From assembly GCA_015065455.1 (NCBI GenBank), contig SVQI01000001.1, forward strand, positions 61,090 to 125,089: 64,000 bases of DNA. Reading direction: 5' to 3'. How positions within the stretch are numbered: the stretch's first letter is position 1; each line of letters starts with the position of its first letter. The position numbers and the translations under genes were made by a program. The notes below the pieces were generated by a model. The model was not told the DNA's origin, did no database searches, and saw only the letters and a list, made by a program, of their open reading frames with translations. This document shows positions 1 to 64,000 of this stretch, in pieces. The DNA comes from Oscillospiraceae bacterium (GTDB lineage: Bacteria; Bacillota; Clostridia; Oscillospirales; CAG-272).

Positions 1-302
1 AAGGCGGTTTGGTAAGAGCTTACACCGCAGCGGCAAAGGGCGCAGCAGAAAATGCGGATATTATAACCTATACCGAGTACACCGAATTTGAGATAGTTTG
101 CGGTTACGGTGATTTTGAAAAAATCAGGTATGAATGTCAGTTTTTCGACATCATTGAGGACGGAATTGATTACAGCGATAACGTTACGCTGAAATTGGCA
201 ATAAAAACTCCCTATTTTGAAACGTTTAATACCAAACTCCGCGAATTAAGCGCGGGCAAAATAAACGCCGAAATAACCGGAGAAAGATTTGATAAAATAT
301 AA
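1..302 (+). CDS. 3' end of a possible IMPACT/YigZ-family protein (C-terminal domain); the 5' end lies outside the window
   Basis: The reading frame enters from the window edge and stops at 300-302, followed by a hairpin plus T-run. The family call rests only on resemblance to the YigZ C-terminal domain as I remember it. Confidence 0.35.
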   Translation, partial: GGLVRAYTAAAKGAAENADIITYTEYTEFEIVCGYGDFEKIRYECQFFDIIEDGIDYSDNVTLKLAIKTPYFETFNTKLRELSAGKINAEITGERFDKI

Positions 303-303
303 A

Positions 304-334
304 ATGTAAGCAGAAAAATGCTTACATTTTTTTG
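304..334 (+). terminator. Intrinsic terminator
   Basis: ATGTAAGCA-gaaaaa-TGCTTACAT followed by TTTTTTT. Confidence 0.7.
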
Positions 335-340
335 TAACAG

Positions 341-546
341 CACAAGAGGGGCTTTTTGAAAAAAGCCCCTCTTAAACTCCCCAAAAACTTTAATCGAATA
401 ACCCGTCTTCCGCAGACAAAGGAGGGTGCCGAGGGAGGAAACCCCTCGGTCGTTTTAGGGGTAGGGGGTTACGGGGGTGGGGGAATCGAAACCCTCACCC
501 CCGTATGCCTTCTTTGGTTACTTTCTTGGCACGCAAGAAAGTAACG
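341..546 (+). repeat. Mosaic intergenic repeat, locus A (module H then module S)
   Basis: The H-type hairpin AGAGGGGCTTTTT/AAAAAGCCCCTCT plus a ...AAAACTTTAAT tail, then an S module ending in the invariant hairpin at 517-545. Shares modules with the nine other loci. Confidence 0.85.
411..546 (+). repeat. Module S copy 1 (candidate structured RNA unit)
   Basis: Hairpin 1 is CCGAGGG/CCCTCGG. The G-rich hairpin CGGGGGTGGGGG-aatcgaaa-CCCTCACCCCCG has one G-T pair. The invariant GTTACTTTCTTG-gcacg-CAAGAAAGTAAC lies at 517-545. Confidence 0.7.
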
Positions 547-748
547 AAGAAAAAGAAAAAACGAATGATTTATACCAATTATAAATCTTGCACAAAGACT
601 CTAACCATTTTTTATGACAATCTTCTTTTTTATCCTCGGTTTTATTCAAATTTTTTTAAAAAAGAGGATTTTTTTGTTTTTTTGCGTATATTATATATAC
701 AATCTTTTTAAAGTTTTTGATATGATATAATTTAGGCTGGGTGATTTT

Positions 749-1750
749 TTGAAGAATATTCGTGAATATATGTATGCAGAAGAAAGACTGACTTTGTCCG
801 AATTTGCCTTTTTAACCGAAAACACCCGAGGCAGAGAAAAACCTATTCCGCCTTGCCTTATTCGTACAGAGTTCGGCAGAGACAGAGACAGGATTACTCA
901 CAGCAAGTCCTTTCGCCGACTTATGCACAAAACTCAGGTTTTCTTGGGTCCCGAAGACGACCATTACAGAACCCGTATGTCGCACACCCTTGAGGTAACG
1001 CAGATTGCAAGAACAATTTCACGAGCTCTGCGCCTTAACGAAATGCTTACCGAGGCAATAGCCCTCGGCCACGACCTCGGCCACACACCGTTCGGTCACG
1101 CTGGCGAAAGAGTTCTCCAAAGATGCTATTCCCCGGACTTTTCCCACTACAAACAGTCGTTGCGAGTTGTCGAAAAGCTTGAAAACGACGGCGAAGGGTT
1201 AAATCTTACCTGGGAAGTGCGCGACGGAATAGTTAATCACACAGGAAAAAACTTAGCATCAACACTTGAAGGCGTCGTTGTTAAATTTGCCGACCGAATC
1301 GCTTATATTAATCACGACATTGACGATGCGGAAAGAGCAAAAATACTTCGCCCCGAGGATATTCCGAAAGAGCTTCGCGACGTTCTCGGAAATTCGAGCA
1401 CCGAAAGAATTGCAAGTATGGTTTCTTCGGTCGTTAACGCGAGCGAGGGCAGAAACCAAATTACAATGGAAGACTACGTTCTTGACGCAACCAATAAGCT
1501 TCGCGAATTTATGTTCCAAAACGTTTACACCAACCCAATCGCAAAGGGAGAAGAAGCAAAGGTCGATATAATGCTCGAAAAACTGTATGAGCACTTTGTT
1601 AAACACCCCGAAGAAATGGGCCCCGAATATAAAAAGCATCTTGAAAACGAGGGCGTTGAACGAATCGTGTGCGACTATATCGCAGGAATGACTGACAGAT
1701 ACGCTTTGGCTAAGTATAAAGACATTTTCTTGCCGAAAATGTGGAAATAA
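749..1750 (+). CDS. dgt: dGTP triphosphohydrolase-like HD-domain protein
   Basis: HD-domain motifs HTLEVTQIART and GHDLGHTPFGHAGE are present, and the gene sits just upstream of dnaG-sigA. The start is TTG at 749; an alternative ATG lies at 770. Confidence 0.8.
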   Translation: MKNIREYMYAEERLTLSEFAFLTENTRGREKPIPPCLIRTEFGRDRDRITHSKSFRRLMHKTQVFLGPEDDHYRTRMSHTLEVTQIARTISRALRLNEMLTEAIALGHDLGHTPFGHAGERVLQRCYSPDFSHYKQSLRVVEKLENDGEGLNLTWEVRDGIVNHTGKNLASTLEGVVVKFADRIAYINHDIDDAERAKILRPEDIPKELRDVLGNSSTERIASMVSSVVNASEGRNQITMEDYVLDATNKLREFMFQNVYTNPIAKGEEAKVDIMLEKLYEHFVKHPEEMGPEYKKHLENEGVERIVCDYIAGMTDRYALAKYKDIFLPKMWK

Positions 1751-1794
1751 TTCTTTTTTACAAAAATTTATAAAAAAGAGAAAGGAGGAGAGTT

Positions 1795-3537
1795 ATGCTG
1801 ATACCGCCCGCAGTGATTGAAGAAATCAAATTCAGAAACGATATTGAATCGGTCGTTTCTGCCTACGTAAACTTAAAACCCGCAGGCTCAAACCTGATTG
1901 GACTTTGTCCTTTCCACAGCGAAAAAACTCCCTCTTTTACAGTTTTTAAAAATACGCAAACTTGTTACTGCTTCGGTTGCGGCTCGGGCGGAGACGTCGT
2001 TACTTTCATAATGAAAATGGAAAACCTCGACTACGTCAGCGCTCTTGAGTTTCTTGCAAAACGAGTAGGAATTACTATTCCCAGAAATTCAAACGACGAG
2101 CAGAGACAGGTTCGTTCAACAAGAATTCTTGAAATGAACAAGTCAGCGGCAAAATTTTTCCACAGCTGTCTTATATCGGAATCGGGCAAGGAAGCGCTTG
2201 AATATCTCAAAAAAAGAAAATTCTCCCCTGCCCTTATAAAGCATTTCGGCATTGGCTTCGCTCCGAACAGCTTCGACGCACTTTATAAACACCTTAAATC
2301 ACAAGGCTTTACCGACAAGGAAATGATTTCGGGCTTCCTCTGTAAAATGAGCCAAAAAACGAACAGGCCTTTTGATTTGTTCAGAAACAGAGTTATTATC
2401 CCCATTATAGATACCAAGGGCAACGTTATCGCTTTCGGCGGACGCGTACTTGACGACTCGCTCCCCAAATATTTGAACTCAAGTGATACGCCCGTTTTCA
2501 AAAAATCAAAAAATTTGTTTGCTCTTAACTACGCAAGGCGCGATTGCGCTGACAGAATTATTCTGTGTGAAGGATATATGGACGTTATCGCACTTCACGG
2601 TGCGGGATTTTCAAACGCTGTGGCAACCCTCGGCACAGCCATAACACCTGAGCAAGCGCGTATTATGGAAAAATACACAAAAAGCGTCGTTATTGCTTAC
2701 GACAGCGACGAAGCGGGACAAAGGGCGGCTGACAAGGCGTTTAAGCTTCTCGGTGAGGTAGGTCTTGACGTTAAGATACTGAAAATGACGGGAGCAAAGG
2801 ACCCCGACGAATATATCAAAAAATTTGGCCCCGAAAGATTTAAGAGATTGCTTGATGAAAGCAAGACGCATTTTGACTATAAATTTGAATCGATACTTTC
2901 AAAGCACGACGTATCGCAGACCCCCGAAAAGCTCAAGGCTTTGAGTCAGGTAACAGACGTTATTGCGAACGTTGCTTCGGCTGTCGAACGGGAAATTTAT
3001 ATTGCCAAGGTTTCCGAAAAGCTCGACGTTACAAAAGACAATCTGAAACACGACGTTGACAAAAAAATAAGACAGCAAATAAAAGAAAAACAAAAAAACG
3101 AAAGCAGAAAGATAATGCTTGAAAGCGCAGGCTTCGGCGACAGGATAAACCCCGATTATGCAAAGAACGTCAGGGCAGCTTCTGCTGAAGAATCCATTCT
3201 CAGCATTATTCTCACTTATCCCGAGCTTTTGAAAAAGGTTAAAGACGGAACGGCAGAGCTTTGTGCCGACGATTTCTTTACCGCTTTCGGCAAAAAGATA
3301 TTTGAAAAGAGCATTGAATTATACAGCGACGATATTTCTTTTGATTACGGTCTTCTCGGAAGTGAATTTACACCCGATGAGATGGGCAGAATTACCGCCA
3401 TTGTACTGAAAAGAAATAAGCTTTCTCAAAACGGTGAGCAAGAGCTTTACGACTGCATAAAAGTTCTGAAATCTGAAAAAGAAAAACAGACAGCGTCACT
3501 TACGGATATTATAAACGCAAGAAGAAACAAGCAATAA
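1795..3537 (+). CDS. dnaG: DNA primase
   Basis: Zinc-finger motif CPFHSEKTPSF...CFGCGSGGD and TOPRIM motif EGYMDV are present. AAAGGAGG lies upstream of the ATG. The gene precedes sigA, as in the conserved operon. Confidence 0.95.
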   Translation: MLIPPAVIEEIKFRNDIESVVSAYVNLKPAGSNLIGLCPFHSEKTPSFTVFKNTQTCYCFGCGSGGDVVTFIMKMENLDYVSALEFLAKRVGITIPRNSNDEQRQVRSTRILEMNKSAAKFFHSCLISESGKEALEYLKKRKFSPALIKHFGIGFAPNSFDALYKHLKSQGFTDKEMISGFLCKMSQKTNRPFDLFRNRVIIPIIDTKGNVIAFGGRVLDDSLPKYLNSSDTPVFKKSKNLFALNYARRDCADRIILCEGYMDVIALHGAGFSNAVATLGTAITPEQARIMEKYTKSVVIAYDSDEAGQRAADKAFKLLGEVGLDVKILKMTGAKDPDEYIKKFGPERFKRLLDESKTHFDYKFESILSKHDVSQTPEKLKALSQVTDVIANVASAVEREIYIAKVSEKLDVTKDNLKHDVDKKIRQQIKEKQKNESRKIMLESAGFGDRINPDYAKNVRAASAEESILSIILTYPELLKKVKDGTAELCADDFFTAFGKKIFEKSIELYSDDISFDYGLLGSEFTPDEMGRITAIVLKRNKLSQNGEQELYDCIKVLKSEKEKQTASLTDIINARRNKQ

Positions 3538-3581
3538 AACATTTTGTTTAAAAATATAATTAATATACAGGAGTAACGAAA

Positions 3582-4877
3582 ATGGTTGAAGAAAAGAAAA
3601 AAGAAACCAAGAAAAAAGCTAAAGCTGTCGAACCGGAAAACGAAGCCGAGTTGGAAGCTATGGCTGACGCTCTCCTCGGTGAAACACCCAAGAAAAAGAG
3701 AGCTCCCAGAGCAAAAAAAGAAAAAACCGAAGAAGTTCCATCTTCCGAATTGTCTGCTGAAGAAAAGACAGACGAAAACGGAGAAAAAGGCGAAAAGAAA
3801 TTTAACCTCAAAGAGCTTGTTGAAAAGGCAAAGCAGAAGGGCACTATTTCAAACGCCGAAATTATGGAAGAGCTTGAAGACGTAGACTATGACCTCGAAC
3901 AGATAGAAAAGCTTTACGAGGCTCTTGAATCTGCAGGAGTTGAAGTTACAGGCTATCTTGATACGCCCGAGTTTGGAGAGATACAGTCGGAAATCGAACA
4001 GTACGAAAGTGCTGAGGATATGGAAAAGATGCTTTCTCAGGAAGGTCTTTCCATTGACGACCCCGTTAGAATGTATCTTAAAGAAATCGGTAAGGTTCCG
4101 CTTCTCAGCGCAGAACGCGAGCTCGAGCTTGCTGAGCTTATGGCAAACGGAAGCGAAGCTGCAAAACAGGAATTGGTTGAATCAAACCTTCGTCTTGTTG
4201 TAAGTATTGCAAAGCGTTACGTTGGAAAGGGTATGTTCTTCCTCGACCTTATCCAAGAAGGAAACCTCGGTCTTATGAAGGCTGTTGAAAAATTTGATTA
4301 CCGCAGAGGCTACAAGTTTTCAACATACGCTACGTGGTGGATAAGACAGGCTATCACACGTGCAATAGCAGACCAGGCGAGAACTATCAGAATTCCCGTT
4401 CATATGGTTGAAACCATTCACAAGGTAAGCAGAATTTCCCGTCAGCTTCTTCAGGAAAACGGACACGAAGCTACCCCTGAAGAAATCGCAAACGTTATGG
4501 GTATGAGCGCTGACAAGGTCCGCGAAATTATGAAGATAGCTCAGGACCCCGTTTCACTCGAAACACCTATCGGCGAGGAAGAGGATAGCCACCTCGGAGA
4601 TTTTATCCCCGACGATGCTACTCCGGCACCCGCAGACGCAGCTTCTTATACTCTTCTCCGCGAACAGCTTAACGAGGTTCTCAAGACACTCACTCCCAGA
4701 GAAGAAAGCGTTCTTAAACTCCGCTTTGGTCTTGAAGACGGAAGAACCCGGACGCTTGAAGAGGTTGGTAAGGAATTTAACATCACACGTGAACGTATCA
4801 GGCAGATTGAAGCCAAGGCTCTCCGCAAACTTCGTCATCCCAGCCGTTCAAAAAGACTCCGCGATTACCTCGAATAA
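3582..4877 (+). CDS. sigA: Primary sigma factor (sigma-70/SigA) with a K/E-rich N-terminal region
   Basis: Region 2 ([32 protein letters not shown]) and region 4.2 ([30 protein letters not shown]) are both recognisable. Confidence 0.95.
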
Positions 4878-4972
4878 ACCGCACGGTGTCATTTTTAGAC
4901 AAAAATACGACTTAATTTAAATTAAGTTAATATCTCTTTTACAAATTCCCATCAAGAGCAATCAAAATAACC

Positions 4973-5001
4973 TTGACATATTTTAGCTGTTACGCTATAA
5001 T
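4973..5001 (+). promoter_or_regulatory. Consensus sigma-A promoter for the 605-aa lipoprotein gene
   Basis: TTGACA, a 17-nt spacer, then TATAAT (4973-4978 and 4996-5001). Both hexamers are perfect. Confidence 0.6.
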
Positions 5002-5087
5002 ATATGTTGTATGTTTGAATTGTTTTTGGGCATTTGAATAATATACGAAAAAAAGACAATATTCGCATTTTTTAGGAGGAACAGACA

Positions 5088-6905
5088 ATGAAAAAGTCAT
5101 TGTTGGCATTATTTTTAGCACTCGTTATGTGTTTGTCCCTTTTCTGCACAGCTTGTAGCAGTTCTGGTGATGAAGAAAACCCCGACGTTCTTAATACCTC
5201 GGAGTCTGACATCGCACCTATGACTATTACGCTTTACGCTCCGACAAACAGTACGACAACAAAAGATCAGGTAAAGCTCGTTGAAGCTGAATTTAACAAA
5301 GTTACAGAAGCTAAATTCAACACTCACGTTGTTTTTAACCTTATTCCCGAAGATGACTACGAAGAGGTTATCTACTCCAGACTCGAAGGCCTTCGCAAGC
5401 AGGCTGCAGCAGAGCTTGAAGATGAAACAAAGAAACCTAACGTTACTCCTCTTTCCGACAATTCAAAATATCCCGGTATCAAAGACAACCAGCTTGATAT
5501 ATTCTTGGTAAACACCTTTGAAACATATTACGCTTTGGCTACGGGAACATACTATAAGCCCGAAAATAACGAATTACCCGAAGGCGCGCTTTATCCCCTC
5601 GATGAATCACTCAAAGAAAAAACTACTCTTCTTAACTCATATGCATACCCCTACTTGCTCCGCGCAGCAAGAATAGACGACCTTGATACAGGTACACAGG
5701 GTGTATTCGGTGTATTCAACAACACTATTTTTGGTGAATACCAGTACCTTTTGCTCAACAAAGAGCTTGTTGACAAGTACAACTACGACCCCGAAAATAT
5801 GTTTGACCTTTCTTCTATCTCTCTCTTCTTGAAGGAAGTTAAGCAGAACGAAGCAGGCGTAATTCCCTTCCTCGGAGACCTCGAAGCTCCCGTTGAATAC
5901 TTTAACGGTACAAAGTCACTTATCGGCGCTTACGTTGGAAAAGATTATACTTCTTCCGGCACAATTAACGCTACAAGCTACCTTCCCGCAGCAACCGCAC
6001 CCAACAACCTCTTTAACTCAGCTGAGTACAGAGTATGGATGAGAGAATACAACTCTCTCTTTAATGCAGGTTGTTTCGTTGCAAAGACAGATGCAAACGC
6101 TAACTCCAAGTTTGCAGCTACAGTAGTTACAGGCGACGTAACACTTTCTCCCACATACGCTGACGTATACGGAAACTACAAGGTTGACGATTACGGTTTC
6201 AAGTATATTACATACGAAGACGGTGTTGATTACTACGTATCAGTTTACAAAAGACCCGTTGCAAATGACGAAAACGTATTTAAGGCAGGCTATGTTGTAG
6301 GCGGTTACACAGAAGACGCTGACCGTTGTATGGAAATTATTCAGGCGCTCAACACAGACGCTAAGCTCGCTAACCTCTTCATGTACGGTGTTCAGGATGT
6401 TCACTATACACTTAACGTTGACACAAACGTTGTTCACAAGACAACAGATACATATTCGATGGATATCGAAACTGTTGGTAACATGTACTTGCTCAATCCT
6501 TCCGACGATATGGATGAGTATTGGAAATTTATGAGCGCTAACAAATGGCAGAACGCAAAGAATACAAACCTCGAAGCAGTTATGAGTCCCTTCCTTGCAT
6601 TCCACTATGACCCTGAGCAGCCCGCTGAAGACGAACTTGAAGCAGGCAAGGTTTACATCGATATGTCTTTTGAAGAAGTTATGGCTGAAATCGAAAAGCT
6701 TTCTCCTGCATTCTACGAAAAGGCACTTCACTACGTTGAAACTCCCGAACTTCCCTTTGCTGACTACATTAAGACAGTATATACAGAAGTTTCCGAAAAC
6801 GAATACGTAAGTTCTATCGGTAGCTTTGATAAGGGTATGTACAACATGCAGCTTATCTACAAAGAATGGTATCAGGCTCACTACAACGTAAAGCTTGCTG
6901 ACTAA
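5088..6905 (+). CDS. Large secreted lipoprotein, possibly a solute-binding-protein-like fold; function unknown
   Basis: The N-terminal signal peptide ends in ...SLFCTAC-SSSGD, a lipobox-like Cys. There is a strong RBS (AGGAGG), a consensus promoter upstream and a terminator downstream. No transporter genes are adjacent. Confidence 0.6.
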   Translation: MKKSLLALFLALVMCLSLFCTACSSSGDEENPDVLNTSESDIAPMTITLYAPTNSTTTKDQVKLVEAEFNKVTEAKFNTHVVFNLIPEDDYEEVIYSRLEGLRKQAAAELEDETKKPNVTPLSDNSKYPGIKDNQLDIFLVNTFETYYALATGTYYKPENNELPEGALYPLDESLKEKTTLLNSYAYPYLLRAARIDDLDTGTQGVFGVFNNTIFGEYQYLLLNKELVDKYNYDPENMFDLSSISLFLKEVKQNEAGVIPFLGDLEAPVEYFNGTKSLIGAYVGKDYTSSGTINATSYLPAATAPNNLFNSAEYRVWMREYNSLFNAGCFVAKTDANANSKFAATVVTGDVTLSPTYADVYGNYKVDDYGFKYITYEDGVDYYVSVYKRPVANDENVFKAGYVVGGYTEDADRCMEIIQALNTDAKLANLFMYGVQDVHYTLNVDTNVVHKTTDTYSMDIETVGNMYLLNPSDDMDEYWKFMSANKWQNAKNTNLEAVMSPFLAFHYDPEQPAEDELEAGKVYIDMSFEEVMAEIEKLSPAFYEKALHYVETPELPFADYIKTVYTEVSENEYVSSIGSFDKGMYNMQLIYKEWYQAHYNVKLAD

Positions 6906-6921
6906 TTTAAAATAATTACAA

Positions 6922-6955
6922 AGCTCCCCGAAAAAATCGGGGAGCTTATTTTTAT
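6922..6955 (+). terminator. Intrinsic terminator of the lipoprotein gene
   Basis: AGCTCCCCGA-aaaaa-TCGGGGAGCT followed by a T-rich run. Confidence 0.8.
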
Positions 6956-6957
6956 TA

Positions 6958-7203
6958 TAAAACGGGCGGACAAACAAATCCGCCCCTACATAGTTAGGCT
7001 TTATTGTCTTGCTGTGCGTGTTCGAGATCCTTCGCTGCGCCGCCACGATGTCATTCTTGAGCGAAGCGAAGAATCCCGTGGCGGCTTGCTCAAGGATGAC
7101 AAACGAACACGCAATATAACGCGCTCCCGCGTTTTTTTAAAAGAGGCACAGATTGTCAGCTTCTTCGCTCCCGAACTCTTGACACCGCAAAAACTTTAAA
7201 TAG
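6958..7203 (+). repeat. Mosaic intergenic repeat, locus F (modules R, K, degenerate T, truncated H)
   Basis: Near-identical to 23425-23700 over the R and K modules. Lies in the convergent spacer between the lipoprotein gene and rplS. Confidence 0.9.
7015..7113 (+). repeat. Module K copy (orientation a)
   Basis: TGCGTGTTCG ... CGAACACGCA terminal inverted repeats enclose interleaved repeats B-C-D-B'-C'-D'. The C/C' pair is CCGCCACG/CGTGGCGG. Confidence 0.85.
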
Positions 7204-7235
7204 ATAATCATTTATTATTTTTCTATATTATTTTC

Positions 7236-7279
7236 AAAAAATAAAAACCCGATGGAAGATTGTTTCTTCCGTCGGGTTT
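7236..7279 (-). terminator. Intrinsic terminator of rplS
   Basis: Minus strand: AACCCGACGGAAG-aaacaat-CTTCCATCGGGTT followed by TTTTTATTTTTT. Confidence 0.75.
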
Positions 7280-7289
7280 CTTGCTTTGC

Positions 7290-7634
7290 TTAGTCAATAA
7301 GCTCCTTAACCTTTGAATCCTTACCGATCTTGTTGCGGAGATAATAAAGCTTAGCACGTCTTACCTTACCTGATCTGATGATCTCTACCTTTTCTACGTT
7401 AGGTGAGTGAACAGGGAAAGTCTTTTCAACAGCTACACCGTAAGAAATGCGGCGTACTGTGAATGTTTCGGAAATACCGCCGCCGTGTCTTGCGATGATA
7501 GTTCCTTCGAAAATCTGAATTCTTTCTCTTGTACCTTCTTTAATCTTGTTGTGAACCTTTACAGTATCACCAATGTTAAGTACCGGTACTGTTTCTTTAA
7601 GCTGATCATTTGTTAAAGCCTTTACCAAATCCAT
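7290..7634 (-). CDS. rplS: 50S ribosomal protein L19
   Basis: The L19 sequence is recognisable (GDTVKVH..KEG.RERIQ.FEG..IARHGGG..ETFTVR). I moved the start to the ATG at 7634, which has AAGGAGG 8 nt upstream. The longer track ORF (to 7667) lacks an RBS. Confidence 0.95.
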
Positions 7635-7726
7635 TTGTGGCTCCTCCTTATATATACGAACATTCATGCACAGCTAATACAGAGGACTGTTCAAAAATAA
7701 TGCTCCCTACACAGAGAGTCTATGGT

Positions 7727-7754
7727 ATTATACCATACTTTTGGAAAATTTCAA
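7727..7754 (-). promoter_or_regulatory. Putative rplS promoter
   Basis: On the minus strand: TTGAAA, a 16-nt spacer, then TGgTATAAT (extended -10), about 95 nt upstream of the rplS ATG. Confidence 0.5.
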
Positions 7755-7825
7755 GCATACGCCGTTTTTTTTACATTTTGTTCATAATTAACCCCTGCTC
7801 ACACTCTACTTGTTTTAAAAAATAC

Positions 7826-7854
7826 TTGTATATTTAATAATAATATGTTATAAT
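7826..7854 (+). promoter_or_regulatory. Putative lepB operon promoter
   Basis: TTGTAT, a 17-nt spacer, then TATAAT with TG at the extended -10 position (TGTTATAAT). Confidence 0.45.
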
Positions 7855-7901
7855 ATTTAGGATTAGATATTTATTTCGCTTAACAAAAAACGGAGGATAA
7901 T

Positions 7902-9365
7902 ATGAACAAAGACGATTTCAACAAAACTCCTGACAATACAAACGATAACATAAAAGATAAGGAATTGACCGATATACTCAAAAGGCTGTCCGAAATCCTT
8001 GATACTTCAGTCTCTCTTCAGGACGCCATAGACCTCGTAAAGAGAAAACAGGCAGAAGAAGAGGCTTTAAAAAAGCAGGAAGAACAGGTCAACTTCTTTT
8101 TCTCCGAGTCCGAAACAGATACAAAAGACGAGCCGACAAAAGAGGTCGAAAAAGAATCTGCCGATTCTGAAGAAGAGGCTGTTTCCTACGAAGAAGACAA
8201 CTCACCTGCTGAAGAAGTTGTTTTTGAAACGGAAACAGTTACAGCCGAAGAAAAAAGCAATAGCGTTCCTGATTTTTCCGATTACGCTAATTTTATGATA
8301 AACGAAGAAGAACCCGAAGAACAAAATGATTCATCTGAGGATTTGTCTTTCGTTATCCCCCAAAAAGAAAAAGAAGAAGAGGAAAACAAAGAAGAGCCTG
8401 TCTTTGAGTTTTCTCTTAACGACTCAAACGAAGCTTCCGAAACAAAAGAAACACCCGAAGAAGACAATTCGACTTCCAAAATCTTTGACGAGCTTTTGGC
8501 ATGCTTTGAAAACAGAAAGCTTCCCGACGACTTCCGCTTCTCTTCTTTGCAGGATTATTTAACCAAGCAGGAAGAAGCTTCCAAGGAGCAAACCGCTGAA
8601 GAAGAATCGGTAATTGAAGAAACAACGGAAGATTCTGTTTCCAACGACACAGAAACAGAACAGATTACAGAAAATACAGACGTTCAGGAAGAACAGAACA
8701 CGTTTACTCCCATTTATCATCAGAGTCCCGATGAAGATGATGAAATTTTCTCACAAATCTTTTACGAGGCCAAAAAAGACCGCAAAAACAAGGAAAGAGA
8801 CAAGAAAAAGTGGCAAAAAACAAGCGGAGACGGCGCGGCTTTTCTGCGTGGATTCTTTGACTGGGTAGAAATTGTCGTGTTGTCCTCAGCGTTGGCGTTG
8901 CTTATATTCACCTTTGTTATGCGTCTTGCCGTTGTTGACGGAGACTCAATGAACAACACACTCCACGACAAAGAGCTTCTCGTGATATCCGACCTCATGT
9001 ACGAGCCCAAAAACAACGATATTATAGTTTTTAACGCTCCGTCTTATTCAAAAGAGCCTATCGTAAAGAGAATTATTGCAACGGAAGGTCAGACGGTCGA
9101 TATTGACTTTGAAAACTGGATAGTTACCGTCGATGGAGTACAGCTCAAAGAGGATTACGTAAAAAAACTTCCGCAATATATGAAATCTTCAGATATGCAA
9201 TTCCCACTTACAGTACCCGAAGGCTTCTTATTTGTAATGGGTGATAACAGAAACGATTCGCTTGACTCAAGAGACTCGAGAATCGGCCTTGTTGACGAAA
9301 GATTTGTTCTCGGAGCTGTTAAATTCAGACTCTCTCCCTTGAACAAATTCGGAAAGGTCAAGTAA
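7902..9365 (+). CDS. lepB: Signal peptidase I (S26) with an acidic N-terminal extension of about 320 aa
   Basis: The C-terminal third carries GDSMNNTL (catalytic Ser), KRIIATEG (Lys) and GDNRNDSLDSR boxes after a single TM helix (WVEIVVLSSALALLIFTFV). The N-terminal part is D/E/T/S-rich low complexity. Confidence 0.85.
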   Translation: MNKDDFNKTPDNTNDNIKDKELTDILKRLSEILDTSVSLQDAIDLVKRKQAEEEALKKQEEQVNFFFSESETDTKDEPTKEVEKESADSEEEAVSYEEDNSPAEEVVFETETVTAEEKSNSVPDFSDYANFMINEEEPEEQNDSSEDLSFVIPQKEKEEEENKEEPVFEFSLNDSNEASETKETPEEDNSTSKIFDELLACFENRKLPDDFRFSSLQDYLTKQEEASKEQTAEEESVIEETTEDSVSNDTETEQITENTDVQEEQNTFTPIYHQSPDEDDEIFSQIFYEAKKDRKNKERDKKKWQKTSGDGAAFLRGFFDWVEIVVLSSALALLIFTFVMRLAVVDGDSMNNTLHDKELLVISDLMYEPKNNDIIVFNAPSYSKEPIVKRIIATEGQTVDIDFENWIVTVDGVQLKEDYVKKLPQYMKSSDMQFPLTVPEGFLFVMGDNRNDSLDSRDSRIGLVDERFVLGAVKFRLSPLNKFGKVK

Positions 9366-9391
9366 AAAAGCAATTAAGAAAGGACAGAGAA

Positions 9392-10264
9392 ATGCCTTCT
9401 ACACAGATACAATGGTTCCCCGGACATATGGCGAAAACACGCAGACTGATGAAAGAAAGTCTGCCGTCTGTGGATATATTGATAAACGTTCTTGATTCAA
9501 GAATACCGATAAGCTCAAAGAATCCCGAAATTGATACGTTAGCCGAAAACAAGCCCATTTTGACTCTGCTCAGCAAGTCAAGCCTTGCAGACCCTGCATT
9601 TACTGCAAAGTGGAAGAACTACTACAAGGCAAACAACGAAAACTGCCTTTTTATAGACAGCATAACGGGCGCTAATATAAACGAAATAATGCCTATGATT
9701 CGCAACATTCTCCACGACAAGCTTGCACGTTACGAAGAAAAGGGCATGTCGGGAAGAAACATAAAGGCTATGATAGTGGGTATTCCAAACTCGGGAAAGT
9801 CATCACTTATCAACAAGCTTGCCGGCTCAAAAAAGGTTAAGGTCGAAGACCGTCCCGGAGTTACTTTGACAAAGCAGTGGGTTCCGACCTCAATAGGACT
9901 TGACCTTATGGATATGCCGGGCGTATTATGGCCCAAGTTTGACGACGAAAGAATCGGCGAAAATCTTGCTCTTACAGGAGCTATACGCGACGCGATACTC
10001 GACATTGAGGGATTGGCAGTTGCGCTTTGCTCAAGACTCCGCAATCTTTACCCCGAACTTTTGATGACAAGATACAAGCTCACCGAAAAGGACCTTGACG
10101 AAGATATGCAGGATTACGAGGTTTTTGAAGCCATCGGCAGAAAGAGAGGCTTTCTCATCTCGGGCGGTGAAATAAACTACGAAAGAACGGCGACAATGCT
10201 CCTTGATGAATTCAGGGGCGGAAAAATCGGTAAGATAACGCTTGAGATTCCGCCGACCGACTGA
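9392..10264 (+). CDS. rbgA: Ribosome biogenesis GTPase A (YlqF/RbgA)
   Basis: N-terminal IQWFPGHMAK motif and circularly permuted GTPase motifs (GIPNSGKSSLIN, DMPG) are present. Synteny with rnhB. Confidence 0.9.
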   Translation: MPSTQIQWFPGHMAKTRRLMKESLPSVDILINVLDSRIPISSKNPEIDTLAENKPILTLLSKSSLADPAFTAKWKNYYKANNENCLFIDSITGANINEIMPMIRNILHDKLARYEEKGMSGRNIKAMIVGIPNSGKSSLINKLAGSKKVKVEDRPGVTLTKQWVPTSIGLDLMDMPGVLWPKFDDERIGENLALTGAIRDAILDIEGLAVALCSRLRNLYPELLMTRYKLTEKDLDEDMQDYEVFEAIGRKRGFLISGGEINYERTATMLLDEFRGGKIGKITLEIPPTD

Positions 10265-10300
10265 TTTTTTAAACATTTTCTTTAATTTACGAGGTTTCAA

Positions 10301-10909
10301 ATGCTTAACTGGGATTTGGAAAACGAAATAAAGCTGCAAGGATACAACGTTATATGCGGCTGTGATGAAGCGGGCAGAGGTCCGCTTGCGGGCGAAGTTG
10401 CCGCCGCCGCTTGTATACTGCCGCAGGGAATTGAAATAAAAGGCCTTAACGACTCAAAAAAACTTTCCGAAAAGAAAAGAGAGGAGCTTTTTAAGGTCAT
10501 ACAGGAAGCATCGATAAGCTGTGCTGTTGCAACCTGCTCGGTTCAGGAGATTGAAGAATACAACATTCTCGAATGTGCGCTTCTCGCTATGAGAAGAGCT
10601 GTTGAAATGCTTGACGTAAAGCCCGAATTTATTCTTGTTGACGGAAATATAAACAGAGGGTTCAGTCTTCCTTCAAAGGCTGTTATCGGCGGAGATGCAA
10701 AATCGCCCAATATTGCCGCCGCATCCATACTCGCAAAGGTTACGAGGGACAGACTGTGCTATCAGCTCGACGAAAAATACCCCATGTACGGATTTGCAAA
10801 ACACAAGGGCTACGCGACCAAAGAGCACAGAGAGGCAATTTTGAAATACGGCCCCTGCCCCGAACACAGAAGTCTTTTCTTGCGCAAGATTTTAAACAAA
10901 GATGAGTAA
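10301..10909 (+). CDS. rnhB: Ribonuclease HII
   Basis: CGCDEAGRGPLAGEV and LNDSKKLS motifs are present. The size and the position after rbgA both fit. Confidence 0.9.
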   Translation: MLNWDLENEIKLQGYNVICGCDEAGRGPLAGEVAAAACILPQGIEIKGLNDSKKLSEKKREELFKVIQEASISCAVATCSVQEIEEYNILECALLAMRRAVEMLDVKPEFILVDGNINRGFSLPSKAVIGGDAKSPNIAAASILAKVTRDRLCYQLDEKYPMYGFAKHKGYATKEHREAILKYGPCPEHRSLFLRKILNKDE

Positions 10910-11288
10910 TACCACAAGACAAACGGGAAGACAGGGAGAAAATGCCGCGGCAGAGTGGCTTACAAAAAACGGATATACGGTAATTTGCCGTAATTATACC
11001 TCACCTCACGGAGAAATTGACATAATAGCCGAGGACGAAAAATATATTGTTTTTGTTGAGGTCAAATACAGAAAAAATTCCGTATTTCTTTCTAAATACG
11101 GCAGACCCGTACGCGCGGTAAATAAAAGCAAAAAAGAGCATATAATCTATACGGCAAAGCACTACATAAATAAATTCAGCCCAAATAAAAAACCGCGCAT
11201 TGACGTCATCGAAATAATAAGTGACGAGATGGATAACGGGTTTGTTTCTTTAAGCATCAAACACTACAAAAACGCTTTCGGAGAGTGA
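10902..11288 (+). CDS. yraN: YraN family (UPF0102) endonuclease-like protein
   Basis: G.QGE..A..WL...GY.I..RNY....GEIDIIA......VFVEVK.R pattern. The gene overlaps the rnhB stop. Confidence 0.8.
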   Translation: MSNTTRQTGRQGENAAAEWLTKNGYTVICRNYTSPHGEIDIIAEDEKYIVFVEVKYRKNSVFLSKYGRPVRAVNKSKKEHIIYTAKHYINKFSPNKKPRIDVIEIISDEMDNGFVSLSIKHYKNAFGE

Positions 11289-12187
11289 TTACTATTAAAA
11301 TTTTTGATACGCACTGCGATACCGCTTACTATATGCAGGAAGCGGGATTAGGTTTTGACAACCAAGAAACTCACGTATCAAAGCAAAGGTTAGAAAATTA
11401 CGAGGTGTTCGAGCAGATGTTCGCCATATGGTCGTGCCCAAGACGGACACCGGAAGAATGTTGGGAGCATTTCCACGAAGTAAAAAAGCATTTTGACAGG
11501 GAGATTTACTCTCAAAAAAGTGATAGATTTATTCCGCACCTTGCAGTTGAAGGCTGTTCACTTCTGAACAGTGATCTATCAAGAATAGATGCACTTAAAA
11601 ATTACGGAGTCAGAATGATGACTCTCGTATGGAAAGACGAATGCTGTATGGGCGGAGCTCATAATACAAACGTAGGCCTCACCGATTTTGGCAAGGCGGC
11701 TGTCGAAAAAATGTTTGAACTTAACATCGTTCCCGACATCAGCCACGCGTCAGACAAAATGGCTTACGAAACGTTTGAGCTTGCAGATAAATACAATAAA
11801 CCTATTTTCGCAAGTCATTCAAACCTCAGAAAAATCACAAACCACACCCGAAATATGACCGACGATATGTTTTTGTGTCTCATGAAAACGGGCGGTATGG
11901 CGGGGTTAAATTTTTGTTGTGATTTTTTAGAGGATACAGACATAAAAAAAGCCGATATTACTTCAATCATACGCCATCTTGAGCATTATCTTGAGCTTGG
12001 CGGAGAACATAACGTATGCCTCGGCTGTGATTTTGACGGCATAGACGAACTGCCACTGGGAATAGACGGTGTTCACTCCCTCGGCAAACTTTACGAGGAA
12101 TTGAAAAAAATTAATTACAGCGACGCTTTGATTGAAAATATATTTTATAATAACGCTCACAGCTTTTTTCAAAGCTACATAGATTAG
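11285..12187 (+). CDS. Membrane-dipeptidase family (peptidase M19-like) metallohydrolase
   Basis: DTHCD near the N-terminus, then ISHASD and ASHSN motifs typical of M19 as I recall. GTG start overlaps the yraN stop. Confidence 0.65.
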   Translation: MITIKIFDTHCDTAYYMQEAGLGFDNQETHVSKQRLENYEVFEQMFAIWSCPRRTPEECWEHFHEVKKHFDREIYSQKSDRFIPHLAVEGCSLLNSDLSRIDALKNYGVRMMTLVWKDECCMGGAHNTNVGLTDFGKAAVEKMFELNIVPDISHASDKMAYETFELADKYNKPIFASHSNLRKITNHTRNMTDDMFLCLMKTGGMAGLNFCCDFLEDTDIKKADITSIIRHLEHYLELGGEHNVCLGCDFDGIDELPLGIDGVHSLGKLYEELKKINYSDALIENIFYNNAHSFFQSYID

Positions 12188-12235
12188 TAAAATAAAAAAG
12201 ATAAATAATACAACTGATATAAAGAAGGGCAGAAA

Positions 12236-13723
12236 ATGAAAAACATTAACTACATCAGCACAAGAGGAAACACAAATCCCGTATCTTCCGCGCAGGCTAT
12301 TAAGCAAGGTCTTGCCGATGACGGCGGTCTTTTTATGCCGGAAGCTATTCCCTCTCTTACAGAAAAGGATTTTGACGTATTGAAAAAGGCTTCGTATCCT
12401 GAAAGAGCCGCTTACGTTATGTCAAAGTTCCTTACTGATTACACATACGAAGAGCTTCTTGCAGATTGCAAGGAAAGCTATTCGGAAGCTCGCTTCCCCG
12501 GCGGTGCCGCTCCCTTAACAAACGTAGGAAATCTCCGTTTGCTTGAGCTTTGGCACGGTCCTACCTGCGCTTTCAAGGATATGGCGCTTCAGGTTATGCC
12601 GAGACTTCTTTCAAGAGCTTTGGTAAAGACGGGCGAAAAAAGAACTGCTTTTATCCTCGTTGCAACGTCAGGTGATACAGGTAAGGCTGCGCTTGAAGGC
12701 TACAAGGACGTTGACGGAATTAAAATTATGGTATTCTACCCCGTTGACGGCGTAAGTAAGGTTCAGAAATTACAGATGGCAACTCAGGAAGGAAACAACG
12801 TTACCGTTTGCGCTATCAAGGGTAACTTTGACGATGCTCAGAACGGCGTTAAAAAGATTTTCGGAAACGCTGAAACAGCAGAACTTTTAAACAAGAATGA
12901 CCACTTCTTCTCCTCGGCTAACTCTATTAACTGGGGCAGACTCGTTCCTCAGATAGTTTACTATATTTCTTCATACTGCGATATGGTAAACGCCGGCGAT
13001 ATAAATGAAGGAGACGAAGTAAATATATGCGTTCCCACAGGTAACTTCGGTAATATTTTTGCCGCTTATATTGCAAAAATGATGGGGCTTCCCGTTAACC
13101 GCTTTATCTGCGCTTCAAACTGCAACAATATCCTCACCGATTTTATTTCAACGGGTACGTACGACAGAAACCGTGCGTTCCACACGACTATGTCTCCCTC
13201 TATGGATATTCTTATTTCGAGCAACCTCGAAAGACTCCTCTACGTTATCGCAGGTCAGGAAAAGACTGCTTCTTATATGAAGGAGCTTAACACAAAGGGC
13301 GTATATACAGTAGAAAACGAAGTTAAAGAAAAGATTTCTTCTAACTTCTCAGGCTACTTCTGCGGAGAAGAGGATACCGCTAAAACCATTAAAGAAACTT
13401 TTGATAATTACAACTACCTCATTGATACTCATACGGCAGTAGCTGTTAAGTGCGCAAATGAGTATATGAAGGATACCGGAGATAACCGCAAGATAATCGT
13501 TGCTTCAACGGCATCTCCTTATAAGTTTGCATCAAATGTTTACACGTCTCTTACAGGCGAATCTCTTGAAAACGAATTTGATGCACTTAAGGCAACAGAA
13601 AAGCTTTCGGGTACAAATATTCCTACCCCCTTGGCAACACTTGAAAGCAAGGCTGTACGCTTTACTACCGTTATTAACCCCGATGATATGACTAAGGAAG
13701 TTTTAAAAACCATCGGAATCTGA
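12236..13723 (+). CDS. thrC: Threonine synthase (long form)
   Basis: PLP-lysine context PTCAFKDMALQ and TSGDTG are present. The 495-aa length fits the long ThrC class. Confidence 0.9.
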   Translation: MKNINYISTRGNTNPVSSAQAIKQGLADDGGLFMPEAIPSLTEKDFDVLKKASYPERAAYVMSKFLTDYTYEELLADCKESYSEARFPGGAAPLTNVGNLRLLELWHGPTCAFKDMALQVMPRLLSRALVKTGEKRTAFILVATSGDTGKAALEGYKDVDGIKIMVFYPVDGVSKVQKLQMATQEGNNVTVCAIKGNFDDAQNGVKKIFGNAETAELLNKNDHFFSSANSINWGRLVPQIVYYISSYCDMVNAGDINEGDEVNICVPTGNFGNIFAAYIAKMMGLPVNRFICASNCNNILTDFISTGTYDRNRAFHTTMSPSMDILISSNLERLLYVIAGQEKTASYMKELNTKGVYTVENEVKEKISSNFSGYFCGEEDTAKTIKETFDNYNYLIDTHTAVAVKCANEYMKDTGDNRKIIVASTASPYKFASNVYTSLTGESLENEFDALKATEKLSGTNIPTPLATLESKAVRFTTVINPDDMTKEVLKTIGI

Positions 13724-13761
13724 ATTTTACACTGTTTTTTGAAAACTTTTGGGAGGTAATT

Positions 13762-14472
13762 ATGTCACTGTTTGCTCTGTCGGATACGCATTTGTCCCTT
13801 TATAACGACAAGCCGATGGATATATTCGGCAACAGATGGCAGTCCTACGCCCAGAAATTAGACAAAGGCTGGAAGGCAGTCGTTACCGATAAAGATACGG
13901 TGGTGATTGCGGGCGACGTTTCGTGGGGAATATCACTTGAAGAGGCAAAGCTCGACTTAAAATATATTGACAGTCTGCCGGGAAAGAAGATTATTTCAAA
14001 GGGTAATCACGACTATTGGTGGTCAACTGCATCAAAAATTAACAAGTTTTTTGAAGAAAACGGTATTACGACCATCGGTTGTATGCACAATAACGCTTTT
14101 GTTGTGGATAACGTTACCGTTTGCGGAACGAGAGGCTGGTTCAGCGAGGGCAAAAATGCCCCCAGAGAAGCCGATTTTGATAAGATAGTTGCAAGAGAGG
14201 CAGGACGGCTCGAGCTTTCAATAAAAGAAGGATTGAAGCTGTCGGAAAATAACGAAATTGTTGTTTTTCTCCATTTCCCGCCCGTGTATAACGATTACGT
14301 GTGCGACGAGATACTCGACGTTTTACATAAATATAACGTAAAAAGAGTTTTCTACGGTCACATTCACGGCGTTTATAATCTTCCTCAGACGATAAGCTTT
14401 GACGGAATCGAATTTAGCATAACGTCTGCCGACTATCTCAACTTTGTGCCTTTGCTCGTTAACAAATCTTAA
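13762..14472 (+). CDS. Calcineurin-like metallophosphoesterase
   Basis: Motif series SDTHL, GDVSWG, GNHDYWW and GHIHG. Confidence 0.75.
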   Translation: MSLFALSDTHLSLYNDKPMDIFGNRWQSYAQKLDKGWKAVVTDKDTVVIAGDVSWGISLEEAKLDLKYIDSLPGKKIISKGNHDYWWSTASKINKFFEENGITTIGCMHNNAFVVDNVTVCGTRGWFSEGKNAPREADFDKIVAREAGRLELSIKEGLKLSENNEIVVFLHFPPVYNDYVCDEILDVLHKYNVKRVFYGHIHGVYNLPQTISFDGIEFSITSADYLNFVPLLVNKS

Positions 14473-14524
14473 AACATTTTTCGGCAAAATACCCACATTT
14501 CAGTAAATTTTTTTGTATATTCTA

Positions 14525-14553
14525 TTGACTTTTAGAGTGTATGGATATAAAAT
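14525..14553 (+). promoter_or_regulatory. Putative tig promoter
   Basis: TTGACT, a 17-nt spacer, then TAAAAT. Confidence 0.4.
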
Positions 14554-14592
14554 AATATGATAGGAAAAATATTCATTCCGGAGGAATAACAA

Positions 14593-16047
14593 ATGAGTTT
14601 AAAAAACGTAACAAAGACAGAAAAGAACGTTGTGGAAATTGAATTTTCCATCGACAAAAAGCTTTTCGATGAGGAAGTAAGCCGCGTGTATAAGAAGAAC
14701 GTTGCAAGAATGAACGTTCCCGGCTTCAGAAAAGGTAAAGCTCCCCGTTCCATCATTGAAAAGATGTATGGCAAGGGCGTATTCTATGATGACGCTATTA
14801 ACAATCTTCTCCCCGAAGCATATTCCGAAGCAGTTAAGGAATCCAACGAAATCGTTGTAAGCCAGCCCGAATTTGAGGTTGTTTCTATCGACGACAACGG
14901 CGTTGTTCTTAAGGCTAAGGTTTATGTTAAACCCGAAGTTGAAATAGAAGGCTACAAGGGTATCGAAGTTGAAAAGACAGTTCGCAAGGCAACAGCAGAA
15001 GATATCAATAAGGAAATTGAAGCAGCTCGTCAGCGTAACAGCCGTATGATCGATATTACAGACCGCGCAGCTCAGAACGGCGATAACGTTATTATCGACT
15101 ACGAAGGCTTTGCAGACGGCGTTGCATTTGAAGGCGGCAAGGGCGAAAAGCACGACCTTAAGCTTGGCTCCGGTCAGTTTATCCCCGGCTTTGAAGATCA
15201 GATCGTTGGTCACAACATCGGCGACGCATTCGACGTAAACGTTAAGTTCCCCGAAGAATACCACGCTGATAGTTTGGCTGGCAAAGAAGCTGTATTTAAA
15301 GTAGTTCTTCACGAAATCAAGTTCAACGAACTCCCCGAACTCAACGACGAGTTTGCAAAGGACGTTTCGGAATTTGATACACTTGATGAATATAAAGCTG
15401 ACGTTAAGGCAAAAATCCAGAGTAGATATGAGAAGGAAGCTGAAAATCACGTTGAAGAACAGCTTATCGACGCTCTTATCGAAAAGCTTCAGGCTGATAT
15501 CCCCGAAGCTATGGTTGAAACAGAAGCTGAAAACCTCCTCCGCGACTACGACAACAACCTTCGTATGCAGGGTATGAACCTCGCTGACTTCGTTAAGTAC
15601 ACAGGTATGTCCCTCGATACTATGCGCGAGCAGTTCAAGCCCCGCGCTGAACGTCAGGTTAAGACAAGACTTGCTCTTGAAAAAATTGCTGAACTCGAAA
15701 ACATTGAAGTTTCCGAAAACGAAATTGAAGAAGAATTCAACAGAATCGCTGCTATGTACAGCATAGACGTTGAAGAAGTTAAGAAGAGCATCGAAAGCGA
15801 AAACTTGAAGAAGGACCTCGCTGTTCAGAAGGCAGTTGACTTGGTTAAGGCTGAAGCTGTAGTTGCAAAGGCAAAGAAGACAACAACTAAGAAGACAGCA
15901 GCTAAGAAGGAAGAAGAAGCAACAGCTGAAGAAAAGCCCGCTGCAAAGAAGACAACTACAAAGAAGACAACTACAACAACTGCTAAAAAAACAACAACTA
16001 CAACAAAGAAAACTGCTGCAAAAAAGGCAGAAGACAAGGCTGAATAA
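14593..16047 (+). CDS. tig: Trigger factor with a Lys/Thr/Ala-rich C-terminal tail of about 55 aa
   Basis: Ribosome-binding motif GFRKGKAP and a central FKBP-like domain are present, with clpP-clpX downstream. The tail reads KAKKTTTKKTAAKK...KKTTTTTKKTAAKKAEDKAE. Confidence 0.9.
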   Translation: MSLKNVTKTEKNVVEIEFSIDKKLFDEEVSRVYKKNVARMNVPGFRKGKAPRSIIEKMYGKGVFYDDAINNLLPEAYSEAVKESNEIVVSQPEFEVVSIDDNGVVLKAKVYVKPEVEIEGYKGIEVEKTVRKATAEDINKEIEAARQRNSRMIDITDRAAQNGDNVIIDYEGFADGVAFEGGKGEKHDLKLGSGQFIPGFEDQIVGHNIGDAFDVNVKFPEEYHADSLAGKEAVFKVVLHEIKFNELPELNDEFAKDVSEFDTLDEYKADVKAKIQSRYEKEAENHVEEQLIDALIEKLQADIPEAMVETEAENLLRDYDNNLRMQGMNLADFVKYTGMSLDTMREQFKPRAERQVKTRLALEKIAELENIEVSENEIEEEFNRIAAMYSIDVEEVKKSIESENLKKDLAVQKAVDLVKAEAVVAKAKKTTTKKTAAKKEEEATAEEKPAAKKTTTKKTTTTTAKKTTTTTKKTAAKKAEDKAE

Positions 16048-16106
16048 TTTAGCCTGATACTTACTTAGAGAAAGCAGCAGAAATATACAGACAAGGAGAT
16101 ACGAAT

Positions 16107-16691
16107 ATGGCATTGGTACCAACAGTTATAGAACAAACAAACCGTGGCGAAAGAGCGTATGACATTTACTCCCGTTTGCTCAATGACAGAATTATTTTTC
16201 TCAGCGACGAAGTTAATGACACAACAGCATCTCTTGTAGTAGCTCAGCTGCTTTTCCTTGAAGCGCAAGACCCCGATAAAGATATTTCTTTGTATATAAA
16301 CAGCCCCGGCGGTTCAATAACCGCCGGAATGGCTATTTATGATACTATGAACTACATTAAATGCGACGTTTCTACCATTTGCGTAGGTATGGCGGCAAGC
16401 ATGGGTGCTTTTCTCCTTTCCGCAGGCGCAAAGGGCAAGAGATGTGCTCTCCCCAACAGCGAAATTATGATACACCAGCCTCTCGGCGGTATGCAGGGTC
16501 AGGCTACCGATATTAAAATCCACGCAGACCGTATCATTAAGATTCGCGAAAAGCTTAACTCCATTCTTTCGGATGTTACCGGTCAGCCCATTGAAAAGAT
16601 TGAACACGATACCGAAAGAGATAACTTTATGTCCGCAGAAGAGGCGCTTAATTACGGCCTTATTGACAAGGTTATTACAAAAAAGATTTAA
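16107..16691 (+). CDS. clpP: ATP-dependent Clp protease proteolytic subunit
   Basis: Catalytic contexts [11 protein letters not shown] and IMIHQPLGG. Confidence 0.95.
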
Positions 16692-16712
16692 TTTCCGAAG
16701 GGATATACGTAA

Positions 16713-17993
16713 ATGGCAAATAACGACGGCAAGAAAACAAGCGTTATCCGTTGTTCTTTCTGCGGCAGAGACGAAGACTCTGTTGAGTTTCTTATTCCAT
16801 CACCCATTTTAGAGGGCGCTTTTATTTGCAACGATTGTATAGAAACTTGCGGAAGAATAATTGACGACCACAAGGCTTATGCGGGCAAGAGTGATAAGCT
16901 ATCTCTTAAGACTCTCCCCAAGCCCCAACAGATAAAAAAGACTCTCGACGAGTACGTTATAGGTCAGGATGAAGCAAAAAAAGTGCTTTCGGTCTCGGTT
17001 TATAACCACTACAAGAGAATTCTCAGCAAGGAAAACTCCAAGAAAAAAGACTCCGTTGAAATTCAGAAAAGCAACGTTTTGCTCCTCGGACCTACGGGCG
17101 TCGGTAAGACTTTTCTTGCGCAGACACTTGCAAAAACGCTTAAAGTCCCCTTTGCGATTGCCGATGCTACTACCCTTACAGAAGCAGGATACGTCGGCGA
17201 AGACGTTGAAAACATTTTGTTAAGACTTATACAGGCTGCCGACTACGACGTTGAATTGGCTGAAAAGGGCATTATTTATATTGACGAAATTGATAAGATT
17301 TCAAGAAGAAGCGAAAACCGCTCAATAACCCGCGACGTTTCGGGCGAGGGCGTACAGCAGGCATTGTTGAAAATTCTTGAAGGCACCGTTTCAAACGTTC
17401 CCCCTCAGGGCGGAAGAAAGCACCCGAACCAAGAATTTATTCAGATCAATACCGAAAATATTTTGTTTATCTGCGGCGGAGCTTTTGACGGCCTTACCGA
17501 TATTATCGAAAAAAGAGCAGGTAATCAGCTTATCGGTTTCGGAAGCAATATCCAAACTAAAGAAGAAAAAAAGAAACATAATCTCTACAAAGACGTTGTT
17601 TCTCACGATATAGTAAAATACGGTATTATTCCCGAGCTCGTCGGAAGACTTCCCGTCATTGTAGGTCTTGAAGAGCTCGACAGCGACGCTTTGGTCAGAA
17701 TTTTGAAAGAGCCTAAAAATTCTCTCATAAAACAGTATCAGAAGCTGTTTGAGATGGATAAGGTGACGCTTGATTTTGACGAAAAAGCACTTGAAGAAAT
17801 AGCTAAATTAGCTATTGAAAGAAATATCGGAGCTCGCGGACTCCGCTCTATAATGGAAGGCTTTATGACCGACATTATGTACGACGTACCGTCAAGAAAC
17901 GATATCGATACCGTTACGATCACAGAAGATACAGTAAAGAAACTGGATAGCCCAAAATATATACTTAAGCAAAACAAGGGTGAACAGGCATAA
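16713..17993 (+). CDS. clpX: ATP-dependent Clp protease ATP-binding subunit ClpX
   Basis: N-terminal zinc finger CSFCGR...CNDC, Walker A GPTGVGKT and Walker [10 protein letters not shown]. Confidence 0.95.
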
Positions 17994-18015
17994 ATTGTAG
18001 ATTAAATGACAAAAC

Positions 18016-18048
18016 ACCCTCACATTAGCTTTTGTGAGGGTATTTTTT
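18016..18048 (+). terminator. Intrinsic terminator after clpX
   Basis: ACCCTCACA-ttagctttt-GTGAGGGT followed by ATTTTTT. Confidence 0.75.
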
Positions 18049-18086
18049 GGCTGTAATTTCAGTCTTCGATAAGAAGGATTATTATT

Positions 18087-19025
18087 ATGAGTCTAACGAA
18101 CAGAGAAAAAGTGTTGTTTATCGTTAATCCCACTTCGGGAAAAATGACGATAAAAAATGAATTTTTTAAGGTTATTAAGCTTTTTTCCGATTCAGGCTTT
18201 GAGCCGACGGTTCTGACTACCACCAAAGCCGGGGATGCAACACAGTTTGCCAAGGAATACGGGCCGAATTTTGACCGCATTATTTCGTGCGGCGGCGACG
18301 GGACTCTGAACGAAATTGTTACGGGAATTATGGAGCTTAAGCCCGAAGCCCGCCGTCCCCTAGGTTTTATTCCCGCAGGAACGACGAACGACCTCGCCGA
18401 TACTCTGAGAATTCCCAAAAATCCCATGGACGCGGCTAAAGCAATTATTGATAACCCCGCTCTGCCTAACGACGTGGGCGTTTTCAATAACACAAGATAC
18501 TTTAACTATATTGCATCTTGCGGTGCGTTCACAAGCACGTCCTACGCTACACCTCAGAACCTAAAAAATTCACTCGGACATATGGCTTACATACTTGAGG
18601 GAATAAAATCTCTTAACGAAATTAAACCCGTTTATATGAAGATTGAAAGCGAAGAGCTTAATATTGACGGAGAGTTTGTATTTGCCGGCGTTACGAATGC
18701 GCTTTCGGTTGCGGGTATATATAAGTTTGACCCAAGACACGTGGACCTCAGCGACGGAACGTTTGAAGTTATTCTTATACGTATGCCAAAAAACACTACC
18801 GATATTGTGGATATTTTTGTTCAGCTCGCAAACCTCGATAACAGTGAAAATCAAGTTATTTTCTTCCACACGAAGAACGTGACGATTACTTGTGAAGAAC
18901 CGGTTAAATGGACCGTTGATGGCGAATTTGGCGGTAAGCTTGATAAAGTTAATATAAAAAACAATCCCGGCGCTATCAATATTTTTAAACCAAAACCGCA
19001 AGAGAAAAAAGAAGAAAAAAAGTAA
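18087..19025 (+). CDS. Diacylglycerol/lipid kinase family protein (DagK/YegS-like)
   Basis: DAGK catalytic-domain signature CGGDGTLNEIV and the NPTSG N-terminus. Confidence 0.8.
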   Translation: MSLTNREKVLFIVNPTSGKMTIKNEFFKVIKLFSDSGFEPTVLTTTKAGDATQFAKEYGPNFDRIISCGGDGTLNEIVTGIMELKPEARRPLGFIPAGTTNDLADTLRIPKNPMDAAKAIIDNPALPNDVGVFNNTRYFNYIASCGAFTSTSYATPQNLKNSLGHMAYILEGIKSLNEIKPVYMKIESEELNIDGEFVFAGVTNALSVAGIYKFDPRHVDLSDGTFEVILIRMPKNTTDIVDIFVQLANLDNSENQVIFFHTKNVTITCEEPVKWTVDGEFGGKLDKVNIKNNPGAINIFKPKPQEKKEEKK

Positions 19026-19030
19026 AACAA

Positions 19031-19064
19031 GAGAGCGACACAAATTCGCTCTCTTTATTTTTTG
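19031..19064 (+). terminator. Intrinsic terminator after the lipid kinase gene
   Basis: GAGAGCGA-cacaaat-TCGCTCTC followed by TTTATTTTTT. Confidence 0.8.
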
Positions 19065-19404
19065 AGTAAGACGTGAGAATAGCCCCCTACAAATCTTAAG
19101 TTGCTAATAATTTAGACGACCTCATCCGTCGCGCCGCGTTATATAACAATATATATTTAAATATAATGGCGGCACGCCACCTTCTCCCACCGGAGAAGGC
19201 GCAAAATTAGTGCAAATTATAAGTAATAAAAAATATTTTATGAAATCATAAGACAATGATATAAAAACAAAAGACAAAGACTGTACTCTGTGCCTTCTCC
19301 AGTGGAAGAAGGTGGCACACCGCATACAGATTTTGTTTTTACAAATATAAAAAGCAGTGTGACGGATGAGTTCGTCTATCATACCAAATATTTCACTAAT
19401 TTTT

Positions 19405-19590
19405 ACCTCCATCTGACGAGGGAGGTGGCTCGGCAATAAACAGATATACAGTATAACTATTCTTTGTTGCCGAGACGGAGGGAGAGATATACGTTAATTA
19501 TCTGATTGCAATACTGTTTGTTTAAACCGTTCGTTTTTCTCTCCCTCAGTCAAAAACAAGTTTTTGACAGCTCCCTCCTCAGATGGAGCT
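19405..19590 (+). repeat. Module N, complete copy (nested hairpins, MITE-like 18-bp terminal inverted repeats)
   Basis: The outer arms are CTCCATCTGACGAGGGAG and CTCCCTCCTCAGATGGAG. They enclose three hairpins: CTCGGCAA/TTGCCGAG, GACGGAGGGAGAGA/TCTCTCCCTCAGTC and GTCAAAAAC-aa-GTTTTTGAC. Confidence 0.8.
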
Positions 19591-19708
19591 AAAAGATACA
19601 TTTTTAAAAAACCGAGGCGTCGAGGAAGGGGTTCCCCGAAACGCACGAAGTAAGTTTTGGGGGTTCTCGTGTGCGCCGTCCCCTACCAAATTAGGCAATA
19701 CCACTTTT

Positions 19709-19840
19709 GCAAACCAAGGGGGGTACCGAGGGAGGAACGCCCTCGGTCGTTTCAAGGGTTGGGTTCAAAGGGAGGGGAAATCGAAATCCCCGCCCTTTGT
19801 GCCTTCTTTGGTTACTTTCTTGGCACGCAAGAAAGTAACG
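19709..19840 (+). repeat. Module S copy 2
   Basis: Same architecture. The G-rich hairpin is AAAGGGAGGGGA-aatcgaaa-TCCCCGCCCTTT. Invariant hairpin at 19811-19839. Confidence 0.7.
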
Positions 19841-19933
19841 TAAAAAAGCAAAAGACAATATTATCTAATTAAAACGTTTGCTTTCTCTCCCTCAGTCAAC
19901 TTCGTTGACAGCGTCTACTGCGGTTCGGTCACG

Positions 19934-19981
19934 GCTCGAGAATGACAACGCGGCGGCGCAGCGAAGGATCCCGAACACGCA
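19934..19981 (-). repeat. Module K half copy (orientation b)
   Basis: GCTCGAGAATGACAACGCGGCGGCGCAGCGAAGGATCCCGAACACGCA equals the right half of the locus G copy. Confidence 0.8.
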
Positions 19982-20170
19982 ATTTAACGCGCTCTCGAAC
20001 CCTTGACAAAAGGGGCTTTTTAAAAAAAGCCCCTCTTGACTCCCCCAAAACTTTTAATAAAAATTTTTATATTATTATTTTAAAATAATATTTTAATTGC
20101 GCTTTTTGAAAAAAACTCCTTTGAAATCCGCAAAAACTTTAATAAGAATTTTAATTCTTATGCTTTGTGA

Positions 20171-20208
20171 AAACAAAAATCCCCTCTGTTTTGCTCAAAA
20201 CAGAGGGG
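20171..20208 (-). terminator. Intrinsic terminator of the SGNH hydrolase gene (hairpin usable on both strands)
   Basis: CCCCTCTGTTTT-gctc-AAAACAGAGGGG. The minus strand then reads ATTTTTGTTTT. Confidence 0.75.
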
Positions 20209-20221
20209 TATCTTTTATTTC

Positions 20222-21247
20222 TTATTTTGTGTGGGCTCTTATATAGTCTGTAAGCTTATTAACACCCGTTCTGTTAAGGTGAACGCCGTCGGGTGATTCG
20301 CTCGAATCAAGCCAGAGCGTGCCGTCCGCTTTAACAAACGCTTGTGCTGTATCTACAAAATATATTCCGCGCGACTTTGCTATATCAAGCGCCGCTTCGT
20401 TAAACTCCGCCATATGCTCGTTATTCAATCCCGAGCTTGCCTTGGAATGATCCCTTGATAACGGGAATATTGAGTACATGTATATCGCAGCATTGGGATT
20501 TGCTTCCATTATGGCGTCAATCAATACTTCGTAGTGATGCTTATAGGTTGCCGTTGCCAACCAGAACTCGTTTACACCAAGGCATATATATATCTTTCTG
20601 AATTCAGGATGTCTTGCCAACGCCTGAGGCACGGTGTATTTCTGACCGTTTTCTTCAATAAAGTTATTTGTCATCGCGGTGATAACATTAAGTCCCTGAT
20701 ATGCGTAAAACGTAGTGTTCTTTATGTCCCCGTAAAGCTGTAAGCCTTGCGTTCTTGAGTCTCCAACGAACACCGCGTCAGCAAAAAAGCTGTCGTCAAC
20801 CCTCTCCGATCTGTTAACCGGATATTCCGTTACTGTCGGTCTGCCCGTGTTTATTATTGGAGTATCTGTTATGGGCGGTTCTGTCACAGGCGCATCTGTT
20901 ACGGGTGCATCAGTTACAGGCGCGTCTGTAACCGGTGTATTCGTTGTGGGTGTATCCGTTACAGGTGTATTTGTTGTATCGGGTGTTGCCGTCGTTGTAT
21001 CAACTACCGTCGTAGTAGTATCAGTTGTCGTTGTATCATTTACTTCGGGCTGCTTTGTATCCTCGGGATTTCCCGTCGTATCTTCAGGCTTATCCTTTCC
21101 CGTTTCGTCTATCCCCGTTGTGTCCGATGGCTCATTAACCGTCGGTTCCGAACAGCCGGCTGTAAAGCAAACAGTCATCACAAGAATAACTGCAATAATT
21201 ATGTAAAAAAATGGTCTACATACATTTCTTATCTTTTCCATTTTCAC
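20222..21247 (-). CDS. Secreted SGNH/GDSL-family hydrolase with a Pro/Thr-rich linker
   Basis: Signal/lipobox-like N-terminus (...CFTAGCSEP), then a TDTPTTNTPVTDAPVTDAPVTDAP linker. SGNH block I is VFVGDSRT and block V is DGVHLN. GTG start lies after GAAGGAG. Confidence 0.7.
   Translation of the reverse strand: MKMEKIRNVCRPFFYIIIAVILVMTVCFTAGCSEPTVNEPSDTTGIDETGKDKPEDTTGNPEDTKQPEVNDTTTTDTTTTVVDTTTATPDTTNTPVTDTPTTNTPVTDAPVTDAPVTDAPVTEPPITDTPIINTGRPTVTEYPVNRSERVDDSFFADAVFVGDSRTQGLQLYGDIKNTTFYAYQGLNVITAMTNNFIEENGQKYTVPQALARHPEFRKIYICLGVNEFWLATATYKHHYEVLIDAIMEANPNAAIYMYSIFPLSRDHSKASSGLNNEHMAEFNEAALDIAKSRGIYFVDTAQAFVKADGTLWLDSSESPDGVHLNRTGVNKLTDYIRAHTK
20877..20981 (-). repeat. Imperfect tandem 15-bp repeats (about 7 units) encoding the (T/A)P(V/T)TD linker of the SGNH hydrolase
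   Basis: The + strand units are ggttctgtcacaggc / gcatctgttacgggt / gcatcagttacaggc / gcgtctgtaaccggt / gtattcgttgtgggt / gtatccgttacaggt / gtatttgttgtatcg. Confidence 0.7.
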
Positions 21248-21571
21248 TCTGACTCCTTCTAGCCTAACCTTTTAGGCCAATAATTTAGAGACCGCTAAAA
21301 CAGTCCCTTTAACTCATATTATACTCTCTTATTTAATCAAAATCAACTAATTATATCATAGGGAAAATTACAAATTCAATACATTTTAATTTATTTTTCG
21401 ACATTTGTGGATTTTTGGCACTATTGCACAATTTAACTCTTGTTATTTGATGCATATATTACAAACAAAAATTTGCTGTTTTTTCGAAAAATCACTCTGA
21501 AATTTTTTCGTTTTTGCATAACAAGGCGTTGCTTTGCATATATTGTTTTTTGTTTAATATAGGCTTTTCGG

Positions 21572-21600
21572 TTGACAAAAGCTTTTCTTTAATATACAAT
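21572..21600 (+). promoter_or_regulatory. Putative promoter for the nucleotidyltransferase-HAD pair
   Basis: TTGACA, a 17-nt spacer, then TACAAT, about 110 nt upstream of the ATG. Confidence 0.45.
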
Positions 21601-21707
21601 AATTATTATACTACAGAATTTGAAATCGGGTACTGTTTTTTTGCGGTTTGCAAATGATTTTTACCCCGACTTAACTAATATAATTTCAAATAAAGCGAGG
21701 TAATACT

Positions 21708-22640
21708 ATGGAAAATTACTACACCAAACCCGCACTTATAATTATGGCGGCAGGTATGGGAAGCCGTTTTGGCGGGTTGAAGCAGGTTACTCCCCTCGGT
21801 CCTTCAGGTGAACTTATTATCGACTACTCTATCCACGATGCTATGGAAGCAGGCTTTGAAAGAGTAGTATTTGTAATCAAACACCAGATTGAAGATGTTT
21901 TTAAAGAATTTATTGGAAACAGAATAGAAAAAATCATTCAGACAGACTATGTTTTTCAGGAATTGACTGAGCTCCCCGAGGGCTACTCCGTTCCCGAAGG
22001 CAGAGTTAAACCCTACGGCACAGCGCATGCAGTATGGTGCTGCCGTAATATCGTAAAGGGTCCCTTTGTGGTCATTAACTCCGACGACTACTATGGCAAA
22101 GACTGCTTTAAGCTCCTTTACAATTTTATTACAAAGCCCACCAACGACGGCATTAAACACTTGGCTATGGCGGGATATATCCTTGAAAACACTCTTACGG
22201 AAAACGGCTCAGTTTCAAGAGGCGTTTGCGAAATTGACGAAAACAACAAGATCATCAGCATCGAAGAACGTACAAAGATAGAAATAAGAAATGGCACACC
22301 TATGTACACGGAAGACGACGGCAAAACTTGGACAGAGCTTGACAGAAACGCTTACGTTTCAATGAACTGCTGGGGCTATCCTTCCGATATGTTCGGTCTG
22401 TTCGACAAAGAGCTCCGTATTTTCCTTGACGGACTTGACAGTAACCCCTTGAAAGGCGAATTTTACCTTCCCATCATGGCGGACAAGTTGACAAAAGAAG
22501 GCATCGCAGACATTACTGTTCTTCCCGTTTCTGACAGATGGTTCGGAGTTACGTACGCAGAGGACAAACCGATGGTTATGAAAGCCCTTAAGGATCTTGC
22601 AGATAAAGGCGTTTACGCTCAGAATCTGTGGGATAGATAA
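21708..22640 (+). CDS. Sugar-phosphate nucleotidyltransferase family protein
   Basis: N-terminal IIMAAGMGSRFGGLKQ, the G-x-G-x-R nucleotidyltransferase signature. Substrate unknown. Confidence 0.7.
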   Translation: MENYYTKPALIIMAAGMGSRFGGLKQVTPLGPSGELIIDYSIHDAMEAGFERVVFVIKHQIEDVFKEFIGNRIEKIIQTDYVFQELTELPEGYSVPEGRVKPYGTAHAVWCCRNIVKGPFVVINSDDYYGKDCFKLLYNFITKPTNDGIKHLAMAGYILENTLTENGSVSRGVCEIDENNKIISIEERTKIEIRNGTPMYTEDDGKTWTELDRNAYVSMNCWGYPSDMFGLFDKELRIFLDGLDSNPLKGEFYLPIMADKLTKEGIADITVLPVSDRWFGVTYAEDKPMVMKALKDLADKGVYAQNLWDR

Positions 22641-22732
22641 TTTTTTCAAACGATCTTCTTTAACGGAGATGCTTCCCCCAAAAAGCGTCTCCGTTGTTTA
22701 ACATTTCAGCATTTTATCAGGAGAATTAAAAA

Positions 22733-23383
22733 ATGAAATACGAAGCGGTCATTTTTGACCTTGACGGAACACTTTTGAATACGCTTGACGACCTCGCGGA
22801 CAGCCTTAATTACACCCTAAAAAAGAACGGCCTGCCCGAAAGAACGAGAGACGAGGTCAGACTGTTTGTGGGCAACGGAATAAGAAAGCTTATGGAGAGA
22901 GGAGTTCCCACAGGTACAGAGGTTGACGTTATTGACAAGGTCCATTCGGATTTTACAGAGCATTACAAAATACACTGCAACGACAAGACACGACCCTACG
23001 ACTCCGTTCTTGATATACTTGCAAAGCTAAAAAATGCAGGCGTTAAGCTTGCCGTTCTTTCAAATAAAGCCGACTATGCCGTTCAGGATCTGTGCGTAAG
23101 ATACTTTGAAGGACTTATTGACGTAGCGGCGGGGGAAATTATCGGCATACCAAAAAAGCCGTCGCCCGAGGGAGTTTACAATACTCTTGAAAAGCTTGGC
23201 GTTACAGCCGAAAAATGCGTATACATAGGCGACTCTGACGTTGACGTTCTGACGGCAAAAAATTCAAATATGGACTGTATTGCTGTTGACTGGGGTTTCA
23301 GAGACAGAGATGTTCTTGTAAATGCGGGCGCTGAAGTTATTGTATCTTCCCCCGAGAAGCTTTTTGAAGAATTAATTAAATAA
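22733..23383 (+). CDS. HAD-superfamily phosphatase (phosphoglycolate phosphatase/PpaX-like)
   Basis: HAD motif I VIFDLDGTLLNT, motif II SNK and motif III/IV GDSDVD. Confidence 0.8.
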   Translation: MKYEAVIFDLDGTLLNTLDDLADSLNYTLKKNGLPERTRDEVRLFVGNGIRKLMERGVPTGTEVDVIDKVHSDFTEHYKIHCNDKTRPYDSVLDILAKLKNAGVKLAVLSNKADYAVQDLCVRYFEGLIDVAAGEIIGIPKKPSPEGVYNTLEKLGVTAEKCVYIGDSDVDVLTAKNSNMDCIAVDWGFRDRDVLVNAGAEVIVSSPEKLFEELIK

Positions 23384-23394
23384 TTAAGCAAAAA

Positions 23395-23416
23395 GGAGCT
23401 AAAAAGCTCCTTTTTT
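23395..23416 (+). terminator. Intrinsic terminator after the HAD phosphatase gene
   Basis: GGAGCT-aaaa-AGCTCC followed by TTTTTT. Confidence 0.7.
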
Positions 23417-23424
23417 GTTGTTAA

Positions 23425-23700
23425 AAAACGGTCGGACAAACAAATCCGCCCCTACATAGTTAGGCTTTATTGTCTTACTGTGCGTGTTCTAGATCCTTCG
23501 CTGCGCCGCCACGATGTCATTCTTGAGCGAAGCGAAGAATCCCGTGGCGGCTTGCTCAAGGATGACAAACGAACACGCAATATAACACGCTCCCGCGTTT
23601 TTTAAAAGGAGTCCATACAATCAGGAGCTTCGCTCCCGAACCCATACAAAAGGAGCGCTTTTAAAAAAGCGCCCTCTTGACTCCCTCAAAACTTTAAAAA
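23425..23700 (+). repeat. Mosaic intergenic repeat, locus F2 (modules R, K, T-like, H)
   Basis: Aligns with 6958-7203 and 62596-62820. Confidence 0.9.
23481..23579 (+). repeat. Module K copy (orientation a)
   Basis: Near-identical to 7015-7113. Confidence 0.85.
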
Positions 23701-23786
23701 CCAGCATAATATGACCTGTATATCTCTTACATAGTTTTTGATTTATGCATATTATATTATATAATATATAAAAATAATAAAATATA

Positions 23787-23815
23787 TTTACATTGTTGCA
23801 AAAAAGTGGTATAAT
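23787..23815 (+). promoter_or_regulatory. Putative gdpP-rplI-dnaB promoter
   Basis: TTTACA, a 17-nt spacer, then TATAAT preceded by TGg (extended -10). Confidence 0.5.
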
Positions 23816-23889
23816 GAGTATGATTGCAGATTTTATATTCTGCGATGGGTAGATTTGATTTATGAATTTTTACGCTCGGTGAGGTAATT

Positions 23890-25920
23890 ATGCTGAAAAA
23901 ATTAAAAGAAAAACTGCATAACAAGGCGTTTATCAGAAGGTCTGTTACGGTCATTGTTGCCGTTCTCTACATCACAGGCTTTTCGCTCGTTGCCGATAAC
24001 AGCAAGGGTAACCTTTTCTCAAAAGGTGTCATAACGTCAGGATTATTCCTTTTAACACTCCTTGCCACATATTTTGCCTGGAACATAATCGAAAAGAACA
24101 TAATGAAAAAACGGGGAATTGAAATAGAACCCCTTCTCGGCAATATGACGCTTGATATTCTCCCGCGTCTCCATTCTCCCGTAACAATAAGCGATATGAA
24201 CGGCCGTATAATCTGGTTTAACAGGGCATTTACGGTAGCCGCAGGCACAAAAAGCGGATATTTTGGCAAAAACATCGACCAAATATGCAAAAACTCCCTC
24301 GATGACATCATAAACGCTGAGGATTCGGACAGCGGTCTTGAGACTATTGCATTTAACCAATTCTACAAGGTCAAGGCTTATCCCGTTCAGACATCCAACA
24401 AACACTACTGCATAACAGTATGGAACAGCCAAAAGGAGCTTAACGACGCATACAAGCAGTTAAAAGACGAAAACACCGTAGTTGCTTTTATTATGATAGA
24501 CAACCTTGACGAATTGCTTCAGCATATTCAGGAAAAATACCGCGAGGTTTCAAACGAGGTTGCAAACATACTCAACGAATGGACAGAATCGGTCAACGGC
24601 GTTTTAAAAGAATTCCAGAGAGATAAATATCTCTTTATCTTCCACGAAAAATATCTTGATGAATTTATTGCATCAAAATTCTCCATACTCGACAAGATAC
24701 GCGACGTAAGAGTAGGAAGCGGAAGTCTTCCCGTTACCATTTCCATAGGCATATCCTGCACTGGCAACACTCTTGCCGAAAAGGAAAGAGACGCGCAGAC
24801 AGCTCTCGATATGGCGCTTCAGCGTGGCGGCGACCAGGCGGTTATCAAAATCAACAATGAAATGAACTTTTACGGTGGCAGAACGCAGAGCGTTCAGAAA
24901 AAAACCAAGGTTCGTTCAAGAGTTACTGCAAACGAGCTTGTTTCGCACATGGCGTCAAGCGGAAACGTCTTGATAATGGGACACATCAACCCCGACTTTG
25001 ACTGCTTTGGCGCTTGCGTCGGTATTGCGAGAATGGCTATGTTCTGCGGTATCCCTGTAAACATCATTGTTGACACTGAAGACAAAAACATCGCCAAGTG
25101 CTTTGAAAGCTTGAAACACATGCACGAATATAAGCACATGTTTATCGGCTCACACGAAGCGCTCGACCTTATAAACCACGATACACTTCTGTGTATTTGC
25201 GACGTAAACAACCAAAAACAGTTTGCCGCGCCCGAGGTTGCGGAAAGTGTAGAAAGAGTCGTTTACATCGACCACCACAGAAAGACGGCTGAATTCAAAA
25301 TTAAACCCTTGATAACTTATATCGAGCCGTCGGCATCGTCGACCTGCGAGCTTGTTGCCGAATTCCTCGAGCAAACTCTCTCGGCGGGTATGCTTCCTCA
25401 CGAAGAGGCAAACCTCTTGCTTACGGGTATAATGCTTGACACCAACCATTTTTCAAAGAATACGGGTGTGCGCACGTACAGCGCGGGCTGTTATCTTCAG
25501 AACGAGGGCGCAAATCCTCAAATAATACGAGACTTTTTCAAATCCGACCTCGACGACCTTCGCAGAGAGGCTAAATTTGAAACAAACGTTAAGATTTACC
25601 GTAACATCTTTGCAATTACGACTAACTCTTTAAAAGAAAACGGCATATCAGACCCGTCGGACAGAATTGCGGCAGCAAAGGCGGCAGATAAGCTTTTATC
25701 GGTCGACGGAGTTATGGCTTCGTTTGCAATATGCAAGATTGAAAACACCGTGTTTATTTCTGCAAGGTCAACCGGCAAAATAAACGTACAGATGATAATA
25801 GAAAAATTAGGCGGCGGCGGTCATTTTGACGCGGCAGCAACACAGCTTAAGGATACTACCGTTAACGAAGCTCTCACTCAGCTTAAGGATGCTATTGACG
25901 AGTACGCGGACAATCTTTAA
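23890..25920 (+). CDS. gdpP: GdpP/YybT-like membrane DHH-DHHA1 phosphodiesterase (cyclic-di-AMP phosphodiesterase family)
   Basis: Two N-terminal TM helices, a degenerate PAS/GGDEF-like middle, DHH motifs (GHINPDFD, IDHHR) and DHHA1 GGGGH. Conserved position upstream of rplI-dnaB, as for B. subtilis yybT. Confidence 0.8.
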   Translation: MLKKLKEKLHNKAFIRRSVTVIVAVLYITGFSLVADNSKGNLFSKGVITSGLFLLTLLATYFAWNIIEKNIMKKRGIEIEPLLGNMTLDILPRLHSPVTISDMNGRIIWFNRAFTVAAGTKSGYFGKNIDQICKNSLDDIINAEDSDSGLETIAFNQFYKVKAYPVQTSNKHYCITVWNSQKELNDAYKQLKDENTVVAFIMIDNLDELLQHIQEKYREVSNEVANILNEWTESVNGVLKEFQRDKYLFIFHEKYLDEFIASKFSILDKIRDVRVGSGSLPVTISIGISCTGNTLAEKERDAQTALDMALQRGGDQAVIKINNEMNFYGGRTQSVQKKTKVRSRVTANELVSHMASSGNVLIMGHINPDFDCFGACVGIARMAMFCGIPVNIIVDTEDKNIAKCFESLKHMHEYKHMFIGSHEALDLINHDTLLCICDVNNQKQFAAPEVAESVERVVYIDHHRKTAEFKIKPLITYIEPSASSTCELVAEFLEQTLSAGMLPHEEANLLLTGIMLDTNHFSKNTGVRTYSAGCYLQNEGANPQIIRDFFKSDLDDLRREAKFETNVKIYRNIFAITTNSLKENGISDPSDRIAAAKAADKLLSVDGVMASFAICKIENTVFISARSTGKINVQMIIEKLGGGGHFDAAATQLKDTTVNEALTQLKDAIDEYADNL

Positions 25921-25968
25921 GAACTAATCTAAAAAACATCTCTTCAAACGACGAAAGGAGAAAAACAT

Positions 25969-26418
25969 ATGAAGGTTATACTTACACAAGACGTAAAATC
26001 ACAGGGCAAAAAAGGACAGCTTATAAACGTTTCCGACGGATATGCAAGAAACTTCCTTTTTCCCAAGGGCTTGGCTATAGAAGCTGATGCCGGCGCTATG
26101 AACGACCTCAAGAACAAGGAGTCTTCAAGACTTCACAAAATTGAGCTCGAAAAACAGGCGGCAAACGAAATTGCAAAGAAGCTTGAAGCAGTAACTGTTA
26201 AAATACAGGCAAAATCGGGTGTTGACGGCAGACTCTACGGTTCGGTTACGAGCCTCGAAATTGCAGAAACTCTCGAAAAACAGCACGGAATCAAGGTTGA
26301 CAAACGCAAAATTCAGCTTCCCGACCCTATCAGAACGTTTGGCGCTCACACGGTAAACGTTAAGCTCTATACAGAAATCACAGGCAAAATAAACGTTGTT
26401 ATTTCGGATGTAAAATAA
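25969..26418 (+). CDS. rplI: 50S ribosomal protein L9
   Basis: [36 protein letters not shown] is a classic L9 N-terminus. Confidence 0.95.
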
Positions 26419-26419
26419 T

Positions 26420-27763
26420 ATGAACGGTAACGATATTTTAGGCAGAAAGCTCCCCTTTTCGCTTGAGGCGGAGCAATCGGTCATAGGCTCTGTGCTTATC
26501 AACCCCGAATGCTTTGACGATATAGCGCAGATCGTATCAAGCGAGGACTTTTATCTCCCCGAGCACGAGCAGATTTTCTACGCTATGAAGGGAATGTACG
26601 CGTCAAGCAAAACTCTTGACGTTGTAACCCTTGCCGACGAGCTTGTAAAAGAGGGAGTTTATCAGAACACCGACACGCTTAACAATTATATCAGAACCAT
26701 TATTCAGACAGTTCCCTCTGCGGCAAACGTAGTTGACTATGCAAACATAGTTCACGACAAAAGCGTACTCCGTCAGCTCATTGAAGCGTGCGCGAAGATT
26801 ACCGACGACGCGTATTCGGAGCAGGACGAAGTAAAGAACGTACTCGACTCCGCAGAACAGAAAATATTTGATATAGCCTCGGGTAACGAAACCAAGGGCT
26901 TTACCCACATCAGAGAGGTGTTGAAGGTTGCTCTTGACAACCTGAACTTACTTGCAACAAACAGCGAAGAGGCTCACGGACTTGCAACGGGATTTTCCGA
27001 CCTTGACAATACTCTTGTCGGTATGGGAAAAGGCGACCTCATTCTCGTAGGCGCAAGACCCGGTATGGGTAAGACGAGCTTTGTACTTAATATTGCTTCA
27101 AACGTTGCAAAGAAAAGTAAGAAGGCTGTATGTATATTCTCGCTTGAAATGTCAAACGAGGAACTTGTCGCAAGAATGCTGTCGGGAGAAGGTATGGTTG
27201 ACAGCTACAATATCCGTTCAGGCAAGCTGACACCTGAAGACTGGACAAGTCTTGCTCAGGCATCGTCATCACTTGCAGAATGCGATATTCTTATTGATGA
27301 TACCACAGGACTCACCGTTACGGGCATGAGAGCAAAGCTCCGCAGAGTTAAAAACTTAGGCCTTGTAGTAATTGACTACCTTCAGCTTATGCAGAGTGAC
27401 AGAAGAAACGATAACCGCGTTCAAGAGGTTGCGGAAATTTCAAGAAATATGAAAATTTTAGCAAAAGAGCTTCGCGTTCCCGTTATCTGTTGCGCACAGC
27501 TTTCACGTGGACCCGAAAGCAGAACGGACAAACGCCCGATGCTGAGTGACCTTCGTGACTCGGGTGCTATCGAGCAGGACGCAGACGTTGTAATGTTCCT
27601 TTACAGAGACGAATACTACAACACCGACAAGACGGCGCAGAGCGCGGCTGAAATCATTGTCGCAAAGAACAGGCACGGCGCTGTACGAAACGTCGATATT
27701 GGCTGGCTGCCGCAGTATACTAAGTTTATTACGCTTGACAAGACGAATACAGAGCAGGCATAA
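26420..27763 (+). CDS. dnaB: Replicative DNA helicase
   Basis: Walker A GARPGMGKTSF, plus the SLEMS and IDYLQLM motifs. The gene follows rplI. Confidence 0.95.
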   Translation: MNGNDILGRKLPFSLEAEQSVIGSVLINPECFDDIAQIVSSEDFYLPEHEQIFYAMKGMYASSKTLDVVTLADELVKEGVYQNTDTLNNYIRTIIQTVPSAANVVDYANIVHDKSVLRQLIEACAKITDDAYSEQDEVKNVLDSAEQKIFDIASGNETKGFTHIREVLKVALDNLNLLATNSEEAHGLATGFSDLDNTLVGMGKGDLILVGARPGMGKTSFVLNIASNVAKKSKKAVCIFSLEMSNEELVARMLSGEGMVDSYNIRSGKLTPEDWTSLAQASSSLAECDILIDDTTGLTVTGMRAKLRRVKNLGLVVIDYLQLMQSDRRNDNRVQEVAEISRNMKILAKELRVPVICCAQLSRGPESRTDKRPMLSDLRDSGAIEQDADVVMFLYRDEYYNTDKTAQSAAEIIVAKNRHGAVRNVDIGWLPQYTKFITLDKTNTEQA

Positions 27764-27791
27764 TTTATAAATAAAACAGGAAAGATAAAAA

Positions 27792-29168
27792 ATGGCTTTT
27801 AAAACCGTACTTGACAACATTAAAAAAGCGATAGATAATTTTTCCTTGCTTGAAGAAAACGATTCCGTTTTGGTGGGATTTTCGGGCGGCAAGGATTCTG
27901 TCGTTTTGCTGTACGCGCTAAAGACTCTTTCCGACACCTATAAAATTAAGCTCACCGCCCTTCACGTAAACCATAATATAAGAGGCGGAGAAGCTGAAAG
28001 AGACGAATTGTTTTGCGAAAGGTTTTGCAAAACACACAGCATTGATTTTGTATGCAAAAGCGTAGACGCCGTTGCATATTCAAAAACAAACAAAATCGGG
28101 CTTGAAGAAGCGGCAAGAATTCTCAGATACCAGGCTTTTGATGAAGTGGCAAGAGAAAAAGCAATTACAAAGATTGCAACAGCTCACACGTCTTCGGACA
28201 ACCTTGAAACAATTCTTTTTAACGTTATCAGAGGAACGTCAGCCGAGGGAATAAAGGGCATTTCACCCAAGAGAGATAACATTATAAGACCTCTTATTTA
28301 CTGCTCGACCGACCATATTCTATCCGCTGCAAAAATGCTGTCACTGGAATACGTAACCGACAGCACCAATGCCGACACCCAATACACGAGGAACAATATA
28401 AGACATAATATCGTTCCTCTTATCAAAAAAATAAACCCAAAAGCAGAACAAGCCTTTTCAAATCTTGCTGACAGTATAATGCTTGACATTGACTATCTGT
28501 CAAATTGCGCAAACAAAAACACTACAACAGATCCAAAGGAGCTTTCAGAATTGCACCCTGCAATTCTGAGCAGAGTTCTGGTGAATTTTTACAAGGAAAA
28601 GTCAAATAACGCTCAGCTTTCCTCGGTTCACATTTCGGATATGGTTAATTTACTGCAAAACTACGTCAAGTTAAATTGCAAAGAAATAAAAAAACTCTCC
28701 TTGCCGGATAAGATCAATTTTGTAATTACTCCGGAAAGGGTCTATTTTGAAAAGGCACTACCAAAAAAAATTTTAAACAAGCATGTTTTACGTTACGGAC
28801 TTAACGAATTTGAGGAAACGGGCACTGCCGTGTTCATTTCCGACAACAAAGACGACGTAAATGACATATGCTCAAAAAATATTTACAAAATATCTATACA
28901 CTCTACGCTGAAAAATTCAGTTATGAGTGATACAATATTTGTCAGACATAAACAAGATGGGGACGTTTTTTGTTTTTCGAATATGACAAAAAAGGTTAAA
29001 AAAATGTTTAACGAATCAAAAATCCCCCCACCAGAGCGAGAAGCAATACCTGTTTTTTGTGACAGTAAGGGTATTTTCTGGATTCCGGGATTCCCCTTAC
29101 GCGACGATTTAAAAACCAATATAAACGAAAAAAACATTTATCTTTTCTATCTTACACGGGAGAAGTAA
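27792..29168 (+). CDS. tilS: tRNA(Ile)-lysidine synthetase
   Basis: PP-loop GFSGGKDSVVL. Conserved tilS-hpt-ftsH order. Confidence 0.85.
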   Translation: MAFKTVLDNIKKAIDNFSLLEENDSVLVGFSGGKDSVVLLYALKTLSDTYKIKLTALHVNHNIRGGEAERDELFCERFCKTHSIDFVCKSVDAVAYSKTNKIGLEEAARILRYQAFDEVAREKAITKIATAHTSSDNLETILFNVIRGTSAEGIKGISPKRDNIIRPLIYCSTDHILSAAKMLSLEYVTDSTNADTQYTRNNIRHNIVPLIKKINPKAEQAFSNLADSIMLDIDYLSNCANKNTTTDPKELSELHPAILSRVLVNFYKEKSNNAQLSSVHISDMVNLLQNYVKLNCKEIKKLSLPDKINFVITPERVYFEKALPKKILNKHVLRYGLNEFEETGTAVFISDNKDDVNDICSKNIYKISIHSTLKNSVMSDTIFVRHKQDGDVFCFSNMTKKVKKMFNESKIPPPEREAIPVFCDSKGIFWIPGFPLRDDLKTNINEKNIYLFYLTREK

Positions 29169-29169
29169 T

Positions 29170-29718
29170 ATGAATCAGGATATAAAATCGATTCTCATTG
29201 ACGAGAAGGAAATACAACAGATTGTTGAAAGAATATCAAAACAGATTACCGAGGACTACAAAGAACGTGAGTCTAATTTGCTCCTTCTCGGAATACTTAA
29301 AGGCTCGGTCGTATTTATGGCAGATCTTATGAGAAATATCGACCTGCCTTTTGAAATTGACTTTATGAAGGTTTCTTCGTACGGAAATTCATCAAAAAGC
29401 TCGGGAAAATTAAATATTACTCTCGATATAAAGCGCGAAGACCTTTCAAATCTCGATATACTTATCGTTGAAGATATAGTCGACAGCGGAAGAACGCTCT
29501 CTTATCTTACGGAGTACCTTAAACAAAAGGGTGCCCACAGCGTTAACACAGTCACTCTGCTCGACAAACCGAGCAGACGCGAGGTGCAGTTTACTCCTAC
29601 ATACACGGGCAAACAGATTCCTGATGAATTTGTTGTCGGCTACGGGCTTGACTATGCCGAAAAATACAGATATCTGCCCTACGTCGCTATTTTAAAAAGT
29701 GAAGTTTATTCCAAATAA
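29170..29718 (+). CDS. hpt: Hypoxanthine(-guanine) phosphoribosyltransferase
   Basis: PRPP-binding motif ILIVEDIVDSGRTL. Confidence 0.9.
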   Translation: MNQDIKSILIDEKEIQQIVERISKQITEDYKERESNLLLLGILKGSVVFMADLMRNIDLPFEIDFMKVSSYGNSSKSSGKLNITLDIKREDLSNLDILIVEDIVDSGRTLSYLTEYLKQKGAHSVNTVTLLDKPSRREVQFTPTYTGKQIPDEFVVGYGLDYAEKYRYLPYVAILKSEVYSK

Positions 29719-29790
29719 ATTTATGCGAAATTTTAGTTCTTATTGGGCATAATATAGATTATAAAGACAGTTGGTCAATCGGAGGAAAGA

Positions 29791-31878
29791 ATGAACGGTA
29801 AATTAAAAGTTATTATTTTTTATGTTGTTCTTATCGGTGTGCTTATAATTTCCATAGCATCGGTACTGAGCGGCAGTAAATCTGAAGATTATACGTACGG
29901 AAAGATTGTTGAGCTTTTCAAAAACGAACAGGTAGTAAAGTGCAACGTCGGAAACGATAACGTTATTTATATACAAACTACCGAAGGACAGAAGATAACC
30001 TACGAAGTTCGCGACGTCAGCATTTTTTACAACGACCTCAGCGATATTATTTTACAGCAGGTAGAAGACGGCATAATTACGGAATTTGATTATGAGCCCA
30101 TTCAGAAAACTCCCTGGTGGTTGTCATTCTTACCCTATATCATCGTTATGATCCTGTTTGCTGTTTTGTGGATCTTCGTTATGAATCAGGCAACGGGCAG
30201 AGGCGGAAAGATAAACAGCTTCGGCAAATCAAGAGCAAAGCTTTCATCAGCTGACCCCAAAAACAAGGTTTACTTCAAAGACGTTGCGGGCGCTGACGAA
30301 GAAAAACAGGAACTTGAAGAAATTGTTGCATTTTTAAAGGATCCTTCAAAATACGTTAAGCTTGGTGCAAAGATACCCCACGGCGTACTTCTCGTAGGCC
30401 CTCCCGGAACGGGTAAAACGTTACTTGCCAAGGCTGTTGCAGGCGAGGCTGACGTTCCCTTCTACTCAATAAGCGGCTCTGACTTTGTTGAAATGTACGT
30501 AGGTGTGGGCGCATCCCGTGTACGCGACCTCTTTGATACCGCAAAGAAACACCGTTCAAGTATTATATTCATTGACGAAATAGACGCTGTCGGACGTCAC
30601 AGAGGCGCAGGTCTCGGCGGCGGACACGATGAGCGCGAACAGACATTAAACCAGCTCTTAGTTGAAATGGACGGCTTCGGAAGCAACGACGGCGTAATCG
30701 TTATTGCGGCTACAAACAGACCTGACATTCTCGACCCCGCGCTTCTCCGTCCCGGAAGATTTGACAGACAGATCACAGTAAACTATCCTGATATCAACGG
30801 CAGAGAGCAGATACTCAACGTTCATTCCCGTAACAAACCTCTTGAAAAAGACGTTGACCTCAAGAAAATTGCACAGACAACGGTAGGCTTTACGGGAGCT
30901 GATCTTGCAAACCTTCTTAACGAAGCGGCACTCCTTGCTGCAAGAAAGGGCAAGGCTCTTATCGGTATGGACGATATAGAAGAAGCTTCCATAAAGATCA
31001 TTGTAGGCACACAGAAGAAGTCTATGAAGATCAAAGAATCGGAAAAGCTCAAGACAGCGTACCACGAAGCAGGCCACGCTATTATTGCGCACGTTCTTCC
31101 CTCACTTGACCCCGTAAGACAGATTTCAATTATTCCCAGCGGAAATGCATTGGGTTACACACTCAATCCTCCCAAGGAAGATAAATACAGCGTTTATAAA
31201 AACGGTATCAAAGAAGAAATCGCTATGCTCCTCGGCGGAAGAGCAGCTGAAAAGATTATCTTTGACGACATTTCAGGCGGTGCTTCAAACGATATTCAGA
31301 GAGCTACTAACCTTGCAAGAAGCATGATTACCAAGCTCGGTATGAGTGATGATCTCGGCCCCATCGTTTACGGAAGCGAACACGAAAATGATGAAGTATT
31401 CCTCGGCAGAAGCTACAACCAGTCGCGCAACTACTCCGAAGAAACAGCTTCCAAGATTGATGCTGAAATTAAGAAGATAGTTCTTGACGCTTATGAAAGA
31501 GCTCAGCAGATATTGAAAGACAATATCGACAAGCTCCACTTTATCGCAAAATACCTCGTTTCACACGAAATTATCGACGACAAGCAGTTTGAGGCTATAA
31601 TGAACGGCAATCCCACCGAAGAAGACCTCGAAAATATGCTTGAAGAACGCAAAAAGCAGAGCCGTAAGCAGAACGAGGAACAGAGAAGAATAAACGAAGA
31701 AAACGAAAAGAAAGCTTTTGAAGAGGCTGAAGCTAAAAAGGCAGAACAAGGAAGAAACCTTGACGACTCCGACGAGTCAGGCATTGAAGCCTTTGCAAAG
31801 ATGGCTCGCGAAGAAGCTGAAGAAGATCCTTCGCCCGAAGAATCCGACAAAGACAAAGAAGATAACGAGGGTAAATAA
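29791..31878 (+). CDS. ftsH: ATP-dependent zinc metalloprotease FtsH
   Basis: Walker [14 protein letters not shown], second region of homology and zinc site HEAGHA. Two TM helices at the N-terminus. Confidence 0.95.
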
Positions 31879-31956
31879 AATTTGATTTTAAGGGCTACTC
31901 CTACCGTGTGTAGCCCTTAATTTAGGTAATATTATTATTTTTGAGGACATAAAAAT

Positions 31957-32508
31957 ATGGTTGACTTAATGGCACTTGAAAAGCAGTTTTTATCGGCGCA
32001 TATAAGAGAAGGCGTTGTTGCCGTTGATTTTACGATGGGAAACGGACACGATACCCTGTTTCTTTCTAAGGCAATAGGCGAAAGCGGACGTCTTTACGCT
32101 TTTGATATACAGGACCAAGCACTCGAAAACACAAAGGCGCGTCTTGTCGAAAACGACTGCCCCAATAACTACACTCTTATAAAAGCCTCGCATAGCCTTG
32201 TTAAAGACTACGTAAAAGAAAAATTTGACGTAGGAGTTTTTAATCTCGGCTATCTGCCCGGCGGGGACAAGCGTATTACTACCTTACGCGAAACAACGTT
32301 ACCCGCTGTAGACGCGGCGCTCGAATTACTTAACGACGGCGGAATCATACTTATTGCGATCTACCCCGGACACGCAGAGGGCGAAATCGAAGGAAAGCTT
32401 TTGACAGAAAGACTGTCAACGCTTGAAAGAAAACAGATATGCGTAAGCCGTTTTACAATTTTAAATTCACCAACGTCACCCTATTTTATTGCAGTAGAGA
32501 AAAAGTAA
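31957..32508 (+). CDS. YtqB/MnmM-like class I SAM-dependent methyltransferase (tRNA mnm5s2U pathway family)
   Basis: Close resemblance to the B. subtilis YtqB pattern: VDFTMGNGHDTLFL, YAFDIQ, FNLGYLPGGDK and a C-terminal FIAVEKK. Confidence 0.7.
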   Translation: MVDLMALEKQFLSAHIREGVVAVDFTMGNGHDTLFLSKAIGESGRLYAFDIQDQALENTKARLVENDCPNNYTLIKASHSLVKDYVKEKFDVGVFNLGYLPGGDKRITTLRETTLPAVDAALELLNDGGIILIAIYPGHAEGEIEGKLLTERLSTLERKQICVSRFTILNSPTSPYFIAVEKK

Positions 32509-32509
32509 T

Positions 32510-32944
32510 ATGTTAAACGTTAGAATTATTTGTTGCGGAACTCTTAAAGAACAGTATTTAAAAGATGCGGTAAACGAATACTCAAAAAGACTTTCCGCCT
32601 TTTGCAAGCTTACCGTACAAGAAATCAAGGAAGACACGCTGAACGCCGCATTTTCTGCAGTTTCAAGCTTCAAAGGCTGTAAAATTGCTCTCTGCATCGA
32701 GGGTAAGATGCTGTCGTCGGAAGAACTCGCACGGAAAATTGAATCGCTGACCATAAACGGAACAAGCGATATTGCATTTATAATTGGCGGAAGCGAGGGC
32801 ATTTCTCAGGAAATCAAGGATATGTGCGATATTAAGCTGTCTTTTTCAAAAATGACTTTTCCCCATCAGCTTATGCGCGTTATTTTGCTTGAGCAGATAT
32901 ACAGAGCGTTTACCATTATAAACCACAAGAGTTACCATAAATAA
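32510..32944 (+). CDS. rlmH: 23S rRNA (pseudouridine1915-N3)-methyltransferase RlmH (SPOUT)
   Basis: The C-terminal IGGSEG...LSFSKMTFPHQLMRVILLEQIYRA pattern is typical of RlmH. Confidence 0.85.
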   Translation: MLNVRIICCGTLKEQYLKDAVNEYSKRLSAFCKLTVQEIKEDTLNAAFSAVSSFKGCKIALCIEGKMLSSEELARKIESLTINGTSDIAFIIGGSEGISQEIKDMCDIKLSFSKMTFPHQLMRVILLEQIYRAFTIINHKSYHK

Positions 32945-32963
32945 ATTGCGGAGAATACTAACA

Positions 32964-33266
32964 ATGAAGCTCAATTCACATACAAAACAGCAATTAGTCG
33001 GTCTTGCCGTACTTATACTTATTTTTGCTATGACTATTATGTACAGCAAGGAAATTTTTGAATTCACTTTTATTACGCGTCCCGACAAGGTAGGCTCGCT
33101 TAATTCCTCTCAAACAGATGGGGAAAATAACGGCGTTGTTTCTGATACGGAAAACGGTACAGTCGAAACCGATTCTCCCGCTCCCGATCAAACGGAAGCT
33201 CCGACAGAACAGACTTCGCCCCCCGAAACAAACGCCCCCGATAATAACACACCGGAAACAACATAA
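32964..33266 (+). CDS. Small membrane-anchored protein with a Pro/Thr/Glu-rich tail (hypothetical)
   Basis: One TM helix (LVGLAVLILIFAMTIMY) followed by a low-complexity tail. I prefer the ATG at 32964 over the TTG at 32946. No family recognised. Confidence 0.4.
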   Translation: MKLNSHTKQQLVGLAVLILIFAMTIMYSKEIFEFTFITRPDKVGSLNSSQTDGENNGVVSDTENGTVETDSPAPDQTEAPTEQTSPPETNAPDNNTPETT

Positions 33267-33321
33267 TATACTTATTTTTACATATTTGCTAAATTTTGGA
33301 ACTAAAGAAGGTTAGAAAAAA

Positions 33322-35238
33322 GTGAACTATATTGCAGGACAAGCTGATATAGCAGTAATTGGCGCAGGCCACGCCGGAATTGAAGCGGCATTGGCGGCGG
33401 CAAGACTCGGAATGAAAACTATACTTTTTACAATAAATCTTGACGCGGTGGGCAATATGCCCTGCAATCCCTCGATTGGCGGAACGGGCAAAGGCCACCT
33501 CGTTTACGAAATTGACGCTCTCGGCGGAGAAATGGGATATGCGGCGGATTTAGTTACACTTCAGACGCGTACCCTTAATCTTGGTAAAGGCCCTGCCGTT
33601 CACTCAAAGAGAGTTCAGGCTGACCGTATAAAGTACCGCGAAATTATGAAAAAGACTATCGAGAACACAGAAAATTTGTCTCTCATTCAGGCTGAAATAG
33701 TTGACTTTATTACGGAAGAAGAAAACGGCAATAAGAAAATTACCGCAGTCATAACCAATATGGGTGCTGTATGGAATGTAAAGGCGGCAATCGTTTGCGC
33801 GGGTACTTTTTTGAACGGTAAGGTAATTACCGGTGAATGCGCATACGCTTCGGGTCCCGACGGAATGTTGCCTGCAACCAAGCTCACCGACGCTCTTATC
33901 AGAGAGAATATAGAGGTATACCGCTTTAAAACGGGTACTCCCCCTCGCGTACACGCCGACACGGTCGACTTTTCCGAGCTTGAAATACAGAACGGCGACG
34001 AGAATACTTCCCCGTTTTCTTCAAGAACGGATACTGAATACTATAAAAATATAAAGCAGGTTCCCTGCCACGTAGTATATACGTCAGGCATCACACATGG
34101 CATTATAAAAGACAATCTTCACCGTTCGCCCTTGTATTCGGGTGTAATTAAGGGTACCGGCCCCCGCTACTGCCCCAGTATTGAAGATAAAGTCGTCAGA
34201 TTTTCCGACAAAGAACGCCATCAGCTGTTTGTTGAGCCTTGCGGAAAAGACACAAAAGAGCTGTACATACAAGGCTTTTCATCATCTTTGCCCGAGGAAG
34301 TACAGATAAAAATGCTTCACTCACTCAAGGGCTTTGAAAATGCGCAGATGATGAGAACGGCATACGCCATTGAATACGACTGCATTAACCCCACTCAGCT
34401 TTACCCGACGCTTGAATTTAAGTCTATATCGGGACTTTACGGCGCAGGACAGTTTAACGGAACAAGCGGATACGAGGAAGCGGCGGCTCAGGGACTTATT
34501 GCAGGTATAAACGCGGTTTTGAAGATAAGAAACGAAGAACCGCTGATTTTGACACGCGATTCATCATATATAGGTACACTCATTGACGATATCGTAACAA
34601 AAGGCACGAACGAGCCTTACAGAATGATGACCTCGCGCTCAGAATACAGACTTCTTCTCCGTCAGGATAATGCCGACTTCAGACTTACTCCCATAGGCTA
34701 TAAGCTTGGTCTTATAAACGAGGAAAGATACGAGGCATATCTTGAAAAACAGAAATTGATAAACGAAGAGGTCGAAAGAGCATTAAAAACAACGATTTCT
34801 CCGACTGATTTGCTTAACGAAATACTTGAACAAAACGGCACGACTCCGGTCACGACAGGCATTAAATTAGCCGACCTTTTGCGCCGTCCTCAGCTTAATT
34901 ATTCAATCCTTGCCCCCGTTGATAAAACGAGAAAGGAATTGCCCATAGCTATAATGAACTGCGCTGAGGTTATTATAAAATACGACGGATATATCAAAAG
35001 ACAGCTTGCAGAGGTTCAGAAATTTGCCAAAACAGAAGCTATAAAGCTCCCCGGTAACCTTGACTATTCGGAAATTAAAGGACTTCGCATAGAGGCAAGA
35101 CAAAAGCTTAACCAGATAAAGCCTGAAAACATCGGTCAGGCATCAAGAATAAGCGGTGTCAGCCCCGCTGATATTACAGTTTTGCTTATTTACTGTCAGC
35201 AAAACCGCAGACAAAACGAGGTAGACAAAAATGACTGA
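33322..35238 (+). CDS. mnmG: tRNA uridine 5-carboxymethylaminomethyl modification enzyme MnmG (GidA)
   Basis: FAD-binding motif VIGAGHAGIEAA. Length and the following rsmG both fit. GTG start. Confidence 0.95.
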   Translation: MNYIAGQADIAVIGAGHAGIEAALAAARLGMKTILFTINLDAVGNMPCNPSIGGTGKGHLVYEIDALGGEMGYAADLVTLQTRTLNLGKGPAVHSKRVQADRIKYREIMKKTIENTENLSLIQAEIVDFITEEENGNKKITAVITNMGAVWNVKAAIVCAGTFLNGKVITGECAYASGPDGMLPATKLTDALIRENIEVYRFKTGTPPRVHADTVDFSELEIQNGDENTSPFSSRTDTEYYKNIKQVPCHVVYTSGITHGIIKDNLHRSPLYSGVIKGTGPRYCPSIEDKVVRFSDKERHQLFVEPCGKDTKELYIQGFSSSLPEEVQIKMLHSLKGFENAQMMRTAYAIEYDCINPTQLYPTLEFKSISGLYGAGQFNGTSGYEEAAAQGLIAGINAVLKIRNEEPLILTRDSSYIGTLIDDIVTKGTNEPYRMMTSRSEYRLLLRQDNADFRLTPIGYKLGLINEERYEAYLEKQKLINEEVERALKTTISPTDLLNEILEQNGTTPVTTGIKLADLLRRPQLNYSILAPVDKTRKELPIAIMNCAEVIIKYDGYIKRQLAEVQKFAKTEAIKLPGNLDYSEIKGLRIEARQKLNQIKPENIGQASRISGVSPADITVLLIYCQQNRRQNEVDKND

Positions 35239-35956
35239 TTACAGCAACTTGATAAAAGATATATTTTCTGAAAACGGCCTTGACGGTTTGCTTAATACGC
35301 CCGTTTTGGAAAAATTTAACATTCTCATTGACCGTATGCTCACAGTCAACGAAAAAATGAACATTACCTCTATAACAGACGGCGAGGACGTTATTCTCAA
35401 GCATATTGCTGACTCGGCAACGGTAGTAAGATATATACCAAAAAATGCAAAACTGCTTGACGTCGGCACGGGCGGAGGCTTCCCTTCACTTCCAATTGCA
35501 ATTTTGCGCCCCGACGTATCAGTATATGGGCTTGACAGCACCGCAAAAAAGCTTAAATACATTGATGAAACGGCAGAGCTTCTTTCTCTTGATAATTTAA
35601 AAACTATTTCCGGCAGAGCTGAAGTTTTTGGAAAGAGCGTAAATTACAGAGAAAGATTTGACGTTGTTACTGCAAGAGCGGTCGCAAGTCTTAACGTTCT
35701 TACCGAGCTTTGTTTGCCTTTTGTTAAGCTTGGCGGTTTATTTATATCAATGAAGGGCAGTTCAGCGGCTGATGAAATAGCACTTGCAAGAAGCGGCGTT
35801 ATTCAACTTGGCGGAAGCAAATTCGAGGATATTGAGTTTACTCTGCACTATAATGACAAGGTGATGCAAAGACATCTCGTTATCTCCAAAAAAACTAAAA
35901 ACACCCCCGATTCTTTCCCCAGAATATACAGCCGTATTGCAAAAAAACCTTTATAA
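35231..35956 (+). CDS. rsmG: 16S rRNA (guanine527-N7)-methyltransferase RsmG (GidB)
   Basis: SAM motif LDVGTGGGFPSLPIAI. The gene overlaps the mnmG stop by 8 nt. Confidence 0.9.
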   Translation: MTDYSNLIKDIFSENGLDGLLNTPVLEKFNILIDRMLTVNEKMNITSITDGEDVILKHIADSATVVRYIPKNAKLLDVGTGGGFPSLPIAILRPDVSVYGLDSTAKKLKYIDETAELLSLDNLKTISGRAEVFGKSVNYRERFDVVTARAVASLNVLTELCLPFVKLGGLFISMKGSSAADEIALARSGVIQLGGSKFEDIEFTLHYNDKVMQRHLVISKKTKNTPDSFPRIYSRIAKKPL

Positions 35957-35988
35957 GCCTTAATTAATTTACTTTTGTTTAAATTTTA

Positions 35989-36026
35989 AGAATAAAACAG
36001 CTTTTTTCTGTTTTATTCTTTTTTTA
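35989..36026 (+). terminator. Intrinsic terminator after rsmG
   Basis: AGAATAAAACAG-ctttttt-CTGTTTTATTCT followed by TTTTTTT. Confidence 0.8.
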
Positions 36027-36162
36027 TTTAAATTTATTATAATATAGCTCAGCTTAAATTATTTTTCATCAAAACAAATTATTTTCCACCATCTGTTTTA
36101 CGAGAATTTTTTTATTTCCCATATGATAAGATTTTCTTGCTAAAATAAAGGAGGAATAAAAA

Positions 36163-37026
36163 ATGAATACACTTTACAAAAACCCGTTCAGAAGAATTGA
36201 GGCAAACGAAAAAATACCCCCACAACAAAAAAAGGATATGGTCATTACAGTCGAAACCGACAGACTCTTCCCTAACCCGTCACAACCAAGGTTTATATTT
36301 GAGGACGAGCCTTTGCTGCGCCTTGCCGACAGTATACGAAGATACGGGATACTTCAACCGCTTTCTGTAAGAGTGTCCGACCGTAATTCTAACAATTCAG
36401 AACCGTCGTATCAAATTATTGCAGGTGAAAGAAGATGGCGTGCCGCAAGGATAATAGGTCTTAAAGAAGTTCCGTGCATAGTTTTTGACATTGACAGTCA
36501 AAAATCGGCAGAGCTTGCAATAATCGAAAACATTCAGAGAGAAGATTTAAATATTTTTGAGCAAGCGGCTGCTATTGCCTCTCTTATTGACATTTACGGT
36601 CTTACGCAGGAGCAGGCAGCAAAACAACTTTCGTCAAGCCAATCTTATATTGCAAACAAGCTGCGCATTTTGAAGCTTACACCAAAAGAACGTACGGAAA
36701 TTATAAAACACAAGCTTACAGAAAGACATGCCCGCGCGCTTTTAAAGATAGACGACCCCGAAACAAGACTTGAAACTATTGCATACATAGCATCAAAAGA
36801 ATTAAATGTCAGCGCTACAGAAAAATATATAGATTTGCTTTTGTCGCCCAAACAAGAAGAAACTGTCGACAACAGACAGGTTAAGGCTGTATTAAAGGAT
36901 TTAAGATTCTTTTACAACTCGGTCGACAGAGCTGTTTGTATACTGAAAAATTGCGGTATAGGAGTAGTTACCGAGAAAAAAGAAAGCAAAAGCGAAACGG
37001 AAATTACAATTCGCATTCCCCATTAA
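36163..37026 (+). CDS. noc: ParB-family protein, Noc-like paralogue
   Basis: ParB box IIAGERRWRAA plus an HTH region. The position between rsmG and soj matches Firmicute noc. Assigning Noc rather than a second ParB is inference. Confidence 0.75.
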   Translation: MNTLYKNPFRRIEANEKIPPQQKKDMVITVETDRLFPNPSQPRFIFEDEPLLRLADSIRRYGILQPLSVRVSDRNSNNSEPSYQIIAGERRWRAARIIGLKEVPCIVFDIDSQKSAELAIIENIQREDLNIFEQAAAIASLIDIYGLTQEQAAKQLSSSQSYIANKLRILKLTPKERTEIIKHKLTERHARALLKIDDPETRLETIAYIASKELNVSATEKYIDLLLSPKQEETVDNRQVKAVLKDLRFFYNSVDRAVCILKNCGIGVVTEKKESKSETEITIRIPH

Positions 37027-37033
37027 GTTACAA

Positions 37034-37049
37034 TGTTTCACGTGGAACA
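37034..37049. promoter_or_regulatory. parS-like site (15 of 16 matches)
   Basis: TGTTTCACGTGGAACA versus the Firmicute parS consensus TGTTNCACGTGAAACA. It lies between noc and soj. Confidence 0.75.
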
Positions 37050-37079
37050 TTATCCCCCTACCCTTTTGTTTTACGCCAT

Positions 37080-37095
37080 TGTTTCACGTGAAACA
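37080..37095. promoter_or_regulatory. parS site (perfect consensus)
   Basis: TGTTTCACGTGAAACA is a perfect 16-bp palindrome matching the parS consensus, 46 bp from the first site. Confidence 0.85.
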
Positions 37096-37143
37096 TCACG
37101 TTTAGTGCAATATGTAGAATATTGCTGTTGGAAGGATTTTCAG

Positions 37144-37172
37144 TTGACAACAATCACCTTGGCTGATATAAT
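37144..37172 (+). promoter_or_regulatory. Putative soj-spo0J promoter
   Basis: TTGACA, a 17-nt spacer, then TATAAT, just downstream of the parS pair. Confidence 0.55.
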
Positions 37173-37206
37173 AATATAAGTAAGAATTTTCTCGGAGGAA
37201 GCCAAA

Positions 37207-37971
37207 GTGGGAAAAATAATAACGTTTGCCAACCAAAAAGGCGGTGTCGGTAAGACCACGTCCGCCGTAAATATTGCCGCAGAGGCAGGTTTGGCAGGCA
37301 AAAAGGTTTTATTAGTTGACAACGACCCTCAGGGCAACGCGACAAGCGCCGTTGGACTTTTTGACAAACGAAACATAAAATACTCTACGTACAGCACCAT
37401 AATCGAACCCGAAACCGTTCGCAACGCCGTTCACAAAACTGCTTACAAAAATTTGGACGTTATGCCGTCTAATATGAACCTTGCAGGCGCAGAAATTGAG
37501 ATAATTGAGTTCAACGACAGACACAAAAGATTAAAAAACGCGCTTGACCAGATAAAAGACGATTACGACTACATATTTATAGACTGCCCTCCCACCCTTG
37601 GACTCTTGACAGTGAATGCACTCGTTGCATCTGACGGAATTATAATTCCTATGCAGTGCGAATATTTTGCTCTCGAAGGATTGGCACAGCTTTCTGTCTC
37701 AATCAAAAAAGTAAAACAGATGTACAACCCGTCTCTCGAGCTTGTGGGCATACTGATTACTATGTATAACGGCAGACTCAACTTGTCAATTCAGGTTATG
37801 TCGGAGCTAAAAAAATATTATGCAGACAAGCTGTTTAAGACGGTTATTTCAAGAAACGTAAGACTCAGCGAAGCGCCAAGTTATGGAAAGCCGATTAAAT
37901 ACTTTGATAAGTACTCAAAAGGCTCTTTAAGCTACGCTGAGGTTACACAAGAAATTTTCGAAAGAATTTAA
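37207..37971 (+). CDS. soj: Chromosome partitioning ATPase ParA/Soj
   Basis: Deviant Walker A NQKGGVGKTT. GTG start lies after GGAGGAAG. Confidence 0.9.
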   Translation: MGKIITFANQKGGVGKTTSAVNIAAEAGLAGKKVLLVDNDPQGNATSAVGLFDKRNIKYSTYSTIIEPETVRNAVHKTAYKNLDVMPSNMNLAGAEIEIIEFNDRHKRLKNALDQIKDDYDYIFIDCPPTLGLLTVNALVASDGIIIPMQCEYFALEGLAQLSVSIKKVKQMYNPSLELVGILITMYNGRLNLSIQVMSELKKYYADKLFKTVISRNVRLSEAPSYGKPIKYFDKYSKGSLSYAEVTQEIFERI

Positions 37972-37980
37972 GGGGATATT

Positions 37981-38868
37981 ATGGCTAAGGAAAAGGGGTC
38001 AGGCAGAGGTCTTGACGCGATTTTTATTGATAATTATGAAATGGAATCGGACAAAACACAGGGCGTTACCACACTGCGCTTGAGCGATATCGAGCCCGAG
38101 CCGACACAGCCGCGTTCGATTTTTGATCACGAACCGCTTGAAGAGCTTGCATCTTCAATCGCAACACACGGATTATTGCAGCCCATCGTTGTAAGAGAGG
38201 GCGGCAACGGATATTATAAGATTATCGCTGGTGAAAGGCGCTGGAGAGCTTCAAAAATGGCAGGTCTTACAGAAGTGCCCGTTATTATTATTGAAGCTGA
38301 CGACAGAAAAGCCGCAGAACTTTCACTTATAGAAAACTTGCAGAGAGAAAACCTTAACCCAATCGAAGAAGCATCGGCTTTTAAAGCATTGATTGAGGAA
38401 TATGACCTGACTCAAGAGGAAGTTTCTTCCAGAATTGGTAAAAGCAGGTCAGCTGTTGCAAACTCTATGCGCTTACTCGACCTTCCAAAAGAAGTATTGG
38501 AGCTCGTTAAGGGCAACGACCTTTCAGCAGGACACGCGAGAGCCTTGCTTGGCTTGACAAACAGAGCAATTATGCCCGAGGTTGCAAAAAAAGTAATCGC
38601 GAAAGGGCTTTCGGTAAGACTTACCGAGGATTTAGTACGTTCTTTGAACAAAAAAGAGGCTTTTGCAAATAAAGAAGAAGACGTAATCACCGAAGTTTCG
38701 GTTAACTACATCGCAGATCTTGAAAAAAGAGTTGCATCACATATAGGCAGAATCATTAAGATTCGCGAAAAAGGAAAGAAAAAAAGACTGGAAATTGAAT
38801 ACAGCGACAATTCTGACCTTGAAAATATTATCAAAAAGCTTTGCGGCAGTACGTTTTTTGATGATTGA
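37981..38868 (+). CDS. spo0J: Chromosome partitioning protein ParB/Spo0J
   Basis: ParB box IIAGERRWRAS plus HTH. The gene follows soj. Confidence 0.9.
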   Translation: MAKEKGSGRGLDAIFIDNYEMESDKTQGVTTLRLSDIEPEPTQPRSIFDHEPLEELASSIATHGLLQPIVVREGGNGYYKIIAGERRWRASKMAGLTEVPVIIIEADDRKAAELSLIENLQRENLNPIEEASAFKALIEEYDLTQEEVSSRIGKSRSAVANSMRLLDLPKEVLELVKGNDLSAGHARALLGLTNRAIMPEVAKKVIAKGLSVRLTEDLVRSLNKKEAFANKEEDVITEVSVNYIADLEKRVASHIGRIIKIREKGKKKRLEIEYSDNSDLENIIKKLCGSTFFDD

Positions 38869-39377
38869 TGTTTTTTACAGAATCGAGGTATTGTTATATG
38901 ATGATAAAAATTAACCTTCCCGACTTTTCATTTTTTACAAATTACGACCCCCGAAGCCTTACGATGATTTTTTCCGCCTTTCTTATAGGAATCGTTATAG
39001 CATCGGCGGCCACGATATACAGACAGCTTTTCTTAGGCGGAATCGTGCGCAACGTTCTTTCAAAAAAAGCATTATCCATAGACACCGCGCTGACTCTTGA
39101 AGAATTGGGATATAAGAAAAATAATATTTTTATAAAACTTGCACTCCGAAAGAAATCGACGTTCAGAAAGACCGTACACGCCGAAACAAACGAACAAGGC
39201 AAAACGGTATACTACATTCCCGAAGATATCTCGGCAAGAGAAGAAATAAGATTCCGCAAAAAAGGAAACGGAATCGCATGGATAGCAGTGGGAGTTATAG
39301 TTTTCACAGCTGCCGCATTTGCCGCGCTCACACTTGTTCCTTTCTTTTCAGAAGAAATTAAAAACATTATTTCCTAA
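38868..39377 (+). CDS. Hypothetical membrane protein (two TM helices)
   Basis: The ORF overlaps the spo0J stop (TGATG). An alternative ATG at 38898 has a GAGG RBS. TM helices lie near both ends. No family recognised. Confidence 0.45.
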   Translation: MFFTESRYCYMMIKINLPDFSFFTNYDPRSLTMIFSAFLIGIVIASAATIYRQLFLGGIVRNVLSKKALSIDTALTLEELGYKKNNIFIKLALRKKSTFRKTVHAETNEQGKTVYYIPEDISAREEIRFRKKGNGIAWIAVGVIVFTAAAFAALTLVPFFSEEIKNIIS

Positions 39378-39402
39378 CCTACACTGAATCGAGGTATATG
39401 AA

Positions 39403-40239
39403 ATGAACAACAACATTCAAGCAAGAACTCCCACAAGAAGAAAAAGACCACCTCAAAAGAAGTACAACAAAACAGGCAGACTTTTGCTCGTTATGGCGGT
39501 AGCTTCATTGTTAGCAATACTCGTAATATTTATTGTTGGATTTATTATAGGATACAGATACATTACGGTAAAAACAGACGACGGAACTATTAAATATTTT
39601 GGCACCGTTGATGCTACCGGTATGCTGAAAAAAGGCACTCTTTATTTCTCAAACGGAAACAAAGGTCTGGTTGACGGCAAAAAGAGTACAATAACCTATA
39701 CAAACGGCGACGTTTATACCGGCGGATTATCCCAGCTTCAGAAAAACGGCGAGGGAACACTGAAATATAAGAACGGAGACGTTTACGAGGGTGGATTTAA
39801 GGACAATCAGTTCTCGGGAAAAGGCGTATTTAAATACAAAAACGGAGACGTTTACGAGGGCGAATATAAAGAAGGTCTTATGGACGGAGAAGGAAAATAC
39901 ACCTGGTCCGACGGCTCTTCTTACGAGGGTGAATTTAAAGCAAACAAGCGTAACGGCCTCGGAAAATTTACAATAACCGATAGCTCATACTACGAAGGCA
40001 GCTACGTGAATGATGCAAAAGAAGGCAAGGGTAAGTATGTTTTTGAAAACGGCGACGTTTACGAAGGCGACTACAAAGCCGACATCAGAACAGGCAAAGG
40101 CACGTACACCTGGGCAAACGGTGAATGCTATACGGGTGATTTTGTAAACAACGATATGCACGGCTACGGCAAATACACATGGCCAAGCGGCAGAGTCTAC
40201 GAAGGCAAATTCCATCAGGGAAAAATTGTTGTTGAATAA
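39403..40239 (+). CDS. MORN-repeat membrane-anchored protein
   Basis: One N-terminal TM helix, then about 9 tandem repeats of Y.NGD.YEG....G...G.G. Confidence 0.75.
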   Translation: MNNNIQARTPTRRKRPPQKKYNKTGRLLLVMAVASLLAILVIFIVGFIIGYRYITVKTDDGTIKYFGTVDATGMLKKGTLYFSNGNKGLVDGKKSTITYTNGDVYTGGLSQLQKNGEGTLKYKNGDVYEGGFKDNQFSGKGVFKYKNGDVYEGEYKEGLMDGEGKYTWSDGSSYEGEFKANKRNGLGKFTITDSSYYEGSYVNDAKEGKGKYVFENGDVYEGDYKADIRTGKGTYTWANGECYTGDFVNNDMHGYGKYTWPSGRVYEGKFHQGKIVVE

Positions 40240-40248
40240 TAGAAATTT

Positions 40249-40281
40249 AATGCGCTGTTTTAACAAACAGCGCATTTTTTA
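40249..40281 (+). terminator. Intrinsic terminator after the MORN-repeat gene
   Basis: AATGCGCTGTTT-taac-AAACAGCGCATT running into TTTTTT. Confidence 0.75.
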
Positions 40282-40287
40282 TATTAT

Positions 40288-40960
40288 GTTGTCGGGTCGG
40301 AGGGAGAGATAATTGTTAATTATTTGATTGCAATATTGTTTGTTTAAACCGTTCATTTTTCTCTCCCTCAGTCAAAAACAAGTTTTTGACAGCTCCCTCG
40401 TCAGATGGAGCTAAAAGATACATTTTTAAAAAATCGGGACGTCGAGGAAGGGGTTCCCCGAAACGCACGAAGTAAGTTTTGAGGGTTCTCGTGTGCGCCG
40501 TCCCCTACCAAATTAGGCAATACCACTTTTGCAAACCAAGGGGGGTACCGAGGGAGGAACGCCCTCGGCCGTTTGAAAGGGAGGGGTCAAGGGGAGGGGA
40601 GGATCGGAACTCCCTCTCCCCTTTGTGCCTTCTTTGGTTACTTTCTTGGCACGCAAGAAAGTAACGTAAAAAAAGAAAAGACAATATTATCTGTTTAAAA
40701 CGTTTGCTTTTCTCTCCCTCAGTCAAAAACAAGTTTTTGACAGCGTCTACTGCGGTTCGGTCACGGCTCGGCTCTGACATCACACCGTGATGTCATTCAC
40801 TCCCTCGCCGCCGCTTCGCTACCTCGTCAGATGGAGCCGAGAATTACGCGCTTCGCGCGTAAAAAGACACAGAATGTCAGCTTCTTTGCTCCCAAACCCA
40901 CACAAGAGGAGAACTTTTAAAAAAGTGCCCTCTTGACTCCCTCAAAACTTTTAATAAAAA
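40288..40960 (+). repeat. Mosaic intergenic repeat, locus C (5'-truncated N, L, S, N-arm fragment, degenerate K, T, H)
   Basis: 40291-40666 aligns almost base for base with 19466-19840. Confidence 0.9.
40531..40666 (+). repeat. Module S copy 3
   Basis: Same architecture. Invariant hairpin at 40637-40665. Confidence 0.7.
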
Positions 40961-40983
40961 ATATTATATTATTTTTTTCAAAT

Positions 40984-41018
40984 CAAAAGACATTATTCAA
41001 AAGAATAATGTCTTTTTT
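40984..41018. terminator. Hairpin terminator at the 3' end of the XRE-membrane gene (stronger T-run on the + strand)
   Basis: AAGACATTATTC-aaaa-GAATAATGTCTT. TTTTTT follows on the + strand and TTTTGATTT on the - strand. Confidence 0.55.
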
Positions 41019-41022
41019 CTAT

Positions 41023-41631
41023 TTATTTTCTTTTTCCAAGCATAGACCACATAAATATTATCATTTGCCCCGGTATTCCAACCAGAAACAACATCTTTAT
41101 ATCTATGCCAAATACGTAAAACGTCAAATAAAATGCAAGAAGCGTTGACCACACCAATATAGATATAATCATGTAATTCGTTCTCTTGCTGAACCATATA
41201 GAATTAAACACAAGCCACACAATAGCAGAAACCGGTATCGCATACACAAAAGGAAGCATATGCGCGTACATAATCTTCGTCGTTAAATCAAGAATAACAA
41301 ATATTAAGGTTGCAACAAACCACACAAGCGCAACTGAAAGGCTCATTATATCTATCTGCTTGCGCTTTCTCACACTCTCATCTATAATCGGATTCTGTAC
41401 AGCTTTACTGTGCTTTTCCTCAACCAAATAGTCAAGCGTTACGTCAAACAGATCTGCAATATCTTTTAAAACAACAACGTCGGGTATTGATTCTGCCCTT
41501 TCCCATTTAGATACGGCTTTGTCGGAATAATTCAGTTTTTCGGCAACCTGAAGCTGTGTCATTCCCTTTGCCATGCGAAGCTCGGTTATGTTTTTTGCAA
41601 TTATACGCTTCATATCGTACATATCAACCAT
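41023..41631 (-). CDS. XRE-family HTH regulator fused to a multi-pass membrane domain
   Basis: N-terminal HTH_3 pattern (LRMAKGMTQLQVAEKLNYSDKAVSKWERAESIPD) followed by about 4-5 hydrophobic helices. Confidence 0.75.
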   Translation of the reverse strand: MVDMYDMKRIIAKNITELRMAKGMTQLQVAEKLNYSDKAVSKWERAESIPDVVVLKDIADLFDVTLDYLVEEKHSKAVQNPIIDESVRKRKQIDIMSLSVALVWFVATLIFVILDLTTKIMYAHMLPFVYAIPVSAIVWLVFNSIWFSKRTNYMIISILVWSTLLAFYLTFYVFGIDIKMLFLVGIPGQMIIFMWSMLGKRK

Positions 41632-41835
41632 AACTTATCCCCCGTAAAACGTTTTAGTCTGTTCTTCTTATCAATTACACAAACAAACTCTAAAACATAT
41701 TTTACCATACTTTTCACAATAAATCAAGTCCAAAAAATCAGCCTATTAAGCCACTCTCTCTTGACAGTAGAGTTGCCTCTCTACTACTCTACTACACTGT
41801 TTTTAAACAGTATAGCCGTTTACTTCAATAGTAGG

Positions 41836-41864
41836 TTGATATTATTATCCCAGATATATAGAAT
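41836..41864 (+). promoter_or_regulatory. Putative promoter of the acyltransferase/GT8 operon
   Basis: TTGATA, a 17-nt spacer, then TAGAAT. A 7-bp-stem palindrome ACTGTTT-TT-AAACAGT lies at 41796-41811 just upstream and could be an operator. Confidence 0.45.
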
Positions 41865-41908
41865 AAAAGTATATTTTTTAAAAGCCAACCGAAAGGCGCT
41901 ATGCGTTT

Positions 41909-42700
41909 ATGAAAGAAAATACACCCAAAAAAACAATATACTACACCGACGAGCTGAACGACGAATTTTCCAAGGCAATAATAACACCAAAGAAAATTGA
42001 CTCAAGCTGGAAATACGTCGACGACCGTCCGTTCAAAAAATTTACCCACTTCTTTTGGTACAGAATAATTGCTACCCCTCTTGCTTGGGTATTTTTAAAA
42101 ATAAAATTCGGTCATAAGATAATTGGCCGAGAGCTTTTACCCAAGAAAAAGAAAGACAAAAGAAACGGCTTTTTTATATACGGAAATCACACGCAGGATA
42201 TAGCCGATGCTTTGATACCCTCAATGCTCTGCTTTCCAAAAGACGTATACGTAGTCGTTCACCCCAACAACGTTTCAATGCCTTTTCTCGGCAGAATTAC
42301 GCCAAGCATGGGCGCCTTACCGCTTCCCGAGGACATGGGCGGTTTCAGAAATCTGCTTTCTGCAATAAAGAAAAGAGTAAACGACGGAAACGCGCTCTGT
42401 ATTTATCCCGAGGCACATATATGGCCGTACTACACGTCTATCCGCCCCTTCCCTGATGACTCCTTCGGCTATCCCGTCAATCAGAAAAAGCCGGTGTACT
42501 GTTTTACAAACACGTATCAAAAGACAAAAAGCAAAGTAAGGATAGTAACATATATCGACGGCCCGTTTTTGCCCGACGAAACCAAGTCCCGCGCAGAACA
42601 GAAGAAAGAATTAAGAGATATAGTATATAAAACAATGACCGAACGGTCAAAAAACAGCAACATTAAGGTAATCGAATACATCAGGAGAAAAGATAAATGA
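41909..42700 (+). CDS. Lysophospholipid-acyltransferase (PlsC/LPLAT)-like protein
   Basis: YGNHTQDIAD and IYPEAHIW blocks are present. It is a paralogue of the C-terminal domain of the 597-aa protein downstream, which carries NHFNAFD and FYPEQSMW. The H(x)4D box is atypical here. Confidence 0.55.
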   Translation: MKENTPKKTIYYTDELNDEFSKAIITPKKIDSSWKYVDDRPFKKFTHFFWYRIIATPLAWVFLKIKFGHKIIGRELLPKKKKDKRNGFFIYGNHTQDIADALIPSMLCFPKDVYVVVHPNNVSMPFLGRITPSMGALPLPEDMGGFRNLLSAIKKRVNDGNALCIYPEAHIWPYYTSIRPFPDDSFGYPVNQKKPVYCFTNTYQKTKSKVRIVTYIDGPFLPDETKSRAEQKKELRDIVYKTMTERSKNSNIKVIEYIRRKDK

Positions 42701-43551
42701 TAAACATACTGTACGCAGGAAACGATAAGGTTTTCGACGGAATGTTGACTTCCGCATTATCTATACTCAAGCGCACAAAAACAAAAGAGCCCTTTTGTTT
42801 TTACGTTTTCACAATGGACGTTTCCCACATCAAGCCCGAGTATCTACCCATCAACGAAAGACAGCTCTCTTTTTTTGAAAAAGTAATAAAGGAATACAAC
42901 CAAGACAACTCGGTTAAAATAATCGACGTAACCGACCTATACAAAGAAGAATTTGCAAATTGCCCCAACGAGCAGGCATACTGCTCTCCATATACGCTCA
43001 TTCGTCTTTTTGCAGACAAAATAGACTGTATTCCTCAAAAAATTCTGTATCTTGACGCTGACATTATGTTCAACAGAGATATTACTCTGCTCTATAACTA
43101 CGATATAGAAGAATACGAGTATGCTGCTTCTCCCGACCACTACGGCAAATACTTAATCAGCCCCCATTACATTAACGCGGGTGTATTGCTGTTAAATATG
43201 GATATGATAAGAAAAACAAAGCTTTTGGAAAAAGCAAGGCAGCTTATAAAACAGAAAAAACTTGTCTTTGCTGACCAGAGTGCGATTATACGCAGTACGA
43301 CAAAAAAATACGTACTTCCGCAGAGATTCAACGACCAAAAATTTCTTCACAAATGGACGGTTGTCAGACATTTCAGCAAAAGGCTGTTCTGGCTTCCCTA
43401 TCCGCACACGGCAAACATAAAACAATGGCACGTAGACCTTGTGCATACGGTGTTTAAATATCATCAATTTGACGATATTCTTGATGAATACCTTTACCTA
43501 AAGAAGATTTACCAAAAAGAACAGCTCAAACAAGGAGAAAAAGTAATATGA
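42697..43551 (+). CDS. Glycosyltransferase family 8
   Basis: GT8 pattern: the N-terminal NILYAGNDKVF...S.LSIL block, DxD (YLDADIMF), INAGVLLLN and ADQSAI. Start overlaps the previous stop. Confidence 0.75.
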   Translation: MINILYAGNDKVFDGMLTSALSILKRTKTKEPFCFYVFTMDVSHIKPEYLPINERQLSFFEKVIKEYNQDNSVKIIDVTDLYKEEFANCPNEQAYCSPYTLIRLFADKIDCIPQKILYLDADIMFNRDITLLYNYDIEEYEYAASPDHYGKYLISPHYINAGVLLLNMDMIRKTKLLEKARQLIKQKKLVFADQSAIIRSTTKKYVLPQRFNDQKFLHKWTVVRHFSKRLFWLPYPHTANIKQWHVDLVHTVFKYHQFDDILDEYLYLKKIYQKEQLKQGEKVI

Positions 43552-45341
43552 ATAAAGAAATAATTCCGATTTTCTACGCAGTTGACGACGATTTTGCAAA
43601 ATACGCGGCAGTTTCAATTCAGTCATTAACAGATAACGCTGACAAATCAAGAAAATATCATATATACGTTTTGAATTCGGGTATTTCCGAGGAAAACAAA
43701 ACAGCGCTCAAAAAATACGAGAACGAGGTGTTTTCAATTTCCTTTCCCGACGTAACTTCTTGGCTCGATTCGGTTAACGATAAGCTTCCGGTTCGCGATT
43801 ATTATACAAAAACCACTTATTACAGACTGTTTATTCCCGATATGTATCCCGAATACGAAAAGGCTGTATATATCGACAGCGACACCGTTGTCGTCGGTGA
43901 CATATCCGAGCTTTACGATCACGACTTAAGGGATAATTACGTAGCTGCAGCGCACGAACAGGTAATGCTTCAGGAAAAAGTATATGGAGACTACGTAGAA
44001 AAGGTATTAGGCATTGACCGCAACACCTATTTTAACGCGGGCGTATTAGTGCTTAACTGCCATGCATTCAGAGAAAAGCACTTGCTTGTAAGATTTATCG
44101 AGCTTCTATCAGAGTATAACTTTGTTGTAACTCAGGATGAGGATTATCTTAACATTATCTGCAAGGACAGAGTATTATGGGTTAACTCTGCTTGGAATGC
44201 AGAAGTGTTTGGAACTCTCCCCTGCGAAGAAAACGAAATGAAAATAATTCACTACATTATGGTTTCAAAGCCCTGGCACTACGTTGACTGCCGCCTGGGT
44301 AATTATTTCTGGGAATACACATCAAAAACGTCTTTTGCGGACCTTATAAAGAAAGAATTTGAATCATACACAGATGAACAGAGAAAAAATGACTCTGATT
44401 CCTGTAACCGCTTAATGCAATCAGCTATAAATGAAATAAACAGACCCGACAACTATCTGAACCAACAAAGAAAAGCACAAGCACCCGACAGAATAGAGGT
44501 TTTAAGAAGAATTGAAGCGCTTGAAAACTCAGGCGTATTTGATAAAGACGTCGAAGACGACCCGCCGTGTGAAGAATTATCGGCAGACCAGATAGAATAC
44601 GTAAAAAAGACGTTGATTGACAAAGCAAAGACCAAGACCGCTTTTTTTGCAGCAGGACTTTTTGTTAAAAAATTGCTTCGCGATAAACAGATGATAATTA
44701 AAGATATCGTAGGGATAGAGAATTTTAAAGAGCTTAACAGCGGCGCAATTATAACCTGCAACCACTTTAACGCGTTTGACAGCTTTGCTATGCAGATGGC
44801 TTACTACGCATCAGGACAAAAGTCAAGAAAATTTTATAGGGTTATAAGAGAGGGAAACTATATGAGCTTCCCCGGATTTTACGGCTTTTTGATGAGAAAC
44901 TGCGACACACTCCCGCTTTCATCAAGCAAGGCAACGATGATAAAATTTGTTCGCGGCGTAAACGAAATACTGAAGTCTGGTCATTTTATTCTGTTCTATC
45001 CCGAACAGAGCATGTGGTGGAATTACAGAAAACCGAAGCCTTTAAAAGAGGGCGCGTACACGATGGCGGCAAAAAACAACGTGCCTGTTCTTCCCTGCTT
45101 TATAACGATGAAGGATAGCGACGTTATGGGAAAAGACGGATTTTACGTTCAGGAGTATACAATTCATATAGAAAAGCCCATTTACCCTTGCGCAGACAAA
45201 AAGCACAAGGAAAATTGCATCTATATGATGAACAAAAACTACGAAGTGTGGAAGGAAATTTACGAAAGAGAGTACGGTATACCCTTAAAATACACCACAG
45301 CAAAAAAAGAAGAAGCCGAAAACACAGAAAACGCAGGCTAA
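43548..45341 (+). CDS. Fusion protein: N-terminal glycosyltransferase family 8 plus C-terminal LPLAT-like acyltransferase
   Basis: GT8 blocks (IFYAVDDDFAKYAAVSIQSL, YIDSDTVVVGD, FNAGVLVLN, TQDEDYLN), then acyltransferase blocks (CNHFNAFD with H(x)4D, FYPEQSMWW). Confidence 0.75.
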   Translation: MNKEIIPIFYAVDDDFAKYAAVSIQSLTDNADKSRKYHIYVLNSGISEENKTALKKYENEVFSISFPDVTSWLDSVNDKLPVRDYYTKTTYYRLFIPDMYPEYEKAVYIDSDTVVVGDISELYDHDLRDNYVAAAHEQVMLQEKVYGDYVEKVLGIDRNTYFNAGVLVLNCHAFREKHLLVRFIELLSEYNFVVTQDEDYLNIICKDRVLWVNSAWNAEVFGTLPCEENEMKIIHYIMVSKPWHYVDCRLGNYFWEYTSKTSFADLIKKEFESYTDEQRKNDSDSCNRLMQSAINEINRPDNYLNQQRKAQAPDRIEVLRRIEALENSGVFDKDVEDDPPCEELSADQIEYVKKTLIDKAKTKTAFFAAGLFVKKLLRDKQMIIKDIVGIENFKELNSGAIITCNHFNAFDSFAMQMAYYASGQKSRKFYRVIREGNYMSFPGFYGFLMRNCDTLPLSSSKATMIKFVRGVNEILKSGHFILFYPEQSMWWNYRKPKPLKEGAYTMAAKNNVPVLPCFITMKDSDVMGKDGFYVQEYTIHIEKPIYPCADKKHKENCIYMMNKNYEVWKEIYEREYGIPLKYTTAKKEEAENTENAG

Positions 45342-45342
45342 G

Positions 45343-45760
45343 GAGGGTACCGAGAAAAAAACATTTTAACCCCCAAAAAACAAAAAGTATAACCTAACTT
45401 TCCATCTTTTGCAAACCAAGGAGGGTTCCGAGGGAGGAACGCCCTCGGCCGTTTGAAAGGGAGGGGTCAAGGGGAGGGGAGGATCGGAACTCTCCTCCCC
45501 TTTGTGCCTTCTTTGGTTACTTTCTTGGCACGCAAGAAAGTAACGTAAAAAAGAAAAGACAATATTATCTGTTTGAAACGTTTGCTTTTCTCTCCCTCAG
45601 TCATTTTCTAACGAAAATGCCAGCTCCCTCGTCAGATGGAGCCGAGAATTACGCGCTTCGCGCGTAAAAAGGCACAGAATGTCAGGAGCTTCGCTCCCGA
45701 ACCCACACAAAAGGAGCGCTTTTAAAAAAGCGCCCTCTTGACTCCCCCAAAACTTTTAAA
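45343..45760 (+). repeat. Mosaic intergenic repeat, locus D (S with an alternative leader, N right arm, T, H)
   Basis: Starts 2 nt after the stop codon of the GT8-acyltransferase fusion, with no terminator in between. The S module is near-identical to locus C. Confidence 0.9.
45411..45545 (+). repeat. Module S copy 4
   Basis: The G-rich hairpin AAGGGGAGGGGAG-gatcggaa-CTCTCCTCCCCTT pairs fully with one G-T. Invariant hairpin at 45516-45544. Confidence 0.7.
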
Positions 45761-45771
45761 TATTAAATAAT

Positions 45772-45806
45772 ACAAAAAGGAGCTTTTAAAAGCTCCTTTT
45801 TATTTT
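45772..45806. terminator. Bidirectional terminator (serves ymdB on the minus strand)
   Basis: Perfect 26-nt palindrome AAAAGGAGCTTTTAAAAGCTCCTTTT flanked by T-runs on both strands. Confidence 0.75.
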
Positions 45807-45814
45807 TATTCTGT

Positions 45815-46591
45815 TTAGAATTTTATTCTTCTTATGCCCACTATTTTTGTTTCGTTACCTGTCGTGTCAAAATCAAAAATAACACCGCTGAATTCAATTT
45901 CGCCCTCGGCAAACTCAAATCTTACAGGCATTTTCGTTATCATTTTTTCAATAATAATCTCGCTTTTTACTCCAAGAATAGAATTCTTCGGACCGCACAT
46001 TCCAAGGTCGGTTATATATCCGCTCCCCTTTGGCAATATCTGCTCGTCTGCCGTCTGAACGTGAGTATGTGTTCCGAATATTCCGTGTATCCGTCCGTCA
46101 AAATATCTTGCCAACGCATATTTTTCTCCCGTAGCTTCAGCGTGAATATCAAGCAAGGCTACGTCATACTTCCCTTTTTCTCTTTCAAGCACGGCTTCCA
46201 CCGCACCAAAAGGACAAGAAAGACTTTCCATATACACAGTTCCCGACACGTTCATAACCATAACTTTAACACCGGAACAATCAACTACCGTATATCCGTT
46301 CCCTGCCGAACGGCTTGGAAAATTGAGCGGTCTTACAATATACTTGCTCGAGTCAAGAAACTCTCTCAGCGAATTTTTCTGCCAGATATGGTTCCCGCCC
46401 GTTATAACGTCAACTCCATAGTCGAGTATCTGACGCGCCATTTCGGCATCAAGTCCGTTTCCTCGGCTTGCATTCTCTCCGTTTGCCACAACAAAATCTA
46501 TTTTTTCTTGCTTTCGGTAGCTCCACAGCCTTTTTCCAAGCTCCTCAACAGCCAACGGACTGACTATATCGCCAAGCGCCAAAATCTTCAT
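45815..46591 (-). CDS. ymdB: YmdB-family metallophosphoesterase (2',3'-cyclic-nucleotide phosphodiesterase family)
   Basis: MKILALGDIVS, GENASRGNG and GGNHIW motifs. The gene is immediately downstream of rny, as in B. subtilis. Confidence 0.85.
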   Translation of the reverse strand: MKILALGDIVSPLAVEELGKRLWSYRKQEKIDFVVANGENASRGNGLDAEMARQILDYGVDVITGGNHIWQKNSLREFLDSSKYIVRPLNFPSRSAGNGYTVVDCSGVKVMVMNVSGTVYMESLSCPFGAVEAVLEREKGKYDVALLDIHAEATGEKYALARYFDGRIHGIFGTHTHVQTADEQILPKGSGYITDLGMCGPKNSILGVKSEIIIEKMITKMPVRFEFAEGEIEFSGVIFDFDTTGNETKIVGIRRIKF

Positions 46592-46788
46592 ACACTATGC
46601 CCTTCTATTATTTATAAAACAGTTAATATTACCCTAAACAACAATATCACAATCCGCATTCTTGTCTTGCGGACTGTGATACCGTAAAAGTCATATAAAT
46701 ATATATTCAAACGGATTTTTCCGTTCTCTTGTTTTCGTTACGTGCTTTATATAATTATATGTAAATCCCTATCTATTAAATCCGCTTT

Positions 46789-48336
46789 TTATTTAGCGTA
46801 TTCAATAGCGCGGTTTTCTCTGATAACGTGGATCTTTATCTGACCGGGATATTCAAGATTCTCCTCGATCTTCTTAACAACGTCTCTTGCAATAAGAACC
46901 ATCTGTTCGTCGTTAACCTCATTAGGCTTAACCATAATACGAACTTCACGTCCTGCCTGAATTGCGTAAGATTTTTCAACTCCGTTGAAGCTGTTTGCAA
47001 TTTCCTCAAGCTTCTGAAGTCTCTTAATGTAGTTTTCAAGATCTTCGCGGCGAGCACCGGGTCTTGCAGCCGAAATAGCGTCTGCCGCCTGAACTATCAT
47101 AGCTATTACCGAGCGAGGCTCAACGTCGTTGTGGTGAGCTTCAATAGCGTGAATAATTTCTTTGTTTTCCTTGTACTTCTTAGCAAGGTCAACACCGATC
47201 TGTACGTGTGAGCCCTCAACTTCCTGTGTGAGAACCTTACCGATATCGTGAAGCAAGCCTGCTCTCTTTGCAAGAGTGCTGTCAGCTCCGATTTCATCGG
47301 CAATCATACCCGAAAGGTGAGCAACCTCAATAGAATGACGGAGTACGTTCTGTCCGTAGCTTGTACGGTACTTGAGTCTACCGAGCAATTTAACAAGCTC
47401 GTTGTTGAGTCCGTGAACGCCCGTTTCGAATATTGCCTTCTCGCCCGCCTGCTTAATGGTATTTTCAACCTCTTTGCGAGCCTTTTCAACAGTTTCTTCA
47501 ATTCTTGCAGGATGAATTCTTCCGTCGGAAATAAGTTTTTCAAGAGTAATTCTTGCAACTTCTCTTCTGATGGGGTCAAATCCCGAAAGAGTGATTGCCT
47601 CGGGTGTGTCGTCGATAATCAAATCAACTCCCGTAAGCGTTTCAATAGCGCGGATGTTTCTTCCCTCGCGTCCGATAATTCTTCCCTTCATATCATCGTT
47701 GGGAAGCGGTACTACGGATACCGTCGTTTCGGAAACGTGGTCTGCAGCGCAACGCTGAATTGCAAGAGAAATAATATTTCTCGCCTTGTCGTCAGCTTCT
47801 TCTTTAATCTGAGCTTCAATCTCAACGATCTTCTGCGCCGCCTCGTGTTTAACCTCGTCCTCAATTCTCTGAACGAGTTCTCTTTTTGCCTCAGCCGCCG
47901 TTATGCCTGCAATCTGCTCCAGCTTTTCCTGTTGCTGACCGCGGATAACTTCGAGCTGTTCTTTCAGTTCTTCGTTTTCCTTGATTTTACGGTTTAACTG
48001 TTCGTCCTTCTTTTCGAGCGATTCCATTTTACGCTCAAGCGCTTCTTCTCTGGATACTGCGCGACGTTCAAGTCTTGCAACCTCGTTACGTCTTTCTTTT
48101 ATCTCATTATCCAAATCTTTTCTTGAACGAAGAATTTCTTCTTTTGCTTCAATAAGTGCTTCTTTTTTCTTGGTTTCGGCTTCTTTTTCGCCTTCTTCAA
48201 CAATCTTCTTGGCTCTTTCTTCTGCCAAGCCGATCTTAGCTTCGGTTACCCTCTTGCGATAAGCAATACCTAAAACCATACCAACAGCAATACCGACTAC
48301 AAGGGCTACGATTCCAATTATGACTTTAATAATCAT
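46789..48336 (-). CDS. rny: Ribonuclease Y
   Basis: N-terminal TM helix, coiled-coil, KH domain and HD domain (LLHDIGK). I moved the start to the ATG at 48336, which follows AAGGAGG. The track ORF extends 18 codons further without an RBS. Confidence 0.95.
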
Positions 48337-48497
48337 AGTGTAACTCCTCCTTAAGTCAATATCGATATGGGCAAACAAATACCTACCCATATTACATATA
48401 TTTTATAACATTTTACACAATATGTCAATAAACATTTTAACAAAATTTTAATTAATATAATATATATAATAACCAATAATTATTATATATGTACAGA

Positions 48498-48530
48498 CAA
48501 CAAAAAAAGACGTGCAAAATTTGCACGTCT
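48498..48530 (-). terminator. Intrinsic terminator of the lipoprotein gene at 48543-49283
   Basis: Minus strand: AAGACGTGCA-aatt-TTGCACGTCTT followed by TTTTTTT. Confidence 0.75.
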
Positions 48531-48542
48531 TTTCTGTTATAA

Positions 48543-49283
48543 TCAGCCAATTTTTGAGAACGAAAGAGGAAGAATCATCGCCATAACGCCGTTTCCTACG
48601 GAGTCTTCACCCAAATACTCCTTAAGCTCAAACTTATCACTCGAAAGGGTATATGAATATTCTTCATTTCCCAATAAAAGCTTTCCGTCTTTAAACTCGT
48701 ACTTGCCGTTAGATTTTTCATCCAATTCGCCGAGCAATTCGTCCTTATTCAACGATGCGAGCGCCTGCTGCTTAAATGTTTCCTCTGTCAAGTTTGCCGC
48801 AGCAAGAATTTCTTCAAAAGTAGCCGTTGTTCCTGTTGTAGAGTTATACAAATCCACTGTGTACTGCTTCATTCCTGCATAAAACTGGTCCTGAAGGAGA
48901 GTAAACATAGCGTCTGCAGAAGCTTCATCTATATACATAGTAGCCTTACCGTTGTCTGTAAATTCAGCCACCCATTTAAGTGTAAGGTTTTGAAAGTTAA
49001 AATATTTTGCCATATCGCCGAGCTGAGCTGACAACATATCACCAACGAGCTTGCCAAAGTCAAAATCAGCCGACCACTTTCCAACAATAAGCTCAGCTTC
49101 CGTCTTTTCGGTGTTGTCGTCGTTGTTTTTATCTTCGTCTTTGTTTTCATCCTTGTCATTATCTTTGTTTACGTCACTCATTTCCTTGTCGTCATCGTTG
49201 CCCTCGGGCGCCGTACAGCTCACCAAAGAAAACGCGGACAAAAGCATAATTAATACCAAAAGTAATGCAATCAGTTTTTTCAT
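48543..49283 (-). CDS. Hypothetical lipoprotein with an Asp/Asn/Lys-rich linker
   Basis: Signal peptide with lipobox LVSC. The start is set at the ATG at 49283, with AAAGGAGA 7 nt upstream. No family recognised. Confidence 0.6.
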   Translation of the reverse strand: MKKLIALLLVLIMLLSAFSLVSCTAPEGNDDDKEMSDVNKDNDKDENKDEDKNNDDNTEKTEAELIVGKWSADFDFGKLVGDMLSAQLGDMAKYFNFQNLTLKWVAEFTDNGKATMYIDEASADAMFTLLQDQFYAGMKQYTVDLYNSTTGTTATFEEILAAANLTEETFKQQALASLNKDELLGELDEKSNGKYEFKDGKLLLGNEEYSYTLSSDKFELKEYLGEDSVGNGVMAMILPLSFSKIG

Positions 49284-49484
49284 GATAAATCTCCTTTGTA
49301 TCATTATTTGTCAAAGTCGCAATAATAATTACACTGTCTGACACATATAAAGTATACCAAAAAAAGTCTTGTTTGTCAATTAACGACATTATTTTTCATT
49401 ATATAATTGACACGGTAAAAACAATTTGGTATACTTGTTATTGATATAGTATATATAAATTACATTTAAGAGGTAAAATACAAT

Positions 49485-50027
49485 ATGAAGTGGCTTATTG
49501 CATCAGACATTCACGGTTCAGAGTTTTATTGTAAAAAGCTTCTCAAGGCATTCGAGAGAGAAGGAGCCGACAAAATATTATTACTCGGGGACGTGCTTTA
49601 TCACGGCCCGAGAAACGACCTGCCGAAAGACTACGCGCCAAAATCAGTTATTTCTATGCTTAACGCATTAAAAGAAAAAATAATGTGCGTAAGAGGGAAC
49701 TGCGACACCGAGGTTGACCAAATGGTGCTTGAATTTCCCGTCCTTGCCGACTACGCGATTCTTGCAGTTGGCAACAGAATGATTTACGCGACACACGGGC
49801 ACAAGTACGGCCCCGACAAGCTTCCGCCGTTACAGGAAGGCGACGCTTTGCTTTTCGGTCACATCCACGTACCGAAATGCTACACGGAAAATGGAATTTT
49901 AATCTTAAATCCGGGCTCCGTTTCCATTCCAAAAGAAAACTCGGAGCATTCTTATATGATTCTTGACGATAGTAAATTGTATTGGAAAAATCTTGACGGG
50001 GAAGAGTACGACAGTTTTGTCCTTTGA
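49485..50027 (+). CDS. YfcE/MJ0936-family phosphodiesterase
   Basis: Motifs SDIHGS, LLGDVLYHGPRN, RGNCD, THGH and GHIHVP. Confidence 0.8.
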   Translation: MKWLIASDIHGSEFYCKKLLKAFEREGADKILLLGDVLYHGPRNDLPKDYAPKSVISMLNALKEKIMCVRGNCDTEVDQMVLEFPVLADYAILAVGNRMIYATHGHKYGPDKLPPLQEGDALLFGHIHVPKCYTENGILILNPGSVSIPKENSEHSYMILDDSKLYWKNLDGEEYDSFVL

Positions 50028-50049
50028 CCTGCATAATACGGAGGAAAAA

Positions 50050-50670
50050 ATGAAAAAGACAGTTTCAAGAGCAACGTTGGGCAGAGTTCCCGTCTACTTA
50101 AAATGTTTAAAATCATTACCTGAAGATGAAAAATACGTTTCAGCCACAAAAATTGCAACAAAGCTAAAGCTTGGCGACGTTCTCGTAAGAAAAGACCTTC
50201 AGGCGATAAGCGGAGAGGGAAAACCCAAGGTCGGATATGAAAAAAACGAGCTTATAGAAAAGCTCGCCGAATATCTTGAAAACGTAGACAAAAGAAACCG
50301 CGCTGTCATAGTCGGTGCAGGTAAATTGGGGTGCGCTTTACTTTGCTACGGCGGATTCAAAGATTTTGGAGTTGATATAGTTGCCGCCTTTGACAACGAC
50401 GAAAAAAAGGTTGGAACGGTCGTCGGGGGGAAAAATATATATTCTATTGACGAATTTGAAAAATTCTGCACGGAAAACGAAATAAACATAGGAATTATAA
50501 CAGTTCCGTCAGCATTTGCACAAAGCGTGTGTGACAAAATGGTTTCTTGCGGAGTCAAGGCGATATGGAATTTCGGTTCGGCATCGCTCAACGTTCCTGA
50601 AAACATTATCGTTCAGCAAGAAAACCTTGCATTATCACTCGCATATCTCAACGTCTTAATAACAAATTAA
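50050..50670 (+). CDS. rex: Redox-sensing transcriptional repressor Rex
   Basis: N-terminal winged helix (TLGRVPVYLKCL) and Rossmann motif VGAGKLGCAL. The start is set at the ATG at 50050 after GGAGGA. The track ORF start at 49963 overlaps the previous gene. Confidence 0.85.
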   Translation: MKKTVSRATLGRVPVYLKCLKSLPEDEKYVSATKIATKLKLGDVLVRKDLQAISGEGKPKVGYEKNELIEKLAEYLENVDKRNRAVIVGAGKLGCALLCYGGFKDFGVDIVAAFDNDEKKVGTVVGGKNIYSIDEFEKFCTENEINIGIITVPSAFAQSVCDKMVSCGVKAIWNFGSASLNVPENIIVQQENLALSLAYLNVLITN

Positions 50671-50678
50671 AACACGTC

Positions 50679-50772
50679 AATTATTGAAATTTTTTGAAGA
50701 TTCCAAAGGGGCTTTTTTCAAAAAGCCCCTTTGGCGTGGTTTCAGGAGTGGAACTCCTGACATTTTGTGCCT
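50679..50772 (-). repeat. Mosaic intergenic repeat, locus I (reverse orientation; second T hairpin plus H)
   Basis: The reverse complement reads GGCACAAAATGTCAGGAGTTCCACTCCTGAAACCACGCCAAAGGGGCTTTTTGAAAAAAGCCCCTTTGGAATC... This is collinear with GGCACAGAATGTCAGGAGCTTCGCTCCCGAACCCACACAAAAGGAGCGCTTTTAAAAAAGCGCCCTCTTGACTC at 45671-45742. Confidence 0.8.
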
Positions 50773-50776
50773 CTAC

Positions 50777-50808
50777 AAAAAAACAGGAGCATTTGCTCCC
50801 GTTTTTTA
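50777..50808. terminator. Short bidirectional hairpin terminator between rex (+) and the UPF0371 gene (-)
   Basis: GGAGC-attt-GCTCC with an A-run before and a T-run after. The stem is short, so confidence is modest. Confidence 0.5.
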
Positions 50809-52293
50809 TTTATGATAAAGCTTCTTTGTATTATACTGCGGTTCGCAGGTAAGGTCAATTCCTAATTTTCTGTAAACGTCAACGTCAACAGGTGAAAGAA
50901 TAACCGTAGAATGAGCCTGACAGCCTCGCAGTTTTTCAAGCTGTTCCATCGCCAACTTTGCAACGTCCGATGTCGATGCGGAAATCGCAAGCGCTATCAA
51001 AGCTTCGTCCGTATGTAAACGCGGATTATGGTTTCCGAGTGTTTTGACCTTAAGCTCCTGAATAGGTTCTATTGTTTCGGGCGCAATCATCATCGTTTCC
51101 TTCGGCAATTGTGCCAACGCTTTAACTGCGTTAAGAAGCGCGGCTGACGCAGCCCCGAGGAGTTTTGAAGTCTTTCCCGTCACAATAGTTCCGTCGTTAA
51201 GCTCAATAGCAACGGCGGGCTGATTATTAGTCTCTATAGAACGGCTTATCGCACTTTTAACAGTCTTTCTGTCATCTGACGAAATCTTCGCCTGATTCAT
51301 CAAAACCTCAATCTTTTCAATAACAGCAGGCTTTACCTTTCCGTATCTCTGGTCGCACAAAGCGGCAAAATAACGGCGGATAATTTCCTGATTTGAAGCT
51401 TCTCTTACCACCTCGTCGTCAATAATGCAGTTCCCTACCATATTAACGCCCATATCTGTGGGTGATTTATACGGACTTTCGCCCTTTATTCTCTCAAAAA
51501 TCGCATTGAGAACGGGGAATACCTCAACGTCTCTGTTATAGTTTACCGCAGTTTCTCCGTACGCTTCAAGGTGATAAGGGTCTATCATATTTATATCGTC
51601 AAGGTCAGCTGTCGCCGCCTCGTAAGCAAGGTTAAGCGGGTGCTTCAACGGAACGTTCCAAATAGGGAAGGTCTCAAATTTCGCGTACCCCGCCTTTATG
51701 CCCCTCTCATTCTCGTGGTACAGCTGCGAAAGGCAGGTCGCCATCTTTCCGCTTCCGGGACCGGGAGCTGTTACCACAACAAGAGGTCTTTCGGTTTCTA
51801 TATATTCGTTCTTTCCAAAGCCCTCGGCACTCACGATATGCTCAACGTCGTAAGGATATCCTGCAATAGGGCAGTGTATATACGTCTTTATTCCGAGTGA
51901 TTCAAGTCTTTCCTTAAACTTCAACGCGGCGGGCTGGTCATTATACTTGGAAATAACAACACTTCCAACGTAAAGTCCAAACTCTCTGAAAGCGTCAATA
52001 AGTCTCAAAACGTCGTTATCGTAAGAAATACCGATATCGCGTCTTATCTTCATATTCTCTATATCGCAAGAGCTGATAACGATAACAATTTCAACGTCAT
52101 TTGCAATATTTTTGAGCATCTGGAGCTTACTGTCAGGCTTAAATCCTGGCAGAACGCGTGAAGCATGATAGTCGTCAAAGAGCTTGCCGCCGAATTCAAG
52201 GTAAAGCTTACCCCCAAAATCCGCTATTCTCTCTGCAATTTGCTCCGACTGCTTTCTTATATATTCATCGTTGTCAAAGCCTATACGGACCAC
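50806..52293 (-). CDS. UPF0371/DUF1846-family protein
   Basis: The 495-aa length and the N-terminal IGFDNDEYIRKQSEQI pattern match my memory of the UPF0371 family. GTG start lies 9 nt after AAGGAG. Confidence 0.7.
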   Translation of the reverse strand: MVRIGFDNDEYIRKQSEQIAERIADFGGKLYLEFGGKLFDDYHASRVLPGFKPDSKLQMLKNIANDVEIVIVISSCDIENMKIRRDIGISYDNDVLRLIDAFREFGLYVGSVVISKYNDQPAALKFKERLESLGIKTYIHCPIAGYPYDVEHIVSAEGFGKNEYIETERPLVVVTAPGPGSGKMATCLSQLYHENERGIKAGYAKFETFPIWNVPLKHPLNLAYEAATADLDDINMIDPYHLEAYGETAVNYNRDVEVFPVLNAIFERIKGESPYKSPTDMGVNMVGNCIIDDEVVREASNQEIIRRYFAALCDQRYGKVKPAVIEKIEVLMNQAKISSDDRKTVKSAISRSIETNNQPAVAIELNDGTIVTGKTSKLLGAASAALLNAVKALAQLPKETMMIAPETIEPIQELKVKTLGNHNPRLHTDEALIALAISASTSDVAKLAMEQLEKLRGCQAHSTVILSPVDVDVYRKLGIDLTCEPQYNTKKLYHK

Positions 52294-52518
52294 GCTTTTC
52301 CACTCCTTACTCCAAAAATTTCAAAATATTAAAAAAACACTAATTATTATACTACTTTTGTAAAATCGTGTCAATAAAAAGAACACACTTTTGTAAAAAA
52401 AGTTGTATTATAACCCTTTAACGCGTATTGATTTATGCATTCGTTTGTGTTATCATTAATATAGGGTATATATTTAAATTGTATATAATAAAATTTTGCA
52501 AAAAAGGAGGGGGTCATT

Positions 52519-55500
52519 TTGAAAAAAGCAATACTCATACTATCGGCAGTAATATTGCTTATCGCGTGTGTATTTTGTGTTTGCATAAACGCCGAAGATG
52601 ACAAAGCAGACGTCATATACGACATAAGCCCCCTTGCCTTAAAATCCAACACCGATTCTTTTTTGAACAAATTCAACGAAACCAACGAGGGCTGGGACAG
52701 TGAAACAGAAAAATGCAACGTAACGTTGGCAGAAAAAATCGACACCTTCCCATATACTCCCTTAACCGACAACGGTTGCCTTATAGTAAACCAACAAAAT
52801 GCAAAAACCGGAGAAAAAAACTATATATCAAAAACCTTTCCCACCCCTATTGACATGACTAATTACAACACACTCTGTTTTGCAGTAAACTGCAGTAGGG
52901 TTGAGGACTCAAATTACATTTTACTCATCGAGCTTTACTCAAGCAGAGACGTTTTCGCGGTTGATACAAAAATTGACGCTTCGTGTTGGAACGGAGTATT
53001 TGTTGACATTTCCGAGTGGAAAAATAAAAATTCAGTAACAAAGATAAGACTTTCTGTTAGCTACGAAAGTGAAACCGTGCCCGTATCGTTTTTTGAGTAT
53101 TACGTTGACAGCATCGGGCTAATTTCGTCAGACAAAGCAGTAAATAAGGTCAGATTTTCGGCAGAGGATTACGGAATAACGGGCGGTCGCGCCGTTTACT
53201 CGGATAATAAGCTGGACATCACTACCGTTGGCGACGAATTATTTCTTGCATCGATAGGATTTCCCTACCGCGACATCAGCCCTGCAAACTGCCTGAAAAT
53301 AAGATTCGACTCCGAGGGTAACTGCGGACAGATAAAGCTTGTATGCCACACACAAGACGGCAAGGTCAGCGGATATTCGTACTGCAACGTCGATTCGTCA
53401 GGAGAAGGACTTATAGCTTATCTTCCGCTTGATACCAAAAATATATCAGAAATTAACCTTACGTTTGAAGGCAACGGTCTCGGAAAGCTGGCAATACACA
53501 GTATCGAACCATATTCGACGTATATCAGCGGACAAAGCATCACAGGTACAGTCGATACGTGCGCTATCAATGCAAATACTTCAGAGCTTATTATAAGAGG
53601 AAGCATCGACAAAGACAAAGTTTCTGAATATATGCAAAAAGAGATTCGCCTCTTTGCGCACGATTTAAACGAAAACGTTACACCCGACCTTCTCAGCCGT
53701 TCGCAAGAAATTGCAAAAAGCACCGTCAGTTCAAGAGATTTTATTTTCCGAGTAAGCTACGGCAAAGAAGATGACGAAAGACTGTTTTTATACAAAAAAT
53801 ACACTATTGTCGTAAAGGTCGATAACGGATATGAAATAATCGGTCACCCCACGTGCATAACGAACCCCGAAAGCTTTTCGGGCAACTCAAACGATACCCC
53901 CTATAAAAAAAGCGGAAAGGGTATATACGGACAAAGCATATCCTTTATGCAGGAAATGGGCGCATCGGACACAGCCGTGTGGCTCGATATCGGCAAATTC
54001 TTTTCTCGAAAAGAGGGAACCGACAACAAGTTTGAATGTGGCGGAAACATTTTTTATTACAACGCCGAATACGTTCAAAGCATCGACAACATGATAAATA
54101 ATTACACCGAAAAAAATATTGGCGTAACGCTTATCCTTACTGTAAGCGATACGGAAAATGAGGCGCTTAACCGCCTGCTTATCCATAAAGACGCCAACCT
54201 TAACGCGACCTATTGCGCATACAACACCGAAACAAGATCTGGGCTTATGTATTTGCGCGCAGTAACGGAGTTTTGGGCAGAAAAATACGGAAACGGCAGA
54301 GATATCACAAGATTTGTTTTTGGCGACAGCGTAGCTTTGTCAAAAACAAATTACAATATGGGCAACAAAACTCTTGATGAATTTACAGAGGAGTACGCCA
54401 AGGGCTTTCGAACCGTGTATAATGCAGTGAAATCTTATTCGTCAAATATCGGCGTATATACTTATATAGACGATAACTGGGACAGGGATCTACCCTTTGA
54501 TATGTACACGCGTTACGATAACAGAGCATTCCTTGATTCTTTTAACAGATGTATTTCCGATATGGGAAATATAGACTGGGGATTGGCGCATAACCCTTAC
54601 CCGGCTTACGTTGACGATTATTTTTCATATAACGACGCTTCGCTCGAAAGCAACGATGACACCGACAGAGTTTCTTTTAAAAACATCGGCGTTGCGGTGG
54701 GTTATATAAGAAAAGACAGTATGCTTTACAGCAATACCGGCAGAGATTTTATAATAATAGAAAAATCTTTCTTTTCTAACTTGGATAAAAAAACAATAAC
54801 AGCAGACTACGTTTATAACAGCTACCGCGCTATGAATATTTCCGTTTCCGCTTATATAACCGACAGAAGCTGTAACTTTAATAATGCTATGAAGTATATC
54901 GATACTTCACTGTCGCTGTCTGCTACTCACTTTGCTCCCGACGTGCTAGGCGCTTCGTCCTGGGAGGGAATTATTAAAGGATTTTCCGAAGACAATATTA
55001 TAAAAAGAAAAATTGACCTCTCGGAAATTGAATTCTCAAAAAATGAAATAAAAGGAAGAGTTACAGTTTCCGATTTTTCAGACGGCCACCACGGCTGGAC
55101 CAGATACGGCTTTACCGAAAAGATTACGTCAGGAACCAACGTCGCAGATAGAAAAGGGCTGATGACTTTGTCGTTTGGTAATATACCGAACGGAGAATCG
55201 CGCGGAATAGTAAAGAAATTTGATACTCCCGTCGACTTTACGGCTATGCCCATTCTGCATTTTGACGTAAATATTGCATCTCTCCCCGTAAACGTGAATT
55301 ACGCACTGATAAAAGTTGTTATCTGCTCAGAGAACAACACTTATGAAATAACCGGAAGCGTTAAAGAAGCTTCCTGGACAGAGGTTTATTGCGACTTTTC
55401 AGATTTTTCGGACAAAAACAAGGTTGACGAAATAAGAATACTGTTCGTTGCAAACGAGAATTATTACGATAGCCCGCAGGCGCTTATATCGTCTGTTGAA

Positions 55501-55671
55501 GCGCTGTCTTACGAGCACACTTCAAGACAGCTCGAAAATATTTTGACCCCCAGGGACACCGAAAAAGAAATGCTTGATACTGTCAAAGAATATGCATACC
55601 CCATTCTTTCGGGCGTGATAGTGTTGTGTGTTTTGGTGTTTGTGTGGCGCAGAATACCCAAGAAATATTAA
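52519..55671 (+). CDS. Large (1050 aa) surface protein: signal peptide, N- and C-terminal homologous beta-sandwich-like domains, a central domain of unknown function and a C-terminal TM anchor
   Basis: TTG start 7 nt after AGGAGGGGG. N-terminal signal peptide and C-terminal TM (ILSGVIVLCVLVFVW RRIPKKY). The end domains share the pattern GW....K.F.TP.D.T....L.F.VN...A.W..V..D.S....KN.V..IR. Confidence 0.6.
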   Translation: MKKAILILSAVILLIACVFCVCINAEDDKADVIYDISPLALKSNTDSFLNKFNETNEGWDSETEKCNVTLAEKIDTFPYTPLTDNGCLIVNQQNAKTGEKNYISKTFPTPIDMTNYNTLCFAVNCSRVEDSNYILLIELYSSRDVFAVDTKIDASCWNGVFVDISEWKNKNSVTKIRLSVSYESETVPVSFFEYYVDSIGLISSDKAVNKVRFSAEDYGITGGRAVYSDNKLDITTVGDELFLASIGFPYRDISPANCLKIRFDSEGNCGQIKLVCHTQDGKVSGYSYCNVDSSGEGLIAYLPLDTKNISEINLTFEGNGLGKLAIHSIEPYSTYISGQSITGTVDTCAINANTSELIIRGSIDKDKVSEYMQKEIRLFAHDLNENVTPDLLSRSQEIAKSTVSSRDFIFRVSYGKEDDERLFLYKKYTIVVKVDNGYEIIGHPTCITNPESFSGNSNDTPYKKSGKGIYGQSISFMQEMGASDTAVWLDIGKFFSRKEGTDNKFECGGNIFYYNAEYVQSIDNMINNYTEKNIGVTLILTVSDTENEALNRLLIHKDANLNATYCAYNTETRSGLMYLRAVTEFWAEKYGNGRDITRFVFGDSVALSKTNYNMGNKTLDEFTEEYAKGFRTVYNAVKSYSSNIGVYTYIDDNWDRDLPFDMYTRYDNRAFLDSFNRCISDMGNIDWGLAHNPYPAYVDDYFSYNDASLESNDDTDRVSFKNIGVAVGYIRKDSMLYSNTGRDFIIIEKSFFSNLDKKTITADYVYNSYRAMNISVSAYITDRSCNFNNAMKYIDTSLSLSATHFAPDVLGASSWEGIIKGFSEDNIIKRKIDLSEIEFSKNEIKGRVTVSDFSDGHHGWTRYGFTEKITSGTNVADRKGLMTLSFGNIPNGESRGIVKKFDTPVDFTAMPILHFDVNIASLPVNVNYALIKVVICSENNTYEITGSVKEASWTEVYCDFSDFSDKNKVDEIRILFVANENYYDSPQALISSVEALSYEHTSRQLENILTPRDTEKEMLDTVKEYAYPILSGVIVLCVLVFVWRRIPKKY

Positions 55672-55694
55672 TATTTACATCAAAAGTGGTGTGT

Positions 55695-56117
55695 ATAAAA
55701 CAAAAAGTATAACCTAACCTTCCATCTTTCGCAAACGATGGGGGTGCAAAGGGGGTAATCCCCCTTTGTCGTTTGGTGGTTGGGGGTCGAGGGGGAGGAG
55801 GAATCGGAACCTCCGCCCCCTTGTGCCTTCTTTGGTTACTTTCTTGGCACGCAAGAAAGTAACATAAAAAAGAAAAAGACAATATTATTTAGCCAAACAA
55901 TACGTTTTAAAACAAAAAAACGCTCTCGCGTTTTTCAAAGGAGCACAAACAATCAGGAGCTTCGCTCCCGAACCCACACAAAAGGAGCACTTTTGAAAAA
56001 GTGCCCTCTTGACTCCCTCAAAACTTTTAATAAAAAATTATATATTATTTTTTAAGATAATATTTTAATTACGCTTTTTGAAAAAAGCTCCTTTGGAATC
56101 CGCAAAAACTTTTATTA
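55695..56117 (+). repeat. Mosaic intergenic repeat, locus E (S with an alternative leader, partial T, H, H')
   Basis: It shares the leader ACAAAAAGTATAACCTAAC(C/T)TTCCATCTT with locus D. It has the invariant hairpin at 55835-55863 and H modules at 55980-56117. Confidence 0.9.
55731..55864 (+). repeat. Module S copy 5 (most divergent)
   Basis: Hairpin 1 is replaced by the unrelated CAAAGGGGG-taat-CCCCCTTTG. The G-rich hairpin is GGGGGAGGAGG-aatcggaa-CCTCCGCCCCC. Invariant hairpin at 55835-55863. Confidence 0.7.
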
Positions 56118-56120
56118 AAA

Positions 56121-56153
56121 CAAAAAAAGACGGCTGTTTAAACCGTCTTTTTA
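56121..56153. terminator. Bidirectional terminator (serves ackA on the minus strand)
   Basis: AAGACGG-ctgtttaaa-CCGTCTT flanked by A7 upstream and T-rich sequence downstream. Confidence 0.7.
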
Positions 56154-56164
56154 TATTTTTTAAA

Positions 56165-57367
56165 TTAAAGACCTTTTACAAGCTTTTCTGTATCAGATGC
56201 AATTACAAGCTCTTCGTTTGTGGGGATAAGGTAAACCTTAACCTTAGAATCAGGCTTGGAAAGAAGAACTACGTCTGACTGATGGTGAGCCTTTGCGTTA
56301 ACTTCTGTATCAAGCTTGATACCAAAGTTTTCAAGGTTAGAACAAGCTCTTTCGCGAAGCTCGGGGTTGTTTTCACCCATACCTGCTGTGAAGATTACCG
56401 CATCAAGTCCGTCCATAGCCGCTGCATATGAACCAATGTACTTCTTAATCTGGTATGCCAATGTTTCAGCTGCAATCTTTGCTCTCTTGTTGCCCTGAAG
56501 AATAGCTGCTTCAATGTCACGGCTGTCAGAAGAAATTCCGGAAAGTCCGAGGAATCCGCACTTCTTGTTCATATAGTCGCTCATTTCATCGGGAGTAAAG
56601 CCTTCATGCTTCATTATATAAGTTACAATTGCAGGGTCGATAGAACCGCAACGTGTACCCATAAGAACGCCCGCCAAAGGAGTAAAGCCCATACTTGTGT
56701 CGATACACTTACCGCCCTTTACAGCAGAGATGGAAGAACCGTTACCGATGTGGCAAGTAACAATCTTTGTTTCTTCAACAGGCTTATCAAGAAGCTTTGC
56801 AGCTTCTGCAGCAACGTATCTGTGAGAAGTACCGTGAGCACCGTAACGACGAATGTGGTGCTTTTCGTACATTTCATAGGGAAGGCCGTACATATATGCT
56901 TCTTCAGGCATTGTCTGATGGAAAGCTGTGTCAAATACAAGCACCTGAGGTTTGCCGGGCATAGCTTCAAGACAACCCTGGATACCCATAATGTGTGCGG
57001 GTGTGTGAAGGGGAGCGAGGTCACGGCAAAGCTCGAGTTTTGCCAAAACTTCGTCTGTAAGAAGAACGGATTCGGAGAAATATTCACCGCCGTGAACGAC
57101 TCTGTGTCCTACAGCTTCAATTTCGTCCATAGATTTAATACAGCCAACCTTTTCGTCTGTAAGATATCTTACAACAACTGACGTAGCAACTGCATGGTTA
57201 GGCATATCGATTTCTTCAACATACTTTTCGCCATTGAACTTGTGTTCGATTTTACCGTCAATACCAATTCTTTCACAAATACCCTTTGCGAGAACTTCGT
57301 TTGTTGTTGTATCAAAAAGCTGATACTTAAGAGAGGAACTTCCTGCGTTTACAACAAGTACATTCAT
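56165..57367 (-). CDS. ackA: Acetate kinase
   Basis: N-terminal VLVVNAGSSSLKYQLF and the conserved HRYV/GNG blocks. Confidence 0.95.
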   Translation of the reverse strand: MNVLVVNAGSSSLKYQLFDTTTNEVLAKGICERIGIDGKIEHKFNGEKYVEEIDMPNHAVATSVVVRYLTDEKVGCIKSMDEIEAVGHRVVHGGEYFSESVLLTDEVLAKLELCRDLAPLHTPAHIMGIQGCLEAMPGKPQVLVFDTAFHQTMPEEAYMYGLPYEMYEKHHIRRYGAHGTSHRYVAAEAAKLLDKPVEETKIVTCHIGNGSSISAVKGGKCIDTSMGFTPLAGVLMGTRCGSIDPAIVTYIMKHEGFTPDEMSDYMNKKCGFLGLSGISSDSRDIEAAILQGNKRAKIAAETLAYQIKKYIGSYAAAMDGLDAVIFTAGMGENNPELRERACSNLENFGIKLDTEVNAKAHHQSDVVLLSKPDSKVKVYLIPTNEELVIASDTEKLVKGL

Positions 57368-57533
57368 TTGTATAAACCTCCAAAAAAATTATGAAAAAGT
57401 ATTTTATTATTTTACAATTTATGTTATAATAGTATACAACTGTTTTATTGTACCTCATATTCCAAAAAATTGCAAGGTCTTAATGTTATTTTTAACACAA
57501 AAAACATAATTTCGGGAGGGAAAGCTTACCGCT

Positions 57534-58685
57534 ATGAAAATAACCGCCGTTATTTGCGAATATAACCCCTTTCACAAGGGCCACCTTTCCCAAATTGAAT
57601 ATATAAAAAAACAAGACAGCCTTGTTATCTGTATAATGAGCGGTGGCTACGTTCAGAGAGGAGAGCCCGCCCTCTTTGACAAGTACGCAAGAGCTGAGGC
57701 AGCTGTTGTTTCGGGAGCTGATTTAGTAATCGAGCTTCCGTACCCCTATTCGTGCTCGGCGGCAGAACATTTTTGCAGAGCGGGTGTATATATCGCATCA
57801 TCACTTAACGTTGTTGACGAATTATGCTTCGGAAGCGAATCGGGAGACATTGATTACTTAAAGCAGGTAAGCGAGAGACTTTCCTCAGACGAATTTGTTG
57901 CCGCGCTAAACACCGCAAGAAAAGATAAAAACAATAAAGAAAAGCCGTTTGCAGTCTTGCGCGAGGAAGTGTATTCATTTCTTTACGGCGACAAATTGCC
58001 CATTAAACCGAACGACATTCTCGGAATCGAGTATATAAATTCAATAAACTCTTTAAAAAGCAACATTATTCCAGCAACGTACAAAAGAGAAAAGGGCTTT
58101 TCGGCAACCGAATCGAGAAGCTTGATAAAAGAAAGTAACGATTTTTCGATGTTACCCGACGGTTGCTCTGACTTTTTCAAAAACAAAGACAGATACAACA
58201 TAAAGAACATAGAAAGCGCAATTCTCGCATTTTACCGTTCGGCAGATACTTCAAGCCTCGTAAAATGCGAAAGTATGACAAACGGAATGGCGCAGAAGCT
58301 TATAAAATGCGCCAAAGAATCGACATCTTTTGAAGAATTTACAGAAACGCTGTCGTCAAAATCGTATACGAATGCAAGAATAAGACGGGCAATAATTCAC
58401 GGAATGACGGAAGTTTTGCCATATATGCTAAAGACTCCGCCGAAGTTCACTCAAGTTCTGGCTTGTAACGATAACGGCAGAAAGCTTATAAAACAAATAC
58501 AAAAGACGGGAGATATAGAAATTCTCACCAAGCCGTCACACTACAAAAAACTGTCCGAGGAAGCAAGAAATCAGGCGGAATTTGCCATAAAAGCCGAAGG
58601 CCTATTGACTCTGACTTGCAGTAAACCTAAATCTTACGACTATTTTTTAAAACAGACGCCGTTTGTTTTAAATTCAGAAAAATAA
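57534..58685 (+). CDS. tmcAL: tRNA(Met) cytidine acetate ligase family (YlbM/TmcAL, UPF0348)
   Basis: N-terminal nucleotidyltransferase motif ICEYNPFHKGHLSQI. Length fits the family. Confidence 0.75.
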   Translation: MKITAVICEYNPFHKGHLSQIEYIKKQDSLVICIMSGGYVQRGEPALFDKYARAEAAVVSGADLVIELPYPYSCSAAEHFCRAGVYIASSLNVVDELCFGSESGDIDYLKQVSERLSSDEFVAALNTARKDKNNKEKPFAVLREEVYSFLYGDKLPIKPNDILGIEYINSINSLKSNIIPATYKREKGFSATESRSLIKESNDFSMLPDGCSDFFKNKDRYNIKNIESAILAFYRSADTSSLVKCESMTNGMAQKLIKCAKESTSFEEFTETLSSKSYTNARIRRAIIHGMTEVLPYMLKTPPKFTQVLACNDNGRKLIKQIQKTGDIEILTKPSHYKKLSEEARNQAEFAIKAEGLLTLTCSKPKSYDYFLKQTPFVLNSEK

Positions 58686-58722
58686 ATCTTAAATTCTATA
58701 AACTTAAAGGAGATAACCGGAA

Positions 58723-59658
58723 ATGAAAGTTGAAATTATTGACTACAAAAGCTACGGCAGAGCTTTGAGAATTGCAAACGATAAGATTGAAGCTTACGTT
58801 ACACTCGACGTCGGCCCCCGTATTATCGGGTTCAACGTTATCGGCGGCGAAAATATGATGTTTGTCGATGAAAAAGAAATAGGAACGGTTGATGTTTCCT
58901 CACGCTACGGCGAAGGCAAGGAATGGCGTACGTTCGGCGGTCACAGAATGTGGCTCAGCCCTGAAGACAGACCTATGACTTATTATCCCGACTGCGAACC
59001 TATCGAGCACGAAGTTGTAAACGAAAACGGCAAAGCTGTTTGTACTTTTATCCCCCCTGTACAGAAGGTAAACAACGTACAGCATAAGCTCGTTATCACT
59101 ATGGAAGACGGCTCAACAAAGATGACAGTTGACCACTACCTTACAAACAAGGGAAGCGAAACTATAAGAAGAGGTATCTGGGGAATTACGGTAACCGACA
59201 AAGAGGGAATTGCAGTTGTTCGTCAGCCCGAAAGAAACACAAACCTTTTGCCCAACAGACAGCTCGTTTTCTGGCCCTACACAAAGATGAACGACGATAG
59301 ACTTTTGTTCGGCGAAGATTACATCGCAGTTCAGCAGGACCCCGATATGAATCAGGTTCCCGCAAAGATTGGTTACACAAACTTTGAGGGCAAGCTCTAC
59401 TGTTTCAATCACGGTCAGGCTATGAATATTGAATTTGAATCCGACTACGAAAAGGGTGAATACCCCGACTTTAATATCTGTTGCGAAATCTACACAAACA
59501 GAAAGATTCTCGAAATCGAAAGCCTCGGTCATTTGCACGACGTAGAACCCGAGGGAACTATCACACACAGAGAAGTATGGGAAGTTGTTCCTTGCGAATA
59601 TAAGCCTACGCTTAACGAGTCTGAAATCGATAAGGCTATGAAGATGATTTTAGGCTGA
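58723..59658 (+). CDS. Hypothetical protein, possibly a galactose-mutarotase-like fold
   Basis: Good RBS (AAAGGAGA). The FGGHRMWLSPED motif reminds me of aldose-epimerase-like DUF families. Low certainty. Confidence 0.45.
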   Translation: MKVEIIDYKSYGRALRIANDKIEAYVTLDVGPRIIGFNVIGGENMMFVDEKEIGTVDVSSRYGEGKEWRTFGGHRMWLSPEDRPMTYYPDCEPIEHEVVNENGKAVCTFIPPVQKVNNVQHKLVITMEDGSTKMTVDHYLTNKGSETIRRGIWGITVTDKEGIAVVRQPERNTNLLPNRQLVFWPYTKMNDDRLLFGEDYIAVQQDPDMNQVPAKIGYTNFEGKLYCFNHGQAMNIEFESDYEKGEYPDFNICCEIYTNRKILEIESLGHLHDVEPEGTITHREVWEVVPCEYKPTLNESEIDKAMKMILG

Positions 59659-59747
59659 GACTTGATTCAACTTGACAATCCTACCGATTTGTAGTATCAT
59701 AATACGTAATATGTTATTGATACGGTTATATTGAGGAGGCGGAAATA

Positions 59748-60068
59748 ATGAGCGAAGAAAAATACGTTGAAGGACAGAACCTCGTATTCAGAGGCAAGCC
59801 TCTTTTAAGAGAGGGTAACACGTTCTGTTACGGCAGTATGTCCGATAAATACGTTTTGTTTATGATGGTTCTGAGCAACAAAAAGATAAAAGACGAAGAC
59901 GGAAAAGATATTGAAATTCCCGATAAGATAATATTGCAGGTGTTGAATACGGATGCAAAATTACCCCCGCACGAAAGAGTGGTTAAGCAGTTTGAACGTA
60001 ACGGTCTTTTTGACGCGATGGATATCGGTCTTGTTTGGCTTGACCGTCTTAACAAAGAAGAAAAATAA
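59748..60068 (+). CDS. Hypothetical small protein (106 aa)
   Basis: GAGGAGG RBS and a strong terminator downstream. No family recognised. Confidence 0.45.
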   Translation: MSEEKYVEGQNLVFRGKPLLREGNTFCYGSMSDKYVLFMMVLSNKKIKDEDGKDIEIPDKIILQVLNTDAKLPPHERVVKQFERNGLFDAMDIGLVWLDRLNKEEK

Positions 60069-60078
60069 TTATTTTGAC

Positions 60079-60107
60079 AAAAGCCCAATCGGGCTTTTGT
60101 TTTTTTG
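60079..60107 (+). terminator. Intrinsic terminator after the 106-aa ORF
   Basis: AAAAGCCC-aatc-GGGCTTTT followed by GTTTTTTT. Confidence 0.8.
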
Positions 60108-60163
60108 TTCTCTAATTCAAAAAAGTTTTGCAAATTTGACCTCCTTATGAGGAGATAAAATTA

Positions 60164-60262
60164 TGCGTGTTCGATTGTCATCCTTGAGCAAGCCGCCGCG
60201 AGATTCTTCGCTACGCTCGAGAATGACAACGCGGCGGCGCAGCGAAGGATCCCGAACACGCA
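60164..60262 (-). repeat. Module K copy (orientation b, inverted relative to its downstream flank)
   Basis: The 79-nt interior equals the reverse complement of the interior of 62647-62745 at every position I checked by hand. Confidence 0.85.
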
Positions 60263-60343
60263 ATTTAACGCGCTCCCGAACCCACACCAAAGGTGCTTTT
60301 TGAAAAAAACTCCTTTGGAATCCGCAAAAACTTTTAATAAAAA
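60164..60343 (+). repeat. Mosaic intergenic repeat, locus G (K in inverted orientation, then an H/H' hybrid)
   Basis: 60164-60262 is the exact reverse complement of the K core at 62648-62744. The downstream flank AATTTAACGCGCTCCCGAACCC is in the same orientation as at locus H. Confidence 0.9.
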
Positions 60344-60459
60344 TTTTTTATATTATTTTTTCAAAATAATTATCTTTTGTTTTCCTGCGCCGACAGCGTT
60401 TACTCTTAAAAAATTCACATAAAATTTAACAAATTTTAGTGTATTTCTTCCAAAAGGTC

Positions 60460-60488
60460 TTGATTTAAGACAAGATTTGGGATAAAAT
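60460..60488 (+). promoter_or_regulatory. Putative fba promoter
   Basis: TTGATT, a 17-nt spacer, then TAAAAT. Confidence 0.4.
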
Positions 60489-60536
60489 ATATAAGATGGA
60501 AAAAATTATTATTTAAATAAACAAGGAGTGTACATC

Positions 60537-61502
60537 ATGGCATTAGTTACAACAAAAGAGATGTTTAAAAAGGCTTATGAAGGCGGTTACGCTATCGGCG
60601 CTTTTAACATCAACAATATGGAAATCGTTCAGGCTATCACAGAAGCAGCTCAGGAACTCAACTCTCCCGTAGTTCTTCAGGTTTCCGCAGGTGCAAGAAA
60701 GTACGCAAAGCACGAATACCTTATGGCTTTGGCTAACGCTGCTATTAAGGACACAGGCATTGATATTGCTCTCCACCTCGACCACGGCGCAGATTTTGAA
60801 ATCTGTAAAGCATGTATCGACGGCGGATTTACTTCAGTTATGATCGACGGTTCTCACCACTCTTTCGAGGACAACATCGCTGTTACAAAGAAGGTTGTTG
60901 AATACGCTCACGCTCACGGTTGCGTTGTTGAAGGTGAGCTTGGCAGACTCGCAGGCGTTGAAGACGACGTTAAGGTTTCTGCTGAGGATTCTTCTTACAC
61001 TCGTCCCGAAGAAGTTGAAGAGTTCGTAACTCGCACAGGCGTTGACTCTCTCGCTATAGCTATCGGAACAAGCCACGGCGCATACAAGTTTACTCCCGAA
61101 CAGTGCACAAGAAACGAAAACGGCATTCTCGTTCCCCCTCCGCTCCGTTTTGACATTCTCGAAGAAGTTGAAAAGAGACTTCCCGGATTCCCGATCGTTC
61201 TTCACGGCGCATCTTCCGTTTCTCAGGAAGCTGTTAAGGAAATCAACGAAAAGGGCGGAAAAATGCCCGACGCTATCGGTATTCCCGAAGAACAGCTCAG
61301 AAAAGCTGCAGGTATGGCAGTATGTAAGATTAATATCGACTCTGACATCAGACTTGCTATGACAGCAGGTATCCGCAGAGTATTCACAGAGAACCCCTCC
61401 GCATTCGACCCCAGAGAATACCTCAAGGTTGGTAGAGAAGAAGTTCGCAAGATGGTTGCTCATAAGATCGTAAACGTTCTCGGTTCCAACGGCAAAATGT
61501 AA
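60537..61502 (+). CDS. fba: Class II fructose-1,6-bisphosphate aldolase
   Basis: GYAIGAFNINNME, the LHLDHG zinc site and GTSHGAYKF. The start is set at the ATG at 60537, 8 nt after AAGGAG. Confidence 0.95.
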   Translation: MALVTTKEMFKKAYEGGYAIGAFNINNMEIVQAITEAAQELNSPVVLQVSAGARKYAKHEYLMALANAAIKDTGIDIALHLDHGADFEICKACIDGGFTSVMIDGSHHSFEDNIAVTKKVVEYAHAHGCVVEGELGRLAGVEDDVKVSAEDSSYTRPEEVEEFVTRTGVDSLAIAIGTSHGAYKFTPEQCTRNENGILVPPPLRFDILEEVEKRLPGFPIVLHGASSVSQEAVKEINEKGGKMPDAIGIPEEQLRKAAGMAVCKINIDSDIRLAMTAGIRRVFTENPSAFDPREYLKVGREEVRKMVAHKIVNVLGSNGKM

Positions 61503-61529
61503 TCTGCTCCGAGCAACGCTACGTAATTT

Positions 61530-62252
61530 ATGATTTACACCGAAGAATACAGAATCAACAGCCACGACTGCGACCTTAACGGCTTCGCAAGACCGTCAGC
61601 AATTCTTCGTTATATGCACGAAACCGCAAACTTACAGCTAAACGAATACGGACCGTCAAACGACGCTTTAAGAGCAGACGGCAAGGCTTTCATTCTTAGT
61701 AAAATCAACCTCAGTTTCTACTGCGCCCTGAAGGCGTTTGATAGAATAAGGGTGGAAACCTGGGCTTGTGAAAGCCGAGGCGTAAGCTTTTACCGCTGTA
61801 CGAGGGTGTTGAAGGACAACGACCTCGTAGCTGAAATGGTTGGCGTATTTGCTTTGGTTGACATAAATAACAAGAGCCTTTGCAGAGTTTCTGATATCAA
61901 ATTCGGCTTTGACGAAGAATCGACGATGCTCGAGCTTGACCTTCCCGCGAGATTCAGAATACCCGAAGGGGTTGACCTCGCGTTGCAGGGTGAATATACC
62001 GTCAGCTACAGCGATACCGACGAAAATATGCATATGAACAATACGAATTACCTCGATTTGTTCTGCAATTTTCTTCCCGATAATAAGAATAACCGAGTAA
62101 TTACGGCGGTTATTAATTACCAGTCCGAAGCTCCTATCGGAGAAACGGTGAAGATTTATCGCGGAGAAGACGACGACGTGTATTATTTCAGAACGGTTCG
62201 CCACGACGGCGCGGTTAATTCCGAGTCGCGCATTATGGTTGACAGAATTTAA
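61530..62252 (+). CDS. Acyl-ACP thioesterase family protein
   Basis: Double hot-dog size (240 aa) and the N-terminal Y.I.S.D.D..G......IL.Y..E.A pattern. Confidence 0.75.
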   Translation: MIYTEEYRINSHDCDLNGFARPSAILRYMHETANLQLNEYGPSNDALRADGKAFILSKINLSFYCALKAFDRIRVETWACESRGVSFYRCTRVLKDNDLVAEMVGVFALVDINNKSLCRVSDIKFGFDEESTMLELDLPARFRIPEGVDLALQGEYTVSYSDTDENMHMNNTNYLDLFCNFLPDNKNNRVITAVINYQSEAPIGETVKIYRGEDDDVYYFRTVRHDGAVNSESRIMVDRI

Positions 62253-62259
62253 AAATATG

Positions 62260-62296
62260 ATACCGTTGCATTTTTACGTGCAACGGTATTTTTTTG
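62260..62296 (+). terminator. Intrinsic terminator after the thioesterase gene
   Basis: ATACCGTTGCA-tttttac(g)-TGCAACGGTAT followed by TTTTTTT. Confidence 0.8.
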
Positions 62297-62383
62297 CATT
62301 ACGGGCGGATAGCAAAAACCACCCTACTCACAGATAAGGTCAAAGGATAGAAATTGAACAGAGACGAATTTGCACTAACTTTT

Positions 62384-62571
62384 ACCTCCATCTGACGAGG
62401 GAGGTGGCTCGGCAGTCAGCAAATATCAATTTTAATTTATCTTTGCTGCCGAGACGGAGGGAGAGATATGTGTTAGATTTTTGATTGCAATATTGTGTGT
62501 TTAAACCGTTCGTTCTTCTCTCCCTCAGTCATTTTCTAACAAAAATGCCAGCTCCCTCGTCAGATGGAGCT
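62384..62571 (+). repeat. Module N, complete copy
   Basis: Same outer arms (CTCCATCTGACGAGGGAG / CTCCCTCGTCAGATGGAG). The first hairpin is compensated to CTCGGCAG/CTGCCGAG. The third hairpin is replaced by CATTTTC-taac-(A)AAAATG. Confidence 0.8.
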
Positions 62572-62646
62572 AAAAAGTTAGATTATTTCGGGAAAACGGA
62601 CGTATAGCAAAAACGCCCCTACAATTTTAGGGTTTATTGTCTTAAC

Positions 62647-62745
62647 CGCGTGTTCGGGATCCTTCGCTGCGCCGCCGCGTTGTCATTCTCGAGCGTAGCG
62701 AAGAATCTCGCGGCGGCTTGCTCAAGGATGACAATCGAACACGCA
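62647..62745 (+). repeat. Module K copy (orientation a)
   Basis: Same layout. The C/C' pair is CCGCCGCG/CGCGGCGG, a compensated change relative to locus F. Confidence 0.85.
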
Positions 62746-62962
62746 ATTTAACGCGCTCCCGAACCCACACAAGAGGTGCACTTTTGAAAAAGTGCCCTCT
62801 TGACTCCCTCAAAACTTTTAATAAAAATTTTTATATTATTTTAATTGCGCTTTTGAAAAAAGCTCCTTTGGAATCCGCAAAAACTTTAAATAGAAAAATA
62901 TCTTTACATTTTTTTATTAGTATGTTATACTAAAATGAGAGATAATATATATAAAAAAAGGG

Positions 62963-63304
62963 GTGTTACGTGTGGAAAATAACGTTTGCGACAACAAGGA
63001 TATTGCTTTTATTTGCGACGAAATGAAAAGACTTTTTGACATCGAATTGCTCGTTGTTTTCGGCATTAAACGCAGAGAAAAAGACAATGCAGTTACCGAC
63101 CTCGATATTTGCGTCGTTTGCGAACACGATAACAAAAACGCGTGGATTAAAAAAGCTTACCTCGAAATTGACAGCGATATTCCTTTTGATATTTCTCTGT
63201 ACACACCGTCGGAGTGGAACAGCTTAATTGAAAAACCCGAGAGCTTCGCCTCCCGAATTTTGCGAAAGGGGTGTGTAGTTTATGGCAAGACGCAAAACCA
63301 GTGA
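62963..63304 (+). CDS. Minimal nucleotidyltransferase (MNT) domain protein, putative antitoxin partner
   Basis: Pol-beta NTase pattern LLVVFGIKRREKDNAVTDLDICVV. GTG start at 62963, or at 62972 with an AAGGGG RBS 9 nt upstream. Confidence 0.7.
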   Translation: MLRVENNVCDNKDIAFICDEMKRLFDIELLVVFGIKRREKDNAVTDLDICVVCEHDNKNAWIKKAYLEIDSDIPFDISLYTPSEWNSLIEKPESFASRILRKGCVVYGKTQNQ

Positions 63305-63692
63305 CAGCAAGGTTTACACCGATTGGTTGATTTACGCCGAAAACGACCTCCGCGCCGCCGCTCTTCTGCGAAGAAGTCCGCATACGCTTTTGCTTTCCGC
63401 TTTTCATTCACATCAGGCAATCGAGAAAACCATCAAGGCTTTTATGCTTTCAAATAAGGGATACGCGCCCGACGGGCACAATATAATATTTTTGTGCAAG
63501 ATGGCGTCAAGGATAAACGAAGGATTTTTTGACTGGATTGACGAGTGCGTCGCACTCAACAACTACTACGTTCAAACAAGATATCCGCCCGACTTTCCTC
63601 TCGAAATCGACAAGGCAACCGCAAAGAAGCTTTCGATTATGGCGCAGAATCTATATAAATTTACGCTCAACGAGCTTGCTAAATTTGAGTAA
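63282..63692 (+). CDS. HEPN domain protein, putative toxin partner of the MNT
   Basis: HEPN pattern A..DL..A..L.......A.F..HQAIEK.IKAF...G....GHN...L and the C-terminal YYVQTRYP. The gene overlaps the MNT gene by 23 nt. Confidence 0.7.
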   Translation: MARRKTSDSKVYTDWLIYAENDLRAAALLRRSPHTLLLSAFHSHQAIEKTIKAFMLSNKGYAPDGHNIIFLCKMASRINEGFFDWIDECVALNNYYVQTRYPPDFPLEIDKATAKKLSIMAQNLYKFTLNELAKFE

Positions 63693-63773
63693 TTTTTTAA
63701 TATAATTACATCGCGCAAAATATACTTTAACATATAAACTACATTACTTAAAAACATAAAGGAAATCAGAAAA

Positions 63774-64000
63774 ATGAAAATTGAACTTATGAAGGAACAC
63801 ATCGCGCAGGGAAATTTAAACGAAAAATTTGCCGAACTCTACGGCAAGGACCAAATCGAAATCCAGAAGGCAAGATATATCAAGGCGCTTGACGGATATA
63901 TCGCAGAATTCGGAAACAGCGATAACATTCAGATTTATTCTGTATCCGGAAGAAGTGAAATTTCCGGCAACCACACCGACCACAACAACGGTAAGGTTAT
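63774..64000 (+). CDS. 5' part of a galactokinase-family GHMP kinase (runs off the window)
   Basis: My translation from the ATG at 63774 is MKIELMKEHIAQGNLNEKFAELYGKDQIEIQKARYIKALDGYIAEFG...SGRSEISGNHTDHNNGKV. The G.E..G.HTD motif is the GalK N-terminal signature. This ORF is absent from the track because there is no stop in the window. Confidence 0.65.
   Translation, partial: MKIELMKEHIAQGNLNEKFAELYGKDQIEIQKARYIKALDGYIAEFGNSDNIQIYSVSGRSEISGNHTDHNNGKV

Follow-up and report, generated by a model that had tools for sequence, protein, structure and literature searches.

A family of hairpin-ended doublet repeats in Clostridia whose ends also bracket DUF559 nuclease genes

The stretch of 64,000 nucleotides analysed here (the window), from contig SVQI01000001.1 of an Oscillospiraceae bacterium, carries at 19405-19840 a dense run of hairpins that recurs, truncated at its 5' end, near 40291-40666. 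The locus raises the question of whether this run is one composite element, as the initial annotation proposed in calling it N-L-S, and of what kind of element its first module, N, might be. The collinearity of the two copies was confirmed: 19392-19915 corresponds to 40270-40745, with near-identity from about 19458 and 40280 onward, and 300 nt at 93% identity reported by a repeat finder agreed with the alignment. The positions originally assigned were right except for offsets of a few bases, and the 18-nt inverted ends ascribed to N are present, the 18-mer CTCCATCTGACGAGGGAG or its reverse complement occurring seven times in the window at no more than 3 mismatches against 0.02 expected by chance. 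All N copies of the window are intergenic; they and their neighbours are arranged as follows.

19393..19405, + strand: outer extension of the left inverted repeat of N copy 1, CACTAATTTTTA, read from the sequence
19406-19589, + strand: N copy 1
19406..19487, + strand: End A of N copy 1 (location from the sequence; hairpin covariation and mirror relation computed)
19406-19425: End A terminal hairpin CCTCCATCTGACGAGGGAGG, made of pyrimidine block, loop and purine block 1, then TGG
19429-19474: End A connector hairpin CTCGGCAA...TTGCCGAG, then AC
19477-19486: End A purine block 2, GGAGGGAGAG, the mirror of purine block 1
19488..19537, + strand: variable interior of N copy 1, the site of the DUF559 ORF in gene-bearing relatives
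19538..19589, + strand: End B of N copy 1, the inverted counterpart of End A, G..C type, in the order TCTCTCCCTCA, connector hairpin GTCAAAAACAAGTTTTTGAC (19549-19568), AG, terminal hairpin GCTCCCTCCTCAGATGGAGC (19570-19589)
19597..19710, + strand: module L, multi-hairpin and REP-like, ending in ..CGTCCCCTACC, its reverse complement starting with GTAGGGGACGG
19711..19798, + strand: module C2, with hairpins ACCGAGGG..CCCTCGGT and GGGAGGGGA..TCCCCGCCC
19799..19839, + strand: module S, GTGCC..GGCAC overlapping the 11-bp hairpin GTTACTTTCTT/AAGAAAGTAAC (repeat families D6 and D8)
19843..19912, + strand: extra N-type right half, truncated, without terminal hairpin, made of an interior-like stretch, TCTCTCCCTCA (19884-19894), connector GTCAACTTCGTTGAC (19895-19909) and AGC
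40291..40412, + strand: N copy 2, 5'-truncated, starting inside End A, with GGAGGGAGAG at about 40299-40308
40418..40662, + strand: second copy of L, C2 and S, collinear with 19597-19839 (family D7; C2 match at 40533-40597)
40711..40836, + strand: extra N right half, its End B split by a 78-nt insert
45560..45643, + strand: solo N right half, 3' of a C2-S copy (family D13)
62372..62583, + strand: N copy 3, complete, with 18-mers at 62386-62403 and 62552-62569 (family D9)
18-mer sites: 19407-19424 (+), 19571-19588 (-), 40393-40410 (-), 40819-40836 (-), 45624-45641 (-), 62386-62403 (+) and 62552-62569 (-)
TCTCTCCCTCAGTC sites: 19538, 19884, 40360, 40711, 45589 and 62517
Sites of GACGGAGGGAGAGA, a near-complement of TCTCTCCCTCAGTC: 19474, 40296 and 62453

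N copies 1 and 3 are 86% identical, share the CACTAATTTTTA extension (in copy 3 at 62372-62385), and have their homology boundary, according to the repeat finder, at 19391 and 62370. Copy 3 is followed on its 3' side by a REP-like piece and a long palindrome instead of L-C2-S. Copy 2 is without the first ~66 nt of N and starts directly 3' of the terminator of the upstream gene; its End B is complete, with the 18-mer at 40393-40410, as is that of the solo right half at 45560..45643, with the 18-mer at 45624-45641. The 78-nt insert (40740-40817) lies between CAGC and TACCTCGTCAGATGGAG; the End B of strain L121 that corresponds to it is uninterrupted, ends in L094 carry inserts at the same position, and copies of the insert itself were found in other MAGs.

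The proposal that N, L and S form one composite had to be given up, the modules being separable, an outcome that the initial annotation had itself named as counting against a composite. In the sister-strain contig L115, N is 100% identical and C2-S 97-100% identical to the sequences of the window, with L swapped for a different REP-like piece; because L115 has this other L, and because C2-S and N right halves occur alone, we concluded that N-L-S is not a unit. Within the window, N stands without L-S at 62384 and C2-S without N at 382, 45381 and 55700. L is an independent repeat; in the related MAG SIG632 it occupies the other flank of an N end, and L-like copies stand in other arrangements in L027, L056, L018, L085, L097 and L107, while S is always 3' of C2 in the five copies of the window. 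Four C2 copies, all on the + strand, matched the Rfam Clostridiales-2 RNA (RF02937) at a sub-threshold 22-28 bits against a gathering score of 58.6. They share with that RNA the GGGGGU-hairpin-CGU..AAGG..AAGGGA sequence and one hairpin, but are without the internal 25-nt segment of the model and, unlike RF02937, C2 in the window is a dispersed repeat with S always 3' of it. The best explanation of N-L-S is a local mosaic of independent families, namely N, the REP-like L, the Clostridiales-2-like C2-S and extra N right halves, and the two apparent composites are best read as two copies of one such mosaic. These repeats have piled up downstream of terminators, in blocks that differ between strains.

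N itself is built as a doublet, with two end modules in inverted orientation on either side of a short, variable interior. In each module, pyrimidine and purine blocks separated by a short loop pair into a covarying hairpin of 7-8 bp, followed by a connector hairpin of free sequence and then by purine block 2, which mirrors block 1. The 18-mer is itself a hairpin, a point overlooked in the initial annotation, and the first and third internal hairpins described there are one feature, seen in two inverted ends. The compensated change reported between copies, CTCGGCAA/TTGCCGAG (19429-19436 / 19467-19474) versus CTCGGCAG/CTGCCGAG in the copy at 62386, was recovered, as were the interchangeable hairpins that follow TCTCTCCCTCA: GTCAAAAACAAGTTTTTGAC at 19549, 40371 and 40722, GTCAACTTCGTTGAC at 19895, and CATTTTC-TAAC-GAAAATG at 45601 and 62530, the 62530 copy with one C.A mismatch. 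That the hairpin at this fixed position is part of the element, kept by structure and not by sequence, was borne out by 138 unique ends from many genomes, which always have a hairpin there but have dozens of different stems. The swapping of hairpins is accounted for because the connector need only be a compact stem-loop.

Covariation also stood up to a statistical check. The terminal hairpin showed two-sided changes at 5 of its 7 pairs and 30 double-change cells, compared with 12 +/- 2.4 after shuffling (slid controls, 2-5), and the terminal and connector hairpins together showed 75, compared with 20 +/- 3 (slid controls, 10-26), none of 500 shuffles reaching the observed count in either case, although these counts are drawn from related sequences whose events are not independent. 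Connector stems vary widely and are nearly all Watson-Crick, with 11 G-U among about 960 pairs. For ends with non-symmetric cores, purine block 2 matched block 1 better as a mirror in 30 and better as a direct copy in 9, and a three-way change from T-A-A to C-G-G was seen across the blocks, which may be a single event in one lineage. One A-type end was paired with one B-type end in 43 of 48 doublets, and where the two ends differ in subtype the 18-bp long-range stem is lost while the local hairpins are kept. The structural conservation of the ends is family-wide.

More than 111 stretches, belonging to about 40 or more assemblies of which most are Clostridia MAGs, contain the exact 18-mer, always within the same end motif of ~55 nt. 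We collected 50 complete doublets, mostly of 108-190 nt, and one MAG held more than 20 near-uniform copies of ~150 nt, which argues for amplification of the ORF-less unit. Our literature search found no paper with the 18-mer and none linking DUF559 to such ends, and N apparently represents a large, undescribed family of hairpin-ended repeats. N lies 3' of the terminators of upstream genes, with a weak bias in its orientation relative to neighbouring genes. A phage origin was set aside, with the 18-mer in only 3 viral contigs. No direct repeats were visible at the flanks of the 50 N copies, in agreement with the initial annotation, which had seen no target-site duplication; the flanks are often short inverted repeats. 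Candidate empty sites taken from strain contigs showed just mosaic differences and different neighbours, which may be assembly chimeras at repeats. Neither the flanks of the N copies nor the strain contigs revealed an insertion or excision, an unoccupied site or a duplicated target, so that N is putatively mobile.

The ends of N are physically associated with genes for DUF559 proteins. The bracketed gene encodes a DUF559 (Vsr-like PD-(D/E)xK) nuclease of about 115 aa in many gut Clostridia, with the polarity as in N, and its product matched Pfam DUF559 with an E value of 1e-27 and PDB 3HRL, an 'endonuclease-like protein', with an E value of 1.4e-15. The loci retrieved with the 18-mer contain 7 DUF559 genes, each of them adjoining such ends and 3 of them nested exactly between them; when the search began instead from the protein, about 14 of 17 DUF559 genes at 70% identity or more lay exactly between such ends. 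In these ~14 genes, the End A 18-mer is at -47 to -68 and GAGGGAGAG at -11/-12 upstream, and downstream CTCTCCCTC is at 0 to +4 and the End B 18-mer at +27 to +31, which puts the inner purine block at the ribosome-binding position, while the ORF ends next to the complementary block or runs into it. Upstream/downstream inverted repeats exceeded the 95th percentile of shuffles at 43 of 69 loci, and more distant homologues have matched terminal-hairpin pairs of their own, such as CCTCCCTTGTGTAAAGGGAGG at both ends of L153. No DUF559 gene is present within the 64-kb window. End pairs also bracket unrelated genes, and the idea of a full-length insertion sequence with N ends was rejected, the long pairs in L094 (348-1393) and L098 (5696-7218) enclosing a zeta-toxin-like and a SpoIIP-like ORF, not a transposase. 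A deletion series leading from DUF559 cassettes to N was likewise rejected, there being no detectable remnant of a DUF559 ORF inside the ORF-less elements. To our knowledge, DUF559 is not among the known transposases.

As an alternative, N could be a non-coding RNA of ~185 nt that is structured as a four-way junction and exists in several copies, with N-L-S maybe a single transcript. The closed domain of about 186 nt envisaged in the initial annotation held up in so far as a four-way junction is predicted (z-score -9.4) and its hairpins covary; in addition, the neighbouring C2 weakly resembles the Clostridiales-2 RNA. However, the opposite strand folds just as well, with predicted energies of -78.8 and -78.0 kcal/mol for the two strands. 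Connector loops read from outer to inner were of the G..A type in 46 of 69 End A and 24 of 40 End B sequences, the complementary T..C type occurring 0 times and once, respectively; the G..A loops are therefore on opposite strands at the two ends, and a single N transcript would have U..C loops at End B. We favour a DNA-level element because the strands fold equally, connector loops read inward are of the G..A type at either end and there are hardly any G-U pairs. Also against an RNA are the frequency of truncated and solo N halves, the loss of the long-range 18-bp stem between unlike subtypes with local hairpins kept, the position of N after terminators with no good + strand promoter upstream, and the statement in PMC4666352 that purine-motif triplexes do not form in RNA. 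Rfam, its hammerhead and twister families included, gave no matches in the window at gathering thresholds and no meaningful match to N at E values up to 10, and a match to WsnRNA46 at 19151-19341 reflects another inverted repeat. A hammerhead ribozyme was considered for a suggestive CUGACGAG box and dismissed, there being no GAAA element, no suitable stem II and no Rfam match, and the asymmetry of G-T versus A-C pairs was discarded as a strand test, non-Watson-Crick pairs being too few. Taken together, we regard the RNA reading of N as very improbable.

On balance we lean, by a modest degree, towards N being a dispersed DNA repeat, an ORF-less REPIN- or MITE-like relative of DUF559 cassettes that is putatively mobilised by the nuclease. 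The ends of N would fold when single-stranded, for example at replication forks, and a cognate DUF559 nuclease would recognise and nick the folded ends; nicking might then promote copying, excision or recombination of units bounded by one A-type and one B-type end, with ORF-less doublets served in trans. From the arrangement of the ends we infer nuclease action on them, mobility and triplex formation alike. The same arrangement might mean that the DUF559 gene is the invader, a free-standing homing-endonuclease gene that cuts the interiors of ORF-less doublets and copies itself into them, the doublets being passive palindromic or triplex-prone repeats. The ORF indeed always occupies the loop that separates GGAGGGAGAG from CTCTCCCTC, copies without an ORF are far more numerous than those with the gene, and a passage in PMC9403480, citing Taylor et al. 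2011, places DUF559 in the EDxHD family, described as a homing-endonuclease family. This account leaves the spread of ORF-less doublets to dozens of sites and genomes unexplained, however, and the interiors of these doublets are not conserved between genomes and would therefore make poor homing sites, while the possession of its own matched end type by each DUF559 clade fits end recognition no less well than interior recognition; we consider an invading gene rather unlikely. The ends might instead control DUF559 mRNA, for instance by sequestering the ribosome-binding site or by pairing of the 5' and 3' ends, with N and solo ends as decayed, functionless remains. The distance of GAGGGAGAG from the start codon is that expected of a Shine-Dalgarno sequence, which the upstream CCUCC block or the downstream complementary block could mask, and the contact between ORF end and complementary block fits this idea as well. 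Independent decay, however, is unlike the amplification of uniform ~150-nt copies in one genome, and ORF-less copies keep the hairpins and purine blocks of the ends without an ORF remnant; both ends moreover share a symmetric loop bias and have hardly any G-U pairs, and mRNA control appears improbable to us.

A link between DUF559, a large protein family without a known role, and triplex-type hairpin ends makes that role testable by simple biochemistry and genome comparison. If functional, the nuclease and its ends would be a second nuclease and miniature-repeat system besides RAYT/REPIN, shaping intergenic regions and rearrangements in abundant gut bacteria. For annotation, N-type ends explain why Clostridia MAGs show many small ORFs that are spurious (..PPSDEGG.., ..APSSEGA..) as well as breakpoints rich in repeats.

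REP and REPIN sequences are short palindromic intergenic repeats, often in inverted doublets with long hairpins, that cluster into mosaics (BIMEs) and include inverted repeats flanking a small nuclease gene, the RAYT. N resembles this comparison system (REP/REPIN with Y1 HUH RAYT transposases; PMC2817692, PMC3333891) in its palindromic intergenic inverted doublets, its flanked small nuclease gene and its mosaics, but the gene flanked by N-type ends belongs to Pfam DUF559, a Vsr-like PD-(D/E)xK nuclease and not a Y1 HUH transposase. REPs have a GTAG (or CGTC) tagged head, whereas N ends begin with (C/G)CTCC and have no such head, the GTAG-headed hairpins of the window belonging to other modules (L, 6960-6995 and 62596-62630), and unlike REPs the N ends are composite, with two hairpins plus purine blocks. 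Miniature inverted-repeat elements (MITEs) include Correia/NEMIS and RUP. The resemblance of N to MITEs, raised in the initial annotation, is a reasonable one: both are non-coding, multi-copy and under 300 bp with terminal inverted repeats, which in N are 18 nt long, extended to ~30 nt, and shared by the 50 complete copies across genomes, and in both, longer relatives with the same ends carry a gene, which for N is DUF559. In contrast to MITEs, no target-site duplication was visible beside N, its candidate partner is not a known transposase, and its ends are conserved as folds and not only as protein-binding sequence. Integron attC-like sites, suggested by same-orientation arrays with ~250-nt spacing in one MAG, were set aside, no R''/R' GTTRRRY-type cores being seen by eye at the ends.

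The three-block layout of N has a close parallel in the BoxC, PIT (potential intrastrand triplex) or TM_ECO repeats that Proteobacteria such as E. coli carry (Holder et al. 2015, PMC4666352, which cites the previous work of Hoyne and Maher). Both have consecutive pyrimidine, purine and mirror-purine blocks on one strand, in the window CCTCCATC / GAGGGAGG / GGAGGGAG (19406-19486), and both are intergenic and multi-copy, with strain-variable loci and no known function. Inverted TM_ECO pairs always combine subtypes A and B (PMC4666352), as do 43 of 48 N doublets. N departs from the TM_ECO pattern CCCTCNCCC N3-6 GGGNGAGGG N3 GGGNGAGGG (PMC4666352) in its shorter blocks (~8 nt) of other sequence, and a hairpin of 15-45 nt takes the place of the 3-nt second loop; its hosts are Clostridia, and it mostly occurs as a doublet of 110-190 nt. 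Holder et al. (PMC4666352) describe BoxC/PIT/TM repeats as known from the 1990s onward without function, origin or means of spread, report no gene or mobile element associated with them and found no evidence for TM_ECO triplexes in vivo, whereas N-type ends bracket a nuclease gene; the link to DUF559 makes the origin and spread of such repeats testable too. The DUF559 gene of E. coli K-12, ycjD, has a TM_ECO copy ~170 nt downstream of it. We put forward, as a tentative and at present doubtful generalisation, that DUF559 (YcjD-like, Vsr-fold) nucleases may provide BoxC/PIT/TM repeats across bacteria with their missing cognate enzymes, the two forming a RAYT/REPIN-like system built on a PD-(D/E)xK nuclease, in which N would represent the ORF-less doublets and E. 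coli ycjD with BoxC a second instance.

The window is chromosomal (DnaG at 1795-3537, sigma-70 at 3582-4877), has a G+C content of about 42%, and comes from an uncultured bacterium. Mosaic repeats fill nine intergenic regions, each downstream of a plus-strand gene, and the metagenome-assembled genome (MAG) 'Oscillospiraceae bacterium SIG632' carries the nearest relatives of these N, L and C2-S copies.

Repeat features of the window
342-590, 6946-7222, 19405-20167, 23412-23698, 40291-40978, 45381-45759, 55700-56139, 60215-60370, 62370-62914: mosaic repeat blocks
19406-19589: N, copy 1, with inverted modules End A (left) and End B (right) around a variable interior
19597-19710: L, REP-like module
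about 400-490, 19711-19798, 40533-40620, 45414-45500, 55732-55820, plus strand: C2 of the C2-S units, each followed by S (e.g. 19799-19839)
19884 (truncated), 45589-45641 (complete): right half of a further N-type element after S; a third is interrupted by the 78-nt insert at 40740-40817
19029-19063: intrinsic terminator before N, found computationally
40250-40282, 62258-62296: intrinsic terminators before N, read from the sequence
342-394, 20006-20058, 23646-23698, 40902-40954, 45707-45759, 55978-56030, 62769-62821, plus four weaker copies, plus strand: 53-nt module
6960-6995, 23425-23460, 62312-62335, 62596-62630: REP-like hairpins
7015-7112, 23481-23578, 60165-60260, 62648-62744: palindromes of about 100 nt
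19167-19200 (minus), 19293-19325 (plus): end-like modules, back-to-back

The sequence features listed in the initial annotation were all found in the window, at slightly offset coordinates. Counting both strands, there are seven occurrences of the 18-mer CTCCATCTGACGAGGGAG (0.02 expected) and nine of TCTCTCCCTCAGTC together with its near-complement (0.18 expected); 19392-19915 is collinear with 40270-40745, the second copy missing the first ~66 nt of N; and the compensated change in the first hairpin and the three hairpin variants match their description. Hairpin swapping also holds beyond the window, where virtually every one of 138 unique ends has the second hairpin, built from dozens of different stems. 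The observation itself was thus confirmed, but its interpretation as an N-L-S composite was not. In L115, a contig from a sister strain, N is 100% and C2-S 97-100% identical to the window, and a different REP-like piece stands where the window has L. Modules other than L-C2-S follow the N copy at 62384, no N accompanies the C2-S copies at 382, 45381 and 55700, and in SIG632 L lies on the opposite side of an N end with C2 and S still together. N-L-S is therefore not a unit, and S is always followed by the right half of another N-type element.

The C2-S unit is present in five copies, all on the plus strand, four of which match the Rfam Clostridiales-2 RNA weakly and below threshold (22-28 bits against 58.6), so that a dispersed repeat may be part of this candidate sRNA family or its origin. 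An element of ~60-78 nt is inserted in N ends at a constant point, the junction of terminal and connector hairpins (..GAGGGAGC^TGTC..), in the window and in the compared contigs L094 (about 7255-7320 and 6440-6500), L115 (4775-4852), L018 (6958-7018) and L032 (6526-6604), and looks like a second repeat family targeting N ends; in strain L121 the corresponding end is uninterrupted. The 53-nt module, with eleven copies in all, has a G+C-rich hairpin and then CTCTTGACTCCCNCAAAACTTTTAAT; it mostly ends the repeat blocks and is like a minus-direction terminator with a -35-like TTGACT. The REP-like hairpins, which end in ..CGCCCCTAC and are GTAG-headed on the opposite strand, and the long palindromes, which contain GTCATTCTTGAGCGAAGCGAAGAATC, are further dispersed families with similar pieces in other MAGs. 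The back-to-back modules at 19167-19325 are of a different subtype from N (CCTTCTCC-GGTG-GGAGAAGG-TG-hairpin) and resemble the ends (CCTTCTCCATAGGAGAAGG) flanking a DUF559 nuclease gene in locus L197; their inverted repeat alone explains a weak match to Rfam WsnRNA46. Past the gene at 41023-41631, neighbours differ among contigs: either strains have rearranged at the repeats, or the metagenome assembly is chimeric where repeats exceed the k-mer length. Three contigs compared with 40240-41030 (L119, L120 and L121) and one compared with 62250-62970 (L117) each encode the flanking protein of the corresponding stretch in identical form and have different genes beyond the repeat block.

Stretches with the exact 18-mer number more than 111. 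They come from ~40 or more assemblies, almost exclusively gut MAGs of Clostridia (animal and human), and the 18-mer always lies within an end motif of ~55 nt, (C/G)CTCCATCTGACGAGGGAG(G/C) - TG - variable hairpin - GAC - (G/T)GAGGGAGAGA. The motif has two flavours, one being End A as it stands at the left of N, the other End B, at the right, after reverse-complementing; internal hairpins one and three of the initial annotation are therefore a single feature, present in both inverted ends. The terminal 20-mer is a hairpin in its own right: among 38 variants five of the seven pairs show both-sided changes, and double-change cells number 30, compared with 12 ± 2.4 in shuffled data (30 reached in 0 of 500 shuffles) and 2-5 in slid controls. 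Because positions 1 and 20 pair as C-G in End A but as G-C in End B, a local hairpin fits and the long-range 18-bp stem does not; elements with ends of differing subtype likewise have mismatches in the long-range stem and both local hairpins intact. Complete doublets (n = 50, mostly 108-190 nt, more than 20 of them near-uniform copies of ~150 nt from one rabbit-gut MAG) pair an A-type with a B-type end in 43 of 48 cases. In the MAG Lapin-032 bin13 (L012, L059, L064, L077) and in viral contig L124, which has five copies on one strand, N-type doublets form same-orientation arrays at ~250-290 nt spacing, each preceded by a GCGCGC..GCGCGC mini-hairpin, and some elements join ends of two different subtypes, a TCTGACGA with a TTGCCTAAA type end.

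Five lines of evidence point to N acting as DNA rather than RNA. N folds into a four-way junction (-78.8 kcal/mol, z = -9.4), and its opposite strand folds equally well (-78.0 kcal/mol). Read from outer to inner, connector loops are of G..A type in 46 of 69 A ends and 24 of 40 B ends, the complementary T..C type occurring in none and one, respectively; in a single transcript the loops would be G..A at one of the ends but U..C at the opposite one. Few pairs are G-U (11 of ~960), the copies sit downstream of the intrinsic terminators of upstream genes, and an Rfam search gave no match to N.

In three loci fetched with the 18-mer, an ORF starting MKEYNK... directly follows the left end, and its product has a Pfam match to DUF559 (E 1e-27). 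Relatives of the protein are PDB 3HRL, labelled an 'endonuclease-like protein', and YcjD of E. coli, which PD-(D/E)xK surveys had tied to Vsr (PMC1189080). All seven DUF559 genes in the 18-mer-fetched loci abut such ends, three nested exactly inside elements of 438-480 nt. Since these loci had been selected by their ends, we also started from the protein, using peptide patterns of five DUF559 proteins to scan contigs from metagenomes. The full set of end features was found at ~14 of 17 genes with ≥70% identity: on the upstream side the End A 18-mer at -47 to -68 and, in the ribosome-binding position, GAGGGAGAG at -11/-12; on the downstream side CTCTCCCTC, 0 to +4 past the final aligned codon, and then the End B 18-mer at +27 to +31. 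End A (C..G type) usually lies upstream and End B (G..C type) downstream, the polarity of N. Homologues at 50-67% identity are without the N end motif but have analogous ends of their own, matched across each gene (for example CCTCCCTTGTGTAAAGGGAGG in L153, GCCCCCTTGCCTAAAGGGGGC in L163, CCTCCCCTTGATTCAAACAAGGGGAGG in L174/175, CCTTCCCCTTGAGGGGAAGG in L193), and the inverted repeat between upstream and downstream flanks exceeded the 95th percentile of shuffles in 43 of the 69 loci with enough flank.

That the nuclease acts on the ends, that N is mobile and that a triplex forms are treated here as hypotheses, because no empty site or target duplication was found at N copies, the 64-kb window holds no DUF559 gene, ORF-less copies contain no ORF remnant, end pairs also enclose unrelated genes, and N shows only a weak orientation bias towards its neighbouring genes. 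In the main rival explanation the doublets are passive and the DUF559 gene homes into them. In L094 (348-1393; 7244-7754) N-type end pairs surround a zeta-toxin-like 228-aa ORF and an 85-aa ORF, and in L098 (5696-7218) a SpoIIP-like 418-aa ORF lies between such ends; these may bracket other cargo or be solo ends of separate elements.

In E. coli K-12 (NC_000913.3, 1351030-1351850) a hairpin with a 16-bp stem, CACCTCATTCTGACAA..TTGTCAGAATGAGGTG, lies upstream of ycjD and resembles the N 18-mer; the 3' end of ycjD overlaps CCCTCTCCC and is followed by a duplicated 3' fragment and a copy of BoxC, also known as PIT and TM_ECO (Holder et al. 2015, PMC4666352). An 86-nt piece following ycjD is found at a median of 15 places in each genome. 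Among 60 genomes spread over the ranking, the counts of such TM-like places are 11-25 in the 37 with ycjD and 1-16 in the 23 without, a partial relation confounded by phylogeny. B2 strains such as UTI89, Nissle and ST131 have 1-3 and O55:H7-like strains ~12, in agreement with the reported presence of ycjD in phylogroups A, B1 and C, with eefRABCD in its place elsewhere (PMC12817139).

TM_ECO consists of three blocks, in the order pyrimidine, purine and mirror purine, and in vitro it folds into an intrastrand triplex of the purine motif. It is intergenic with 23 copies in MG1655, and its inverted pairs always have one member of type A and one of type B; rearrangement between strains is greater at TM loci, which have no known function or mobile partner (PMC4666352). 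The N ends share this block logic (CCTCCATC, loop TGAC, GAGGGAGG, connector hairpin, GGAGGGAG): the third block mirrors the second, a mirror outnumbering a direct copy by 30 to 9 in DUF559-flanking ends with non-symmetric cores, and one position varies jointly across all three. The swapped hairpins are then simply explained, a compact fold-back being the sole demand on the connector. The N ends do not follow the TM_ECO sequence pattern, however, and their second loop is a hairpin, unlike that of TM_ECO, so that N is a variant of the TM_ECO kind rather than a member. This core element belongs to a widespread and apparently undescribed family, and it joins the known but unexplained BoxC/PIT/TM kind of repeat to DUF559, a protein family of unknown function, in an arrangement like that of RAYT and REPIN.

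Follow-up and report, generated by a model that had tools for sequence, protein, structure and literature searches.

A dispersed intergenic repeat of an Oscillospiraceae bacterium with a covarying core predicted to fold as a triple-helix pseudoknot

INTRODUCTION

In REP/REPIN–RAYT systems, a GTAG or GGAG tetranucleotide lies next to an imperfect palindrome of 20–40 nt, and the gene of the cognate RAYT (Y1 HUH) is flanked by REPs. The intrastrand triplex repeats of E. coli were reportedly the subject of earlier work by Hoyne and Maher in 2000 and 2002. BoxC, PIT and TM_ECO belong to the intrastrand triplex repeats, which occur in E. coli and further Proteobacteria (Holder et al. 2015, PMC4666352); such triplexes form in vitro and the repeats mark unstable loci, and for TM_ECO an in vivo triplex signal was absent (PMC4666352). 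In the definitions of Hoyne/Maher and Holder et al., a class IV repeat consists of a Hoogsteen pyrimidine block, a Watson–Crick pyrimidine block and a purine block, with T over A-T and C over G-C (PMC4666352). Solved natural RNA triple helices are reported to contain at most six consecutive triples (PMC7102945).

Here we describe Module S, a dispersed repeat of ∼170 bases that a gut-type Clostridia bacterium carries between ordinary genes. Of the kinds described so far, the BoxC/PIT/TM repeats of E. coli come closest. Like these, Module S is a dispersed, strictly intergenic and highly conserved multi-copy repeat with three consecutive homopurine/homopyrimidine blocks in one strand that show both inverted and mirror symmetry; in both cases the repeats sometimes form inverted pairs, follow no logic of promoter, terminator or neighbouring gene, and sit at loci that differ from strain to strain. 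The present family is not described in PMC4666352, which was the only relevant paper among the literature retrieved on triplexes, pseudoknots and bacterial repeats; searches with the motif sequence strings returned only unrelated primers.

RESULTS

Copies, limits and conservation of Module S

A sequence-only reading of the window (the whole 64,000-nt stretch of DNA analysed here) had placed five copies of a repeated unit on the + strand, and an alignment of the five showed that the repeat is real and sited where it had been put:

405–575, + strand: copy 1, subtype A, pseudoknot core predicted at 505–545
19703–19868, + strand: copy 2, subtype C, predicted core at 19799–19839
40525–40693, + strand: copy 3, with leader, hairpin 1, G-rich segment, hairpin 2, predicted triplex pseudoknot, A-rich tract and AT-rich palindrome, as delimited by the alignments
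45405–45572, + strand: copy 4, subtype B, predicted core at 45504–45544
55725–55892, + strand: copy 5, subtype D with a variant hairpin 1, predicted core at 55823–55863

The limits first given for copy 3, 40531–40666, proved too short, as the copy starts at about 40525 and conservation extends past 40666, through the A-rich tract, to the AT-rich palindrome at ∼40693. The 3′ hairpin, GTTACTTTCTTG-gcacg-CAAGAAAGTAAC, and the preceding GCCTTCTTTG are identical in all five copies, as had been stated: a 39-mer, GCCTTCTTTGGTTACTTTCTTGGCACGCAAGAAAGTAAC, occurs exactly at 507, 19801, 40627, 45506 and 55825, with 0 occurrences expected from 100 dinucleotide shuffles.

At least 28 further copies of the same subtypes are present in a related Oscillospiraceae genome, MAG SIG632, where many of them lie at the ends of contigs. 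Over 33 copies the 39-mer shows only three substitutions; the flanking genome is 75–89% identical between the two species, which have conserved subtypes in common. The A-rich tract and AT-rich palindrome are conserved in the window copies, and in SIG632 other AT-rich hairpins stand in their place. The parts of copy 3, defined from alignments of the five window copies and of 15 copies from the two species, are as follows:

40548–40568, + strand: hairpin 1, CCGAGGG-aggaacg-CCCTCGG, from the alignments and RNAalifold
40576–40587, + strand: G-rich segment AAAGGGAGGGGT, which mirrors the purine arm of hairpin 2
40589–40623, + strand: hairpin 2, AAGGGGAGGGGAG-gatcggaa-CTCCCTCTCCCCTT, whose stem differs by subtype with pairing retained
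40625–40629, + strand: S1a (GTGCC), predicted 5′ strand of pseudoknot helix S1, pairing with GGCAC at 40648–40652 in the hairpin loop
40630–40637, + strand: L1 (TTCTTTGG), putative pyrimidine third strand, a mirror of 40642–40647 and Hoogsteen-parallel to AAGAAAG at 40655–40661
40637–40665, + strand: hairpin S2, GTTACTTTCTTG-gcacg-CAAGAAAGTAAC, with a distal 5-bp clamp (GUUAC/GUAAC) and a 7-bp part that would bear the triplex
40666–40693, + strand: A-rich tract and AT-rich palindrome (GTAAAAAAAGAAAAGACAATATTATCT)

The stems upstream of the core and the strand that folds

Hairpin 1 had been read as CCGAGGG-loop-CCCTCGG in four copies and as CAAAGGGGG-taat-CCCCCTTTG in the copy at 55731, and so it appears in the alignments. 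Three sequences carry the CAAAGGGGG/CCCCCTTTG form, in which both sides of the stem are changed, and RNAalifold counted CG→AU and GC→AU double changes here. Hairpin 2 likewise keeps the loop [AG]ATCG[AG]AA on a variable stem, as first described; pairing was retained in all 17 combinations of left segment, arm and loop found in the window and the related MAG. In eight copies a 45-nt hairpin is nested inside hairpin 2.

The mirror relation between the G-rich segment and hairpin 2 reached a summed score of 61 compared with 37 ± 4.3 in shuffles, with the copy at 55731 and locus L017 as the discriminating types and the relation ambiguous in most subtypes. Loci L019, L110 and L235 have a similar unit, a purine/GT-type mirror, on the upstream side of their pseudoknots. 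A strict search for class I triplexes in the sequence preceding the core was positive in 7 of 157 copies (1.3 ± 1.1 in shuffles), which is suggestive but weak. The G-rich segment is a candidate reverse-Hoogsteen third strand of a class I intrastrand triplex; alternatively, it could be part of a G-quadruplex. The G-rich hairpin upstream of the core probably forms a second triplex, of purine type.

The G·T wobbles fit the + strand only, as had been argued: 14 stems hold 151 Watson–Crick pairs, 11 G·T pairs and only two A·C pairs. T·G pairs also occur in the clamp of five viral-contig families and Ralstonia. Folded as RNA, the + strand gave −65 to −76 kcal/mol and the − strand −55 to −60 kcal/mol, a difference of 12–16 kcal/mol in favour of the former; z-scores were about −5 to −6.7 on both strands. 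The stems covary, the loops are conserved, and selection acts on the unit to keep a single-strand fold, that of the + strand. The other possibility that had been offered, a protein-recognised ssDNA/RNA element, is plausible, and the unit may act as RNA or as ssDNA. Within the window-syntenic region, all 11 copies of the two species lie on the strand that holds 84% of the coding bases. Copies on the coding-rich strand would be on the lagging-strand template if genes follow replication.

A predicted pseudoknot core with a putative third strand that tracks the purine arm

The invariant hairpin and its flank are real, but their reading as a plain hairpin was incomplete and missed a pseudoknotted intrastrand triple-helix motif. 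Together with GCCTTCTTTG, the hairpin is, as predicted from its sequence, an H-type pseudoknot. TTCTTTG mirrors the pyrimidine arm of the hairpin and would therefore lie Hoogsteen-parallel to the purine arm.

Covariation of S1 and L1 was assessed over ∼145 copies from four phyla. The best register of S1 has 4.25 of 5 Watson–Crick pairs, compared with 2.97 ± 0.08 after loops were swapped. As many as 49 distinct S1 helices were found, and 35 cells are changed on both sides, a value that none of 500 shuffles reached, against 18.1 ± 3.1. For L1, a G in the purine arm is matched by C in the upstream strand in 74 of 85 cases and an A by T in 280 of 295, so that 354 of 380 positions are compatible, compared with 201 ± 9 in shuffles; GG in the purine arm corresponds to 5′-GC-3′ in L1. 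Simple Watson–Crick pairing of L1 was rejected, as it fits none of the 24 asymmetric, informative variants, whereas the Hoogsteen partner fits 22; 13 asymmetric variants are perfect mirrors. A genome scan that fixed only stem 2 nevertheless recovered (T)TCTTTGG upstream in all six matches outside the Oscillospiraceae. The clamp covaries as well, being GTGAC/GTCAC and CCTAC/GTAGG in Pasteurella and CTTAC/GTGAG in Ralstonia. S1, L1 and the clamp thus covary across the sequences compared.

The core has the class IV block order (H-Y-R), namely TTCTTT(G), CTTTCTT and AAGAAAG, with the third strand parallel to the purine strand. Potential triads number 6–7 in the window and up to 10 consecutive ones elsewhere (e.g. 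L223). The settings of the ITxF search specify a stem of at least 6–8 triads and connecting loops of 1–6 nt. Here, the H-Y connector consists of GG and the 5-bp clamp and the Y-R loop is 5–8 nt long and paired to S1a, a geometry outside the ITxF definition. Ordinary pairings of L1 with G-rich segments are also predicted and would compete with the triplex. From the covariation pattern we infer that the triplex forms.

Genomic setting

Each copy does lie downstream of a + strand CDS, as had been noted, but for three of the five the intrinsic terminator of that gene comes first, and four of them are between convergent genes; the copies at 45411 and 55731 precede any terminator. The neighbouring genes are housekeeping genes. 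The S2 hairpin was correctly judged not to be an intrinsic terminator, being followed by an A-rich tract and absent from the terminator scan. No promoter/terminator pair frames the window copies, and tRNA and tmRNA genes were looked for and not found.

Module S is one module of mosaic repeat arrays that occupy the spacers where genes end and have been rebuilt between the two syntenic species. At the SIG632 orthologue of site 1 (L001), for example, the copy is of a different subtype. Whole arrays differ between the window and SIG632 spacers, and their comparison yielded no insertion boundaries, target-site duplication or clean empty site for Module S itself. In SIG632, copy orientation is independent of the neighbouring genes, and no link to the local gene majority was seen.

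Spread across taxa and behaviour as element ends

The core motif occurs in Bacillota, Fusobacteriota, Pseudomonadota and Patescibacteria, and metagenomes yielded 129 further distinct copies; E. coli genomes gave no match. Outside the window family, the motif forms the inverted termini of elements 115–1000 bp long whose presence or absence differs between strains. In inverted pairs less than 1.1 kb apart, the 3′ side faces outward in 13 of 13 (10 plus L074, L121 and L122). The five window copies are solo and co-oriented, without an inverted partner. The glgX–glgB spacer of Ralstonia is found in three states (empty, with a solo hairpin and with a 450-bp element), and no target duplication was seen at the Ralstonia junctions.

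Within 3 kb of ∼170 motif loci, neither a transposase or RAYT nor any other protein shared between loci was found; the only protein clusters there were syntenic prophage or unknown families. With approximate query sequences, none of the 10,467 ORFs in the window and at the motif loci was IS200/RAYT-like. Pfam gave no match for ORFs inside inverted pairs and nothing informative for ORFs near the AT-rich family.

Comparison with described systems

Compared to TM_ECO, which is of class II (Y-R-H) and G/C-rich, with 9-nt blocks and the consensus CCCTCNCCC-N3-6-GGGNGAGGG-N3-GGGNGAGGG, the present core is of class IV (H-Y-R) and pyrimidine motif, with mostly T·A-T and isolated C+·G-C triples, and would carry two extra parts, the 5-bp clamp (GGTTAC/GTAAC) and the pseudoknot helix to the loop. 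The G-rich left segment and hairpin 2 are of the same chemical type as BoxC/PIT/TM_ECO (purine motif, G·G-C). The TM_ECO consensus is not found there, however: hairpin 2 of subtype A has CCCTCACCCCC and GGGGGTGGGGG in H-R-Y order (class I) with an 8-nt loop.

With REP/BIME/REPIN sequences, Module S has in common that short structured extragenic repeats form mosaics at gene ends, prefer convergent spacers, occur as inverted doublets and genome-specific subfamilies, and would act as folded single strands. It differs in having UUUGG-GUUAC rather than a 5′ GTAG/GGAG tetranucleotide, a core conserved between phyla where REPs are species-specific, and a predicted triplex pseudoknot where REPs have an imperfect palindrome. 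MITE-like features are the use of the motif as terminal inverted repeats of non-coding elements in Ralstonia, Pasteurella and ∼10 metagenome or viral-contig loci, and its multi-copy, strain-polymorphic distribution. In contrast to MITEs, a target-site duplication and a parent IS were not found at the loci compared, the termini are ∼75 nt long and structured, and Module S in the window is single-ended.

The topology S1a-L1-S2a-S1b-S2b is that of the H-type triplex pseudoknots of telomerase RNA, SAM-II and preQ1-II, with ENE/MALAT1 as a further parallel: a U-rich loop 1 parallel to the stem 2 purine strand, and U·A-U runs with a single C+·G-C interruption. Each of those is a functional RNA present in a single copy, with a ligand, a protein partner or a poly(A) tail, whereas the present motif recurs as a dispersed repeat. 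Because defining sequence features, associated genes or Rfam matches were lacking, we rejected integron attC sites, IS608-type guide/cleavage pairing, TnpB/IscB guide RNAs, riboswitches (SAM-II, preQ1-II), self-cleaving ribozymes and IS circle junctions.

No Rfam family reached threshold when the window and 19 loci were scanned at gathering level. In three regions scanned by E-value, the sole match was a weak one to RF02937 (Clostridiales-2), at 23.0 and 22.2 bits against a gathering score of 58.6, with E-values of 0.003–0.007 in a small search. The part that aligns to the 82-nt model comprises the leader, hairpin 1 and the GUUU...GUCAAGGGGA after it; the model has neither hairpin 2 nor the pseudoknot. 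The 5′ half of Module S may be a distant relative of Clostridiales-2.

DISCUSSION

We consider Module S to be a structure-constrained, non-coding and non-autonomous dispersed repeat, a mosaic module of BIME/REP/MITE type whose fold acts as single-stranded DNA and which is mobilised in trans, and give this reading a probability of about 0.5. Selection would preserve the fold of one strand, the + strand. In its core, an intrastrand pyrimidine-motif triple helix would be locked as an H-type pseudoknot: S1a (GTGCC) would pair with the hairpin loop on its 5′ side, loop 1 (UUCUUUG) would lie in the major groove of stem 2 and form ∼6–7 consecutive T·A-T or C+·G-C triples with AAGAAAG, and GG would cross the last 5 bp, the GUUAC/GUAAC clamp. 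Most likely, the fold would act when the DNA strand is single, either on the lagging-strand template or in a transposition intermediate. It would there provide the signal by which a selfish element, mobilised in trans and presumably by an enzyme, is recognised or maintained; as a side effect, occupied spacers would become unstable. The acting form is most likely DNA rather than RNA, because purine/GT mirror units lie upstream of the core and purine-motif triplexes reportedly do not arise in RNA (PMC4666352), and because the strand shared by all 11 copies of the syntenic region would be the lagging-strand template if genes follow replication. For a selfish repeat, it is unusual that the clamp and UUUGG are conserved in sequence across phyla; this would fit interaction with a universal host machine.

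The motif could also act at the RNA level, which we regard as unlikely. Here it would lie in the tails of neighbouring mRNAs or in read-through transcripts, and the U·A-U/C+·G-C pseudoknot would be a mechanical cap against 3′–5′ exonucleases or polymerases, comparable to REP elements in E. coli and the ENE/MALAT1 triple helices of eukaryotes. The topology of known RNA triplex pseudoknots, the G·U wobbles on the motif strand and the position at gene 3′ ends agree with this, the upstream gene being co-oriented in 4 of 4 cases in the window and in 11 versus 5 in SIG632. So do the two window copies that precede any terminator and the phage-like contigs in which a terminator-like hairpin follows the motif on the same strand, and symmetric inverted pairs between convergent genes would serve both transcripts. 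Pyrimidine-motif intrastrand triplexes, moreover, do form in RNA (PMC4666352). However, the other three window copies are past the upstream gene's terminator, orientation relative to the upstream gene is unbiased in other taxa (57 same, 51 opposite), copies gained and lost between strains are dispensable, and the upstream G-rich mirror unit would form no triplex as RNA.

It is improbable that the motif is an immobile by-product of non-B DNA that carries no signal, spread by replication stalling, template switching, slippage and gene conversion, with covariation reflecting the surviving foldable variants. Holder et al. connect intrastrand triplex repeats with instability of the locus and with partial deletions after which a hairpin remains (PMC4666352), the solo-hairpin state in Ralstonia resembles such a deletion product, and a transposase and a target duplication were both not found at the loci searched. 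Slippage, however, leaves unexplained the spread to dozens of unlinked spacers, phage contigs and plasmids of four phyla, as well as the near-invariant core within a genome, the conserved subtypes in two species and the constant outward orientation of the inverted termini (13/13). The main proposal of the sequence-only reading, a structured RNA gene standing on its own as a multi-copy sRNA or as a ligand-binding RNA, is highly improbable: covarying stems, conserved loops, strong z-scores and the 22–23-bit match of the 5′ half to Clostridiales-2 agree with it, but that match is far below gathering, the unit has no promoter/terminator pair, lies past a terminator in three of five copies, belongs to mosaic arrays with nested insertions, varies in presence at orthologous sites, is oriented independently of genes in SIG632, and has as its core what are inverted termini in other taxa.

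Returning to the mobilised, folded single strand, we propose tentatively, at less than even odds, that GGUUAC...GUAAC represents an undescribed cross-phylum class of natural triple-helix pseudoknots of a single strand, with 6–10 consecutive triples in a selected register. It would be either an end signal of non-autonomous elements that is read in folded form by an enzyme, or an RNA counterpart of the ENE/MALAT1 3′-end cap.

Natural triple helices with covariation support are rare. Over 24 different run sequences from at least four phyla, the third strand follows the purine strand at one position after another, which is approximately the strongest comparative evidence for a base-triple register. 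The motif is a defined and abundant test object for the question raised by BoxC/PIT, whether such triplexes arise and have a role inside bacterial cells, and in which nucleic acid. In practical terms, the repeats break metagenome assemblies and reshape gene-end spacers. Should the motif act as RNA, it would provide bacteria with a triple-helix 3′ cap; should it mark mobile-element ends, a mobilisation mechanism that reads a folded strand would be indicated.

Sequence and predicted fold of Module S in the window

The 39-mer GCCTTCTTTGGTTACTTTCTTGGCACGCAAGAAAGTAAC has five exact matches in the window, all on the + strand (at 507, 19801, 40627, 45506 and 55825), where chance would give none. These matches place five co-oriented copies of Module S, a dispersed repeat, where the sequence-only reading had put them, and agree with its claim that the 3' hairpin and the segment preceding it are identical in all five. 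The copies and their features stood; the unit length of ~135 nt did not, since copy 3 extends over ~40525-40693. An alignment of the five units gave a mean column identity of 85% over ~170 nt. As had been proposed, the hairpin 1 stem is CCGAGGG/CCCTCGG in four of the five copies and unrelated (CAAAGGGGG/CCCCCTTTG) in the remaining one, and hairpin 2, the G-rich hairpin 5' of the invariant 3' end (the core), keeps its loop, [AG]ATCG[AG]AA, with paired arms that vary. Pairs in 14 variants of the hairpin 2 stem (151 Watson-Crick, 11 G.T and 2 A.C) are those expected if the G-T pairs are, as suggested, wobbles on the + strand. RNA folding energies were -65 to -76 kcal/mol for the + strand versus -55 to -60 kcal/mol for the - strand, with z-scores of about -5 to -6.7 on either strand. 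We conclude that Module S, as a dispersed repeat, is real and under strong constraint.

No Rfam family reached threshold in a scan of the window. The 5' half of Module S (40533-40597, 45414-45477) matched Clostridiales-2 (RF02937) weakly, at 22-23 bits against a gathering score of 58.6; in other Clostridia, this family may correspond to the 5' portion of related repeats.

Genomic setting and neighbouring repeats

The genomic setting is ordinary chromosome. Module S is flanked by housekeeping genes (HD phosphohydrolase, DAG kinase, GDSL lipase, MORN-repeat protein, HTH regulator, glycosyltransferase, YmdB, RNase Y, DUF5722 and acetate kinase), and no tRNAs were found in the window. Four of the five copies sit between convergent genes, and for three the upstream gene's intrinsic terminator comes first (302-333, ~19027-19062 and 40249-40276). 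The spacers that hold them are mosaics of many repeat modules.

Repeat modules besides Module S
19625-19675 and 40447-40497, + strand: 45-nt hairpin module GGGGTTCCCCGAAAC-GCACGAAGTAA-GTTTTGGGGGTTC, upstream of two copies of Module S
L002, L003:4273, L006, L013, L018, L021, L024, L025 (SIG632 loci): the same 45-nt hairpin module
342-394, 20006-20058, 23646-23698, 40902-40954, 45707-45759, 55978-56030, 62769-62821 and others: 53-nt hairpin family

The stem of the 45-nt module covaries (AAAC/GTTT, AGCT/AGCT, AACC/GGTT) around a constant loop. Eight Module S copies of SIG632, a related Oscillospiraceae MAG, carry it inside the 3' arm of hairpin 2, oriented opposite to the window modules, and its insertions there show an apparent 5-nt duplication, CACCC or CTCCC. 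The 53-nt hairpin (AAGAGGGGCTTTTT...AAAAAGCCCCTCTT), followed by GACTCCCYCAAAACTTTTAAT, forms an 11-copy family often found in spacers with Module S; the copy at 342-394 lies directly 5' of Module S. The module TCTCTCCCTCAGTCAAAAACAAGTTTTTGACAGC flanks copy 3 as a direct repeat (40355-40395, 40712-40745), and copies 2 and 4 are each followed by a variant of this module. A promoter-like TTGCAA-17-TATACT lies on the - strand at the 5' edge of copy 4 (45414-45386), directed into the upstream gene at its 3' end, and is kept at copy 5 as TTGCGA-17-TATACT (~55734-55706). The 69-nt tandem repeats at 39694-40079, within the MORN-repeat gene, are ordinary protein repeats.

Turnover and orientation in a related genome

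When one genome per species was scanned with the hairpin alone (GGTTACTTTCTTG-N5-CAAGAAAGTAAC), at least 28 copies were detected across 26 stretches of SIG632, many of them at contig ends. SIG632 and the window are syntenic, with 75-89% nucleotide identity, and the subtypes, defined by the hairpin 2 stem, are common to both species. At orthologous site 1, the window has subtype A and SIG632 has subtype B; SIG632 also carries Module S where window spacers 6803-7238, 60108-60409 and 62297-62895 hold other modules. No clean insertion junction could be read in the compared spacers because the arrays in them are completely rebuilt. Over 33 copies, the 39-mer shows three substitutions, each in the loop.

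Where SIG632 and the window are syntenic, the 11 copies of the two species, at no fewer than 9 sites, all lie on the window + strand, which holds 84% of coding bases, and adjacent copies are co-oriented on four SIG632 contigs. Two readings are compatible with this bias: alignment with transcription and placement on the lagging-strand template. In relation to the upstream gene, orientation elsewhere shows no bias (57 versus 51), and downstream genes tend to be convergent (77 versus 46).

A predicted pseudoknot with a candidate third strand

The core consists, in order, of S1a (3-6 nt), L1 (a pyrimidine run plus GG), S2a (GUUAC, a pyrimidine run and G), S1b, 1-3 nt, and S2b (C, a purine run and GUAAC). 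S1a is complementary to S1b, the 5' side of the hairpin 'loop'. Counted over 88 copies whose inner loop has 7 nt or more, S1 forms 4.25 of 5 Watson-Crick pairs in the best register; exchanging loops between copies gave 2.97 ± 0.08, and shuffling the 7 nt upstream gave 3.13 ± 0.07. In all, 49 distinct S1 helices were found. With 30 copies aligned gap-free in a fixed register, four of the five pairs showed two-sided changes. Cells changed on both sides numbered 35 against 18.1 ± 3.1 in shuffles, the covariation score was 0.182 against 0.092, and either value was reached by 0 of 500 shuffles. This pairing and its covariation identify the core as an H-type pseudoknot.

Since L1 mirrors the pyrimidine run of S2a, it would, read 5'-3', be the Hoogsteen partner of the S2b purine run (T over A, C over G). 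Across 127 distinct copies, G in the variable part faces C at 74 of 85 positions and A faces T at 280 of 295, that is, 354 of 380 compatible positions against 201 ± 9 in shuffles. The purine runs are of 24 kinds, such as AAGAAA, AAAGAGAAA, AAGAGAAA, AAAGAAAAA, A5-7 and GAAGAAA. Among 24 informative asymmetric combinations, L1 is closer to the parallel Hoogsteen partner in 22, closer to the Watson-Crick partner in none and a perfect mirror in 13. A GG in the purine run is met by 5'-GC-3' in L1, never CC, a pattern that avoidance of adjacent protonated cytosines may explain. A mirror repeat cannot be created by duplication or inversion, and Watson-Crick pairing of it is impossible; the natural explanation for L1 would be a parallel third strand. 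The clamp, the distal 5 bp, covaries as well (GUUAC/GUAAC, GUGAC/GUCAC, CCUAC/GUAGG, CUUAC/GUGAG). From the known H-type topology, L1 would exit the S1/S2 junction and run along the deep groove, parallel to S2b; past ~7 triples, its two G could cross the last 5 bp and reach S2a at its 5' end, a span that is bridged by 1-2 nt in classical pseudoknots.

The G-rich part and possible competing folds

Hairpin 2 is preceded by a segment that mirrors its purine arm, with U/T opposite A (GGUGGUUGGGGGU / CG / AGGGGGAGGAGG in subtype D, which is copy 5; AGGGGUAGGAGU / CA / AGAGGAGGGGA at locus L017), and together they follow the block order of a purine/GT-motif intrastrand triplex of class I, which they would probably form. 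Summed over eight types, the mirror score is 61 versus 37 ± 4.3 in shuffles, with a direct repeat fitting as well as a mirror in most types. Three unrelated lineages (L019, L110, L235) carry perfect purine/GT-type mirror units directly 5' of the core, and such a unit is upstream of the core in 7 of 157 copies against 1.3 ± 1.1 in shuffles.

Other folds may compete. Subtype A (copy 1) contains a canonical G-quadruplex motif, G4-TA-G5-TTAC-G5-T-G5 (453-481), that would compete with hairpin 2 and the proposed purine-type triplex. L1 is also paired with G-rich segments in RNAalifold and single-sequence folds, so that alternative conformations are possible. RNAalifold also pairs the 5' leader CNAAGGAGG (positions 6-14 of the module alignment, e.g. 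40536-40545) with L1 CCUUCUUUG (40628-40637), G.U pairs included; this closing helix would compete with the triplex. The same leader mirrors GGGAGGAAC of hairpin 1.

The core motif in other taxa

The 'invariant hairpin' of Module S is a cross-phylum motif. The hairpin-only scan also matched single loci in Rhodocyclaceae, Porticoccus, Cellvibrionales, Saccharibacteria and another Clostridia genome and, though it specified stem 2 only, (T)TCTTTGG immediately precedes the hairpin in six of six such matches. BLAST against plasmids and chromids located the motif in Ralstonia (134 records), in Caballeronia and Burkholderia (up to ~20 places per replicon), and in Paraburkholderia, Variovorax, Chitinibacter, Pasteurella, Subdoligranulum and Ilyobacter (7 places); it is annotated in none of these matches. 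Viral contigs yielded at least 9 motif families, and a metagenome scan with only the anchors TTTGGTTACTTT...AAAGTAAC at least 120 loci and at least 129 distinct copies. E. coli genomes gave no match to the motif, nor did Rfam match the viral-contig, plasmid/chromid or metagenome loci.

Composite arrangements of the motif
L121 (Ralstonia GMI1000 megaplasmid), ~2115-2550: glgX-glgB element; other states at L243 and L244
L122 (Pasteurella multocida), 2130-2545: ~420-bp element between a DUF484 gene and dapF, bounded by two inverted motif copies
L069, 2183-2800, and L082, 7158-7760 (prophage-like viral contigs): two direct motif copies 568 nt apart

In opposite-orientation pairs <1.1 kb apart, the S2b side always faces outward (10 pairs plus L074, L121 and L122, none reversed); the only two pairs that face inward enclose genes. 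The Ralstonia glgX-glgB spacer is empty in MAFF241647, holds a solo hairpin between inverted copies of the following small hairpin in SL3755, and in GMI1000 holds a 450-bp element with the motif as ~75-nt inverted termini. The interior of this element has G-rich hairpins with a conserved loop, CTGAGCGAAGCGAGTTTG, also present in the Rhodocyclaceae locus L004. The two L122 copies differ in their runs (UUUUCUUUG/AAAAGAAAG versus UUUCUUUUG/AAAGAAAAG) and clamps. The L069 and L082 copies lie within a tandem duplication amid phage structural genes, each with a terminator-like hairpin 3' of it on the same strand. No protein family near the motif is shared across ~170 loci, ORFs within inverted pairs had no Pfam match, and IS200/RAYT-like queries matched no ORF of the window or the loci.

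Relation to known systems and interpretation

The nearest described kind is the BoxC/PIT/TM_ECO intrastrand triplex repeats. Intrastrand triplex motifs fall into four classes, class IV having the order Hoogsteen-Y, Y, R, and triplex formation was demonstrated in vitro for a class II G/C-rich E. coli motif (Holder et al. 2015, PMC4666352). Such repeats have been linked to local genome instability and partial deletion of inverted pairs; as RNA, pyrimidine-motif intrastrand triplexes can form and purine-motif ones cannot (PMC4666352). That paper mentions neither the GGTTAC/GTAAC family nor a pseudoknot, and our literature search found no other description of this motif. The predicted core fold resembles those of telomerase RNA and SAM-II, which are triplex pseudoknots, and of ENE/MALAT1, but the element is outside those families; in lifestyle it is like REP/BIME and MITEs, but the sequence and gene features that define them were not found in full in the window and the motif loci.

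An RNA-level barrier to exonuclease or polymerase is a tentative alternative, to which we give perhaps half the weight of our preferred reading. That Module S is a by-product of non-B DNA seems unlikely, and a stand-alone sRNA is more doubtful still. The third-strand covariation in the core is unusually clear, and the core appears to extend the known intrastrand triplex repeats by a new kind, pseudoknotted and of the pyrimidine type. We favor, with a probability of about 0.5, the view that Module S is a non-autonomous selfish element and that the signal for its spread or maintenance is its folded single strand, which is probably DNA.

Follow-up and report, generated by a model that had tools for sequence, protein, structure and literature searches.

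Architecture of the locus

The window (the whole 64-kb stretch of DNA that was analysed) contains a cluster of four genes that is enclosed by two blocks of non-coding repeats, termed E and F. On the left, the cluster is bordered by a MORN-repeat gene downstream of gidA-gidB-noc-parA-parB and, on the right, by ymdB and then rny (RNase Y). The repeats enclose exactly four ORFs, for which the gene calls of an earlier sequence-only reading are upheld by Pfam: a regulator gene that is divergent from an operon encoding an acyltransferase (AT), a GT8 glycosyltransferase, and a GT8–acyltransferase fusion. A probable function of this AT-GT8-GT8/AT operon is modification of the cell envelope. NCBIfam assigns none of the four proteins a specific name. 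The only Pfam families inside the cluster are HTH_3, Acyltransferase, and Glyco_transf_8, those of the flanks being MORN, ParB, YmdB, and RNase Y; no integrase, transposase, or recombinase was found in or adjoining the cluster by Pfam and gene tables. The features are given from left to right, together with their counterparts in L087, a sister species and the sole close relative retrieved that spans both junctions.

39403..40239, plus strand: MORN-repeat protein gene, left flank (Pfam MORN; L087 ortholog 90% identical in amino acids)
40249..40276, no strand: terminator hairpin of the MORN gene, left edge of block E (terminator scan; L087 equivalent at 7405-7432)
40280..40984, plus strand: repeat block E, a 705-nt module mosaic (blastn alignment with L087 breaks at 40279/40985; 18 nt in L087)
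40299..40411, plus strand: T unit, GGAGGGAGAGA...TCTCTCCCTCAGTC, a variable hairpin, then CAGCTCCCTCGTCAGATGGAGC (direct repeats)
40436..40517, plus strand: U module, a REP-like GC hairpin GGGACG/CGTCCC with CTAC immediately after it (GTAG on the other strand)
40526..40668, plus strand: S module copy E, with closing stem, two covarying hairpins, and an invariant 3' pseudoknot-hairpin block (covariance model, 158.7 bits)
40669..40744, plus strand: S extension, a second partial T unit (T'); the near-identical E/F repeat includes T' to ~40725
40745..40817, plus strand: insert of ~73-75 nt in E, partly present in copy C and absent from F (alignment; match to 19905-19947)
40818..40954, plus strand: right part of E, with a GCUCC...GGAGC hairpin, a CGCGC hairpin, and the H module (direct repeats)
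40985..41016, no strand: XRE gene terminator hairpin, delimiting block E on the right (terminator scan; kept in L087)
41023..41631, minus strand: HTH regulator of the XRE family, hydrophobic in its C-terminal half (Pfam HTH_3; L087 ortholog 82% identical in amino acids)
41909..42700, plus strand: PlsC-type acyltransferase (Pfam PF01553; 76% amino acid identity to L087)
42697..43551, plus strand: GT8 glycosyltransferase (Pfam PF01501; 80% amino acid identity to L087)
43548..45341, plus strand: GT8–acyltransferase fusion protein (Pfam PF01501 and PF01553)
45342..45773, plus strand: repeat block F, 432 nt (blastn alignment with L087 breaks at 45341/45774; 73 nt in L087)
45385..45405, plus strand: leader before S in F, common to copies G and M and absent from E and C (alignment, blastn)
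45406..45547, plus strand: S module copy F (covariance model, 159.9 bits)
45548..45759, plus strand: remainder of F, with T' unit, CGCGC hairpin, and H module (direct repeats, alignment)
45772..45803, no strand: bidirectional terminator common to the operon and ymdB (terminator scan; kept in L087)
45815..46591, minus strand: ymdB, right flank, followed by rny (Pfam YmdB, RNase_Y_N)

Herein, the H module consists of a covarying hairpin and a TTGACT box, and the U module of block E carries an insert of ~55 nt in its loop (~40442-40498). Block F is situated between the stop codon of the operon and the common terminator, presumably within the 3' UTR of the operon.

Similarity of the two repeat blocks

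The S module and its extension form direct repeats of ~200 bp in E (40526-40725) and F (45406-45603), with the same orientation and 193 matches, 5 mismatches, and 2 gap columns (96.5%). The near identity described in the sequence-only reading is thus confirmed, and every one of the four differences it had named was found. It had also placed further common modules 3' of both S copies, and these are present: the right parts of the repeats (40818-40954 and 45623-45759) are 91% identical, and the homology reaches 40954/45759 once one 75-nt indel is allowed. The end-to-end alignment of 40526-40954 with 45406-45759 comprises 328 matches, 26 mismatches, and 75 gap columns. A small hairpin is unlike between the copies (GTCAAAAACAAGTTTTTGAC in E and CATTTTCTAACGAAAATG in F), as is the sequence left of S. 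Sequence containing E and F was recovered in several independent assemblies and, therefore, is no assembly artefact.

Among the five S copies in the window, E and F are the most similar pair, followed by C-E with 89.5%, the remainder being at 67-70%. The same pair ranks first with 94.6% when four copies from outside the window are added (nine copies, 36 pairs; next values 90.1%, 89.2%, and 88.6%), which bears out the unusual similarity that had been claimed. F is chimeric according to alignment and blastn, combining the leader of one subfamily with the body of E. Hence, local copying or gene conversion between the two copies, which are spaced by 4.9 kb, is likely; the top rank of E-F would also be compatible with S-T' having been copied over the cluster in one event.

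The sequence-only reading regarded the repeats as substrates for RecA-mediated deletion or amplification. As a physical possibility this holds: the repeats are direct, and their longest identical stretches measure 65, 52, and 45 nt within ~350 nt at ~93% homology. That exchange between E and F now causes loss or tandem amplification of the cluster in part of the population, leading to phase variation of the envelope, is nevertheless rather improbable. The strain polymorphism in a 20-kb locus is found only in the E repeat, and contig L215 switches to a different left context at the boundary of repeat block I, so that the repeats may be sites of rearrangement; triplex-type repeats have, moreover, been linked with local instability in E. 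coli (PMC4666352). However, L215 may be a chimeric assembly, and none of the 23-24 conspecific contigs, in which consensus assembly is blind to rare events, lacks the four genes or presents a deletion or amplification variant.

A dispersed family of mosaic repeats

E and F belong to a family whose intergenic blocks number at least nine in the window and whose modules consistently lie on the plus strand. The repeats are, thus, not specific to the ends of the cluster, as H, T, and U modules are dispersed over nine blocks and S is likewise found elsewhere. The building blocks of the family are U (REP-like hairpin and CTAC), the T units, S, R (long palindromes), and H (terminator-like hairpin), and their order varies among the nine blocks. 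Five S copies are located in the window and four more outside, with copies beyond the window on the same contig. The T unit of block E is also found at 19477-19589 and 62456-62570, inverted T doublets at 19391-19589 and 62380-62570, and T-like units with other hairpin sequences in L020 and L059. The U-module sequence CCCCTACNNNNTTAGG occurs five times in the window, always on the plus strand, versus 0.1 expected copies. In the five U modules, CTAC immediately follows a GC stem of 6-7 bp, with loops of 8 nt or with the 55-nt insert; the CTAC/GTAG tag is missing from S, T, and H. The ~55-nt U-loop insert reappears in reversed orientation within S copies K, J, and M, and S copies are themselves mosaic, with nested inserts.

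Metagenome contigs of the same species repeatedly end inside E and F (window positions 40634, 40865, 45425, and 45428), as is expected if the repeats are multi-copy. More generally, uncultured gut or rumen Clostridia harbour a rich BIME-like mosaic repeat system that fragments metagenome assemblies. The family may have spread in a REP/RAYT-like or MITE-like manner; a RAYT gene was not seen among the annotated genes of ~82 kb. An exact 30-mer of the S hairpin had 0 matches in metagenome contigs and a relaxed pattern 0 matches in viral contigs. Compared with PLSDB plasmids, the S block and two metagenome subfamilies gave no match, and a third subfamily matched only in Variovorax and Iodobacter.

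Structure of the S module

RNAalifold folds five S copies into a consensus of 44 pairs, of which 8 exhibit compensatory changes. Copy E has a minimum free energy of -72.3 kcal/mol (z = -5.3), versus -57.8 kcal/mol for the opposite strand, and the closing stem of S contains G-U pairs. The 3' domain is modelled as a pseudoknot-hairpin with a mirror pyrimidine tract. Its core comprises ~45 nt, in which an upstream pentamer is predicted to pair with the loop of a 12-13-bp hairpin. A UUCUUU tract joins the pentamer to the hairpin and mirrors the pyrimidine strand of the latter, an arrangement suggestive of a pseudoknot that contains a major-groove triplex.

The 3' motif is found with covariation in >100 metagenome loci and in Betaproteobacteria, and the pseudoknot covaries across 91 sequences. 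The core is conserved among low-GC Clostridia, high-GC bacteria of soil and sediment, and the Betaproteobacteria Variovorax and Iodobacter. Outside Clostridia it resides within multi-copy intergenic elements; in Variovorax, a foldback element of ~700 nt has S-like domains as its inverted ends. In the related metagenome elements, the sequence diverges immediately 3' of the hairpin, and the upstream ORFs appear housekeeping-like from their translations, which were read rather than searched with profiles (for instance Asn-tRNA-synthetase-, glycosyltransferase-, and efflux-like).

The Rfam gathering score is reached nowhere in the window, and 20 related metagenome loci yielded nothing at that score except an unrelated TPP riboswitch. 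Permissive Rfam scans gave chance-level matches and a weak match to Clostridiales-2 only. Searches of the literature on Clostridiales-2, on BIME in Clostridia, and on MITEs in Ruminococcaceae returned nothing specific. Tentatively, the S module might be placed in a cross-phylum family that is undescribed in Rfam 15 and in the literature found, and that may represent either the structural or recognition end of an uncharacterised class of non-autonomous mobile repeats or a widespread RNA 3'-end module. A core that is missing from Rfam and recurs across distant phyla would, if it serves as a recognition structure for a transposase or as a stabiliser of RNA, offer a handle on the spread of small non-autonomous repeats and on genome rearrangement.

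In another reading, S or a whole block would be a functional RNA instead of selfish DNA, acting as a 3'-UTR stabiliser, terminator module, or sRNA (with F acting on the glycosyltransferase operon transcript). The structural preference for one strand with its G-U pairs and energy difference, the compensatory changes, the pseudoknot covariation, the position of F between stop codon and terminator, and the sub-threshold Clostridiales-2 match all agree with such a role. Against it, a pair of convergent terminators encloses E, which is expected to be transcribed little, the S-like copies of L020 are antisense to both adjacent genes, the S copies are interrupted by nested inserts, and the inverted termini in Variovorax resemble a mobile foldback element. 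A functional RNA is, on balance, unlikely, albeit a reading with some weight.

Three further candidates were rejected. A tRNA- or tmRNA-derived element, suggested by the T-loop-like GGAUCGGAACUCC, is not found by ARAGORN. The hammerhead-like CUGACGAG in the T unit lacks compatible stems on inspection, and Rfam is silent. For S as the right end of a TnpB/IS605 element or an omega-RNA, the ORFs upstream of the related metagenome elements look housekeeping-like in their translations, as described above, and no tnpB is present in the window.

Comparison with known repeat systems

In the REP/BIME systems of Proteobacteria, which are mobilised by RAYT/TnpA_REP, a GC-rich hairpin, whose basal stem has 7-20 bp and whose loop has 2-5 nt, is accompanied by GTAG (or GTGG) at a distance of 0-2 nt (PMC6006769). 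The present family is similarly extragenic and multi-copy, combines a GTAG/CTAC-tagged GC-rich hairpin with other conserved motifs in a mosaic, and forms inverted doublets (the T units described above). It likewise favours gene 3' ends and convergent spacers, varies in make-up from site to site, and is expanded in a lineage-specific manner. In contrast, the present family resides in an uncultured Clostridia lineage, its U loops of 8 nt or with a 55-nt insert exceed the published 2-5 nt, and the largest module, S, which measures ~140 nt and combines a three-way junction with a pseudoknot, is without a REP counterpart.

The BOX elements of Streptococcus pneumoniae are modular boxA-boxB-boxC intergenic repeats that are structured and often co-transcribed with their neighbours. 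They share with the present family Firmicutes hosts, modular structured intergenic repeats, a variable module composition, and, presumably, frequent co-transcription with adjacent genes. However, the sequences are unrelated, and the modules here are more numerous and contain nested insertions.

The Clostridiales-2 model (RF02937) scores 22-23 bits on S (23.0 and 22.2), below its gathering score of 58.6. Alignment matches the 5' third of S to the first hairpin of the model and its flanks (GGGGGUG-hairpin-CCGUAUUAAGGAG...GUCGAAGGGAAC versus GGAGGGUU-hairpin-CCGUUUGAAAGGG...GUCAAGGGGAGG), whereas the second model hairpin is missing from S, which is ~80 nt longer.

The BoxC, PIT, and TMECO intrastrand triplex repeats are associated with local genomic variability (Holder et al. 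2015, PMC4666352). Like these, S is a dispersed intergenic repeat with three consecutive homopurine/homopyrimidine blocks and short loops, GGGAGGGG-TCAA-GGGGAGGGG-loop-CCCTCTCCCC; by inspection, 40579-40623 reads as G-block, G-block, C-block. At 40630-40664, TTCTTT precedes the CTTTCTTG...CAAGAAAG hairpin and mirrors TTTCTT. Some related metagenome elements contain CTCTCCC-N4-GGGGAGAG-N-GGGAGAGGG. S thus has three consecutive blocks compatible with a triplex, the triplex itself being putative. It differs in block order and sequence and by the additional covarying pairing of loop and upstream pentamer.

Ancestry of the four-gene cluster

L087 is collinear with window positions 32826-46396 at 76-80% nucleotide identity and contains the identical four genes at the same parB-MORN/ymdB site. 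Its two spacers measure 18 and 73 nt versus 705 and 432 nt in the window, and no match to any repeat module was found in its locus. The nearest GTDB species representatives, L007-L009, are free of repeat modules according to both blastn and the covariance model. In L009, a more distant relative, an XRE gene (homolog with 72% identity), two GT8 genes, and an acyltransferase gene adjoin ymdB.

The sequence-only reading had proposed that the repeats may mark how the cluster was acquired, and had itself named an unchanged gene context without repeats as evidence against this; L087 presents exactly that arrangement. It is, thus, very improbable that the four genes are mobile or were acquired as a cassette with the repeats as insertion scars, be they att-like or recombination sites. 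The bracketing of exactly four genes by same-orientation repeats, which are the most similar S pair, would agree with such a cassette, as would the variation of the genes adjoining ymdB among genus-level relatives and the presence of the AT-GT8-fusion trio in other contexts in other Clostridia, for instance in L089 with a different regulator. Opposed to this are the repeat-free cluster of the sister species, the genome-wide dispersal of the repeats, the absence of a recombinase, and the unlike sequences left of S. Neither an empty site with a solo repeat nor a joint presence or absence of genes and repeats was found in L087 or the 23-24 conspecific contigs.

The GC content of the cluster is slightly low (0.374-0.413, 1-2 sd below the window mean of 0.427 +/- 0.023), which would agree with a cassette, but recent import is not indicated by GC3, codon usage, or ortholog divergence. 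GC3 (0.41-0.49 versus 0.444 +/- 0.041 elsewhere) and the codon cosine of the cluster genes are in the normal range except for the small membrane regulator, and the L087 orthologs are 76-83% identical in amino acids versus 58-93% for the flank genes. Composition and ortholog divergence make the descent of the cluster look vertical.

Most probably, the four genes are a resident ancestral cluster, and the structured repeat family spread later into both flanking spacers. The cluster was already situated between parB-MORN and ymdB-rny in the common ancestor with the sister species; in the lineage of the window, the mosaic repeats would then have colonised many 3'-end and convergent intergenic spacers, two of which flank the cluster by chance. 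The high E-F identity over S-T' would most likely stem from the local copying or gene conversion described above. As probable later insertions from a dispersed family, the repeats are, therefore, uninformative on the arrival of the cluster. A loss of repeats in the L087 lineage is conceivable, with one close relative covering both junctions; the repeats are also missing from the outgroup loci L007-L009. The case separates repeats that delimit a cassette from repeats that colonise both adjacent spacers, a common trap in reading raw sequence, and the envelope-modification cluster appears to be a stable component of the origin-proximal chromosome that is passed on vertically. Its fusion protein has 4304 homologs, most of them ~60% identical and from Clostridia.

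The four-gene cluster and its direct repeats

Exactly four genes lie between the repeat blocks E on the left (40280-40984) and F on the right (45342-45773), as had been called from the sequence alone and as Pfam agrees:

41023-41631, minus strand: HTH protein of the XRE type, hydrophobic in its C-terminal half
41909-42700, plus strand: PlsC-type acyltransferase
42697-43551, plus strand: GT8
43548-45341, plus strand: GT8-acyltransferase fusion

The cluster is flanked by gidA-gidB-noc-parA-parB-hypothetical-MORN on the left and by ymdB-rny on the right. The window as a whole is core, origin-proximal chromosome (dnaG, rpoD, tig, clpP, clpX, dnaB, ftsH, gidA/B, noc, and parAB). The MORN-repeat gene contains an internal DNA repetition with a period of 69 nt (39694-40206), which mirrors the MORN protein repeats and is unconnected with the intergenic repeat family.

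The near-identical repeats in the same orientation that the sequence-only reading had placed around the cluster are present at 40526-40725 (E) and 45406-45603 (F), including all four differences it had named between them. Over the S module and its extension, 193 alignment columns match, 5 mismatch, and 2 contain gaps (96.5% identity). The homology extends past 200 nt, resuming after a differing small hairpin and an insert of 73-75 nt that is missing from F (40745-40817); 40818-40954 and 45623-45759 are again 91% identical. End to end, the two copies share 328 matches, with 26 mismatches and 75 gap columns. E and F form the closest of the 10 S pairs in the window, followed by E and the further window copy C (89.5%), and also the closest of the 36 pairs among nine S copies (94.6% versus 90.1%, 89.2%, 88.6%, and 88.5%). 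Their similarity, therefore, exceeds that of every other pair among these nine copies, and the result that the sequence-only reading had named as speaking against its idea, a similarity no higher than between any two S copies, was not obtained.

F is a chimeric copy. The approximately 20 nt preceding its S module match the copies G (in the window) and M (outside it), and E and C carry the end of a U module at the same place. Copy J, outside the window, is likewise a mosaic of an E-like 5' half and an extension resembling those of G and of the outside copy K, and other copies are mosaic too. The likeness of E and F probably stems from gene conversion or local copying across the 4.9 kb that separate them. 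Directly after the stop codon of the fusion gene, a fragment of 13-17 nt (AAGGAGGGTACCGAG; 45339-45355) matches the 5' part of S, with the full S copy beginning 60 nt beyond it; it may be the remnant of an older S copy or a preferred target.

Ancestry of the cluster

It had been suggested that the repeats mark how the cassette was acquired. The nearest nonidentical relative of the fusion protein (82% amino acid identity) is encoded on the ENA contig k141_268506, a locus of a sister species (L087) that aligns collinearly with window 32826-46396 (76-80% nucleotide identity). The gene order is the same: gidA, gidB, noc, parA, parB, hypothetical, MORN, XRE (minus strand), acyltransferase, GT8, fusion, and ymdB. 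The alignment is interrupted precisely at 40279/40985 and 45341/45774. Between the conserved MORN and XRE terminator hairpins lie 18 nt in L087 versus 705 nt in the window, and from the fusion stop codon to the conserved bidirectional terminator 73 nt versus 432 nt; none of the repeat modules sought is detectable in L087. The one close relative available, thus, has the cassette in an unchanged context but lacks the repeats, which is an outcome that the sequence-only reading had itself named as a refutation.

Cassette orthologs are 76-83% identical at the amino acid level, within a range of 58-93% for the flanking genes. In the proposed check of composition, cassette GC3 is 0.41-0.49 and matches the window (0.444 ± 0.041), with total GC lying 1-2 SD low. 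In the more distant species representative L009 (YmdB 78%, RNase Y 96%), the neighbors of ymdB likewise include an XRE homolog (72%), an acyltransferase, and two GT8 genes. The trio of acyltransferase, GT8, and fusion is widespread among Clostridia, where it is elsewhere paired with a different divergent regulator, and neither Pfam nor the gene tables of the species contigs revealed a recombinase in or beside the cluster. Because of the repeat-free L087 cluster, the ortholog divergence, GC3, L009, the spread of the trio, and the missing recombinase, the cluster is ancestral at this site and the repeat blocks are probably later arrivals; acquisition along with the repeats is refuted. The locus is a resident gene cluster, probably for envelope modification, and structured repeats of a BIME-like family colonized the spacers on both sides of it. 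As first stated, the finding is ordinary; it is the repeat family, and above all the cross-phylum pseudoknot-hairpin core of S, that merits follow-up.

A mosaic repeat family

The repeats are not peculiar to the cassette ends. A search of the whole window places the same modules, in combinations differing from block to block, in nine intergenic blocks (approximate coordinates):

300-600
6950-7220
19390-20170
23410-23700
40280-40985 (E)
45342-45774 (F)
55700-56140
60160-60370
62370-62915

The modules are as follows:

U: GC hairpin directly followed by CTAC; CCCCTACNNNNTTAGG occurs five times in the window, always on the plus strand (0.1 expected)
T: CTCTCCCTCAGTC and CAGCTCCCTCGTCAGATGGAGC with a variable hairpin between them; also present as inverted doublets (19391-19589 and 62380-62570)
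S: ~140 nt long
R: near-palindrome of ~100 nt
H: hairpin whose stem sequence varies, and a TTGACT box

All nine blocks lie 3' of a plus-strand gene, five in convergent and four in tandem spacers, and none of the nine occupies a divergent promoter region. The modules are on the plus strand, except in the T doublets, where the left arm is inverted, and at 60164-60261, where the R core is flipped. An S covariance model identifies five copies in the window and four just outside or on another contig of the species. All S and U copies are on the plus strand, including the S copies that lie beyond the window (7 kb upstream and 6 kb downstream), a bias that may follow the direction of either replication or transcription.

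The R palindrome cores (~98 nt) at 60164-60261 and 62648-62745 lie on either side of the FBA and acyl-ACP thioesterase genes and, taken as an inverted pair, match at 100%. The modules around them, compared in the same orientation, are only ~86% alike; therefore, the R core is flipped between the sites. A mini-element of ~55 nt (CGAGGAAGGGGTTCCCCGAAACGCACGAAGTAAGTTTTGAGGG...) sits in the U hairpin loop of blocks C and E (19620-19676 and 40442-40498) and, reversed, inside hairpin P3 of the S copies K, J, and M (L212:~960-1010, L214:~16825-16875, and L215:~2290-2340). It has a hairpin of its own and represents a nested insertion module.

The pseudoknot-hairpin core of S

In the predicted fold of S, a closing stem that includes several G-U pairs is combined with two hairpins showing compensatory changes and with a 3' hairpin that does not vary. 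Compensatory changes affect eight of 44 pairs, within only five copies. The folding energy is -72.3 kcal/mol on the plus strand (z = -5.3) and -57.8 kcal/mol on the minus strand. A 3' block of 45 nt (TGCCTTCTTTGGTTACTTTCTTGGCACGCAAGAAAGTAAC) is identical among S copies that are otherwise only 67-70% alike.

A relaxed pattern of the S hairpin yields more than 120 metagenome loci among the matches listed and no match in 2.9 million viral contigs. These loci have far more in common than the search pattern itself. An upstream pentamer is complementary to the hairpin loop (GUGCC/GGCAC, GCGGC/GCCGC, GUCGC/GCGAC, GCACC/GGUGC, and GUGGC/GCCAC), the linker CUUCUUUGG contains UUCUUU as the mirror of the UUUCUU strand of the hairpin, and the outer stem pairs covary. 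Across 91 distinct sequences, in which the search pattern dictates the inner 8 bp of the hairpin, pairing in the loop-upstream helix reaches 91.9%, compared with at most 53% in slid controls. In three of the five pairs of this helix, both partners change (UA 50/CG 31; GC 72/CG 7/AU 3; CG 46/GC 34). The core has pseudoknot geometry, in which the linker could form U-A-U and C-G-C triples and, thereby, a putative triplex.

The metagenome elements are multicopy, with several copies per sample at different loci; they have no Rfam match, and the upstream ORFs, with translations read by eye, look like ordinary genes. One subfamily has members on a chromid of Variovorax paradoxus and on a plasmid of Iodobacter. 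In V. paradoxus CP063167.1 (173499-174199; L216:1870-2570), two copies of the domain make up the inverted ends of an intergenic foldback element of ~700 nt, each end carrying an S-type pseudoknot-hairpin core and a terminal REP-like GCCGGG...CCCGGC hairpin; the center is a triplex-type palindrome (CCCTCTCCC/GGGAGAGGG). Within Clostridia, the Oscillospiraceae MAG locus L020 contains shorter S-like copies and six T-like units, and the locus L059 an inverted T pair. None of the repeats occurs in the 60 kb examined of the nearest species representatives (L007-L009), which makes for a patchy distribution. In L020, one ORF of 521 amino acids lies between the two copies of a 144-nt direct repeat (9800-9943 and 12320-12463; 99%) that includes a short S-like element, the second copy reaching the contig end. 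The same picture of a gene bracketed by repeats has arisen independently in this unrelated MAG.

Comparison with known repeat systems

The system behaves most like REP/BIME elements: common to both are mosaics outside genes, a hairpin tagged by GTAG/CTAC, inverted doublets, and expansion in particular lineages (PMC6006769). Membership is not established, because the U loops fall outside the published loop-length rule (PMC6006769), S has no counterpart there, and the search for a RAYT gene, of which none was seen, was confined to ~82 kb. A resemblance also exists to the BoxC/TMECO type of intrastrand triplex repeats (PMC4666352). With Rfam Clostridiales-2, S has only a weak match, over its 5' third (22-23 bits versus a gathering score of 58.6).

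Possible recombination between the repeats

E and F are direct repeats that match perfectly over stretches of 65, 52, and 45 nt, which makes RecA-dependent deletion or duplication physically plausible. Same-species contigs from other samples are more than 99.9% identical and repeatedly end inside E or F (40634, 40865, 45425, and 45428), a usual effect of multicopy repeats on short-read assemblies. The cluster adjoins ymdB in 13 of 23 contigs with an identical ymdB (10 break in F) and the MORN gene in 11 of 24 contigs with an identical MORN gene (13 break in E); no contig in either set joins MORN to ymdB. The idea that the repeats serve as recombination substrates is plausible, though unsupported.

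Two observations hint at instability at the repeats. Among conspecific contigs, every strain difference across the ~20-kb locus maps to 40670-40709 in the E repeat: three contigs have a 5-nt indel in poly-A, and contig L002 has nine substitutions plus one indel, within about 75 nt of its end. Furthermore, contig L215 (ENA ERZ27248351 k141_3135198) is 99.8% identical to window 62555-64000, and its left context comprises M23 peptidase, AspS, HisS, and DEAD helicase genes, where the window has FBA and acyl-ACP thioesterase. The junction (window 62555; L215:9150-9480) lies at the edge of block I, at a truncated T unit, and may reflect a strain rearrangement at the repeat or a chimeric assembly. 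Nearby, at 62963-63692, an ORF of 110-113 amino acids overlaps the gene of a 136-amino-acid HEPN-domain protein, a small gene pair that looks like a HEPN/MNT-type toxin-antitoxin system; a PemK toxin gene lies ~6 kb beyond it (L214:16120-16593).
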